Part shown: piece after piece, positions 1 to 64,000 of the stretch
Layout: every line of letters begins with the position of its first letter
Position numbering within the stretch: the stretch's first letter is position 1
NCBI GenBank assembly: GCA_002189035.1
Contig: NEEC01000021.1
Span: 62,001-126,000, forward strand
Direction of reading: 5' to 3'
DNA from: Utricularia gibba
Taxonomy: Eukaryota > Plantae > Magnoliophyta
DNA length: 64,000 nt
Notes under the pieces: model-generated
Databases searched by the model: none
What the model saw: only the letters and a program-made list of their open reading frames with translations
What the model was told of the DNA's origin: nothing
Made by a program: the position numbers and the translations under genes

Positions 1-925
1 AATTTCTTATTTTTTCCTTTCAAAATGCAACATTTACACCCCTACATTTTCCCATGCCAATTTTCTTCCTATAACTTGGTGTTACGGAGAAGTATATGTG
101 GTCTTTAATCCCAGCCATGTTCCACCCTCTCCATCCTTATTAGCAAGCATTTGCATAACCAAGAAATGTCTCTCTATTTGGTAATGCAACAATGGATACT
201 TACGGCTGTTGTAGATCCGATACACTGGGGGTGGTATCAGAATGTCATTCCCCTATGAGCTGTGCCACCGGATACTTGATAGTGGTGTTTCTCCAATACA
301 GGGAAATGCATCGAAATCAAGGAATATGGTTTTTTGGCTAAGAAAAGTATATTTAAAGAATATAGCGAAACAAAAATGTGTCATGCTCATATTGACAAGC
401 ATACAATCAAGGAAAATAAAGAAAACAAATATTGGATTTTTTAATTAAAAAGAAGATAACACATATTTTTTAATAGTTTTAGCTTATAAAATTAATGTAT
501 TTACTAATAAAATTATACATTTTAAATATGATTTTAGATATGTTTTTGAATTTACATTATTATTATTATAATAATAAAATTGATTAAGTCATCGATTTAG
601 ACAATGTGTGGTTCTGATATCCTATTTAATGAGTTTTGTAGCAAGTTTTTTTTTTTTTTTATCAAACCACCATCAAATCTACATATAAAATAGGTGGCAT
701 GCAGTACGAGGTAAGGGAAAATGGATAACTGCCAACAAGAAATGGGAAAAATTAAAAGAGAGAGAGAGAGAGAAAGAAACTTTTGTTACAAAACATAATA
801 ACAACCGACAAAAAAGATATGGAAGAATAGATGACATAAACATGGAGTAAAAAGAAGATATTTTCTACACAAGATGATGGCATATTTGACCTAAAAATTT
901 GAATTTTTGGTATTTTTGACCCATA

Positions 926-1699
926 ACAAAATGAAGTCAAAACTTCTACCTCATGGAGATGGCCCTTTCCAAATTGTTGAGCGCGTGAATGATAATGCAT
1001 ACAAACTAGATTTACTAGGTGAGTATTCTGTTCATTCAAATTTCAATGTTGCTGATTTGTCTCTTTTCGACATGGATATAGATTCAGGGACGAATCCTCT
1101 TAAAGAAGGGGGGGATGATGAGCCCCAAGAAGATAATGAAGTGTATTTAAAGAATGATGAGGAGTTTGTCCAAGTGAATACATTAGAGACAAAGATGATT
1201 CCAACGGGACCAATGACTAGAAGCAAGAGAAAGATGCTTGAAGATACACTTAAGACTCTACTCAATACAATTGGAATCAAACATGGGCTTGAAGACATCC
1301 CATCAAAAGAACTCAACTACTTGAAGATGGATTTATCTTAGAGCATTGGGCTTGTTGTTTGGCCCAAGTAATGTTAGAGCCCAATCCTAGAGTATAAATA
1401 CTCTAAAATTGTACTCTTTAAGGACCTTTAGTCATTTTCATGTATGTTGTGAGGATTCTCCTCTTCTTTGAGTGCTTGTACACTCTTGACTTATCAAGCT
1501 TTGAGCTTGTGGCGTCTTAGGATTATCACTTCCAATCCCTCCTCTTTTCTGAAGTGTGGCTCCTAATTTTCTTTGTTTCGAAGTCTGGTTGCAAGAGATT
1601 CATTCTCTTGAGGGTAGACTTGGGTGGGATACTTTCTAAGCTTCAAAATCACCTCTTGTTCGTGGGTTGCTAATCTTTTTAGATTAGAGGGTCACATCA
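926..1699 (+). mobile_element. 3' fragment of a CRM-type (centromeric chromovirus) Ty3/gypsy element: integrase tail, PPT (1102-1115) and full 3' LTR (1116-1699)
   Basis: ORF 907-1341 reads KSKLLPHGDGPFQIVERVNDNAYKLDL...NFNVADLSLF, the CRM integrase C-terminus. PPT AAAGAAGGGGGGGA is followed by an LTR TGATG...ACATCA. The ORF runs into the LTR with a GPMTRSKRK (CR-motif-like) segment, as known for CRM elements. Confidence 0.85.
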
Positions 1700-2434
1700 T
1701 ATAGTTTGACAAATTGGCATTCTTAATTCTTGAAATTTGTTAAATGCGTATATTTAACCCACACAATTTAAAAAATTGATATAATTAACTCATAAAGTTT
1801 ATCAAATTGGCATAATTAACCCATAGAGTTTGACATACATTTTTAAAAAATTGAATCATCTTCAATAGAAATATTAGTCGATAAGCATCATGTACTTTGA
1901 CCAATTTTTATCAGTCCCATCACTTGGCGTTTGACCAATTTGAAAGTCGTTTACGCAACTTGATACCTCGTCTACGATTAGCACCTATTGGAGGAACAAA
2001 TAAAGCAGATTATGTAGATAAATAAATCTATCCCCCTTGGGTGTATTCCCATAGATAGGAAAAATCACATTATTCACCTAATATAAAGTAAATACAAGTT
2101 GCCAAGAAAATAATATTTTACTTAATGAATAAAATTATTCAAATGATGTTCCGGGTTCAAAATTGACTGCAAGTCATCTATTAACAATGTGTTGAATGAA
2201 TCATGCTTGCCTTCAGATGAACCCTAAAATATGATAGGAAAGAACAAATTAGGCTTCACTTGGTGGCCCTAACTTCTGCTTCAATTTGCCTTAGCTAACT
2301 ATCTCAGTAAAAATAACCACCCTTATCCCCAGTGGAGGTGAATCCAAGCAAAAGTGAAGTGATAGGGTAGAAAAATCAGGTATCAGTGATATTTACCTCC
2401 AAAAGATGGGTTATATATGATGGGTCAGTTCTCG

Positions 2435-2616
2435 TTAGCAAAAGAACAAGGAATTTCTAACTTTTTTCACAAGTGGAGGCATTGCAAGAACAGCCAGAGC
2501 CGAAGTTGTACTGTTGGAACCACCACCTTAGCTAAATGATGTTTTCGAGTTTTGCTCAAACTTCATCCACTGACTCAGCTGCGCTGTTGCCAAGTGCGCA
2601 TAACAAATAGGACCCA
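2435..2616 (-). pseudogene. AGO4: Last coding exon of an AGO4-clade Argonaute (PIWI C-terminus), with an internal stop
   Basis: After acceptor TGCAG the exon translates (V)GPICYAHLATAQLSQWMKFEQNSKTSFS*GGGSNSTTSALAVLAMPPLVKKVRNSLFFC*. This matches the AGO4/9 terminus APICYAHLAAAQ..FMKFED.SETSSSHGG...MFFC*. The premature TAA is at 2528-2530. The exact paralogue (AGO4 vs AGO9/6) is not resolved. Confidence 0.85.
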
Positions 2617-2692
2617 CTGCATAACATGCATGCCTAGTTAGTCATCTGAAGCAAAGCAACCGACATAGGCATTTGTTTATTATCATACTTAC

Positions 2693-2724
2693 CAACTAAA
2701 ATGGCAATGATGCTGCACTGATAA
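2693..2724 (-). pseudogene. AGO4: Penultimate 32-bp exon of the same Argonaute fragment
   Basis: CAG|T TAT CAG TGC AGC ATC ATT GCC ATT TTA GTT G|GTAAGT gives YQCSIIAILV, a decayed YQRSTTAISV. It joins in frame to the last exon across a 76-bp GT-AG intron (2617-2692). Confidence 0.75.
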
Positions 2725-3939
2725 CTGTATTTCAAACATCAAGGTTGCAGCTTATTATAAGTTATCCGAGGATATGTATTCTTGAATGTGGCCAACACGT
2801 AGTCGCAGGTAAAGTCTCAATAAGGTAGAGAGCAAACGATGCTTGATTTGAACAATATTAGTAACCACCCATACCATTCATTCATTGAAGATAGAAAGCT
2901 CAAATTGTTAAGACATGTATTAGTACAATGAGTTTAACAATAGAAATCAGGCAAATAAGAAACAAATGCAATACTGCAGTGAAGAAAAAAAATCACGAAA
3001 GCCTTGCCTTCATAAAATGGTGATCTAGATAAACTGCTCTTCACATCTTTCTGGTTGTCCAGGTATCAATTCTCCCAAGCTGTTCGTAGTTTATCTTCAC
3101 ACACGTTAGATGAAAGAAAGGGTCATCCCCAATTCGATATAGGGTCAAATTTAAACAAAAATACAAAATTTAAATATTTTAATAATTAATTATATATTAT
3201 TAAAATATTATTATTATTAAATCAAGTTCAACTATGTATGTCAAATATGTTAAACTGATAAATTATTTGGGTCAAATATGGCAAAATCAAAACTTAATCA
3301 GATCAAGTCTATCATTAGTTGATGAATGTCTTTTATAGTAACAAAAATTCATAGATCATATATGCCAATTAATAAAATTTATGGATCAAATATGCCCATT
3401 CATAAAGCTATATGGGTCTGTTATGCCCTCTTATGAATGGCCCGTAATGCCCAAACCCTTGATTTTTAGATTAAATATGTAATTATCTGTTTTCTACACA
3501 TACCCCGGGTGTGGAAGAGATGATGCTCAAGCAATTTTCTACATATCAGATGAACCATAAGGAGTGAGAAAGAAGAAAAAATATTTTCTTTCAGCCCAAA
3601 GAACTAAAAAACCCATTTCAAGAAAATATTGTTCATATGTAACAATAGGGTTGTCGAATTTGGACTCATTTCATCAATATTTTATCATTTAAACATTTTA
3701 TTTAATTTTTTCATCACAACAATACATTCACATGTAGTTCGTTGATTGCTTCTTGGTACAAGCGATTATCCAACTGTTACTTCTCATGCTATTGGCACAC
3801 ATGCAAATACTTTGTACCCACCTTTCCTTTATTGGGAAATCACAAGCATGTAGTTTCCTCCATAATGAATCGCAAACATGTATTCATTCATTTGGTTTTG
3901 AAAAAAATGTGATGTCTATCGGGAGACCAAGATCTCCAT

Positions 3940-5257
3940 TGTTATGGTCTGCAATCTCTATTGTTAGAATTTAGTATAATACCTCTCTAATGGTCATAGT
4001 TATGTACAAACTCAGTAAGGGATAGAGTGTGTTTTGAGGAAACACCTTAGGAAGTTGAGTTGTAGAAGGAGTGATAGAGCTAAAGAAGAAGAAAATTCAC
4101 GGGTTTAGCTATAAGAAAGGGGGTGTTTTGCAGAGAATAAGGTAAGTGAGATGAATGCTATTGGCTTTTGTTATAAGCATGTTTCTTATGTTTCTGTGGA
4201 ACAAGATGTGGCTATGTGCTTATGTGTTTTCTTTTTACTTTCAAAGGGCGTTCCTCGTGTTTTGCAAGCTTATCTTTCTTTTTCATTATACATTTATTCT
4301 GTAAAGACTAGCAGGGGATGCTCTATCGAAACCATCATTTCTTTGTTTGTTTGGTGGTTGAAAAATCCATTTAGAGGCTCTAAAATCCTCTTGTTTCAGC
4401 TTTAACTGTTCCTTTCAAGGAATATGTGCCCTTGTTGGTTGTCTTAAAGCACGTTTTCCCCTTTTAAAGTACATAAAACTCCCAATGTTCTTTATCTATG
4501 TAATATGTGAACATATGTTAGAAAATGGTGAGGGGTGTGGACCCACACTCCTAGCAACATGGTTTAAACCATGAGATTTATTGCTAACAATGTCAGACAT
4601 GTCTCAGGCATCCTTATGGGATAAGCCAAGCAAAAAAGATGAGGGAAACATGTTTATACATGATATGGTATGGGCTTGAAGGTAGTAATTGGTTGGTGGC
4701 TCTTTTGATCTCTATTGAAAAGCTTGGATAATACATGACCCAACTCCTAAGACTTGAAGGTGATGCCTTAAGCCAAAGGGTCAAGGGACTCTGGCAAAAA
4801 TAGGCTATGAGACTCATAATGTGCCTATGTGCCTGTTTTTTAGATTTTACGCTCAAATGTTTCTTTCTTTACTTCTTCACTCATGTTTATCTTTTTGAAA
4901 ATTGCAGTAGCATGACCACTTCATGTTTTTAATTTGTTGCAGGTGTAGAGGGGAATAGCTAGAGGTCATGTAATCAACCAAAGTATGAGTGTGCCTTTCA
5001 AGGTTATGAGTGTGCCTTTCAAGGTTGTGGAGAGCTACTTCGCGACTGTGGGATAATAAGCTATGTGTGGGATGTGTCCCATTTAGGCTTGATGTAATTC
5101 TTATGCATGCTAGGCTGGTGCCATAACAATATATATGTAAACAAAGCCTAAGTTGTTCTCTATGTAAATTATGTAGGTAAGGTTGTTTTAGAGTCCTATA
5201 TCTGGGGCTTAGCAGTCATGACTTCTACCTCTTGGGCCCTAGCCATGGATCCTGACA
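3940..5257. mobile_element. Solo LTR (1318 bp)
   Basis: Termini TGTTATGG...CCTGACA with a perfect 5-bp TSD TCCAT (3935-3939 and 5258-5262). No internal domain. Confidence 0.8.
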
Positions 5258-6960
5258 TCCATAATTAAAATTCATATCGATTAATAACATATAATCTCCA
5301 CATAATTGAATAGCAATGTAATTAATTAAATGTCCAAAATGCAAGATTATCCTTTGCCTAGCTACTTCTCTTTGCATAAGGCCAATAAGGAAAGTTTAAT
5401 ATTCAAACGGGTGGGGTTTACTAGTGGCACACCAAATTACAATTAGTATAAAGAGTTTAACTTTCAAGTTTCAAAATTATGTCATAGTTGTTTTAACTTA
5501 CATTTTTTATAAATAATTTACTTATGAACTTATGAAATTATATACCTAATCTTCTATGTTATCAAAACTAACCGACTTTAACTCTTAATGTCACATCATT
5601 ATTAAGAGTATCTACAATTTCTATTTTTCCTTGTATGAGAATCTTACTCTCGCTGAACTCTGAAAATTATGATATATACGAATGCGATATAATTCTAACA
5701 AGAAATTTTGATTTACTAAAGTCTATATGCAAATACAAAAAATTTTATTATGAAATTTTGTTAAGTATAAAACCACAATTGATTCGTGGTTTAAAAGTTC
5801 AAAAAAATTATTTAGATTTTACTTGAATGATTTTGATAACTTGAAATGTCTTTTTTTGTAATTTTGAAATTGAAGTATTAAATTTTTTATATTAATTAAA
5901 ACTTGAGATGTTAGCTTCTGCAATTCTCACATATTCAAAGTCTTCTTAAAATCACACACCACATCACAAAAAGTTTATTTTTAGTCAGTACATTGTAAGA
6001 ATGCCGGTGGCCAAACAAACATGCAAAAATACATACATTTATGTATCGTTAGAAAAAAATGAACCTTGGTTCAACTGATTTTATAAAGAATATCAGTTTG
6101 GCTAGTTAAAATCTTGTGCACTTTACAACAGTAAAATTCATTTTCTGATGGAAAATTGGAAATAAGAAGTTTAAAATTCAAGGTATTCAGTTTCCTTAAG
6201 GGCGACTATATCAAACAACAAACTCTACTCAACTAACAACAATTTATTTTCTGCGACTTAATTTCCACACTCTTCAGAGTGCAAATGAGTCATTGCCGCA
6301 TGGATCTTTTTGGAAATATTGCTGCAATCGGCTTTATCGTTTACAATGCAACTCCTTTCCTTGTGGGCGGGGCTCCTTTGCTTTTTGCAATGGCTTTTAT
6401 TGTTGTTTGCTTTATCTTGGTCCTGCTTCTCTGACCAGTACTCAGTAGATAGAAAGTGAAAGAGAGGAACTTCGGCTAATAGTTTCTGCAAATCCACCGT
6501 AATGGTAGGATTATGTTGCTTTCGAAAACAGAAACCCAGATTTTTGGCAGAAAATCGACAACCTTACCCAAAACCTAGCGGGAGAAATGGAAAACACAGA
6601 TTGGCGGAACAACAAAAGGATGGAATGAGAAAAGGCGGTAAATGAAAATGATGGAAGTAAAACTAAATTGAAAGGTACAACAGATAATTTATCATTTCTA
6701 TACAATCACACTCATCTACCAAACATGTCAAATTATAAATTACGGTTTAAATCAGTGTTTTAAAAATGGTTAAATCCAATGAACCATTTTATTATGATTT
6801 TGGATCGAACCCTTTTCAAAAGAGTTGAACTGGATTCATTAGTTTTTAATTATATTTTCTAAAATATCAAAATATAATAATAAAATCATGATTTAATCCA
6901 TCAAAATATTGAAAACATAGAAAAGACAAAATATGTTCTTAAATATTTGATACAATTAAA

Positions 6961-9900
6961 TTAATATTCAATATGTTGCTTCAACTTCTCATTGAATCTT
7001 CTAATTGCTTCAGCTCTCTTCTTGCCATATAAACTAACTTTCTCAGGCAAAGGTAACATATCCAAAGATGTAAGAGGATTAAAGCCATAAACCACTTCAA
7101 AGGGAGATAATTTAGTAGTGAGATGCATGGTTCTATTGTAAGCAAACTCAACAAGTAGCAAATATTCCTCCCATGTCTTAAGAAATGATTTAATCATAAT
7201 CCTAAGGTAGAAAGTGCACGATTAGTTACCTCAGTTTACCCATCGGTTTGAGGGTAACATGTTGTTGAGTATAACAGCTTAGTGCCAAGTTTACTCCAAA
7301 GAACTCTCCAGAAATGACTGAGAAATCTTGCATCTCGATCAGAGACAATAGTGAGGGGCATACCATGAAGTCTAACAACTTCCGTAAAGAAGAGATCAGC
7401 CACATGCGATGCATCATCAGTTTTATGACAAGGAATAAAGTGTATCATCTTTGAAAACCTGTCCACAACAACAAAAATGGAATCTCTACCCCTTTGGGTA
7501 AGAGGCAAGCCTAAAACAAAATCCATAGAAATGTCCACCCATGGTTGGGAAGGAATAAGGAGTGGAGTATACAAACCATTAGGGGCAGTGGTTGATTTAG
7601 CCTTCCTACAATAAATACATCTATCACAAATTCTTTCAACATCCCTTCTCATATGTGGCCAAACGAAATGTTGGGTGAGAGTATCAAGAGTCTTTTTAAC
7701 ACCAAAATGTCCCATTAGTCCACCACCATAAGCTTCTCTAACAATCAAATCACGTATGGAGCAAGAAGGAATGCACAACCTATCTTTCCTATAAAGAAAA
7801 CCATCTTTCTTAAAGAATAGTCCAGAAGGAGCAAGTTCACATACCTTATAAGTGTCCCCAAAATCGTGATCATGAGCATATAAGTCAATGATGGAAGCAA
7901 ATCCAAGAATTCTTGCATCAAGATTGGCTAAAAGAGTGTACCTTCGAGATAAAGCATCAACAACCACATTTTCTTTACCTTTCTTGTATTTGATCACATA
8001 TGGGAATGTGTCAATGAATTCCACCCACTTAGCATGTCTTCTATTCAGCTTTCCTTGAGCCTTCAAATGTTTGAGAGACTCATGATCAGCGTGTATCACG
8101 AACTCCTTAGGCCACAAGTAGTGCTGCCATGTCTCCAAAGTTCGCACCAATGCATACAACTCCTTGTCATATCTTGGATAGTTGAGGGTGGCACCATGAA
8201 GCTTCTCACTAAAATAAGCAAGTGGACGTCCATTTTGCATCAATACAGAACCAATGCCTAAACCTGATGCATCACATTCAATTTCAAAAGTATTAGAAAA
8301 ATTTGGAAGTACTAGGAGAGGTGTTGAGCAAAGCTTATCCTTGAGTTGTTTGAAGGCGTGTTCATGCTCGTCTCCCCAATGAAATGCATGATTTTTCTTG
8401 ATCGATTGAGTGAGGGGTGCTGCTATAGAGCTGAAGTCCTTAACAAACCGTCTACAGAAACTTGCTAACCCATGGAAACTCCTAACTTCACCAACTGATG
8501 TAGGTGTAGGTCATTCTTTGATTGCTCTCACTTTCTCTTCATCCACAGCTACTCCTGCATCACTTACAAAATATCCAAGAAAAGAGACACTATTTGTGCA
8601 AAAAACACTTTTTTATGTTAGCAAACAACTTCTCTTTTCTTAGAGTACCTAACACATTATTCAAATGCCCTACATGTTCCTCAAGACTCTTGCTATAGAT
8701 AAGAATATCATCAAAATAGACAACTACGAATCTACCTATAAAAGTCCTAAGAACGTGATTCATTAATCTCATAAAGGTACTAGGAGCATTAGTCAAACCT
8801 AAAGGCATAACAACCTACTCATACAAACCAAATTTAGTTTTAAAAGCAGTTTTCCATTCATCACCTTCCTTCATTCTAATTTGATAATATCCACTTCTCA
8901 AATCAATCTTACTAAAAACACAAGCACCATGCAATTCATCAAGCATATCTTCAAGTCTAGGAATAGGATGTCTATACTTGATTGTGATGTTGTTGATGGC
9001 TCGACAATCAGTGCACATCCGCCAAGTTCCATCAGACTTTGGAACCAATAACACCGGCACAGAGCAAGGGCTCATGCTCTCACGCACAAATCCTTTAGAC
9101 ACCAATTCCTCAACTTGCTTTTGTATTTCCTTCGTCTCCTCTGGATTGGCTCGATATGCTGGTCGGTTAGGGAATTGTGCTCCAGGCACAAGATCAATTT
9201 GATTCTCAATCCGTCTAAGGGGAGGTAAGCCTTGAAGTTCTTTTGAAATACATCTTCATATACCTGTAAAAGAGACACAATACAAGATGGAATAGGTGGA
9301 GCATTGTCAGGGAAAGTAGAAACTTCACCCTTGTACATAAGTAGAATGAATGGTTGCCTAGTATGAAGTGAGTGTCTAATCTCACTTGGTCTTGCTAAGA
9401 GACTCTCATTCTCTCTTTCAATTTCTAAACCTCTCATGTTTTCACTTTCTGTTTTGCACTCTTTTTTTCTCACTCAATTCCTTCCCACTTCTTCTTTTCT
9501 CTTCACCTTTTCGAATCCTTTTTTTACTTATTTTTACTCCACTCTCTTTTTGCCCTTCTCCACTCATCTCTTCTCCCTTAGGCACGATCTCCTTGCGCTT
9601 TCCATTAGCACTATGCAGGGTTCTAGCATCACTAAGGATTTTGATTTGATCTTCATGTGCCTCCTTTGGAGATAATGGAGCAAGTGTGATGGAACGTCCC
9701 TTATGGCTAAAGAAATACTTGTTCTTAAAGCCATCATGGAAAGTTCTTCTATCATATTCCCAAGGCCTCCCACGAAGAATATGACTTGCATGCATAGGGA
9801 CAACATCACATAGGACTTCATCTTCATATCTCCCTATGGAAAACGTCACAAGCACTCACTTCCTTCATTGAACCACTGCGAATTATAAGGCTTAGGATGC

Positions 9901-10030
9901 CTCATGGTTGGTAGTCTCAATTTCTCCACCAAGATGTTGCTGGCAACCTTAGTGTAACTAACTCCATCAATAATAAGGCTGCAAACTTTTCCATTAACAA
10001 AGCATCATGTTTGAAGCAAGTTTCCATCTT
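6961..10030 (-). mobile_element. Truncated CRM-type Ty3/gypsy pol: protease (~9442-10030), RT (~8590-9300), RNase H and integrase (6961-8590); stops and frameshifts
   Basis: Minus-strand ORFs contain [68 protein letters not shown] and [11 protein letters not shown]...VVDRFSKM...SDRD. No LTRs at either end. Confidence 0.92.
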
Positions 10031-10632
10031 GGTACTCAACTAAACAAAATTGAGTTGTCTCATGTTTTGCTTATGCATAAATAGAGGTTATGTAATTTGA
10101 ATAATTTCTTCTTTTAAATCATGTATTTCTGACATGTTTTTCATGAAACACGGATACTAAAACATCCAGACAAATACACATCATCAAGCATTGGACGTTG
10201 CAGCAGGCTCTTATGCTTCAAATACAACAGACCAAATACATTGCCATTTCATATAGGCAGACATCGCATTGACCAATTAAATGTAGGAGGACCAGAACAT
10301 GATTTCTCCATGACAGAAACACAACGATGTTAACCTGCTCTGATACAAATGTTGAAGACAAAACATGTGTAGACATTTCACAGATCATCATTTTTTAAGA
10401 ACTGGAAAATTGTTCAACAAAAACTCAAGGTTGAAGAATGGATTTCTTCTTTTTGAAAACCCCGCAACATAGTTACTACACTTATTAAATATTCATAAAT
10501 GTTTATAAAAGAACCCACTACTTCAAACGAAACTGAAAAAACAGATGACCTAGAACAAATTATCAAACGGCATCATCGGCAGTTACATTTTTAAAGCAAG
10601 TCCTTCGCATTAAACCACTAAGCCCAGCAACA
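10030..10632 (-). mobile_element. Ty1/copia remnant: short LTR (~10350-10632), PBS-like site (10336-10348) and decayed gag start
   Basis: GCTCTGATACAA is the reverse complement of the tRNA-Met PBS TGGTATCAGAGC with one mismatch, and sits next to TGTTGAAGAC...CAACA. The downstream minus frame has GPPTFN, similar to copia gag PPxFxG. Confidence 0.5.
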
Positions 10633-11025
10633 TTACTAATTGCATTGACAATTATATTAAGTTTCAAATCTCTATTGATAGTTACATTTAAAGTTGTAGA
10701 AGTAATAGTTTCATTTCTAACTTGCTTTCTAATAAGCATAGATCTAGTAATGATGGGATGCTGGGGGTAGGGGGGATCTTGTATACCAACTCCTTCAAAG
10801 AGTTGTGATTCAATTCTAAGAGAAAGATCTAATGATCTCAATACAAGTAAAAAACACATGCATTTGTGGATTCAATGCAAAAATTGTTATGGATTTATTT
10901 ATAAGAAATAATTGTACTAAAAAATGAATATTCGTGAACTTGAAAATGAACAATTCAGCAAGAATTGAATTTTTGATTGACCTCTGCATTTGAGAATCCT
11001 ATGGATGAAGACATGGTTGCTGGAA
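10633..11025 (+). pseudogene. accD: NUPT: middle part of plastid accD (acetyl-CoA carboxylase beta subunit)
   Basis: Translates NCIDNYIKFQISIDSYI, RERSNDLNTSKKHMHLWIQCKNCYG and NPMDEDMV. These match AccD [35 protein letters not shown] and PMDEDMV. Confidence 0.85.
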
Positions 11026-11439
11026 ACACATGAGAAGATGCAAAACTGAATGACGATGTGTTTTATATGCATGAGTGCAAGCAATTTTACTAGGTAAAAC
11101 CCAACAAAACTGGGAAACCTTCTGGACGTAAGGGCATCCGAATTGCTTACCGGCCACTTCTATTGCTTTTTTTATTGCTTCAATCCACATCGTTATTTTT
11201 TATTCCATATCATTAAAAATTCATTTGGAAATCTAACTTTTCGATTTGCTCTACATTGTTGGCTGGAATGTTATATTTAAAATTATTTTTATGTACTTCA
11301 TATTATTTTTAAGTTATATTTAAATTTGATATTTTACTAATAAGGTACACATTTTATACATAAACATACTACTAATTAAAAACATAAACAAAGCCATCAC
11401 AGAATATCAGCAAAATTTAGTCCAGATATATTCGATCCA

Positions 11440-12560
11440 ATCAGATTTGAGTTATCAATGTAATATTGTTTCTCTAGATCTCACGGCTCTTGCCAAATAC
11501 GCTTCAATTGCTTCAATAATTTGTCCTAAAATATCAGGTGGATCATCCATAGTATTCACTCGATCGTAGTCTCTCTAGAATCAGATTTGGTATAGTGTCC
11601 CTCATCTTCGATAATCATATTGTGTAATATTATACACGCATATATTCTATTTACTAATGTTTGATGATCCCAAGCACAAGCAGATGAATAAATAATATCA
11701 AATCTTGCTTGAAGTAATCCAAAAGTACTTTATACATCCTTCCTTGCACTCTCCTGATGCTGAGCAAAAAGTTGTATTTTTAGATATTGTGGTAGTGTGA
11801 TGGTTTTCATAAAAACAGACTATTTAGGATAAATATTATCAATTAAATAATATCAAATTTGATACATATTTCCATTTACATAGAATTCAATGTAAGGTGG
11901 AATACCTCGATGTAAATTATCAAATAATGGAGAATGAATCAACATATTAAAATCATTGTTTGAACCTGGAGTTCCAAAGAAAGAATGTCATATTCACGTA
12001 TACTTTGATAAAACTACTTCTAATATCATGATAGAAGACCCATGACAGTTTTTCCACTCCCAATGCATATAATTTATGCTTTCAAGCATATCAGGGAAAT
12101 CTTATTCTTCTCCCCAAGCCAACAATCTTTGGATATCATTTGCGTTTGGTCATTTCATATACTCATTTTCAAATATAGTGTGTATACTTTGAAAAAAGAT
12201 CTTAAACATTTTAGTATTGTAGACTCACCTATTCGAAGATATTCATCACATGCATTTGTACCCTATCCATAAGTCAACATCCTCATAGTTGTAGTGCACT
12301 TCTGCATCGTAGATAGCGAGGCACGACCAGTTGCATCTTGAAGATATGGACATACTTCTTTAACACTTGTCATAATTCTCTCAAAAAAAGAACGACGCAT
12401 TCTGAAACGCCGATGAAACATTTGATCAGTATAGGTAGAATTTATTGAAAAATAATCTACCACTAAACAAGTGTTTCCTCTTTCATGATCTCGATTAACG
12501 TAGTGATGCTTTTCTCAATTCCTTGGTGTCTCCTCACACTCATCATCAAGCATGAAATCA
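11440..12560 (-). pseudogene. Harbinger DDE transposase (decayed)
   Basis: YFSINSTYTDQMFHRRFRMRR...QDATGRASLSTMQKCTTTMRMLTYG, then FFGTPGSNND and FAQHQESARKDV: hallmark PIF transposase motifs. Confidence 0.85.
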
Positions 12561-12564
12561 AAAG

Positions 12565-14560
12565 CTATATCGTTTTTTGAAACTCATTCATCCAATGCAT
12601 ATCTATATCCAATAATTTTCTCAATTTATGCACAGAATTCACAGCAACATGCTGTTGAAATATCTTGTTATGGACTTCCATTTTCTTTGTATAGTCACTA
12701 AGCTTCTTGGCAATGTTATCCACAATCATCTTCTTTTCATGTGAAAATATATTATATAAGCCTTGTAATTGTCTTCTTTTTGCAACTTTTTCCCCAATTG
12801 GTCTGTCATCAATACAACTTGATAGTTGAGTTTCAATTGGATCCAAAGATACGTGAATTGAAGGAGAATCTTGTGACCTCTTCCCTTTATTTTTCTTCTT
12901 TGTGATATTGTCTATTTCCTAAAAGGATAAGAGGGTATAAAAAATCATAAATAATAGTATGAAATATCCATACATAAAAACTTTACCGTCCTTCATTTTG
13001 GTTGATCATATAATACTTTCCAAGCATCCAAATAGGAGAATGGTTTACGTAACACTTCCTTGTACAATTTCAATGCCATCTCTATTAAGTCATAACTATT
13101 ATGCCCGTTTGGATTAACATGTAAAACTCGATCATATCTTCCTAAAAAAGCTTGCACATCGGTTGATAAGTGATTTTGTGCCACTTATATTTGTGCTTTT
13201 TAGGATTCATTTATATGGGTTTTGCATTCTTTTTATCTCACTTTTCTTATGTTTCTAGAAGAATTTTATATTTTTCATACCACTTTGATCTTTATATAGG
13301 GAAAGTGTGTTTTGTGATTTTTTAGGACGAATTTAGAATAATTTGGAGGATTTTCGAGCTACTTTGATGGAGGCTAAGATTTGGTCTATCCGAATGAAGA
13401 CTCGGTCAAAGATTCTTGGATAAGATAAGATTCACATCTTATCTTGGAAAACTTGGATCTCATTCTAGAATATTTGTATCAAATCTTAGAAGATTCGGAT
13501 AGAAGATTTGATGTGAGCCCATCAAGAAAGTCCGACAAATCCCTAGCATTATATAAAGATCTAAAGCGAAGACAGAGAGTCAAGTGGTGGACGACTAGAG
13601 AGTCAAATTAGGGTTTAGAGTCGGGCCTAGCATGTTTTGGATTCCTTTCCCTTCGTTTTCCATCAACTTTTGTTTTTTAGAGTCAAGCATGCGTGTGTGA
13701 GCGCTTGCGGCTGAGGATCTGCTGTGAAGCTTTGCTTGCGCAAGTTATGCGCATGTGACTATCTTACTATGTTTTTCAACATTTAATTTGAGGTCTAATT
13801 CTGTTTTTCGCAACGTTTTCTTTACCGACGTGATTTTTAGTACCATATAATCCTAAGGGAGTGTGGGAGAATCAAAGATTGACCTCAAACACTTAAGGAG
13901 AAGGGCTCAATCAGACATTGTTGATAAGACACATTCTGTCTAATCTATCTATGAGGTGTGAGGTGTAGGGGTTAGATTTGGGTGTGAGGAAAACATGGGT
14001 TATTACAAGAGGTGAAATGACTCTGGTGGCATGGTTGATTCCATAATCCCACAAAACAAGGGACGGTGCTATAACGGTCACCGAGTAGCACTACTTTAAC
14101 ATAGCACCCTTAAAGCGTGCGCAAGCAAGTCAGTCTTTAAGGTTTGCACACACGCAAGGGCGAGTTTCAAATAAGGTGGATCTTATATCCAATGCCACTT
14201 TTATTATTGTTTTCAAAAACCAAATCTTTCTTTTGCTTTCAATCCTCTTTTTTTGTCTTTGTTTTGAAAAGAATATTCCAATAACAATTTCCTGTGAATA
14301 CGATCTTATTTTGTTACTTCGACGGTTTTTGTGTACTTGCAGAATTAACATCATCGGTATTGAGCATCTTCCATTTGTTTCTTATGGATTCAGAATCATG
14401 GATCCTTGCATCTCCTTCATTAGTTGTCATAGCCTCACAATAGAATGCAGTGACGCCTCTCCAAAATGGATCAGACTTGACAATTTCCTTTTATTGGATC
14501 CCCTGAAGTATTCAATCATGCCGAAACTAGTAACTTAACTTCTCCATCTTTGACTAGAAG
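12565..14560 (-). pseudogene. Harbinger ORF1 (Myb/SANT-like, NAM-associated), split by the solo LTR at 13164-14353
   Basis: KSDPFWRGVTAFY...SIRNKWKMLNT|DVQAFLGRY reads through once the LTR is removed. The C-terminal part has RPIGEKVAK. Confidence 0.75.
13164..14353 (+). mobile_element. Solo LTR (1190 bp, Athila-like termini)
   Basis: TGATAAGTG...AACATCA with a perfect TSD TCGGT (13159-13163 and 14354-14358). Confidence 0.88.
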
Positions 14561-15782
14561 TCATATAGATATAAAAAGAAGCTGCAAAAAAATAAAAGAA
14601 AGAAAATATATAGTTGAAGTGTTGAAGAAATGTATTATTTTGTGTTCCCCACATCAAATAAATTAATTAGATAGTTTAATGAAAGAATAATATAAATTTT
14701 AGATACAATTGCCTTACTATTATAAACTTGCATGTCCCCATAATCATTATATTTATACAAATTCTTTTGGTATCTAACTACCACACAATTCAAAAGAATA
14801 TGTATATAAAGAATAAGTATAGATATAAGTACTATAAATTCAACACACACAGAAAAATGGTATAAACTATTTTAGTTTTTATCCATCTTCGATTTCATCC
14901 ATAAATGAAGCCAAATAATCATTAAATGAATGATAGAGTCATAAATAAAATAAAAAAACAAATTGTAAAGATAATAAATGAACCAAAAAACATATATATA
15001 TGTATTAACATCTTCAGTTTTATTTATAATATTAAATGGTTACAGAAAAAGCCATAAGTGAATAAAACAGAAATAATTCATCAACAAAAATCAATTGTAG
15101 ATAGCCACACTTCTGGTTGCAAAAAAAAAAAGCATAAATGTAGTAAACTTAAATAATTCATCAATGAAAATCAATGTAAATTGTAAATAGAAATACAGCA
15201 ATTTACCTTTGTTGCTCAGAAGTGAGAAAATCTACTTTAAGAAATTATTTTTTTGGGTTGAAGTAATTTTTTGGTTGAGATGAAAGGAGAGCTTGAGATT
15301 TTTGGCTCTCTTTTTAACCATGTTTTTTGGCACAATTTTCCGTGGTAACTTAGTTTTTACGGAAAGTTCGTTTCCATCCACACTTGTTCTTCGTATTGAT
15401 GGGCGGAAAGAGAAGATGTGTAAAAATTTACTACGTGGCAGCCATGTATGCACTTATTAACCTTCTGATAAGCAATGGGGACGCCCTAAGACTCACCGAC
15501 ACAAAAGAATAATCAATTATATTTCAACAATACACAAAATACAGTAACATCACTCTATCGACTCCTCTACTACACCTACGCTAACTCCGGTAGACTCATG
15601 CCTCCGCTGCACTCTAGCAACCTCCGATCATAGGTCAGAGACTCTCGACTGAAACAGAAAGAATAATTATTACCATCATGCCCATACATCTCACTTTGCT
15701 TCAGCCCAATTGTGCCATCCTACTCAAACTTCCAGCATGTCAGCAACAATGGTCTCATGGGATCCCATTTTTTTTTTCATGC

Positions 15783-16075
15783 ATGCAAGAAGGAAGTTTA
15801 AGCTTGATGCAAATGGCTTAAACATTGACTTCCTTACAATTGTCAATCACAAAAAAAGTCATTTTATGTAACATTCCTTACGTCTCGTGTTACAGGTGGG
15901 GTATGCTGAGAGACATTATTACTGTCGAGCCCAATTACTACATCGCATATGCAGGTAAAAAAATAATTGATTTAACATTGAATAAAACAGTACATGAAGG
16001 TTTACAAGTGTAAATATTTTAATAAGGGCTTATTCTGATCGTACCTGGTAATCTTTTAAAATGAATAAATTTTTT
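15783..16075 (+). pseudogene. accD: NUPT copy 1: 3' part of accD
   Basis: MQEGSLSLMQMA and [34 protein letters not shown] match AccD RMQEGSLSLMQMAK and [34 protein letters not shown]. Confidence 0.9.
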
Positions 16076-16341
16076 TTTGTGTCATTTAGGATTGAACTGT
16101 TGAACAAATCCAATGTTGAAAATGACTCGTTCTTTATTAAATTGCAAAACAAGGTCACAGGAACAAAGCATAAAGAAATCACGAAAAAGACTCAAGTTTA
16201 TTATAATATATATCTTTCATATAGAAAGACGAGTAAACCCATTTTTGAAGTTCGATTTCATACTATTTTCTATATACTTATTTCAACTATTGACTCTGAA
16301 ATTTAGAGATATTTAAACCCATAATATCAAGCTATCAATTT

Positions 16342-16445
16342 ATGACAACTTTCAAGCTTCACCCTATTTTTGTATCTTTCATTGGCATAGTTTTTCGGGC
16401 AATCGCAGTGCCTTTTTTATTTCTTTATGTTAAAAAAATATTTAG
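16342..16445 (+). pseudogene. psaI: NUPT copy 1: psaI
   Basis: MTTFKLHPIFVSFIGIVFRAIAVPFLFLYVKK resembles PsaI [32 protein letters not shown]. It sits in the expected position after accD. Confidence 0.8.
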
Positions 16446-16893
16446 TGCAGGAAAGCTACTTTCCCAACTGTGTTCTTGAAACTTAGACTTGTAGCCTGAC
16501 ACATATATTAATTCTTTTTTCAGTAAATCTGATTTACCCTTCATTTTGTGGAACATGAAAGAAAACTTCTGAGACCTGCAAAAAATGATCCATTGGTATA
16601 TAAATTCTAACTAGTTTCAATCAGATGGATCAAGATAAGAGCCAGCGAGTGTGGTTGTAAAATATATGGATATATCCATATAGAGATATTGGAATCATAT
16701 AGATAATAATTTTAAATATAAGCAATTTGATGAATTATTCCCAAAGGTTCACATCAAATGAGTGCTAAACATTAAACTAGCGCAAGTTGATGAGATATAA
16801 TCAACTAGGAACCAAAAACAAAGACAAAAAAAGTAAAAATTAATATCATTTGTGGTCATCTTTGAATTCCAATAAAATGCAATTGGATCAAGT

Positions 16894-17437
16894 ATGATTT
16901 CTGGATGAGAACATATATGGATGGAGCTTATAATGGAGTCTCGAAAATTAAGGAATTTTTGCTGTGCTTTTATCATTTTTTTAGGTTCATTAAGATTCTT
17001 ATCGCTTGGTATCTTCAATTATTTTTGTAGAAATTTCATATAATTTATTCTGCTTCAAAAGATCTTTTTTCTCCCACCAGGGATAATTGTCTACTTACAG
17101 GATCACGGGTCTCTTTATTAGTATAATTTCGATTTTTTAGGTTCTTTAGGATTCTTACATAATGGCTATGATAAATTCGATAGAAAGGAAGAACTAGTGT
17201 GTACTTTCCGTTGAGGATTTCCTGTAAAAATGGTTGCATATTCCTCTGATTTTGTATGCAAGATATTCAATCCGTTGGAATAGAGGTTCAAGAGAATATT
17301 TATGCTCGTCAGCATCAAAGATAGGGAGGGAGGCTATTCCGCTAACCTCTACTGATGATAACTTAACTTGCCGAGAGCTTGAAAAAAAGGCAGTGGAATT
17401 GGCCTATTTCTAGCCTGCACCAATTGGAGTCTTTTAA
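16894..17437 (+). pseudogene. ycf4: NUPT copy 1: ycf4
   Basis: Nucleotide-level match to plastid ycf4 (GAACATATATGGAT..GAGCTTATA..GGGTCTCGAAAA...TTCGATAGAAAGGAAG...GAATTGGCCTATTTC), with indels and stops. Confidence 0.9.
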
Positions 17438-17768
17438 GACGTAGCTTATGTTGGCACTGGGGTTAAAGGCCAAAAGAATCTTTTTTTATAATAAAATTTC
17501 AATTAAAAGGTTCAAAGTCGTCGTATATGCAATAAACATAAAATCATTTTTTTTTTGGTTTTTTATGGGTAATTTATCAATTTAATTGAAACAAGACATT
17601 CAATCGAGTCCTTCAATTAATCTTATACATTAAACAAAAATTTACAAACAAAAAAGGACTCTTTTTTTTATAGGTTTGATATTTTGTTTATAACTTATTT
17701 TTTTAAGAACTATTCGATTACATAGAGTCGAACACAAAGGAGGTTAATTCAAATTTAATAGGTTAAAA

Positions 17769-18446
17769 ATGTGTCAAAAGAGAGCATCCACTACTTTTTT
17801 CTATCTTGCATGAATAATTTACTAAAAGTATGGAACCTTGAATTACAATTGGTAAAATACAGAAAAATCTGAAATATTTTTGAATGATATTTAAGAAAAA
17901 ATTATTCTAGAAAAATTTATAAAGTTAAAACAAATCCTCCTCTTGGATCAAACGATAAACTTCTAGGAGACACATTTAGAAATTTTTCCGATAAAAATCC
18001 ACAAAGAAACAATATAATTAGTATATAAAATGAGAATCTTATTCATATGATTTAACACTTCTCATCCAATCTAATATATTTTATTATTCGAATCAATTAT
18101 TCTATTTTAGGTAATAATGAACATGTTCTTATTAATTCTCGCATTCAGGAATTTTTATATAATTCAAGTGATACACCGAAGTCCTTTTCGAATCTAAAGT
18201 TGAAGATCATTGTTTCTTTCGATTCTTTTAGCAACCAATTTATATATCAAATTTTATTCATCCCATGGGTAGGGATTGATGATTATTACGTCTAAAAAGA
18301 TTTTATATTTGGTAATTATGATCAAATATTATCTGGTATTGTTTCATTTCTAGTTGTCCTCCATACTTTTTTAAGTATTGGATTTTTCTTATGTAAATCG
18401 TCTATCTCTAATACTGGTAGTTATTTATCATGTAATGAATGACTTA
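17769..18446 (+). pseudogene. cemA: NUPT copy 1: cemA
   Basis: Matches cemA from ATG...AAAGCATCCACT..TTTCTATCTTGCAT through CATTCACCCCA(TGG) to GTAGTTATTTATCAT..ATGAATGAC. Has deletions and stops. Confidence 0.88.
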
Positions 18447-18562
18447 TATCGATAAATAATCCACCAATATTTATCAAATCAATTCTGATGTTTCATATTA
18501 TCTAGTTCTATATTATATAAGTATTACAAATTTTCTATATGGGGATTTTCTCAGTAATCTAG

Positions 18563-19380
18563 TGAAAGGATTCTATTAAATACTAAAATAATCAAGAAGT
18601 AACTCTTATGAGGTTTTGATGATAATTTTGCAAGTATCCAAAAACCGTTAAAAGAATAAATTAGGATCGTCCACAAACCAAGTTTTTGTTGAATTTCTTT
18701 AAAAAAATGATTAAAAATTGATCGAAAATAAAGCAAAAGATTAGTTTTTGAAATAATGAAGAAAAATAACCTTAAATCTAAGTTTCATCTTGCTAAAATT
18801 CACGTGTGTGCATAAATCTTAAAGGATGATTTTCTTGCGTAATTTTTGAGGATGTTATTTTAAAATATAGATACTTGTTAATCGTTAGAGCACATTGCTT
18901 TTCGTTTAATGAGATTATAGAATCAACCATACTATAAAAGCTATTTCACCTCTTGTAATAACTCATGTTTTCATTCACATTCAATTCTAACCCTTGCACA
19001 TCACACTTCGTTACCAGATTAGATAGGATATACCTTACTAATAGTGTCCAATTTAGCTCTTCTCTTTAGGCGTTTGAAACCAATCCGAGATTCTCCCACA
19101 CTCTTTTAGCTTATGTGGTACTAAATAGAATCAAATCTAAATAGAATCAAATCTAAAATTAAATGTTGAATAACATAGTAAAATAGTAACATGCGTAGAA
19201 TTTGCATAAGTAAAGTTTCACCTTAGATTCTTAGCTGTAAGTGCTTACATACATGCTCGATTCTAACATAACAAAATTGATAAAAAGCAACATGTAATGA
19301 ATAAAAAGGTATCGGACTCGGCTCTATATTACTATATTGACTCAAAGACTCTAATACTCTGATAACTTAGTGTTCAGATA
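18563..19380 (+). mobile_element. Probable SIRE/copia-like LTR fragment
   Basis: Begins TGAAAGGA..., contains GAGGTTTTGATGATAA and a CTATAAAAG TATA-like site. The 3' end and TSD could not be defined. Absent from NUPT copy 2. Confidence 0.4.
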
Positions 19381-19835
19381 TAGAGGTAGTGATTTGTTAG
19401 ACTTTTTTTATGGGTGCGTATCAAATCTTCTATTAGAATATTCTAAGATAAAATGCAATCTTTTATGATAAGATCCAAATGTTATCTTAATCAAAAATAT
19501 TTGACTCAGTCTTCATTATGATAACCCAAATCTTTGATTGTATCATGTTCACTCTAATTTCCTCTAATTTAGGTTGATATTAGTTTGAAAAATCATAAAA
19601 ACACTCTCTTCCTCCTAAAAGATCAAATTTTTACGAAAGATATAAAATTTATTTAAAAATATATAGAACTTGAAATAAAAGGGATGCAAAAAAAAAAGTT
19701 ACAAAAACCACAAATATAAGTGATATAAAACTTTCTATATTCTAATGTTTCATAGTATATAGTTCTATATTATATAAGCATTACAAACTTTCCCTATGGG
19801 AATTTTCTGGATACTCTATTAAATTATTCTATTAA

Positions 19836-20073
19836 GCTCATATTTGGTTGATTAGTTTGGATATGTTTGGATGGGTATAGAATATATTTTGTATGTTTGG
19901 TATATCGAATTATTTAACCAATACAAAGACCAAAACCTGAGATTTTCTTTACACAAAGGAAAAAAATAAATACTAAGGGGGAGGTAGGTAAAAATATTTC
20001 CCTCAACTAAATTCATATATAATCTTTAATAAACTAAACCTCTTCATTCTTTTCCTTTTAACCAAACATGGCC
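19836..20073. mobile_element. Tourist-like MITE
   Basis: TIRs GCTCATATTTGGTT and (reverse complement) GGCCATGTTTGGTT, with TAA on both sides. Confidence 0.65.
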
Positions 20074-20399
20074 TAAATATTAAAATAATAGATAAGGAAA
20101 CTGTTATGGTGTTTGATAAATTAATGTATTTTTAAAGATATTTTTGTAGCATCAAAACACTTTACGGTGATTGTAAAAAGGACATAAAGAACGAAGAGCT
20201 TGTAACCAGAAAAAGGAAAGCTACGGGTGCTTACACATCATGAAAATAAGATTCATGAATAATTGAGAAGATTATAAAGAGAACTTGGTCTCGCCAAGAA
20301 GACTGAGGAATTTTTCCTCCTCAGGTTGAATTTATGTCTATGTAAAATCAAGTATGGAGATGGGACTTCCCATTTTTAATGTATATTTCTATTCATATC

Positions 20400-20560
20400 T
20401 TTTACATGGGAATATCTTCCCCTCATTTTGAAGAAAATAATGACTCCTAATATAAAGTGTGCCAGCAAAGATGTACTTGTAGATTTTGACAAACTTTATG
20501 GGTTGCATACAAACTATGCACAAGAGATTCGTAGGTATTTCAAGCCTCATGTTATAAGAT
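20400..20560 (+). pseudogene. Exon remnant of an unidentified nuclear gene, copy 1
   Basis: Frame WEYLPLILKKIMTPNIKCASKDVLVDFDKLYGLHTNYAQEIRRYFKPHVIR is conserved with the copy at ~46280-46440, which ends at a GT donor. Confidence 0.45.
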
Positions 20561-23500
20561 AATCTTAAATTTAATATTTTGCAGTCTACTCCTCTTTTTC
20601 TATTTTATCAGAAATCATATAAATACAATTCCAATTAGGATAATATTTTACGATTATGAAACAATTTACTTTTTCTTTAGATCATTTAGTAATTTGCTAT
20701 AACCATATAATACTCTCCCTTCTTGATTACTATGTTTATATGAGTGATCCCCAAATGACGAAAATTTCTCATTCGCTTTTTCCTATCCCCAGTGGATGAA
20801 ACTAAAGCTCTCAATTTCTGTTGAATTACACTTTGAGTGAGTCTTCAATGGGCTCCTTGAAAGCGTGATGCAAATAAATGCATTTTTGTTTTTACAGTCT
20901 TGGAGCAATATATGCGCATGTAATCCTGGTCATTGAATAAATACAACTTTGAGAATAACTAATTGATTTGTTTTCTTTTAGTTATTATTAGGGTCGTTAA
21001 ATTATCAATAATGTATAAAATCTAAATTCCAATGGCATTGGCTACTATAACTAACCTTCTCAACAACCATTTATTAGGTATTTTATTTGATCAGGTGTTA
21101 AAAGCATAATTCGATACCAAACACAAGGTAAATGGAAATTTAACGGATAAAAAAAATAGTGGATTCCATCGTTTGTATGGTTAATTCCTAAATGTTGAGG
21201 TCTACTTTTTACCTAGGTTGCGTGATTCACTGGGTGCATGCAAAGTGCATCCTAATTTCTACACTAAGAAAATGGCCTGGCACATCAAAAAAGAAATCCA
21301 ATATTATTTAAAGCAGTGCAGATCCAACCGGACCCTCATATGATTTAAAACTTTTAAGCACAAATATGAGAGCTTGAAAAGAGTGGAAATGGGGTTTTTT
21401 GCTGACTAGTGAAGATCTAGGTGCTTTGGTAATCTAGAAGAACAAGGGAATGATAATGAGAGTGGATTCAAGGATTAAGATTTTGATTTAGTATTAGATA
21501 TTGACTTTGATATTTAGACTAGTACAATCATAAGGCCAAAGGATTTGTGACAATTAGGTATCCCACATTGGTTACGGACAAAGGTGGTGACATGCTTTAA
21601 TATAAAGATCTTGTTAATTTTGCATGAGGTCTTTTTTTTTTTAAAGAAAAAATGTAAAACTGTGAGGTTTGTATATTCTAAAGTAAACAATATCGTGCAT
21701 GGCGAATGAGAATTGACATTTTCTATTATATTGTTTCATGTTTTTTGGCATTATCTTTTAGTTATTAATGAATGTTTTTAATGAGTTGTTGCATTTGATA
21801 AATTTATTTTGTTTTAATATATATATATATTTTAAAATAACACACATTTAACACACCTTAAAAATCAGATTTCTAAAATCAACGAATCTCGCACCCATGC
21901 ACCCCAAATCTTGCACCTCCTACCCATCTTTGTGCAACATAGCTCTTTACATTGGAGTCATTCCTTCATTTAATCAATATTATTGATAACTTTTATAGTT
22001 CACACTAATCACTTTGGCTTTAACCATTAACTATCCAATAATAATAAATCTTTCACAATGAGACACGTTCGTACAGTAATGTTATGAAAGTTAGACGGAC
22101 AGCTGACCCTCTTAGTTCGTCGTTTTCATGACCTAATGAGAACTTAATTTTCATGTTTTTAATAAACTTTGTTCGGCTCAATCGATGCATGCTTATTATC
22201 TTATATTCAGCTGAATGGTTGGATTTTCGGAAACCATAAGCTTTATAGACATTAGATCAGTCCATCTTTTTTATTTTAATTTTTAGATAATGGACATCGT
22301 GAGCCGGACCACGTCGGATAGACATGTCATTTTGAGTGAATTAGGAGGAAGTGGGCATTCGAGACGATCCATAATCACACAAACCACATCTTTGCCCTGG
22401 GCAATCCCATCACGAAATCCAATGTTACATGCTCCTATTTATATTTGAGAATCTCCAAAGATTGTAAAAACCCTTATGGTACACCTAGTGTTTCGCGTTG
22501 ACTCGTTGATATGCTTAGCTCCTTCTCCCAAATTCCCCATGGCTTCTCTTTACTTATTCTTCCCATTTATACTCAGATCAGAAAGCACTGTTTTGATGCC
22601 AGCTCATGAGTGAAACAAGTCGCACATACACCTACTTTCATTGACGTTGATGACATCCCCACCGGGAGAGTAATAAGGAAGAAAGATACCCTTGTCCATG
22701 GGTTGGTTCTGGGTCGGTTATTGCTAGACCCACGGAATTTTTCAAGGACTCAAAGCTGGAATCGAAAGCACACTTCTTGCACGGTTCGGTTTCAAAACGG
22801 TTCCATTTCAGTTTTGAATAAAACCAGAAACTCACATTTCAAAATTTTACATCAATTCATAACAAAAATAACCAATGACAAAATATTAGTATGTAAAACC
22901 AATTTTTCAAAGAAAAAAATAGTTTAAAAACTAAAATTATTCAAAAACATCATCATTTAATCAATTAATAAAGCCTAGGCATTCTCCAACATCTTCAGAG
23001 TGGAGATGGAAGGGGCGAGACTAGCCATAGTCACATAAATGACTCCCATTCCTCAAAGCCCAATTATCAATTTACAATTACTCTTGATTGATATAATATT
23101 TAAAATAATATAATATTAATAATATATTAAAAATCTTTTGGTTCTCAATCTGACCTAGACCTGTTGGTTCCTAAAATTTAGGACCCCAAACTGACCCAAA
23201 ACTGGAATCAGTGGAACCAGAACGGCGAAAATTCCAGTTCAGTTGTAGTTCGGATATGGTGATTGATTAAGTCTCTCATTAGGACAAATTCCTGAAACTT
23301 TGGTAACTCCAACATCAATACAAATCAAGAAAGGAATCTAGAAATTGCAGATTTCTTGTTTAGGAAAGTTAATTTACTTGATTATATACGTAGTACTTTT
23401 GATCACATGTATTCAACACATTTAAAATCAAGCAAACATTTTCTTTTCAAATTCTTGTACCTAGAATTACTGCTCTTTCTTCCCGAGAATTCTTGCAGTC

Positions 23501-23699
23501 TTGTATGTCTAATATGTTGTTTAGTAATTGGCATGTTGAATGATATACATAGTGGGATGATTTAGATTGACCCTAGCCCGAGCTTATGAGTTGTTTTCAA
23601 TTTCGTCAGCTGTTGTTCTATTTACTCTTTAAAAGAATACTAAACTAGGAGCCACTTTTTTAGAATGCAATTGCCACAAGATCAACAATTCCATAAGTC

Positions 23700-26600
23700 T
23701 GTGCTTTTGTTTGCTGCCGTAAATGCATATCTTCAGATAAAACCTTTTAAAATTAAATTGATTCTTCTTTCATTGATTCAGCAATCCCAAAAATTTTTTT
23801 TGATCAAATGAAAAATATTTTTCTTTTCACTCTCCTTTTTGTTACATAAATACTGTTAAGAGTTCTATAATTGAAAACAAAAATGTGTGTAATTCTGATT
23901 TGTATTCCAGATGGATAACATAAAATGGGAAATATATTTCATTTCATACCATGCTCTTGATATTTAATTCAATCTTTTGCAACAAATCCCAAAGAATTTT
24001 TTATTTCCAAGTTCCATGCTATTGTTACTTAATATTCGTATGTCTAAGGAATAGGTTTTGTTTTTCTCTCAGCTTTGCACTCCAATTGTTAAGAATTTAA
24101 TTTTTGTATTTCCTTGGTCGAAACAGGGATATCTCGATCTGGGGGGAGAACGAATCAAGATACTTTTGGAATACCAATAGCCATGAATTATAGGAAAAAA
24201 GAAACTAAATTCTCTATTTAATTTCACTTTCATGCGGAAACTTAATAATTTAATATATTATTTTATTTTTTTAAAAATATTAGGGATGTTTTGAATTACT
24301 TTTTTTACAATTGACTTTTACGCTTATGAAATTATAAGTTAATTATAAGTGCATAGCGTTTGATTTCATATAAATTCAATATCATATCCAAAGTTGTTTT
24401 TGAAACACAAATGCCAAAAAAAATCAAATCTAATAATAATACCAAACAACCAAAACAAGAAAATACTAATATAAAGAAACAATCAATTGCTGTATAAGGA
24501 TTCAAAATCACATACCAATATAAAGAACTATCAAACGATATAAATAATCCAAAAAATCGTATAAATGAAAAGAATAAAGATAAATAAAATTTTCTATAAA
24601 TTCACTATTAAAATAATTATCAAAATCATAGTAACTGCCATGCGAAGATTTATATGTGAAATATTAAAATTTAACATCTAAATAACACAATTGAGCGAAT
24701 TCAAACAAAATCAGTTTTTGAAAACCATTGATAATCGTCCTAAGGGGAGAGAATGGAGAAAATGAAAACGCTGACATAAATTTAATCAATTTCTTGATTT
24801 TAAATAGGTATCATAAATATGAACATTTTGGTAATTACAAGAATTCAATTTATTTAAAAAGAAAATTAAGTTTATTCTATTTTTAAAATCAACTTATAAT
24901 TAAATAAAAAATATTAATTTAAAATCACTCGTAACTAATAAACAAAACAATTATATAAATTATAAATAACTTAAACTCACTTAAACTAATTTATAAGTAA
25001 TGCAAAACATTGTCAGTGTATTTACAACAATATCCACATGGTATTCCAATATCGAAAAAATGAAAACAAATCAAATTTCTACGAATAAATCCTAATGATC
25101 ACATTTCTTCATATAAATGATCTCAAACGCTATTGTACATTGGTCCTTATCAAATATAAAATAAATTTGCTTCTCTTGATTACTACCAATGGAATAGAAA
25201 AATATTCAAAAATAATCCATTGGACAAAAAAGGTACATAAGATAGTCATAGGCTAGTCTTTTAAGAAATGGCAGTAAATGTATCAGGAATCTTATTTTGC
25301 TGTCCAAAGAAATGATTTATTAACATAATGAGTCACGCCTGATGAAAGAGGAAACAAGAGTCCATCATAGCTGCTTAGTCTCCCAAGAAACACTACCAAT
25401 GAGACTCATAACTCCTAGCTCCTAAACTAGGAACAACTCTGGCTTGGTTTCAAGATGTAGAATCTATGTTGAATCACCATTTAGTTCCTTCACCAAACAT
25501 ACACTCTCTTGAAAATCGGCACAAGCAGTGGAGATTGTGGTTTAATTCGAGTTGTAATTCACTAGTTATTCGCGATGCTCGCCAAAAATGGAATCCCATA
25601 TTTCTATTCAATAGTGTATGAATAGTTCCTTGATTTTGAAAATTTCCTATTTTTCACTTAATGATGGAACTCAATATCGTATTCGTCTAGAAGGGAAACA
25701 AAAATTGCATTTTCACGAAGTTGTTACATAATGACTTTTTAGAACACCTTGGAATGAGATCAATGGCAGAATATCGAACCTTAAATGGCTAAGTTAAGGT
25801 ATAGTTGACTCAATTTCATTGATATTTGGATTGATTCAATTACGTTCTGGGCACGAAAAGAGTCACGTAGTTCCCACGGGGTGGAGATGAGAATAATTAC
25901 TAACTCTAGTAATAAAAATAATTACTAACTCTTGATTCGGTCTAGGTGCTAGGATAACAATTTGGTTCTTAGGTTCTTCGATTTGTTCAGAAAAATAAAA
26001 ACGATCCTAACCCTGCTTCACCTTAATTATTATTTGAAAAAGTAAAAGTTTTCTTAGATTTCAAGTGTTTCCAAAATCTTCTTCTATCCGAAGAACTGGT
26101 TGATCGTGAATGTACACCGAATCCATTCTGTAGTTCCCTGTCAGGAAAGAAAACCAACTCATTTTCTACCCTTATTCCTAGAAAATTGAGTTTCTTTTTT
26201 CTTTTTTGAGTGTTATAACCTATGGATATTGTTATTTATAATCTATTTGGACCTCCCCTCAACATAGGAACACACGTTGTCTAACTACCAAAAAAACTAC
26301 ATTATGGGAAAGTCAAAATTCCATTGAAGAAAGGGCTTTAAAAAATCCAATCGATTGTTGATAATTCAAGTAACAGATTCTAGCCAAAATTAAGGATCTT
26401 CTGAATCCTACTTGGGAAGATTTGATTCAGATTCATTCACCCCACAAATAACACATTACACCCTAATCATATTGGCCTTCAGGAGGAATATGTCCATTTG
26501 AAAGCTCTAGATTTCGAGTAAGTGTTTCCAGAATCTTCTTATATCAACATATGGATGAATATACAAGCATACATTTCATGCTTGTTTGAAATACGATCAA

Positions 26601-27570
26601 TGCCTTTTTTTTTCTAGTATTCTTTTTTATTGTAAAGGACTGGGGAAACTGTAAAATATGCCACTTATGTTTATTGATTTGATAATTTATGCCACATGTA
26701 TTTTCTAACAGTTAATTTTACCACAAATCAAATTTATATCGCAATTTATGCCATTTTCTATATTAAAATTAATATATTCATGTGTTTTTAATTTTAAATT
26801 CTTTAAAATAATAAATTTCTTGTCTATTTCATACTTTTTAATATTGTACTTTTTTATTTTTTTAATTGGTCTTTTTTATATTAATAAATATTTTTTGATT
26901 ATGAAAATTATTGTTTTTCATTAATAATAATAATAATAATACTAATAGTTTTTTATGTTTTTTTGTTATTGTTATTTTTAGATTTTTGTATGGATTATTT
27001 TTTTGTTATAACAATATGTAATATGTACTATAAATGAATTTGTATAGATATTGAAACTTTATTATATTTATATAAATTGGTTTTTGAATTTATTTTCCAA
27101 TATAAATGTTGATTTTCACAAATATTTGATTTATTTGTCCTCATTTTGTAAGGTTTATATACTCTAGTTTTCATAATTTTCGTGATTTTAAAAATGTATG
27201 GCATAAATTACCAAATTGAAAAATAAGTATGGTTGATTTTGATATTTTTCTATAAAAAATGGCATAAATTGCAATATAAATTTGATTTGTGGTAAAATTA
27301 ACTGTTAGAAAATATATGTGGCATAAATTGCCAAATCAATAAATGTAAGTGGTAAAATTAACTGTTAGAATATTCTATGTTACTAACCTATCTAAAAATA
27401 TCCTACATAAGAAATTAAATGAAGTACCCCATATAAAGGAAAAGTATCCAAAAAATAATGTACTATTTACAAGTTTGGGAAAATGGAGAATCACATTGAC
27501 ACATTACCGTGGAGATTCTGACCAAAAAATAATCATGATCCAAACAATGAAACCATAATCTGGTGAAACA
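23700..27570. other. Mosaic NUPT copy 1, interrupted by insertions at ~24075-25010 and ~26645-27400
   Basis: psaA + 25439-25483 (LAWFQDVESMLNHHL); psaA - 25549-25597 (WRASRITSELQL); rpoC2 - 25600-25638 (QNQGTIHTLLNRN); rps4 + 25672-25716 (QYRIRLEGKQKLHFH); ycf2 + 26063-26107 (KCFQNLLLSEE), with related ycf2 pieces at ~25290-25337, ~26365-26405 and ~26507-26545. Confidence 0.75.
26655..27355. mobile_element. Foldback / MULE-type MITE with ~105-bp TIRs
   Basis: 26668-26770 (CCACTTATGTTTATTGATTTG...TTTATGCCATTTTCTATA) is a close inverted copy of ~27250-27353, around an AT-rich core. It is absent at the equivalent site of copy 2 (~62830). Confidence 0.75.
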
Positions 27571-28699
27571 CCATTAAAGGCATCCTATTTATTATGCGAA
27601 AAAGTTTGCATACACTGATAGGATTTCTGATTTTGAATGATTAAAGAAGTATTTTGCACAATATATATATATTCTCTAATGAAGGCACCACAACTGAATT
27701 TCCTGTTACAGATTGTGGTAATTTATAAGGGCAACAAAAATGCGAGAGCATATACTTTTGTTCTAAGGCATGTAGAAATGTATATATATGAATTAAATGT
27801 ATTATATATTGAATATTGATTTGTGTTAAACTTCTGTTGATTATAGCCATGCAGGGATGCATTTGAAATTTGTGAAATGAAAGTGATAGGAGTGAATGGA
27901 ACACATAGTTTTTGGAAAATGACAAGGGAAGATTTTGGTTATGACATGTTCAAACTTTAATAACAGTATTTTTTCTCTTGCTTGCAGTGTCGTGGGTTGT
28001 GAAAAACTGAAAATTTAGAAATGGTTTCTTACTATTATTGTAAAGGATTATAGAATAACTGATGATGCTGAAAATCAATTATAATTATATCATACCAAGG
28101 AAGTAGTTTAATTCCTACAATTAAGTGTGTATTTTCAAACGCCAAGATAGACATCTATATTATTTTATTTCTAAAATATGAATTAATTCCTGTAGGTTTG
28201 ATATTGTGTCATTTACTTATTAAAAAATTTATAAAAAAATAAAGTTTCAATGATACATATTGTGAGAAGATATCTGTGGAAGATAGATCTATCAACTACT
28301 AAAACACAATTCAGCAAGGTGATGGAGGCTTTAAAACGTGTCATGTCAAAAGGGTTTTACTACATGACAAAGACACTGATCCATGTCATTTGTCAAATGA
28401 TTTTTTTTAACATGCTTCAAATGTGCATTGTTGACCAATAAAATTCAGAATCCTAAAACACTGCATTAAACGAAGCACGTCACTTGGAGTTGATCGAGAT
28501 GTTAGATAAAATCAATGATAAATTTTCTATTTGGTTTGTTAATCAACGAAAAGAATCATAGAAATAATAATATTTGAAATGCCAATTGTGAATGAAAATG
28601 GATTTTTTTTTTTTTTGAAAGATTGTGATCGAGAAATTACAGATGGATACTAGATATAGAAAAAGTGACAATGAACTTGCAGTACACCAATGTGATTGT

Positions 28700-29530
28700 T
28701 GTGAATGAGAAGTGATTAGTACGTTTAATAGTTTGTTAGTTTACACTAACATAAAATCATAGTATTTTGAAAATTTAAATTGATGGAATAGGTATCACTC
28801 ACAAGCACACATGTCAAGCTCTTCTTCATCAATATGAAGTGTTTTTGAACTACACTAGTTCATACTACACCAAAGATATGTACGTAAAAGTGTATGATAG
28901 AGATATTTTTCATGTGCCAAGTGAGGAACTGATGGAGCATTAAATCAGTAAGTGGCACGTTGAAGTAAACAGTGGAGATACTTATGAATCAACGAATTGA
29001 GGAACAACAAAATCGGTTCTTCTTGGATGAAATCAGTTGGGAAAAGGTCTCATACGTGTTTTGATAGTCTGTCATAGGCGGACAGACCGATAAGTGTCAG
29101 ATCTAGGTAACGGCATCTGTTTTTGGCAGAGTCTAAAAAGTAGCTGAGTTACATGAATATCAAAACAATCGGTGGTTATCTATCAACATGACCACATATA
29201 CGGTTGCCAGACACAGAAAACAGTTGACATCTGCAGTATTTGATCGAGCCATCTTCCCCTATAAATAGAAAAATGCTTGAGGGAAAAGGAGATTGGACTC
29301 TGAACACACTACTTGTAATCTTCTTTTGTCCTTCGTTAGTGAAACCCAATTTTTCCTGACGAGCTCTACCAGTTCTGTGGTTTTTCCATCCCTAGGCGAT
29401 TTCCACATAAAAATGTCTGTCTCCTTTCTTCCTTATGTTGCATAAATCAGTTGTGTCTTGATCAATGCAAACTGGTAGTAGACCTGCATTAAAACCCCAA
29501 AATTGGGCAATACTGATTTCTAACCACAAC
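28700..29530 (+). mobile_element. Tat/Retand-like LTR remnant
   Basis: CCCCTATAAATAG TATA box followed by a purine-rich tract; 3' end GATTTCTAACCACAAC. The 5' end and TSD are unresolved. Confidence 0.35.
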
Positions 29531-31343
29531 CGAACATTGACCAAAACTTGATAATTTGCCAATGTTACCTCTTATTTAGACACAATGGAAACCTGGGGTC
29601 CATTAAAGAATCAACTTACAAAGCATATTAGATCTATCATGTATGAAAGTTGCGACTAGATAGGTCATAACAGAAGACCATGTTCTAAACCTTTTAAAAT
29701 GAAAGTCTCTAAAAATGCACAATAACATGAAAAAACTGTTGAAGCAGCACATGAAGGTGGACAACAATATGAACAAATTTCCTAAATAGTCAAAATGTTG
29801 GTGAAAGATGAAAAATAAGTAGATGAAGAGGTCAAAGTTTCACAATGCAATGATGACAAGCATAGTGATTGTCAATTATTATGCATCAATACGTATTCCA
29901 AGTCACATCAAATTTTTCTGATTTTTTCCAATGATGATTGTCATGGACCCCAATACCCATGACTCTAATCATAAGTTGGGACTGTTAAGCGAACAGTAGA
30001 ACACAACCATACACGGTCAAGAAAATGACAATCTTGTAAATCCAGAATCACAAGTATAAGATTCAGCCATCAAAAAGGATATTGTTTACACTAGAAGATT
30101 ATTAGGCAGAACATTATGAATTCTTTATATATCAATTATACTTTGTTGACGTGTTTCATATTTTTCTAAGAAAATCATAGCAATAAATCAAGCATTAATA
30201 TTAGAGAAAGTATCCTTTGTAGATGTGTTTTGGTTCCAAAATGTAATTACATACAAATTTGATGAATTTAATTGGTGCAACAAACATCAATCAATGATCA
30301 ATGCATACTTGTTTATATCGAATGTGGTGAAAACTGTACAAATTGATAAAAATAAAATAAGATTACTGCTTTATGTAATTTTCCAATACCATAAATAACT
30401 CTCATCTTATAAACCTTGATTTTGTTAATTCAAGAAAATCCACAATCATGAAAGACCTTCCTATTCTTGTAGTACGCACAGACCGATTATCAGAATGATT
30501 TACTTCCAGAAATAATCAACAAGAATGCATCTTCAGAAAAGGAAAAAAGCAGAACAGAAGAGAAAAACAAACTCACTTGGTGACATTGGAGAAGGGGGTA
30601 CAGAACATGAAAAAAACGAATTGATCCGAAGTGGTGGGAGGCTGGGGACAGGCTTCGCAAGCCACAAAACTAATTCTAGAAATACATATTAAATAAAATT
30701 TCTGTCAAGTTGTGCCTCTCTAATATCTTTACTCTGAATAGTACTAATATAAATAAAGGAAATAACGTAGTAATATCGAATTTACAACGATAGAAAAAGC
30801 TTTTTAAATAAGTCAATTCATTTATTATAGCAGCTCGTGTGTTAGTTGACCATCCTTACCTTATCTCTCACACACTATGTTACATTTTAACATTGAGGGT
30901 GACCACTTTTCTTACTCAGTAATATGATAGTAGCCAGATTTCTAAATCACCCGAACAAGGGGTGATATTGAGCATGTTTCCTATTTCTTCTCGAAAAACC
31001 AAAGTTGTTGAAACCTTACCAATCCACTCAGGATTTATTAATTTTTAATGCCTATTTTTTAAGGATGAAAAAAGCCACCATTAATGCGAACTAAACAAGA
31101 AATTGAGGTAACGTGGTAGACTTTGGGATCAGTTTGTACTTAAAAAGTAATTAAAATAATGACACAAATAAAAGCTTCTAGAAATATTGCGAAAAAAAGC
31201 TAAAAGAATGAAAAAGGCATAGGTAGTCGTAATCGTTTATTGTTCTGGAACAGAGATTATTTTAATTGAATGATAGAGTAGATATATTACTCTAAATCCT
31301 GATCAAAGATAAAAAAATGTGGTTGATCTGGAATACCGATCTT

Positions 31344-34300
31344 TGATAGCATACAAATTTTCATGTTTTTAGGATATGAAAATCATGAGTTTTTAATTAT
31401 ATTTAGTTGTTTATTTTACAGTTTTAAGTATTTTTATATATAACTTAGGAAAATGTGATTTTTGGTGTATTAGTGGGCTAAATCCTGATTTAGCCCACCC
31501 ATGTTCTAACCCAATTTTGAGCCTAGCAGATACCCGAAAATTAGGGAAAAGTCAAGGATTTTGTGTAAGCTACCGCACAATAGGAGGCAATGGATACACT
31601 GTCCAGACAACAGTCTGCAAGTCAAGAGCAGGAGCAGTGGAACTGTCAAAGAATGTACCTGCCTTGGGTAGTGGGAGGCGAGAGAAAGTGAGAGGAGAGA
31701 GAGTCACAAGACAACAACACGTTTTTAAGAACTAGAAATTGAGAGAGCTATCAGCAAGAACAGGATAAGAGTTAGGGAAGCGAGCAGATTGAGGTAGCTC
31801 CCACCCGAGACTAGCAACAATTTCAAAATGGATGAACCTGAGAAGACCTTGAACGAATTGGATGCTGTTGATCATACTTACAGGGGTATGTGCATCAGAT
31901 TTCCAGAGGATGTAGCAAATGAACTGAAGCCGGCGATGATAAATTTGTTGCCCAAATTATATGGAAAAATTGGAGAAAATCCCCATGAGCATCTAGACAA
32001 TGTAACAGCAGTATGCACATCATTCAAGGGAGCTGGAATGACTGAATATTCAATTTGTTTGAGAGCCTTCCAGTTTACTTTGGAAGGAGGAGCCAAAACA
32101 TGGTTCAACTCACTAAGACCTGGAAGTATAACCGATTGGGCTGGAATGAAGAAGGTGTTTTTGAGGAAGTATTTTCAAGCTTCCAAGGCTGAAGGTATTA
32201 GAAAAGAAATCAGTAATATTGAACAAATGAGTGGAGAATCATTGCATGAATATTGGGAAAGAGTTAATTATCTTTTGGTCTCCTGTCCACACCATGGTTT
32301 TCAGACCAATGCCTTGGTCAAGTATTTCTATGATAGATTGTTATGCACTGACCGAGCCATAGTAGATTCAGCGGCGGGAGGATTTCTAAGGAAAAAGACA
32401 CCAACCGAAGCTCTTTCTTTGCTTGAGGAGTTGGCTGAGCATTCAAGACATATTATTAGGAAGCAAGCCTCAAATAAGAGGGTGTATGAAGTGGAGAGCA
32501 AGCCCAGGATTTCAGAGAATGAACTCACAAAAAATGTTGCTGCTTTGTCAGAAATGATGAAGGAGCTGTTGTTATTCCAAGCTAAGAACATGTCGTGCGG
32601 AAACTGTCACAGAACAAGGCATGTTGCGGAAAAGTGCTCAGATTTATTTGAAGAAAAGCATGTCAAGGCTATGGGATACTTGGATCCCCAGGAAGGGAAG
32701 AAATATGATCCATATTCTAATACTTACAACCCAGGCTGGAGGGATCACCCAAATTTTCGTTGGACCAACAACGAAAATTCTTACAAAGGGAAGAGTTCAA
32801 CCATGGAGCAGCAAAATTTTCAGGAGCAAAGATCTTATCGGGCGCCTGCATTTAGAAGTCAAAACCAACAAAACCCACAGCCATTTCAAGCCCCAAATCA
32901 AGGCAATGCTAGGAGAAATTCTGGAAATTTGTTGGAAGAAATGTTGAAGACATTCATGACGCAATCAACGAAGAATCAAGCTGAAAATCAACAAGCAATC
33001 CGGAATTTGGAGGTTCAAGTGAATCAGTTGGCAGCAAAGCCTGGAGACCTGAAACAGAAAGGGAGTTTACCATCTCAACCCAAGGCAAACCCAAATTCTA
33101 GTGGAGGATCGAACATTAGCACCATGACACTTACGAGTGGAAAAAAGAAACCTAAACGAGAACTAGTCCAGTTTGAGACTAAGGAGAATGAGATAGAGGA
33201 GTATGAAGTTGTTGTGCAAAGTGAGGACAAAATTGAAGTACTCCTTGAACCTGTCACGGTGAAGGTGACCTAGCCTCCTTTTCCAGGAAGGCTGAAACTG
33301 AAGGATGAGAAAACCCAGAAAGAGAAAATGTTAAAGGCATTGGGAAACACTCAATTGAATTTAACTCTCTTGGAGTATATTGATCTTGTGCCAAAGAGTG
33401 TTAAATATTTGAAACAGCTATGCATGTCTAAACCCAAGCTGAAAGAGAAGGGTAAGGTGAAATTGAGTGAAAGCTGCTCAGCATTTTTGACATGGAAACT
33501 ACCCGAGAAGCGCAAAGATCCGGGTACATTTTTTATCCCATGCAAAATAGGAGATTTGTGCATCAGGAGAGCCATGGCAGACCTGGGAGCTTCTATAAAT
33601 GTCATGTCAAATTCTGTTTATGAGTCACTTAGGTTGAGATCTTTGCAAGCATCGGGTGTACAAATTGAGTTAGCGGATAGGAGAGTGATTTCTCCCAAAG
33701 GTTTGGTAAAGGACGTTTTGGTGAAGATTGAGCATCTTGTATTCCCACCTGATTTTTATGTGGTTAACATGCCCACTAGAGGATCAAAGGACACGACAAT
33801 CATCTTGGGAAGACCCTTCTTGAGCACTTCAAATGCCATCATCAACGTGAAAATGGGAACTATTGAGCTTTCTTTTGATGACGACAAAATTACACTGGAC
33901 ATGAAGGATGTGAAGAATTATCCCAGTGATTTTGAGAGCATTTGTGTTGTAGATATCATGGATGGACTAATTGATGAGCACTTGAAGAAAGAAATTCAAT
34001 AAAAAGAAGAGGCTCATGAAGAATCTTTATTTGCAAAATTTGAAGCTGAAGAAAAATTCGAGCAATTAAATGTGGTGCAAGCCAAGACTCAAGAAGAGAG
34101 GTTAGCTGAATTGAAATCGTTGCCTAACCATTTAAAATATGTTTTTCTTGATGCAGAGTTCAGGAACCCGGTTACCATCTCCACTGGTTTAAGCTTAGAT
34201 CAAGAGTCGCAACTGCTCGAGGTCCTCAACAGAAACAAGAAGGCAATAGGTTGGATGCTGGATGGCATTGAGGGGATCTGCCCATCCATATGTATGCACA

Positions 34301-34841
34301 AAATATTTTTGGAGGATGGTGCAAATACAGCTCGTCAACCTCAAAGACACCTCAACCCAAACATGATGGAGGTGGTAAGAAAAGAAATTGTTAAACTCCA
34401 TGATGCAGGAATTATTTACTCTATCACACATAGTAAATGGGTGAGCCCCATTCACGTGGTGCCAAAGAAGACAGGGATGACTGTGGTAGAAAATGAGAAA
34501 GTCGAGCTTGTTCCACAAAGAGTGCAAAATGGATGGCGGGTTTGCATTGATTGAAAATTAAATGAAGTGACAAAGAAAGACCATTATCCTTTGCCCTTTA
34601 TTGATCATATGTTGGAAAAATTGGTTGGAAAATCATTTTATTGTTTTTTGAATGGATACTCTATATATAATCAGGTTCCTATTTCAGGGCAAGACTAAAG
34701 GATTTAGCCCACTAACACATCAAAAATCACATTTTCCTAAATTATATATAAAAATAATTAAAACTATAAAATAAACAACTAAATATAATTAAAAACTCAT
34801 GATTTTTATATCCTAAAAACATGAAAATTTGTGTGCTATCA
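31344..34841 (+). mobile_element. Rearranged Athila-type gypsy element: LTR head (31344-~31735), gag-protease-partial RT (31828-34698), inverted LTR head (34699-34841)
   Basis: The internal region is closely similar to the full element at 48634-59632. Termini are TGATAGC... and ...GCTATCA, forming 143-bp inverted arms with 7 mismatches by my count. TSD ATCTT at 31339-31343 and 34842-34846. Confidence 0.9.
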
Positions 34842-35029
34842 ATCTTTCATATTCCAATGATTGGATGAACCTAGAAAACCCCCACAAGAATTTCTGATCG
34901 TTCCATCATTTGTTTATAGTGTGGTGAGCATGGAAATACCACGATACTCACAATGATGGTAGAGAATGGCGATACTACGTCACTAATCAAAATGTTGGTT
35001 GCTGGTATTGAGATGGACAGAGTGGGTCT

Positions 35030-37520
35030 CATGCATCTAAGCGGCTTCGATCATCCCAATGCCTCACTTGTAAGTGAGTTACTCACTACACAGAACTACT
35101 TTGATTGACAGTGGGGAATGCATCTTGCATTAGGATCAAAGAATAAGTAAGGTATCATCTATCGTGCATTTCTAAGCCTCTGCAGACTGATCCAACTTAT
35201 AATCTTTGGATGAGAAACGACTTTATGGTGATGTCATGGCTGATAATCTCTATTTCTAAGGATCTCGTGTCGAGTTTTACTGTTTTAATGAGCATGCCCC
35301 CAGTATATCATCACCTGCATGTGTTTGGTTTTTTAGTGTATGTTGCTAATATCTATACTAGAAGTGATAAGCTAGCCCCTCGGACCTAGAAGTGTAGTTT
35401 ATTGGGATATCCAATGGATCATAAAGGGTATAAATTGTATGATATGCATACTAAGGACATTTTCATATCAAGGGATGTAAAATTCTTGGAGCATGTGTAC
35501 CTCTTGAAAGGTACTTCCATAGATTTAGACTCTTTGGATGTCTTGTTGGCTTTACTCTTCCCGGAATCTGATGATGCCTTGATGGTGATGACGTGTTCCC
35601 TAGAGTTAATGGCACATGTGTTGATCCCACCGATCCAAATTACTCCCACAGTGGCAACCTCCCACATGATCCACTTGTTGGGGATGTGACAATAGGGATC
35701 TCGTTCTAGTGCCAATGTAAGGCCTACAGTTGCAGAGTGTCCTATTGTTGATATTGACGATGTAAGGTCTCAACTTTTGAGGTGTCCTACTGCTAGCATC
35801 GATCAAGCAGCATGATATTCTGATACTCAACAGAAGTCTTTTAAGAGTGGCTTTCTTCAATACAGTTCTCGTGCTCGATTCACTCCTGTTTTGATGGAGG
35901 ATTATTATATCTATCAGGTTAATATTTCACAATCTGAGAAACCTCCTTTGATGCAAGAACAGAGAAATTATTAAGAGGCCAACCGATACTCTTATTGGTG
36001 TGAGGCAGTGGAATAGGAACTACATGCTTTGGAGCAGAACCGCACATGGGAGCTTCTGAAATTACCCTCTGGAAAATGAGCCATTGGTTGTAATTGGATA
36101 TATAACATCAAGAAGCTATCTAATACACAGTTGGAATGATACAAGTGTCGTTTTGTGGCAAAGGGATATTAACAGATTGTACTAGTTGATTTTCATGATA
36201 GTTTCGCACTAGTTGCTAAGGTCACAACTATCTGGCTTCTCTTAGATTTAACATCAAAGCATCATTGGCATTCTCATCAAGTTGGCATCAATAATGATTT
36301 CTTCATGGCTATTTGGATGAGGAGATCTCTATGCAACCACCGGAAGGATTCTCTTGTAGACTAGTCGAAGTGGGTGTTTGTTGAAAAGATCCATGTATGG
36401 TCTTAAGCAAGCGTCGTGGCAATGGAATGTCGAAAACACTAAGTTTAGGTTTCGCTCAAGCCTCATCTAATCCCTGGTCTGGTTTTCTAGCTTTTTTGAT
36501 GTATGTTGATGATATTCTTATCGTTGGATTATCTACTTTGGACATTATGGATCTAAAGAGAGCCCTCGATGCTAAGTTTACGATCAAAGATCTTGGTGAA
36601 GCCAAGTTCTTCTTAGGGGTTGAAACCTCACAAACTGTACTTGGCCTCTACTTGCCTCAACATAGATATCTATCTGGCATCTTAGACAATTTAGATCACA
36701 CTACCTTACGGTTGGTAGACACTCCATTCTGTCACGGCTATATATTCTCTGATGGCCCTTCTGAGCCAATCTTCATTGATGAGTATCGAACATTAATTGG
36801 GAAATTGCTTAATTTTGGCTTCACTTGTCCGGATATATCCTTTGTGGTTCAAAACTCTCTCAATATGTGCATTTACCAAGAACTGAGCAGTGATTAGTCC
36901 TGCGACGCCACCTCTCATTGGTTATCTCTTTGCTACCTCCTGTTTTAGGTTATTTTATCCTTATGGGGGCACCCCTTACATTGAAGTCTACTGTGATGCG
37001 GATTGCGGTGCCTGCCACAATACCTGCCATTCTGTTACCGGATTTTGCATTTTTCTTGGAGTATGTTTGGTTTCATGGAAGACCAAGAAGCATAAAACCA
37101 TGCCACGTTTTTCTACAAAGGCTGAATATCACAGTATGGCAGCTAAAACTGCAAAGCTCTTATGGTTGTCTTATGTTATGAAGGATCTCATGGAGGAGGT
37201 GCACACACCGATTCCTTTGTAGTGTGTTAGCCAATCGGCTATTCATATTACAGCTAGTCCTGTTTTCAACAAATGCACGAAGTATATTGATATTGACTGT
37301 CATGTGGTGCGAGATCAGTATAAAAAATGTTTCCTTTCCCCCTTGTTTGTGCCTTCCTAGGAGTAATTGATTCTGTGCCCCTCCATACCCTTGTCTCCAA
37401 GCTTGGGTTGCATTTCATGCCACACCAGCTTGAACAGGGGATAAAGACAGAGTATGATACGCAGTCCACTCCTGATATCAAACACCATGGTACCATGGGT
37501 GTACCAGTGTAGGAGCTACA
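35030..37520 (+). mobile_element. Decayed, internally deleted Ty1/copia element: gag start, integrase end, RT, RNase H
   Basis: DHPNASLVSELLTTQNY...ALGSKNK (gag); LGYPMDHKGYKLYD...ISRDVKF (integrase); YVDDILI and KDLGEAKFFLG (RT); YCDADCGAC...SVTGFCIFLG..LVSWKTKK...STKAEY (RNase H). Confidence 0.88.
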
Positions 37521-38924
37521 GGGGATTATTCAGTTATAAATATTTTTGATGGTTCACGGATGGTTATCTTCATGCAAGAGCAAATCTCTTGTTTACTTTT
37601 TGTTATAAATAAGGTTGTATTCAACATTTTGAGTTTGAGAGAATAGAAGCATTTTGGCTTCAATATTGCTCTTCTTCAATTCCATTGGATCAGCCCTTTG
37701 TTCATTCCATCATTGGTTTAGAAATTGTCGATAATTAGCTCTGGGTCTTCCGAAGAACACGACGTGCAGCTGCACTCTTCCGGGGTGGGAATGCATGCTA
37801 CCAGAGATAGGCTCGAGTCTGATACATCAACCGTCTACTCAATTTCCTTGTAGGAGTCCACAATCACTAACCGAGATGAACTCTGATTTGGTGAATTTTA
37901 GTTTTTCTTAGATTCAGCAACGAATTCAATTCTGAGGGATCTTTCATTCACATTGTCCCTCCTAAAAAGATTATCCCAGAATACATAGGCAATAGTTAGG
38001 AGAGTTGCGCCACTGGCTGTTTAAGAATAATGTTATATTAATATTATGTGTTATTTTCTATGTTTAATTGTGAAAAAGTTAACTAATTAGGTTTCTCGTA
38101 TTGTAGTATAAATATCTTTATTATTGCATTTTGACTTTTTTTTCATAAATTTAATTGAATTCAAGTACATAGTTGTAAAAAAACGCATGGCAAATGGCTA
38201 AAAAACATGAAAACACTACCTAACAACAATATCTGATTGAAAGACATCTTACATGATCATTGGCAGAAGACTTGTATCTTGATGATGAATATTGACATGT
38301 AAGATATGATTACAACTAATAGAATGAATAATGAATATATTGCAATGTAAGAGTAGAATATAGAGTTTTTTACACTTAACACGAATGCTGATAAACACAT
38401 AATTTATTAATTTTCATATTTATTTGTATTTCAAATTAATTGATAAAAATATAATGTATTTATATAATTCAAATTTAAATATAGAACTTTTATGTTAATA
38501 GGTTTTTAATACAATATATAACAAAAAAATAATTGATAGTAATTTAGAAAACAAAATATATCAATTGTTCCCATAATTATTATTTTATTATCATAATTCT
38601 TATTTTATAGTTAAAACTTGGTGTGATTCAATATAAACATAATATTTTTAATACAAATAAGTATTTCATATGTTTTAGTTGATCAAAATAATCTAAAATT
38701 ATTCATAACACACTAATAACACTAAAAATAATTTATAATGCCATATCTATTATAGGAATAATCACTATATACTTATAATATTGGTTAAGATAATATAGTA
38801 GCTGTGATATTAATATTATAATCAATCTCATTTGTGTTTGTTCGTTGAATTAACAGAACATGAATTTTGTTTGTGTTCATTTGTTTACATTATTCTAAGG
38901 AAAATAAACAACCTTAATCGAGTT

Positions 38925-39496
38925 TGTTATGGTTAAAAATCTTTACTATGGAGAGATCTGAGTTTTAGGTATTGAAGTAGTCGTGTCTACCGATTTGGGT
39001 AATTTGATTTGCAGCTCATATACAGAAATAGGAATGGGGCACAGAATTTTTTATGTGAAAACTATTAGAACGGAAAATCATGGAGTTAAGAGAGCTCATT
39101 ATAGAGATTGGATTCCACTAAGGAGAGGAAAATAAGAGATTTACAAAGATTTTGTAGAATGAAGAATCCTTTGTTCCTCTAATGTTCTCCTATTTATAGG
39201 AGAGCCCTATCCAAATGATTTCTGTGTATGTCAGTTGTTTTCTGCACTCGACGATTATACCAACCGCATAAGCGATTTTGCTGACTAATAACCGCTGTCT
39301 GCTCCAAGTTCCTACAAGATGTCTACTTTTTAGGTTCTATTGAAACAACTTAGGCCTGACATTTTCCTATCCTAGTTTTTGCAGTCCCGACTGTATCAGG
39401 AGTCAGAGTCCAACTCCTGTCCTTAACTGCTCCATCATATATTCTACTTGGATTTACGATTTGTGGATGACGGCGACCACCGATTAGTGTTTCACA
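38925..39496 (-). mobile_element. Tat-like LTR remnant
   Basis: The minus strand has CCTATAAATAGG and ends GATTTTTAACCATAACA, like the remnant at 28700-29530. No TSD found. Confidence 0.35.
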
Positions 39497-39519
39497 TTGC
39501 ATGTTTTTCTTTCTCAGGG

Positions 39520-40541
39520 TAGGATATAAGCTTTCTTCCTTTTTTCCCCACGTGGTGTATTATGATTTCCATTTCTATCAAAGTTGAATGCAATTTGAAC
39601 ATGAGTTTTTCATTTATTATAACAACACTACAAGTAATGATTAGTTGTAAAATTTAGTGGTAAAATATTTATTTTTTCTAAGCTCCTTATAGTAGTTTTG
39701 TTTCAAATTAATGCTCCAAATGTAAGTAAATATTATTTGGTTGATGCTCGATTCGCCAACATGACTGGTTACTTAGCATCATATCATAGAATCCGTGATC
39801 ACCTCTTAGAATGGCAATGAACAAGATGTAAATAGATTCATCATGAGGAGTTGTTTAACCACATACATTCAGCTCTGTGTTCTGTCATTGAAAGGACATT
39901 CGGTATTTGAAAAAAACATTTTTATATTGTCAACGGTATGCCATGTAATTTGAAGCTACACCGTCAAGTACATTTGGTAGTTGCAACTATGAGTATTCAC
40001 AATCTTCTATGCCATGTTTGTGCAGAAGATGTTGGATCTGACCTCACTGAATACAATGACCCGAATCCATTAACTATAACCAATGATGATCCAGTTGAAG
40101 AGAATGAAATGCTGTCTCAGTTGACTTCAATGGAGACCATTCGAGACATAATTTGTGATCATCTTTGGAATGCTTATAATGGGAGGGTCTGAGAAGTTGT
40201 TGCCACCATCACTTTTAATCTTTGTAACCTATGTAATAACATTTCATGGAATGATTTGTGTTTGGTAAGATTTGTGTGAAATTTAATAATATATACCATC
40301 AACTAACAATTAGCTATTAAAGAGCAATGAGCCTCATGTCACATTTACATGCTTGGCTGGCAATTATTGGGTTGGACAAAAAACCAAAAACATTATCGTA
40401 GGGAACACTTTTAATTTCTAGATTTATTTCTAAATTTATTTATATATATTTTTTTGGAACATTTCTAATTTCTACTTCTATTTCTACTTTATATTTTTCA
40501 GGAAGTAGAAATAGTCCACAGAAATATTCCAGAACACTCCC
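39520..40541 (+). mobile_element. 3' part of a second Harbinger element: transposase last exon (~39722-40192) and terminal TIR
   Basis: KYYLVDA..NMTGYLASY..EELFNHIHSAL.SVIERTFG..VATMSIHNL are Harbinger DDE motifs. The segment ends CCAGAACACTCCC followed by TAA. Confidence 0.75.
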
Positions 40542-42944
40542 TAAGTTTTAGACAATAACTTTCTTCCTTCTAAACTTTAATTTAAACTTTGTATTTATCT
40601 CTTTAGAATATTTTTTATCTACCTTTTTTCTTGTTTACTTTGATTTCTTTTTTTTATTACCATTTGTGGCTACACTTCTTGTTTGTAGGTTGGAAGACTT
40701 CTTTTTCAATGTTTTGTAGTTAATCAATTTTCCATTTCCTTTTTGGATTTAATCGGGTTTCATATGTTTCCACATGCACATGCTGCAATCTTTTTATAAC
40801 GATCTCTAGTCAAGATTTATGAGTATTTGAACACTGCTTGTGAGTTTTGAAAAGGAATAAAGTAATAGATATCAACTTCTACCCTTTTGGCTCAAGAGAG
40901 TCAATGTTTTATTCCTTACCATATCATTTTACAATGGATTAGATTGTGACCTCGCATTTGAACCATTGGGTAATTGGTAACACTTGGACACACAAGCACA
41001 ATTCGATTGTAGAAATAATCAATGCAAAGACCTCTATTTTCTTGATTGTTCAAGTGGGTGCAACATGAGGCAATTTCCAAATCTTTTTAGATGAGAGTGC
41101 AAGGGAATATAGCCAATTCCTTGTTTGTATAAGTATCTAAAATAGACAGAGGTAGAGTACAACAAACATAGTCGGAGAGAATTGAGATCCCATAAATAGT
41201 ACTCTTACTTAAATAAATCATTTAAGTTTATTTCTGCTGTTTACCTTTACAATTTTATTTACAAAATCATGAAAGTTTGTAATTCAATGTCAAATTGCAC
41301 CTTTCTCTTGAAGATCAACTTCATATGATCGATATCTATACTACATGTTTAATATACTTTGTTTATGTGGGAATTGCAATTCCTTATTCCAATCTTTTAT
41401 CTCCATTTTCAGATTTCTTTTGAATATTCGATGATTTAGGTATAAATATGGTCCTTTATAATTTTCACATTACATTAAATAATTGCAGCACTTTGGAAAC
41501 TGTTTTTCTTTTTGCTTTATTTTTTTGTGTTTTGACACATGACTAGATGTAATTAGTTTTATTATTTGTGTATATATTTGATGATTTAGGTACCACTCAA
41601 CTATGATGAGGAAAAAAAGATGTGGAAATGCACATGAAAAATATGTGCGAAAAACATATGCTTCTCCAATAGTGGTTGCATCGATTATTGTGAATAACTC
41701 TACTTTCTTTGGATTTGTAAACTTGAGAGCAGGGTGTTGATGGATTCTTCTTCAGAGAAGTATTTTCAGTAAGTTTCCATATGTTAGATGGTTCTTCTTT
41801 TTCTTTTTCCATCCGATATTCTTTTCAAACTTTTCATCACAAATGGATGGGCTTGGACACTTATAGCAGATTTGTACAAGTTATGGAGCAAGAGCAACAA
41901 CAAACAGGAGAAGTAGATGTGCTTAGACTTTATTCGTTTACCTCAGGTTCACCAAAAACTATTTGCAAACTTATCAACGGAAGATGCTTATTTATAGATT
42001 TTTGGCAACCCAACGTTCAAACAATTTGAACTTTAGCTCAATTATCACTACCTTATCAGGCTAATTTTCCTAAGCATGGATTTTTCACTAATTACCTAAT
42101 TCAATTATGCTGACATATTACTCGATATTTGTCACAAATTCTTTGAATGAAAACTCTTATTTCATAGTTGTCACTCCTTTAAATCTGCTTTTTTGGATAT
42201 AAAGTAAGCTGTTATAAGTTATTTCTTGATATTTTTAATCAGTCTTGAATAAAAATCACTTGATTTTTTGAATCCTTGTTTTAAAGTGGATAAATTGTAC
42301 ATCATCCGATGGAATTTTAACAACTCATTTCAATTTTTACTTCATCTTCTGACAATATCCATATAAAACTACGCCAGTTCTTTCCTAAAACATTACCTAG
42401 AATGACATTTTCATTATCTAAACGAATACGAAACATGAAATTTTAGAAGCAATTCAGTAATTAAACCTTTATTTGTCTATTTTTGTTGTTGCATTTCAGG
42501 GAAAGCCTCCTTGCAGTATGAGCTAATGGATATGAGACAATATTAGACAACGCCACACCATTTCTTTTCTTTATAAATGAGAGGATCTTTGCATAGGAAA
42601 AGAAGAGAGTTACCATATCTAACACAATGTGTCTTCTCCAATTCCCCTTAGTCGAGCCTCCCCGTCTGTCAACTACTCAAATTCTAGGAATTCGTTGAGA
42701 GTTAAGAGTATATTCATTGGCCGGCCTCATTTTAAATTTCAAAAATTTCTAAAAAGTCTTTTCCTATTCCTTCTAGAGTGTTGCGTTGTTAAAACCAAAA
42801 AATTGTTATATTTTTCTTGACGTTTCCTAAAGTTTTTGATAACACCCTCTTGAAAACCTATTTGAGCAATATTTTCATCAATATTAGTATATTGTATGTG
42901 AACCAATCTTTTTTTATTCATGTGTTGTTAATCACCTATAAAGT

Positions 42945-43690
42945 GATTTTATGTAACGATCCTTACGTCTCACGCTAAATGATGAGATCATGGATTACAA
43001 AGATGAATGCAATCAAGATGAAGGAAAAAGATTGCTAATCCTCTAATGATTGCTCTTGGGCCAATCATTAGATCAAGATAAAAAAAGAATAACATTGAGT
43101 TCAATCTATTCAAAGTGGATCAAGTGGAGTAAAGTTAAGTCTTTATTTTCAAGTTCATTTCTGGTACTTGTATTTTGACAAAGCTCATTTCTTTACCTAT
43201 ATAAAAAGGGTTTCATTCTTGTTTAGCAATAACTTTGATTGTAATGTGTTTTGAGAATAATGCTTCTTCTATGAGTTTTTGTTGAGCTTTAAATTTATCA
43301 AATTTTGCTTGTAGTGACTATTATAGTTCATCACTCTCATTTACTTATTTTGTGAGTGTGATATCATTTTCATAGTTTGATTTGCAATGATTTTCATTCT
43401 TTGAGGGAAACTTCTTCTTTTTCTTGAATAATTGCTTCATTTGAAATCCAATATCTAATTTACCAAACACTTAGTTGTTTGGAGGTTTGTATCACTACAT
43501 GTGGGGTAACATCACGTTTTGTTATGCTGGGAGACATCATTATCTTCATTTGTAGATAAAGTAGTAATTCATTAAACATTGAATAAACCAGTACATGAAG
43601 GTTTTACAAGTGTCTAAATATTTCCATAAGGGCTTATTTGATCTAATCATAATTGGTAATCTTCTAAAATGAATGAAATTTTGTTGTGTC
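42945..43690 (+). pseudogene. accD: NUPT copy 2: 3' part of accD, interrupted by a solo LTR
   Basis: TTTTATGTAACGATCCTTACGTCTC | CTACATGTGGGGTAAC...ATGCTGGGAGACATCATT...ACATTGAATAAACCAGTACATGAAGG is paralogous to 15860-16075. Confidence 0.8.
42980..43494 (+). mobile_element. Solo LTR (515 bp) inside accD copy 2
   Basis: TGATGAG...GTATCA with a near-TSD CTAAA/CTACA. accD reads through when it is removed. Confidence 0.7.
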
Positions 43691-44016
43691 ACCAAGGACT
43701 GAATTGTAGAACGAAACCAAAGATGAAAATAACTCTTTCCTTATTAAATTAGAAGACAAGGTCACAAGAACAAAGTATAAAGAATCTAAGAAAAATACAA
43801 GTTTATTATAATATATATCTTCATGGAGAAAGATGTGTAAACCCATTCTTGAAGTCGATATTCATCCTATTTATTCTATATATTTTTTCAACTATATAGA
43901 TAATGAAATTAAAGATATTTAAATATCGAATATGTAATAATACTAATTCTAATTAGAAATAGTTAGTATACTTATAAAAATAATATCTACAAACAGCAAA
44001 TCAAGGTACCGATTTT

Positions 44017-44075
44017 ATGATAACTTTCAACCTTTCCGCTATTTTTATTTTTTTATGTTAAAAAAATATTATTTA
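44017..44075 (+). pseudogene. psaI: NUPT copy 2: psaI, internally deleted
   Basis: ATGATAACTTTCAACCTTTCCGCTATTTTT...TATGTTAAAAAAA is paralogous to 16342-16445. Confidence 0.6.
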
Positions 44076-44531
44076 GAGCAGAGAAGCTACAATCTCAATC
44101 ATGTTCTTGAAACATAGACTTATAGCCTGACACATATGTTGATTTTTATCTTAGTAAATATGATTTACCCTTGATTTTGGTGGAACATAAAAGAAAAAGT
44201 TCTTAGACCTGCAAAAAATGATCCATTCATATATGAATTCTAACTAGTTTCAATCAGATGGATCAGGATAAGTGCCAGTGAGTGTGGTTGTAAAATTGGT
44301 GGATATATCCATATAGATATTGGAATAATATAAAGGGTATATTATTATTTTAGATATAAGCAATATGACGAAATTATGCCCAAAGGTTCATATCAAACTA
44401 GTGCTAGGTAACATTAAACTAGTAATAGTTGATTAGATTTCATCTAGGAACAAAAACAAAGGCAGACAAAGTAAAAATTACCATCATTTGTGGTAGTCTT
44501 TGAATTCCAATAAAATGCAATTGGATCAAGA

Positions 44532-45040
44532 ATAATTTCTGGATTAGAACATATATGGATAACTTATAATGGGGTCTCGGAAATTAAGTAATTTTTGCTT
44601 GGCTTTTATTATTATTTTTAGGTTCATTAAGATTCATACGGCTTGGTATCTACAATTATTTTTGTAGAAATTTGATATTGTTTATTCTCTTTCAATAGAG
44701 ATTTTTTTCCCACCAAGGATCATTGTCTTTTTACGGGATCAGAGGTCTCTTTATAAGGATGATTTCAATTGTTTAGCTTCATTAGGATTCTTACATAGTG
44801 GGTATGATAGATTCGATAGAAAGGAAGAATTAGTTTGTATTTTCCATATAGGATTTCCTGGAAAAATCGTTGCATATTCCTCTGATTTTGTATGCAAGGT
44901 ATTCAATCCTATAGAATAAAGGCTAAAGAGAATATTTATGTTCGTCAGCATCTAAGATAGAGAGGCTATGCCGCTGAGCTGTACGGATGATAATTTAACT
45001 AGCCGAGCACTTGAAAAAAACGCAGTGGAATTGGCATGGG
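44532..45040 (+). pseudogene. ycf4: NUPT copy 2: ycf4, 3' end deleted
   Basis: Paralogous to 16894-17403. Confidence 0.85.
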
Positions 45041-45349
45041 GGTTAAAAGACAAAAGAATCATGGTTTTTTTCGATAATAAAAGTTTACTTAAAAGGTCCA
45101 AAGTGGTCGTATGTAGAATAAATATTAAACCTCTTTTGTGGTTTTTACGCGCAATCTATGCAATTCAACTCAAGAGATTCAACCATGTCCTTCAATTTGT
45201 CTTATATATATATTAAACAAAAAAAATTACAAAGAAAAAATGATTCTTTTTTATATGTTTAATATTTTGTCTAGAACTTATTCTTTTAAGAACTATTCAA
45301 TCACAGAGTCGAACACAAAGCAGGTTAATTCAAATTTAACAGGTTAAAA

Positions 45350-46012
45350 ATGGCGAAAAAGGGAGCATCCACTACTTTTTTCTATCTTGGATCTATATTT
45401 CTGTCATGATGGTTTTCTCTATAATTTACTAAAAGTATGGAACCTTGAGTTACTAATTGGTTCACTACAGGAAAATTTGAAATATGTTTGAACAAATGCT
45501 CTTCTTAGATCAAATGATCAACTTCTTAGAGACATATTTAGAAAAATTTTCTATAAAAATCCACACAGAAATGTTACAATCAGCAATATATATAATGAGA
45601 ATCTTATTCATATGATTTACACTTCTTGCCCAATCTAATCTGTTTTATTACTCTAATCGATTATTCTATTTTAGGTCATAACGAATTTATTCTTATTAAT
45701 TCTTACGTTCAGGAATTTCTATATAATTCAAGTAGTACAACAAAATGTTTTTTGAATCAAAAGATGAAGATCACTCTTTCTTCCGATTCTTTTTAGTAAC
45801 CAATTTATGTATCAAATTTTATTCATCCCATGGGTGGAGACTGATGGTTAATTATGTCTAAAAAGATTTTTGGATTTGGTAATAATGTCAAATTGCATTT
45901 GGTATTGTTTCATTTCTAGTTATCCTCCATACTTTTTAACTATTGGATTTTTCTATACTTAAATCGTCAATCTCCAACACTTGTAGTTATTTGTGATGAA
46001 ATGAATGATTGA
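45350..46012 (+). pseudogene. cemA: NUPT copy 2: cemA
   Basis: ATGGCGAAAAAGGGAGCATCCACT...ATGAATGATTGA. It retains some segments deleted in copy 1. Confidence 0.88.
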
Positions 46013-46279
46013 TATTGATAAATGATCTACCAATATTTATTGAATTAATTCTGATGTTTCTTATTATCTAGTTCTATATTATATAAGCATTACAAAATTT
46101 CTATTATGAACTTAGAGGTTTACAAAGAGAATTTGGTCTTGCCAAGAATACTCATGAATTTTTCCTCCTCAGGTTCCCTCTTTTGTCAAAAAGTCAATCA
46201 TCTATTTCTTCCTACTTTTGATATTTATGTCTACATAAAATCAAATATCTAGATGGGACTTCCCATTTTTATTATATCT

Positions 46280-46440
46280 TCCTACTCTTGGTATCTTCCT
46301 CCATTTTGGAAAAGAAGATTGACTCTTAATGGAGAATGCAACCAGATAGATGCACATGTGGATTTTGATAAACTTTTTGGGTTATGTACAACTATGCAGA
46401 ACAGATTCATATGTATTTTACGCCTCATGTTATAAGGTAA
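46280..46440 (+). pseudogene. Exon remnant of an unidentified nuclear gene, copy 2
   Basis: WYLPPFWKRRLTLNGECNQIDAHVDFDKLFGL, then after a frameshift NYAEQIHMYFTPHVIR|GTAAT. Confidence 0.45.
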
Positions 46441-48075
46441 TCTCTAATTCAATACCTATTTATCATCATTGTGTATGCATGCCACAACTTCGACCTAATA
46501 CTATGTGAAGTTGATGAAGACACTTGGTACTATATACTTATATAACTTTAACCTCTTAGAAGATAAAGATGAGCTAAACGATGCTCTATTTTTGTTGGTA
46601 CTAGACTTTGAGCAGACTAGGTAAATCCTATTGTTTTAGATAAGATTAGATGACTTGGGTGCACCGGCAAATGAATTGGGGAATTCGTTTATTATACCTA
46701 CGGAACATCGGCTCAAACATAAAACCCCTGGGAATCAACATCAGACTAATGGGGAGGGATCCTACAGTCTTTCAAAATGCATGGCATTCCTTACATGTAT
46801 CGAGACCCTCTCCAAGACTCTAGACGTACATTCAAATTACACAATATCGATGGAAGAATCATCATCACATGTCACCCCTATGATGTCGAATCCAACCCAT
46901 TCTCATAATTTTATCATCCAGAATAAGAAGTCTATTTAGAAACACTTTTTAGAATTAAACTTTCGTATGTAGGATAATGTAAAGGAAACTACAATATTTC
47001 TTTTTCAAGGAATTTTTAAAAGGCATTTGCATATAATACATCAGTATCATTTAACCATAAGTGACATATAAATTTAAGAAAAACATATGGATGTTCTTCA
47101 TGTATAAGATGTGTTCAAATTGTAACAAATGTCATATTGAATGACGATCATGTATAAACGACATCCATATATGTTTTAGAATTTTTTATATATATAAGTG
47201 TAGGGTTTGCATAAATGATGCTCATATGTATTTTGGATATATTTTATTTTTGTATAATTTTTAGATATGCCGCTTAAGCATAAACAATGCTCGTATAATT
47301 TGTATGTATATGGATATGGCTTATGTATGTGAGCAATATTTATGCATAAGGTATCGTTTGGACATTTAAAAAAAATTCCAAAATATAGTGCATATCTTTA
47401 TTATAAAGAAAAATATAACTATTTAGCAAATAAACACACAAAAGATAATATTTTGCTAATGATGGCAGTTTATAGAGCTATTTGGCCAAATTATTTTTCG
47501 CATAAATCCATTTTGCTAAAAATATCTAACCAGAAGTCCAATCCGAACTCCAAGTAAATTGGTCAAACAAAACCCAATTCAAAAGTAGTCATTTTGACTA
47601 CTTTAGTTTTATATGAAGTTTGATTCGATCTTCGTGGTCCGTAGAGTTTGTTCTCAAGGAACTCCATTTAAATGAATTTGGCATATTCTTTACAATCTTC
47701 TTTTTTTTATTTCATTAGAAATTGTATAAAGACCATTCGAATTAGCACAATATTTTACAATTAAGAAACAATTTGCTTTTCTGTAGATCATGTAGAAATT
47801 TGCTATAATACCCCCCCCCCCACCTATGAATTTCTAGGTTTCGAATTAGTAATTTGCTATAATACTAATGAAAAAATTTTAAATTTACCATTAATGTTTG
47901 ATCTAAAATTCATTTTTACCATCAAACTTTCACAATTTCATTTTTGCGATTAAACATATATAATTCGTTTCATTTTTTCCATCACACTATAAATCGATTT
48001 AAAAATATTGAAAAATTGGCTCATTTAAAAAACCGTTCATTAAATAAATGAAAATAATGGCCTCCATGAACATTA

Positions 48076-48456
48076 AGGTCCGTTTGGTTGGTGGAATAAG
48101 TTATTTCAGGATAAAATTAAGTAGTATAGTGGGTTAGGATTAGATGGGAATATATTTTGATGTATTTGGTTTGTGTTGTAATAATTGGGATAGGATAGTT
48201 GTTTGTATGAATAAAATGATGAAAATACGCTTATTTTCCTGAATTTGGTTTTATACAAAAAAAAAGTAAAGGTCATTTATGACATGTTGGGTGAGATTTT
48301 TTAATCACACCCAATAAGACTGGATTATTTTATCCTGTTTTTGTGGGATAAGAAATCTATATAGTAATGGATAATTAATCCCTTATTTATAACCAAGCAT
48401 AGGATAACAATATACTATTTAATTATCCCTCCTTATCCCATGAACCAAACACACCC
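48076..48456. mobile_element. Tourist-like MITE
   Basis: TIRs AGGTCCGTTTGGTT and (reverse complement) GGGTGTGTTTGGTT, with TTA on both sides. Confidence 0.75.
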
Positions 48457-48633
48457 TTAGGGTTTAGAGACCCAATGTAAATAAAAAATCCCGCTTGGCT
48501 GTAAACTAATTCATCTCTCTCAACAAATGGGCAACGACAATTCAAGGAAACAAGAGAGACAAGGTGGTATTTAGTCATCAAAGGAGATGAAAACATTGAA
48601 CCGTATATTTTGAGACTATATTATGGTGGTGGG

Positions 48634-49801
48634 TGATAGCACACAAATTTTCAGGTTTTAGGATATGAAATATCATGAATTTTTAATCTTTTTTAAAGGT
48701 TTATTTTATAGTTTTAAGTGTTTTTATGAAATTTAGGAAAATGTAATTTTTGGTGTGATTAGCAGACTAAATCGTTTGATTTAGCCCACCCCATATCTAA
48801 CCCGATTTTGGAGTCTAGGAGCAACTCAAGAATCAAGGAAGAGATCTGAATTTCGTGCAAGTCACCAAGCTGCAAGAGACAAAGAGCACTGTTCCGCCGC
48901 CTGCAATCTGCAGGTTCAGGCCGAGAACAGTGATGGTGTCAGGAACAATGCGTGGGAGTAAATGAGGGAAGATATTATTTTCGAAAAGGGAGAGCGGGAA
49001 AAAGAGAACACACAGCGAGGGGGACGCAGGGGGTCTTCTTCCCCAACGGGAGAAACACCAACCAGAGCGGGGAAGGGAGGCCTTCATCATCAAGAACAGC
49101 ACCGGAGCACAGTCCAGCACTACTGTTCCGAGCTGTGAAAAGTAGCCAGCGGGCGGAAAAACAATATCTATTTGCTTTCCGTTTTTCTGAACATTTCAAG
49201 TTTCTGCATTTGACTTGTTACAATGTTTCTGCCATTTTGGCCAGCTTATATGAATGAAATCGTGTTTTATTTCCAAAGCATGAGTGGCTAGAGTCTTAGG
49301 AATGCCTTAAGGTGAAGGGGTGTGGTGTGTGCTTAGGGTTAATGATGAAATTTATGTGTATTCCTTAACTCTTGTTTCTAGCAAACTATGGGTAGACCTA
49401 AGGAGGGAAACAAGTAATTTCACAACTTAGAAGCTTGGTTTAGAGGTAGACCAACAAACCAAGATGCGAGCAATCGGTGTTAGTGCAGGGTAGAACCAGT
49501 AGAACCGGGTAGACTTAGTTCTATATACCTTGCATGTGGGTAGACCTAATTGCAATGTTGGTTATGATATTAGGGACTGGCTTAAGCCAAAAATATGATG
49601 AATGACCTGGGTAGACCTAGGTTATTCGAAGTTGTGAGTGTAGGAAGATAGCAAATTAATTTAGGAACCTTAGTATGGCACCACCCGCAGATCTTTAAGG
49701 CGTCCACGTATTAGTGTGAGTCAAAACCAGTACCTGTTACCCTAGCGTCAAGACGTGATATTCATAATATTGCAACGATATTAGGAAATTCCTGTTTATC
49801 A
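48634..49801 (+). repeat. 5' LTR (1168 bp; ~0.2 kb shorter than the 3' LTR)
   Basis: Direct repeat of 58258-59632; about 7 mismatches in the first ~270 bp by manual comparison. Confidence 0.93.
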
Positions 49802-49804
49802 AAT

Positions 49805-49822
49805 TGGCGCCGTTGCCGGGGA
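49805..49822 (+). promoter_or_regulatory. Primer-binding site
   Basis: TGGCGCCGTTGCCGGGGA, 3 nt after the LTR end; this is the PBS characteristic of Athila elements. Confidence 0.9.
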
Positions 49823-49991
49823 GCGGTGTTTAATTGTTTTGTGTTTATAGTTGACGCATTTACGTTCTCCTGGTGCAGGTAATATTACTTTCCTTCCAGA
49901 AATTGAGAGAGTTATCAGCAAGAACAGGGTAAGAGTTAGAGAAGCGAGTAGATTGAGAAAACTCTCACCTGAGACTAACAGAAATTTCAGA

Positions 49992-52900
49992 ATGGCTGAA
50001 CCTGAGAAGACCTTGAAGGAATTGGATGCTGCTGATCATACTTAAAGTGGTCTGTGCATCAGATTTCCAGACGATGGAGCAAATGAGCTAAAGCTGGCGA
50101 TGATAAATTTTTTGCCAAAGTTCTATGGAAAAATTGGAGAGAACCCCATGAGCATTTAGACAATGTAACAGCGGTATGCACATCATTCAAGGGAGCTGGA
50201 ATGATTGAAGATTCCATTTGTTTAAGAGCCTTCCAATTTACTTTGGAAGGAGGAGCCAAAACGTGGTTCAACTCACTAAGACTTGTAAGAATAACCGATT
50301 GGGCTGGAATGAAGAAGGTATTTTTGAGTAAATATTTTCCAACTTCCAAGGCTGAAGGTATTAGAAAAGAAATCAGTGATGTTGAACAAATGAGTGGAGA
50401 ATCATTGAACGAATATTGGGAAAGATTCAACCATCTTTTGGGATCCTACCCACACCATGGTTTTCAAACCAATGCTTTGGTCAAATACTTCTATGATGGA
50501 TTATTATGCACTGACCAAGCCATGGTAGATTCAGCGGTGGGAGGATTTCTAAGAAAAAAGACACCAACCGAAGCTCTTTCTTTGCTTGAGGAGTTGGCTG
50601 AGCATTAAAGACATATTATCAGGAAGCAAACCTCAAACAAAAGGATGTATGAAGTGGAGAGCAAGCCCAGGGTTTCAGAGAATGAACTCACAAAAAATGT
50701 TGCTGCTATGTCAGAAATGATGAAGGAGTTGTTCTTATTCCAGGCTAAGAACATGCCGTGTGGAAACTGTCACAGAATTGGGCATGTTGCGGACAAGTGC
50801 TCGGATTTATTTGAAGAGGAGCATGTCAAGGCTATGGGATACTTGGAACCCCAGCAAAGGAAGAAATATGACCTTTATTCAAATACTTACAACCCAGGCT
50901 GGAGGGATCATCCAAATTTTTGTTGGAGCAATAACGAAAATTCTTATAAAGGAGAAACCTCAACCATGGGGCAGCAGAATTTTCAGGAGCAGAAATCTTA
51001 TCAGGTTCCTCTATTTCGAAGGCAAAACCAACAGAACCAGCAGCCATTCCAAGCCTCAAATCAAAGCAATGCTGGAGGGAATTCTGGAAATTCATTGGAG
51101 GAGATGTTGAAGACCTTCATGCCGCAATCAATAAAAAATCAAGCTGAAAATCAACAAGCAATCCGGAATTTGGAGGTTCAAGTGAGTCAGTTGGCAGTAG
51201 AGTTTGGAGACTTGAAGCAGAAAGGAAGTTTGCCATCTCAACCCAAGCCAAACCCAAATTCCAGTGGAGGGCCGAACATCAGCGCCATGACACTTCGGAG
51301 TGGAAAAGAGAAGCCTGGACGAGAACTAGTCCAGCTTGAGACTAAGGAGAACGAAACAGAGGAGTACGAAGTTGTTGTACAGAGTGAGGATGAAGTTGAG
51401 GTACTTCCAGAACCTGTCACGGTGAAGGTGACCCAGCCTCCTTTTCCAGGAGGCTGAAGCCGAAAGAAGAGCAAACCGAAAAAGAAAAAATGTTGAAGGC
51501 ATTGGGAACACCCAATTGAATTTAACTCTCTTGGAGTGTATTGATCTTGTTCCCAAGAGTGTTAAATTTTTGAAACAGCTGTATATGTCCAAACCGAAGA
51601 TGAAAGAGAAGGGGAAGGTCAAATTGAGTGAAAGCTGCTCAACACTTCTCACATGGAAACTACCCGAAAAGCGTAAGGATCCGGGTACATTCTTTATCCC
51701 ATGCAAAATAAGAGATTTGTGCATCAGGAGAGCTACGACAGACCTAGGAGCTTCTATAAATGTCATGTCAAATTCTATTTATGAGGCACTTAGGTTGGAC
51801 CTTTGCAAGCATCGGGTGTGCAAATTGAGTTAGTAGATAGGAGAGTGATTTCTCCCAAGGGCCTAGTAGAGGACGTTCTAGTGAAGATAGAGCATTTGGT
51901 GTTCCCAGCTGATTTTTATGTGGTCAAAATGCCCACTGGAGGATCAAAGGACACGACAATTATTTTAGGGAGACCATTCTTGAGCACCTCAAATGCTATC
52001 ATCAATGTGAAGATGGGAACCATTGAGCTTTCTTTTGATGAAGACAAAATCACACTGGACATGAAGGATGTGAAGAATTATCCCAGTGATTTTGAAAGCA
52101 TTTGTGTTGTAGATGTTATGGATGGACTTATTGAGGAGCACTTGAAGAAAGAAATTCAAGAAAAAGAAGTGGCTCATGAAGAATCTTTATTTGCAAAATT
52201 GGAAGCTGAAGAAAAATTCGAGCAATTAAATGTGGTGCAAGCCAAGACTCAGGAAGAGAGGTTAGCTGAATTGAAACCATTGCCTAATCATTTAAAATAT
52301 GTTTTTCTTGATACAGAGTTCAGGAACCCTGTTATCATCTCCATTGGTCTGAGCTTAGACCAAGAGTCGCGACTGCTCGAGGTCCTGAACAGAAACAAGA
52401 AGGCAATAGGTTGGACGCTGGATGACATTGAGGGGATCTGCCCATTCATATGCATGCACATAATTTTCCTAGAGGATGGTGCAAAACCAATTCGTCAACC
52501 TCAAAGACGCCTCAACCCAAACATAATGGAGGTGGTAAGAAAAGAAATTGTTAAACTCCATGATGCAGGAATTATTTACTCTATCACAGATAGTGAATGG
52601 GTGAGCCCCATTCACGTGGTGCCTAAGAAGACATGGATGACTGTGTTGGAGAATGAGAAAGGCGAGCTTGTTTCACAAAGGGTGCAAAATGGATGGCGCA
52701 TTTGTATTGATTATCGAAAATTAAATGAAGTGACAAAGAAAGACCATTATCCTTTGCCCTTTATTGATCAGATGTTGGAAAAATTGGCTGGAAAATCGTT
52801 TTATTGTTTTTTGGATGGATACTCTAGATATAATCAGGTTCCTATTTTAGGGCAGGACCAAGACAAGACAACCTTCACATGTTCATTTGGAACTTATGCT

Positions 52901-55173
52901 TATAAGAGGATGCCTTTCGGATTGTGTAACACCCCAGCTACATTTTAGAGGTGTATGATCAGTATTTTCTCGAATTTTGGTGATGATTTTATTGAAATAT
53001 TTATGGATCATTTTACGGTATATGGAGAAAATTTTGAGTAATGTTTAGACCATTTAGATCAGGTTTTGAAGAAATGTGTTGAAAAAAATCTAGTTTTAAA
53101 TTCTGAAAAATGCCATTTTATGGTGGATAATGGAATTGTTTTAGGCCATGTGATTTCTAAAAAAGGGATTGAGGTAGATAAGGCAAAAATTGAGATTATG
53201 TATGAACTTCCTTATCCAATTGATATGAAAGGTATTAGATCATTTTTAGGACATGTTGGCTTTTATAGGAGGTTTATTAAGAATTTTTTGAAAATTGCCT
53301 TACCTCTTAGTAAGTTGTTGCATAATGATGTTGCCTTTGATTTTGATAATTCATGTAAGCAAGCTTTTAATTCTTTGAAAAAGGCTGTTACTACTGCACC
53401 TGTGATGCAACCACCTGATTGGAAATATGATTTTGAGATCATGTGTGATGCAAGTAATCATGGTGTGGGTGCTGTTTTGGGGCAGAAAATTGAAGGAAAG
53501 CACCATGTTCTCTCTTATGCTTCGAAAACCTTACATGAGCCCCAGAAAAATTATACCATCACTGAAAGGGAATTTCTTGCTGTTATTTTTGCCTTGGAAA
53601 AATTTCGTTCTTATCTTTTAGGTAGCAAGGTGGTGGTATACACTGATCATTCGGTGGTGAAGCACTTGATGGAGAAGAAGGACTCCAAACCAAGACTTAT
53701 TAGATGGGTCCTTCTTGTCCAGGAGTTTGATGTTGAGATAAAGGACAGGCCTGGACGGGAGAACCTTGTGGCTGATCACCTCAGCAGGATTGAAGGAAGT
53801 GAAGAAGATGGAATCATCACTGAAACGTTTCTGGACGAACAACTATTCTCAGTTCGGACCAATATACGTGAACCATGGTTTGCTGATCTTGCAAATTTTG
53901 TTTCAACAATGGTGATGCCACCTGGAATGGACTATCATGCAAGGAACGAGCTTAAGAGTAATGCCAAATACTACATATGGGATGATCCATATTTATGGAA
54001 GAGATGCAATGATGGCGTCATTAGGTGTGTTCATGAAAATAAAATTCTAAAAATAATTGATTCTTGTCATGCAGGACGTTTTGGTAGCCATCATGGACCA
54101 AATAGAATAGCAAGAAAAATTCTAGATTGCGGATTTTATTGGCCACATATTTTCAGAGATTGCTATGCCTATTGCAAAGGGTGTGAACCATGCCAAAGGG
54201 TAGTAAATTTGTCAAACCAAAACGAAATGCCCCAGCAAGGAATCCTGGTATGTGAATTATTTGATGCATGGGGTATAGATTTTATTGGACCATTTCCTAC
54301 TTCAGCATGTTACAATTACATTTTGGTTGTGGTTGATTATGTGTCCAAATGGATTGAGGCAATCCCTACATGGACTGATGATGCAAAGACTGTGATTAAT
54401 TTCTTGCGCAACAACATCTTCACGAGATATGGAACTCCTAAGGCGCTGATCAGTGATAGGGGAACACATTTTTACAATCAGGTCTTGAGGAGTGTTTTGA
54501 AGCATTTCAATGTTTGGTACAAGCCTTCTACAGCGTACCATCCCCAAATCAATGGACAAACCGAAGTATCTAATAGGGAAATCAAACAAATTCTAGAGAA
54601 AGTTGTGAACCCAAGCAAGAAGGACTGGAGCATGAGATTGAAAGATGCACTTTGGGCTATACAGACAGCATACAAGACCCCCATTGGAACCTCACCATTT
54701 CGGTTGGTCTATGGGAAGCTTTGCAGATTACCAGCAGCTCTTGAGGATAAGCATGGTGGGCTGTGAAGAATTTGAATTTGGATAGGAACCTTAGTGCAAG
54801 TCACAGGAAGCTCCAACTTTCAGAACTAGAAGAGTTGAGAAATGATGCGTATGAGAGCTCAAAACTATTCAAGGCTCGGACTAAGAGTTATCATGACGCG
54901 CATATCTCCAGGAGAAATTTTGAGATTGGCCAGAAAGTTTTATTATTTCAATCCAAGTTGAAATTGCATCCTGGAAAGCTGAAATCAAGATGGATACGGC
55001 CTTTTATTGTGAAGGAAATTTTTCCAAATGGAGTAGTGGAAATATTTGATAGAGACTCAAACAAGGGATTTTTGGTAAATGGCCATAGATTAAAATTATT
55101 TTTTGAAAATGTGGATAACCTGTTCACAAGAAATTTGGAGATGGTCAAGCTGATGGATGCTCCAGAAACGTAG
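49992..55173 (+). pseudogene. Athila gag-pol (gag, protease, RT, RNase H, integrase), broken by stops and frameshifts
   Basis: YNPGWRDHPNF (gag); DLGASINVM (protease); WRICIDYRKLN and LDGYSRYNQ (RT); [12 protein letters not shown] (RNase H); HHGP...[13 protein letters not shown] and [14 protein letters not shown] (integrase). Confidence 0.93.
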
Positions 55174-55510
55174 CCACACGAGAAGTCGGGTCCAAGACTA
55201 TAAACAAGGGCGTTTGTGGGAGGCAACCCATGGTTAAGTTTTTAATTTCAGAATTTCAATTTTAGTTTAATGTTGTTATTTTAGAATTTTTATCTGTATT
55301 TTGTGCTACTGGGAAATTAATTTTTAGTGTTAAGAGGAGTTATTGATGGGGAGTTACGAAAATCAGACCGTTGAGATGAGTGGGAAGTTGAATTGGAGAG
55401 AAATGACAAAAATGCCCTTCTTGCCTAAAATTAGTTGGAAGATCAGTTACTGTTCTTCACTTCACCCATTTGTCTGCGATTTTTCTGCGAAAAATTACAG
55501 CTGTAGAAAC

Positions 55511-57352
55511 ATGGTGCCGGCGACGAGAAGCACAAAGAAAGCCGCAAAAGAGAAGACTGGCCGGAAAAAGACGAGAAAGGAGCAAGTGAAGGAAGGAACA
55601 AGAGATGCTGAAGCACCCACCACTGTTGCTCCGACCCAGGAAGAAGTAGTTCAGCCTGCTGCGGTCACCGTAGAGAATCCTCAAGAAGTGGACGTGATCC
55701 CCCAGACAGCGGAGGTTGAGGAGTCCTCCAAACAGAAAAAACGGAAGGACCCATCTTCCAAGTCAGAGCACATCAGCCTTCAGCAACGATTGACGGACAT
55801 GAAGAGAAAAACTCCAGCAGAAGAACCACCTGTAGAGCTGTAGGTCTTGCCTAAGAAGAAGGAGAAGAAACATAGAACGAAAAAGCATAAGGGACTGCGG
55901 GAGGAACCTGTGCTGGAGAAAGAATCTGCTGAACTAGAAAAACAAGTGCTGCCCGCTGTAGAGAAAAATGTTGAAATTTCCAGAAATGAAGAAGAGGCAG
56001 CAGAAGAGGAGCCCGAGGCTGAAAATGAAATTCTGGAAAAGTCTCAGGAGGAGGCTGGAGATAAAAATGAAACAGGACATGAACAGGGAGCAGACGAACA
56101 GGGTGAGCAACCACTAGTCCGAGGCCAGAAGGAGCAGGGAAGTCTACCTACAGAAACTGCTGCAAGCACAACAGAAGAAAAGTAGGAAGGGATGGAGAAG
56201 GTAAAGAAATTTCTCCCAAAATTAGTCCCTATGTTCATGAATGTAGGGAGATTCACAATGGAAAGCGATTTCAATGGCAAATGACTAGGAAGGGAATTCC
56301 TTATTTTAAGCTACATGCTGATATGTTAAACGAGAAATACCCTAATACATGGACAGGTATGGAGAGGTAAAAGGTGCCAAGGTATTACCCTGCCGTCATA
56401 TTGATTTCGAGATCCTTATTGAGTTAAACCTAGTGGATAAGGTTTACACCATGTTTGAGAATTCTGCCTTCATGACTTTATTTGAGTTAAAGCTCTCTGC
56501 TTATGTGGAACTATCATATGAATTTGCTTCGACTTTAACTTAAAAAATTCCAGAAACTGTTTTGGAACCTGCTGCTTTTTGCTTTCGTATGATGGGCACT
56601 GAGTTTTCATTTTCCTTAGCTGAGTGGAATGTTGCCCTTGGTTTTTTCTCGAAAAAGCAAGTAGATTTGCATGATTTTGCTGCTTCTTTATTCGATTATC
56701 CAGCAGACTTTGATGCTGAAGAATTTTATGGGATTTTAACTGATCAGCATGTCATTGAGTTTAAGGCAAAGGGAACGAAATCTGAGCTGTTTGTTGAACC
56801 ATTCATGCGTTATGTTCATATGTTAGTCACTACAACTCTTTTAGAAAAAAATATTGGATTTAATGCTCTTTATAAACGTGAACTATTTGTGTTGTGGTGC
56901 ATTATGATTAAGCGATCTCTGAACTTAGGTGCAATGCTTGCTGAGCAAATGAATAGAGATTATAGGCATACTAAAATTCAACAACTCAGTTTCGGTCATA
57001 TTTTTACGCATCTTATTAATACTTTGTGTCCAGAAAAGCTGTCCCAACTTGAATTCTTCCATGTTCAGACTAAGACAGTGTCATTGGATGCGTATTCATT
57101 AAAAGTTGCTGGACTAATCAAAGCCCAAGGAAGTGGGTTTGTTTTAGATCTTTGGCAGGACTAGAAAGAAGATTCATCCCAAGAAAGAAGAAAGAAGACA
57201 CTACTGCTCCATCAACCTCAACTCCAGCTCTAGGAGAGAAACGTTGGTGCTGCCCAGAAATCTTGGAGGTGATGAGCGACAAATTTTCAGATTTGATTAG
57301 GGTGATCTTAGAGTTAAAACAGGGAGTGGCCGATGCCTCCCTAAACAAGTAA
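55511..57352 (+). pseudogene. Athila env-like / extra ORF after pol, with several in-frame stops
   Basis: A Lys/Glu-rich N-terminal region is followed by RHIDFEIL...YVELSYEFASTL...FRMMGTEFSFSLAEWNVALG, in the position and style of Athila ORF3. Confidence 0.7.
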
Positions 57353-58257
57353 CATGTTGCTAGAACGATTTAGTATAGTAGGTCTTTATTTTTGTTTTGT
57401 TTTATTTTCATGATTAGGATTATGTTTACGTCAAAGGATGCTATCTATTAGTCTAAGTCTAGACTTAGAGGTGTGTTTAACATTGGTCTTGCTGAGTAGT
57501 AGTAAACTGTTTCCGATGGCTACATTATAGCTGCTAGATGAATTTTGTTGCATGAGTTTTGTAGACCTTTTTGATACCCGTGAGCATGTTTTTATCTTTT
57601 TATTTTATGAGAGCATGTGCATGACCCGAGGAATCTAAGAAGTATGCTCTAGATCATTTTTATATGAATTGTTGAATTTCATAGTCATTGTGGAACAAGT
57701 TGCCAACCACGAAAAAAGAAAGAGGTGAATAAAGGGTCTGAAAAGAAAAAGGAAAAAAAATTGAGACCCAAGTCCTAAAAAACAGCACATATTAAAAGAT
57801 CATGTGCAGACTCAATAAATAGTGAAAGGGTGAGTGGGGATAGACTAATCTAGAGGAGTATGAAAGAGCCTGGTGTTATAAGGTGTGAGTGTTTGGCCAA
57901 CACTCAGGAAAAAGAAAAGGCAATCACATTATGCCTGGATTAGTCTGGAACAAGCTACCCCTTCACTACACAAAAAAAAAAAGAAAAAAAAAAGAGAAAA
58001 AATGGGTTGGCAACCATGACCTTAAGTGACTTTGAAGGGATCAATTCTATGAGGTATGATCTTCGAAAACACTCCTCAAGAGGAATCTACTCATGCACAT
58101 TTGAGTGATGAAATGACATGCACACTTGCACTTCTTTAGCTCATGCACCGAAATTTATTTTCAGTTGTTTATGTTTATCGCTGATGCTGAAGGAACTAGT
58201 TTTCTGTTAGTCTTAGGTGGGACTTGGGGACAAGTCTGGTGTCGTTGTAGCATAATG

Positions 58258-59632
58258 TGATAGCACACAAATTTTCAGGTTTTAGGATATGAAAGATCAT
58301 GAATTTTTAATCTTTATTAAAGGTTTATTTTATACTTTTAAGTGTTTTTATGAAATTTAGGAAAATGTAATTTTTGGTGTGATTAGCAGACTAAATCATT
58401 TGATTTAGCCCACCCCATATCTAACCCGATTTTGGAGTCTAGGAGCAACTCAAGAATCAAAGAAGAGATCTGAATTTCGTGCAAGTCACCAAGCTGCAAG
58501 AGACAAAGAGCACTGTTCCGCCGCCTGCAGTTTGCAGGTTCAGGCCGAGAACAGTGATGGTGTCAGGAACAATGCGTGGGAGTAAATGAGGGAAGATATT
58601 ATTTTCGAAAAGGGAGAGCGGGAAAAAGAGAACACATAGCGAGGGGACGCAGGGGGTCTTCTTCCCCAACGGGAGAAACACCAACCAGAGGGGGGAAGGG
58701 AGGCCTTCATCATCAAGAACAGCACCGGAGCCCAGTCCAGTACTACTGTTCTGGGCTATGAACAGTAGCTAGCGGGCGGAAAAACAATATCTATTTGCTT
58801 TCCGTTTTTCTGAATATTTCAAGTTTCTGCATTTGACTTGTCACAATGTTTCTGCCATTTTGGCCAGCTTATATGAATGAAATCGTGTTTTATTTCCAAA
58901 GCATAAGTGGCTAGAGTCTTAGGGATGCCTTAAGGTGAAGGGGTGTGGTGTGTGCTTAGGGTTAATGATGAAATTTATGTGTATTCCTTAACTCTTGTTT
59001 CTAACAAACCATGGGTAGACCTAAGGAGGCAAACAAGTAGTTTCACAACATAGAAGCTTGGTTTAGAGGTAGACCAACAAACCAAGACAGGAGCAGTCGG
59101 TGTTAGTCCAGGGTAGAACCAGTAGAACCAGGTAGACCTAGTTCTATATACCTTGCATGCGGGTAGACCTAATTGCAATGTTGGTTATGATATTGGAGAC
59201 TAGCTTAAGCCAAAAATATGATGAATGACCTAGGTAGACCTAGGTTATTCGAAGTTGTGAGTGTAGGAAGATAGCAAATTAAGTTAGGAACCTTAGTATG
59301 ACACCACCTGCAGATCCTTAAGGTGTCCACGTATTAATGTGAGTCAAAACTAGTACCTGTTACCCTAGCGTCAAGACGTGATATTGCTTACCTACTTTTT
59401 TTTACTAAACTTGTTTACCACTGTTAGTCTGAGCTTTGACTAAGACCTATTGTTATCCCGAATTATGCATTTACTAGAACACTTAGCAAGCACAAGCTCT
59501 TCGTGACCGACCCCGACATCCACTATACAAGTTTTCTAAATTTGTATTTTGTGTAGATTAGAGAGTATAAATTTATTTGATACGGATTTTCTATTTTTAT
59601 TTGCAACAATATTAGGAAATTCATGTTTATCA
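58258..59632 (+). repeat. 3' LTR (1375 bp)
   Basis: Direct repeat of the 5' LTR, followed directly by the TSD GTGGG. Confidence 0.93.
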
Positions 59633-60659
59633 GTGGGCTTGTTTCTTCTACTGAAAAGTATGTCAACGGCTCTGAAAAGTTACTGGAAATTGGGTATGTT
59701 TCAGAATTTTCGTATGAATTCTTATCGGGAGTAGTTTCAATTCTTGCTATAAGTGGGAACTTTTGTCTATTTTTAAGTACCCAAGTGATTTACAGAATGG
59801 AATGCATGAGTTGATCAAGAATGATGATATTAAGTTAATAAGACACTTGCTTCTCCATGTTGATATTTTCATTGATTCGGGTTTTGCTAGGAGAGACCCG
59901 AATTTAGTTTGTGAGGCTGAATTTGGTAGAGTCAAAACATTGGAGAGTGAAATGGATGGTCCTGATATCCGTACTGAAATGGGTAAAGATTTTGAAATTT
60001 GGGCAAGCTTGGATGATCTTGTAATTGTTGAAAGTCAAAAAAATGTTTGAAAAATTCTTGTTGAAAGATATTATTTTTTAAAGCTTTGCTTCTTCGGTGA
60101 TACACGATGTCTTCTCGCCCTCCCTCCTTCAGCTTGAATTCAGGGGACATTTCACCTTGTGTTATGTCAGGTTGTCTCCTCATAACACCCACATTCAGTA
60201 TCGATTTTAGACGATGAATTTTCAAGGAATGGGAAACTTCTGGTGTTGCCTTGCGTTGGGGTCCCATATCACAGTGATCGGAAAACCGAGGGGAGCACAC
60301 GCTGAAAATGTAGAAAGATTTCGCTCTTTCGCAGAGGGGCAGTATATAACGGTCTCACAGTTTATGATGGAGTTGCAAGGGCCGAAGGCTGTGGAAGGGG
60401 GCACCTGTCATTGAGATGAACAGGTGTTACAATAGGTAGGTATGGGTTGACGGGTCGAATCCATACCCGTCCACCACTTCTTTGTTTAGTAATGGGTACG
60501 AATCACATGTTGACTATTTAATCCATACCCGTCCACCACTGTCGGGTTGATCCGGACTCGTACCCAGTTCTATCTACTGTTATCCCTTTCATTCCAAAAA
60601 TCAATTAATACTTATTTGGTAAATGATCAAATTGCCACCCTTTAAATACTCTACGGATT

Positions 60660-62980
60660 GTGTTGCTTTATATTTTCAACTTTTTAAAATTAAATTGATT
60701 CTTTTTTCTTTGTTTCAGCAATTCCGAAATTTCTTTTTGATCAAATGAAAAAAAATTTTCTTTTGATGCTCTTTTTTTATATCTTTTTTCAACATAAATA
60801 TTGTTAAGAGGTATTTAATGTGAAAATAAAAATATTTGTGATGCTGATTTGTATTCCAGATCGATAAGATAAAATCAGAAATATGTTTTATTTCATAACA
60901 CATTCCTGATATTTAATTCAATCTTTTGCAACAAATCTCAAAGATTTTTTTTCATATCGAATTCGAATTTCCATGCTATTTTTACTTAATATTCATATGG
61001 CTAAGGCATAGGTTTTGTTTTTATCTCAGCTAAAAAACCTCGTCATTGTCTTTATAAATTCTCTTTATCGCTTTAACAATATCCATATGGTATACCAATT
61101 TCGAAAAAAAAGAAAAACAAATCAAATTTCTACGAATAAGTCCTAATGATCTCCACATTTCTTCATACATATGGTCTCAATCGCCATTTCGCATTGGTCC
61201 TTATCGAGTATAGAATAAATTTGCTTTTATTTATTACTACCAACAAAATAGAAAAATACTCAATAATAATCCATTGAACAAAAAAGGTGCCTAATATAGT
61301 CATAGGCTAGTCTTTCAAGAAATGGCAGTAAATATTTCAGGAGTATTATTCTGTTGTCCAAAGAAATGATTTATGTAAATAATGAGTCAAGTTGATGAAG
61401 GAGGGAACAAGAGTCCATTATATCTGCTTAGGAGCAACTCTGACTTGGTTTCAAGATATCGAATCTATGTTGAATCACCATTTACTTCTTTCAACAAACA
61501 TAGACTCGCTTGAAAATCCGCACAAGCGGTGGACCATGTGGTTTAATTTAAGTTGTAATTCACTAGTTATTCCCAATGCTCACCAAATATGAAATCCCAT
61601 ATTTCTATTCAACAGCGTATGAATATTTCCTTGATTTTGAAAATTTCCCATTTGTCACCCAATGATGGAACTCAATATTGTATTCATCTAGAAGAAAAAC
61701 ATAAATTGCAGCCGCATATGAAAACTACTTCTATTCTACGAAATTCAATTCTATTCTTGTAGAATTGATTTTTCCTTCCAAACATGTATTGGATTCTCTT
61801 CTATGAGAATTAATTTTTGAGAATCAATTCAATTCTCATAGAAGTATGTATGTATAGCTTTTCATACATAATTGTTTTTCATAATTGATTTAAGAAATGA
61901 AGTTTGATAAATATTGATGGTATATAATATATTTTACTTACATAAATTTATAAAATATGATTATTTGTAAATATGGGTAGAATCGGACCTTACATGACTA
62001 AGTTAAGGGATTATTGACTCAATTGCATCAATCATTGGATTGATTCAATTACCTTCGGGGTGGAGAAGATGGACGTCACATGCCTTTTCCCTTACATCCC
62101 ATCCCAAGAGGTTTTAAAACCTCATCGGCAATGGAAAGTCTTTACAGAACTATACAGCTTTTGATTCTAAACTTTCTTTCCTATTAGATATATCGGTCTA
62201 GGCACTAAGACCTAACTCTCCTTCACCTTAATTATTATTGGAACAAGTAAAAGTTTTCTCAAATTCCGATCAAGTGTTTCCAGAATCTTCTTCATTCCGA
62301 AGAAATGATTGATCGTGTATGTATAAAACCGAATCCATTCTACACTTTCCTGTTCGTGGAGAAAACCTTTGCTAACTCTTATTCGTAGAAATTTGAATTT
62401 TTTTTTCTTTTTTTCAAAATTGATATACCATATGAGTATTGTTATCTATAGTCTATTTGGACCTCCCCTCAACATATGGATATGCCTTGTCTAACTATCA
62501 AAAAACCGCATTAAGGGAAAATCCAACTTCCATTGAAGAAAGGGTTTAATCGATTTTTGGTAATTCAACGGATTCTAGCCAAAATAAAGGATCTTCTGAA
62601 TCCTAGTTGGGGAGATGTGATTAAGATTCATTCACCCCCACAAATAACACATTACACCCTAATTATATTGGCCTCCAGGAGGAATATGTGCATCTAAAAG
62701 ATCTAGATTTCGAGTGTGTGTTTCCACAATCTTCTTCTATCAGCATATGGATGAATATGCAAGCATGTATTCATGCTTGCTTGAAATATGATTAATTCCT
62801 TTTTTAGTATTCCCTTTTGTTGTAAAGAACTAGAATAATAAGAAATTAAATGAAGTACTCCACATACAAAGTAAGGAAAGGTATTCATAAAATAATGTAG
62901 TATTTATGAGTTTGGGAAAATGGAGAATTGCATAGAGACATTACTGTGGAGATTCTGACCAAAAAATAATCATGATCAAA
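60660..62980. other. Mosaic NUPT copy 2
   Basis: Same fragment order as 23700-27570: LTWFQDIESMLNHHL (psaA, ~61440-61484), psaA and rpoC2 on the minus strand, rps4 (~61672-61710), and ycf2 pieces (~62270-62310, ~62565-62600, ~62705-62740). Confidence 0.75.
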
Positions 62981-63209
62981 AAGCAATACCTGTAACCTCA
63001 TATGTTTTTTCATGCAATAGATATAAAAGATCTGTCATAGTTCAGTGACTAAAAAAGGTTCCAAGTTAGAGAGCTACATATCTCTTCATGGTGACAGTTG
63101 TGGGATGAAAGCAAGATCTAGTCAAAAAACAAAACAATCCTCACCTAGGTTCTAAGACTAAATTGCACTGCTTTGCTACTAACCTTCTTCAATAGGAAAT
63201 CAGGTCTCC

Positions 63210-64000
63210 CTATGGCACTGTCAAGCCCAAGATTACTACCTCCTCCCATGTTTGACGGCAAAAACTACTCCAGATGAGCAGCCAAGATGACCAACCATCT
63301 CAGAATCCTAAAGTTGTGGGAAGTCTTTCTGAACCCGCCAATCTTCATTGACTCTGACATTGTCATAGCTGCAAAATAGGAGGAAAAAAACTCTTAGCTA
63401 GAAGCATTATAGATGCACCAATTGATGAGGAAACTTACGACCACATAATACACTGCAAGACCATGAAAGCAGTATGGAACACACTTGCCTCTGAGTTCTT
63501 TGTTATAGAAGAGAAAAAGGAGAAAGATATCATCACCTTATGGCGACTTATAGACACCTAAAACTGGCTTCTGGAAGCTCCATGGCATCGTTTGCTGAAA
63601 CACTTCTGCCTGCCATAAAGAGTCTCAAAACCCTAGGTGAGAATGTTGATGACAGGAGAGTAAAGGAGAAAATAGTTGGAGTACTATATAGATCGTACAG
63701 TGCTACTGTCACTGCCGTAGTCTCTACCAGTGGGTTGAAGAAGCTAACTCCTGCACAACTGATTGAGGCTCTAGAAGATGCTGAAATTCAAAACAAAAAT
63801 ATCAAAACTAGGAAATCAACGATGGAGCATTCAAAGCCACTCACCTAAACTCAAGCAATGGAATGAATGGAAAGGAGAGAATGGGCGACCACCCTCCGTG
63901 TCCTTACTGCAAATAGAGAAACCATGTGCCTCAAAACAGCTTCTACCACCCTGCAAAAGTCTGCAAATATTGCCAAGAAAAGGGACATATTCAAAAGATT
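63210..64000 (+). mobile_element. Ty1/copia gag (decayed), running off the window
   Basis: PPPMFDGKNYS..KMTNHL...LWEV; CKTMKAVWNTL; KTLGENVDDRRVKEKI; two decayed zinc knuckles (CPYCK..H and CKYCQEKGH). Confidence 0.85.

Follow-up and report, generated by a model that had tools for sequence, protein, structure and literature searches.

An Athila-type retrotransposon copy with inverted LTR heads at both ends inside one 5-bp target duplication in Utricularia gibba

The block at positions 31344-34841 of the window analysed here, a 64,000-nucleotide stretch of the Utricularia gibba genome, is a defective Athila-type LTR retrotransposon that carries the 5' end of its LTR at both termini and lies within one direct target duplication. 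Most simply, it is read as a rare fossil of an integrase inserting a mis-made DNA copy with two like ends. With moderate confidence, we ascribe it to a single integrase-mediated insertion of an abnormal linear cDNA that had acquired an LTR 5' terminus at each end by strand switching at a hairpin; taken jointly with a variant in which two cDNAs each supplied one end, this reading is probable.

From left to right, the block consists of a ~390-bp LTR head, the leader, gag, protease, the first part of the reverse transcriptase (RT), and an inverted LTR head (Table 1). A long inverted repeat was detected independently between 31329-31486 and 34699-34856, and its element-derived arms, delimited by BLAST as 31344-31486 and 34699-34841, are identical at 136 of 143 positions (7 differences, 95.1%). 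Together with direct reading of the termini, TGATAGC... and ...GCTATCA, each next to a copy of ATCTT, this bears out the earlier note, which had described an ATCTT-bounded element with two inverted 143-bp LTR heads. Both ends had also been taken for the LTR 5' end, and both arms indeed match the LTR starts at 48634 and 58258 of a complete relative in the same window. The LTR 5' end at both termini stands in place of the pairing of one U3 end with one U5 end, and instead of a direct LTR pair there is one partial direct LTR facing 143 bp of inverted LTR head. As the same note had claimed, no U5 end, primer-binding site (PBS), RNase H, integrase, or PPT is found within 31344-34841; the PBS TGGCGCCGTTGCC is absent from the focal element and occurs solely at 49805. 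The ATCTT repeat is direct and perfect. The ends being fixed beforehand by the LTR termini, the probability that all five letters agree by chance is ~0.0016 at this base composition, and the length of the repeat equals that of the 5-bp GTGGG duplication of the complete relative, which speaks in favor of our reading. In the read contigs, loose ends belonging to other copies with unrelated flanks fall at 31344 and 34841, which mark the LTR 5' terminus common to many copies.

The internal order gag-protease-RT is that of Ty3/gypsy elements, with gag (31828-33270) and aspartyl protease (33274-33999) recognized by Pfam and the RT start by identity to the relative. One in-frame stop follows the protease stretch at 34000-34002, and another lies at 34552-34554 in the spacer/RT stretch. 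The intact gag frame was considered as a sign of selection and set aside, as about 1.4 stops are expected (by estimate) in 481 codons at this age and an open frame is not significant. A database search with the gag protein returned eudicot gag proteins as best relatives, ~40% identical, and retrieved no close copies of the focal element; the LTR start, sought as an exact pattern in metagenome contigs, gave no matches.

Table 1 Features of the focal block and of the complete relative (window coordinates)
Feature	Position	Strand	Basis or remark
Focal block	31344-34841		Dead, truncated copy of Athila-type LTR retrotransposon, LTR head at both ends
Left target duplication, ATCTT	31339-31343	.	Read directly
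Right target duplication, ATCTT	34842-34846	.	Read directly
Left arm, LTR positions 1-143, TGATAGC start	31344-31486	+	95.1% to reverse complement of 34699-34841
Right arm, LTR positions 1-143 inverted, GCTATCA end	34699-34841	-	Inverted-repeat detection and BLAST
Left LTR fragment, ~390 bp, lacking remaining LTR and U5 end	31344-31733	+	
TATA-like motif TATATATAA, LTR positions 92-100	31435-31443	+	Read directly; putative promoter role
Palindrome, 12-nt arms, 2-nt centre	31473-31498	+	Folds: 11-bp stem, 4-nt loop
Leader	31734-31827	+	Start is 96 nt past LTR end in complete element
gag ORF, 481 aa, uninterrupted	31828-33273	+	ORF list; Pfam Retrotrans_gag E 7e-19
Protease-containing stretch, gag frame	33274-33999	+	Pfam Asp_protease_2 E 1e-5
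Spacer and N-terminal RT part	34003-34695	+	Collinear with 52166-52858 of complete element; ends before catalytic motifs
Junction letters TAA	34696-34698	+	Side uncertain; stop codon in RT frame
TGGAATA, 3 nt outside left duplication	31329-31335	.	Mirrors TATTCCA at 34850-34856
TATTCCA, 3 nt outside right duplication	34850-34856	.	Mirrors TGGAATA at 31329-31335
Complete Athila-type element	48634-59632	+	RNase H, integrase, RVT_1 present
LTRs of complete element	48634-49801 (1168 bp) and 58258-59632		LTR pair 96% identical
PBS of complete element, TGGCGCCGTTGCC	49805-49817		
Target duplication of complete element, GTGGG	48629-48633 and 59633-59637		

ATHILA elements bear a signature composed of a 5' LTR ending in TATCA, an AT-rich spacer of 3-6 nt, and the PBS TGGCGCCGTTGCC, and TGATA/TATCA is their terminal pentamer (10.64898/2026.03.20.713144). 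The complete element displays TATCA-AAT-TGGCGCCGTTGCC at 49797-49817; the corresponding stretch is missing from the focal copy, which is therefore an ATHILA-lineage derivative rather than an intact member. Positions 31734-34698 are collinear with 49898-52861 of the complete element at 89.8% identity, and the interior is free of further rearrangement. Both arms match the complete element's LTR starts at about 80-84% (BLAST), the left arm taken by itself at about 79-81%, and 31344-31733 aligns to positions 1 to ~317 of the 1168-bp LTR at ~72%. In the read contigs this stretch is high-copy throughout at 90% or more, which identifies it as genuine LTR sequence of the family, from a subfamily that has diverged. 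By homology to the complete element's ORF at 51803-52945, where RVT_1 starts at residue 295, the RT part stops ~58 residues into RVT_1, and the two elements part company after ...GAC, before the TAA at 34696. On the left, the jump from LTR to leader that had been placed near 31735 was confirmed at 31733/31734: the counterpart of 31734 in the complete element is 49898, downstream of the LTR end (49801) by 96 nt and of the PBS by ~80 nt; a splice-acceptor-like motif ends there at 49897. Another copy's contig diverges exactly at 31734, and the jump may equally well be explained as a later deletion. Compared with the canonical ATHILA Ty3/gypsy insertion at 48634-59632, the focal element therefore has similar gag, protease, RT, and LTR head (~80-90% identical), TG...CA termini, and a 5-bp duplication, but lacks the second direct LTR, the U5 end, the PBS, the plus-strand primer site, RNase H, and integrase, and ends on the right in an inverted LTR head where the canonical insertion has its U5 end.

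That the right arm is itself the U5 end of subfamily LTRs with a 143-bp terminal inverted repeat was ruled out, as the related LTR has a quite different end. No recurrent sequence joined to the inner arm end was found among the best-supported loose ends of the read contigs, which likewise argues that the right arm is not a normal U5 end of the subfamily.

The inverted arm has its inner end in the loop of the hairpin at 31473-31498, the strongest in the LTR (11-bp stem, DNA dG -10.9 kcal/mol, z -5.4, with 0 of 200 shuffles as good), ~30 nt behind the TATA-like motif. A weaker 7-bp version is present in both LTRs of the complete element (48764-48787 and 58388-58411). A breakpoint placed at random in ~400 bp would come within 3 nt of the loop with a chance of ~1.5%, and the position fits the stall of plus-strand DNA at 143 nt proposed in the earlier note and provides a physical cause for it, which that note had not recognized. 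If the motif at 31435 is the promoter, the arm would comprise U3 plus about the first 20 nt of R, which makes the label U3 approximate. In the read contigs, most other family copies carry two extra T at 31485; counting these, the right arm may reach LTR position ~145, and the AA of the junction TAA could represent these loop T's. The two T's, possibly present in the right arm and in most copies, are missing from the left arm, so that identity of the arms at birth is not proven, and we count this against our reading. The derived states of the seven arm differences are split 4 to 3, six are transitions, and both arms carry common subfamily-specific letters relative to the complete element. Such a pattern is as expected for two copies identical at birth and speaks in favor of our reading; against it, an identity of 95% might also be found between two unrelated copies of the subfamily.

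The junctions were checked in contigs assembled from independent public short-read runs of two studies. The left outer junction is carried by record 25 of run X5, with 39 nt inside and 426 nt outside the element, and the inner RT/arm junction (34698/34699) by two X5 contigs with at least 35 nt on each side; for the right outer junction, the contigs include only 25 nt of the arm (X3 record 24, without differences, and X5 record 32). Misassembly, about which the earlier note had cautioned, is unlikely, since independent short-read contigs carry the left outer and inner junctions. A chimera built from reads of several copies of an abundant repeat might be suspected, given the high copy number of the element and the known occurrence of inverted joins as long-read artefacts; these contigs largely refute it, however, and an assembly artefact is extremely improbable. 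Run X5 contains two contig variants of the inner junction, which may be alleles or an orthologous locus. Two opposite-strand joints, 31498/34748 and 31422/34802, were considered as further inversions and more plausibly represent other LTR copies with short tandem duplications across both arms.

In runs X1/X2, a contig of paralogous or allelic empty sequence passes from 31317 to 34860 through no more than 27 other letters. Because the flanks are neighbors there, the whole block is an insertion at a single insertion point, with no host DNA missing. The earlier note had suggested looking for a single ATCTT at the empty site. In this contig the flanks are adjacent without the element, but the target 5-mer is not conserved and an unduplicated ATCTT was not seen, which we count against our reading; the 27 letters are too diverged for the target to be read from them, so that the contig shows adjacency only. 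An extension of the inverted repeat into the host flanks was rejected, as outside the duplication there is only a 7-mer match (Table 1) and gapped flank similarity is not above chance; by a post hoc test, a symmetric 7-mer at the same offset occurs at 0.2% of random window points.

The adjacent flanks also bear on a history in which two independent copies of the subfamily inserted one after the other, in opposite orientation at the same 5-bp target, before a deletion took out the DNA between the RT of the earlier copy and position 143 of the later one. In its favor, read depth marks the family as high-copy (100-2000 in the element vs 4-21 in the flanks), illegitimate deletions are common in plant LTR elements, and arms 95% identical could stem from two different sources. 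Such a history would nevertheless require base-exact reuse of one target genome-wide and a deletion that spared both outer ends while erasing the middle copy of the duplication without trace, and the adjacency of the flanks in the empty sequence leaves no room for an offset of even a few bases between the two insertion points; we consider it very improbable. Alternatively, a normal full-length insertion might have been altered later at the DNA level, by replication template switching or fold-back repair at the hairpin that put the inverted first 143 bp in place of the region from RT to the 3' LTR end, with TGATA/TATCA microhomology keeping the original duplication. Hairpin-mediated fold-back inversions are well documented (e.g., PMC7467729), the breakpoint lies in a hairpin loop, and the LTR ends have the common 5-nt inverted pentamer. 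The outer breakpoint, however, must hit exactly the element's last base on one side and its first base on the other, and pairs offering a microhomology of 5 nt number ~1e5 within 10 kb (by estimate). Moreover, an inverted copy of the left flank would also be expected from simple fold-back priming, whereas the right flank matches the reverse complement of the left at only 9/15 against 95% in the arms, and the duplication is direct. A DNA-level origin is accordingly quite improbable.

The earlier note's claim that an aberrant two-headed cDNA was integrated stands to the extent that one integrase-type insertion is the most economical reading, because of the exact LTR termini, the direct duplication, the adjacent flanks, and the inner breakpoint in the hairpin loop; a specific route is not singled out. 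In the single-molecule route that we favor, plus-strand DNA would start at the normal priming site, copy the first 143-145 nt of the LTR, and halt in the loop of the stable hairpin. Its 3' end would then be extended on a plus-sense template in the RT-coding region and back through protease, gag, and leader, and the strand would be completed on the head of another plus-strand DNA, which it would copy as far as the 5' end of the latter. With a complementary strand running to both ends, this would yield a blunt molecule with TGATAGC... at each end, in which integrase would see two acceptable ends and make its usual 5-bp staggered cut at ATCTT. Two head ends could be acceptable to the enzyme because the first five terminal bases of the family's normal LTR ends form one inverted pentamer, TGATA/TATCA, common to both ends. 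Devoid of a PBS, plus-strand primer site, RNase H, and integrase, the product would have been dead on arrival and would then have decayed (arms K2P 0.051; two in-frame stops downstream of gag). What the sequence and the read contigs show are the anatomy with its hairpin, the direct duplication, the junction support, and the adjacent flanks; the order of the strand switches, and the inclusion of the LTR-to-leader jump in the same event, are what we infer. Against this model we count that it needs two or three strand switches plus like-ended integration, which to our knowledge is known from in vitro work only and from no natural genome, and that it concerns a single locus, with no second example retrieved.

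A possible, if unlikely, variant is that two cDNAs in one integrase complex each gave an LTR-head end to one concerted cut, their inner ends, one broken in RT and one at the hairpin 143 nt in, being joined by host end joining. It predicts the same outer anatomy as the single-molecule route (exact heads, direct 5-bp duplication, adjacent flanks), the 0-3 ambiguous letters (TAA) at the inner junction are typical of end joining, and the hairpin loop is a natural nuclease target; concerted integration in vitro commonly uses two donor molecules. It would, on the other hand, demand a chromosome break bridged by two long cDNA tails and the loss by trimming of ~6.8 kb as well as the bulk of a second cDNA. 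The one-molecule and two-cDNA routes are not distinguishable from the sequence.

Several known systems resemble parts of the single-insertion reading. Like-ended donors are used in retroviral concerted-integration assays and as Ty1 artificial transposons with U3 termini on both sides, and in vitro the two like ends are joined to a staggered cut with the normal duplication length; those are engineered test-tube substrates, whereas here the substrate would be of natural origin, with its product in a plant chromosome. At terminal hairpins such as the TAR hairpin of HIV-1 strong-stop DNA, self-priming and strand-transfer errors take place, and there too the 3' end of a nascent DNA is diverted by a stable hairpin close to where R begins; the HIV-1 cases, however, concern minus-strand strong-stop DNA and dead-end fold-backs rather than an integrated two-headed element. 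LINE-1 5' inversion by twin priming, a second priming event during reverse transcription, likewise turns one insertion into an internally inverted copy in a single target duplication, but there a non-LTR element is reverse transcribed by target priming, with neither integrase nor LTR ends involved. Complex or chimeric LTR retrotransposons, which Sabot and Schulman (2007) reportedly ascribed to template switching, also combine abnormal LTR arrangements in one target duplication with strand switching in the particle, although the cases described carry extra direct LTRs, and an inverted partial LTR terminus was not encountered in the literature searched. A 5'-inverted L1 class is mentioned in PMC2912911. 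Nor did that literature, which covered few subscription journals, describe an LTR element whose two ends are inverted LTR heads inside one target duplication; this is weak evidence of novelty. The likeness to a TIR element pointed out in the earlier note holds in shape only: as in TIR DNA transposons, terminal inverted repeats (143-bp arms, 95% identical) lie within a short direct target duplication (ATCTT on both sides), but the repeats are retrotransposon LTR heads, Pfam finds no transposase in the element, and no evidence of mobility of the structure was found.

The locus is a curiosity with mechanistic value. Retroviral and LTR-element integrases join two like ends in the test tube, and natural chromosomal products of such joining have not been described for plant elements in the literature searched. 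A well-preserved case would record plus-strand synthesis aborting at a hairpin near the start of R and re-priming elsewhere, and an integrase that does not check that its two ends differ. Head-to-head or tail-to-tail LTR ends inside matching 5-mers provide a search pattern by which the frequency of this error could be counted in any assembled genome, and long inverted repeats and TIR-like elements could originate in the same way. It is even conceivable, although rather improbable, that the Athila families of this genome have a recurrent side pathway in which hairpin-guided two-headed cDNAs are integrated and, having ends that integrase can recognize on either side, could be moved again in trans as cut-and-paste-like units. 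If true, this pathway would be a regular source of inverted-repeat loci and would link LTR retrotransposons to integrase-type DNA transposons as a natural intermediate.

The focal block is a truncated Athila-type retrotransposon copy, lying in TE-rich plant DNA, that carries the head of its LTR at both ends. Repeat finding in the region and in the whole window returns a single outstanding inverted repeat, 31329-31486 against 34699-34856, and a BLAST comparison of the region with the window identifies both element-derived arms as the 5' terminus of the LTR in the complete reference element. Along 31734-34698 the block follows 49898-52861 of this element collinearly (BLAST, 89.8% identity). Alignment to the reference and a PBS search show that the block lacks the remainder of the LTR, its U5 end and a PBS. 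The LTR head is high-copy throughout at >=90% in the read contigs, yet aligns poorly to the reference, and is thus assigned to a diverged subfamily. All factual statements of the earlier note, which described the block from the sequence alone, are reproduced.

Features of the two-headed block, its right flank and the complete Athila-type element
Feature	Position	Description
Element-derived arms	31344-31486 and 34699-34841	143 bp, 7 differences (BLAST of region against window, base-by-base alignment)
ATCTT target duplication	31339-31343 and 34842-34846	directly outside both arms
LTR head	31344-31733	aligns to reference LTR positions 1 to about 317, only about 72%
LTR/leader junction	31733/31734	leader sequence found 96 nt past LTR end in reference
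gag	31828-33273	open frame, 481 codons
Protease	directly 3' of gag	frame shared with gag
RT part	ends 34695	about 58 residues into RVT_1; in-frame stops 34000-34002 and 34552-34554
TAA	between RT end and inverted arm	3 letters, uncertain origin
Ty1/copia remnant, gag_3-like motif	near 35000	
Ty1/copia remnant, integrase C-terminal SH3-like domain	35402-35686	
Ty1/copia remnant, RVT_2	36397-36894	
Complete element	48634-59632	LTRs 1168 bp, 96% identical; RVT_1, RNase H, integrase
Its target duplication		GTGGG
Its 5' junction		TATCA-AAT-TGGCGCCGTTGCC

The ATHILA lineage is recognised by TATCA, a short AT-rich spacer and the PBS TGGCGCCGTTGCC (ATHILAfinder preprint, 10.64898/2026.03.20.713144), and the TATCA-AAT-PBS junction of the complete element therefore places the family among Athila-type Ty3/gypsy elements. 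The 3' LTR of this element contains about 215 bp (59386-59600), inserted about 40 bp before its end, that are absent from the 5' LTR. Directly 5' of the 3' LTR stands GTCGTTGTAGCATAATG (58241-58257), which resembles the 5' terminus of tRNA-Asp; its initial 7 letters are able to base-pair, with one G-U, to the strand of the acceptor stem that the element's PBS implies. About 20-40 nt farther upstream the sequence is rich in purines.

Short contigs from four public runs bearing the same species label (among them X1, X2, X3 and X5) were placed on 30600-35600. Their depth is 4-21 in the flanks versus 100-2000 inside the focal element, which indicates that the Athila-type family is abundant. Run X5, whose flanks differ from the window by about 3%, represents a diverged haplotype or accession. 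One X5 contig (30918-31382) crosses the left outer junction; the right outer junction is crossed by 25 nt in one contig each of X5 (34817-35600) and X3 (34817-35174), the X3 contig being free of differences; and two X5 contigs contain the inner RT/arm junction, with LTR position 143 joined to 34698 on the opposite strand and the arm placed on the left copy. Because such contigs occur in independent runs, the structure is not an artefact of this assembly, and a misassembly of the block is contradicted. The two-headed structure is older than the divergence of the sampled runs. The two X5 junction contigs can be alleles, or an orthologous locus with ancestral letters kept in the arm, and are no proof of several loci. 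A small high-copy repeat occupies 30934-31100 in the left flank, about 250 bp upstream of the insertion (depth about 1575 in X5 versus about 20 around it), and near 30963-30999 the contigs of X5 part from the window sequence.

In X1/X2 one contig, at a depth expected of single-copy DNA, links 31317 with 34860 through 27 other letters; the flank contigs of these runs are otherwise identical to the window. Aligned to the window minus the element, it is a recognisable, indel-rich relative of the site. Since the flanking DNA is degenerate and derived from copia elements, the contig probably represents the other haplotype or a paralogous copy. The block as a whole is thereby shown to have been inserted at a single point, with no host DNA missing. 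An unduplicated ATCTT is not seen in this contig, where the 5-mer is not conserved. The target itself is symmetric, TGGAATA-CCG-ATCTT-TCA-TATTCCA, with the duplicated 5-mer in the exact centre (outer 7-mers at 31329-31335 and 34850-34856). Judged post hoc, same-offset 7-mer symmetry is found at 0.2% of random points, and either chance or a two-fold symmetry in the capture of the target could account for it; the right half of the pair is absent from the related empty X1/X2 contig. The right flank, 34990-37222, is a degenerate Ty1/copia remnant, so that the focal element lies within older TE debris.

The ATCTT duplication is direct, perfect and of family length (chance about 0.0016). As the ends are set by the LTR termini, with a direct duplication and adjacent flanks, any explanation must put two LTR-head termini at the two sides of one staggered cut of 5 bp. 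Integrase acting on like ends gives the two-headed insertion in one step, and is chemically unremarkable here because both normal family ends share the pentamer TGATA/TATCA. Two successive insertions at the site carry a heavy cost, since one target would have to be reused base-exactly and a clean deletion would be needed. The cost is also heavy for a later DNA rearrangement of an ordinary copy, which requires breakpoints exactly on the element's first and last base; besides, an inverted copy of the left flank would be expected from simple fold-back priming, and neither the alignment nor the flank comparison shows one. The two-headed anatomy described in the earlier note is confirmed, and its interpretation as a like-ended integrase insertion is partly supported, and sharpened by the hairpin and read evidence.

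An LTR palindrome at the inner breakpoint (31473-31498) forms, as single-stranded DNA, a hairpin of 11 bp closed by a 4-nt loop (-10.9 kcal/mol, z -5.4), and the reference LTRs have a weaker 7-bp hairpin at the same place. The inverted arm includes the loop and the 5' side of the stem before it gives way to RT sequence. In the read contigs, most other copies have two additional T in the loop. The right arm could be of this form too, so that the switch point falls within LTR positions 143-145. The stem is preceded, about 30 nt upstream, by a TATA-like motif (31435-31443); were this the promoter, R would begin right at the hairpin and the arm would consist of U3 plus about 20 nt of R. The position of the hairpin leads us to favour, within the integrase reading, a reverse-transcription error in which plus-strand DNA would have aborted at 143-145 nt and resumed synthesis by priming within the RT region of a plus-sense template. 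A pair of cDNAs united by end joining is a possible source within the same reading. Other LTR copies in the sequencing runs seem to carry short tandem duplications of the TATA-hairpin region (31437-31498), of about 62 bp and about 40 bp, as seen at the contig joints 31498/34748 and 31422/34802.

The jump from LTR to leader may be part of the same aberrant synthesis, or stem from a spliced template or from a deletion at a later time. At exactly 31733/31734 the focal sequence parts from the reference and also from another copy present in the reads. The reference has CAG/GTAATA and then a pyrimidine tract ending in CAG exactly at 49897, before the homology starts (49876-49897); from this likeness to splice signals, a spliced leader RNA might exist in the Athila-type family.

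Of the seven differences between the arms, six are transitions and one is a transversion. With the reference LTRs used for polarity, four derived letters fall on the left and three on the right, a pattern that fits arms identical at insertion. The K2P distance of the arms is 0.051, against 0.040 between the two reference LTRs; at commonly used plant rates of 7e-9 to 1.3e-8 per site per year, the arm value gives an age of about 2-3.7 million years.

The focal copy is without everything needed for another round of reverse transcription. Its open gag frame is statistically unremarkable, stops lie downstream in the protease-RT stretch, and no function of the copy is shown. The window and the short read contigs gave no evidence of movement of the block, and no close copies of the family were retrieved. 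Two other inverted-repeat structures occur in the window: 13474-14057 and 18904-19458, TIR-transposon-shaped, in which about 5 kb is bounded by arms that are about 580 bp long and 73-83% complementary, and 26647-26769 and 27244-27366, MITE-shaped, with 123-bp arms (89%) 474 bp apart. With its 143-bp inverted termini and 5-bp duplication, the focal block, a retrotransposon copy by content, is like a DNA transposon in shape.
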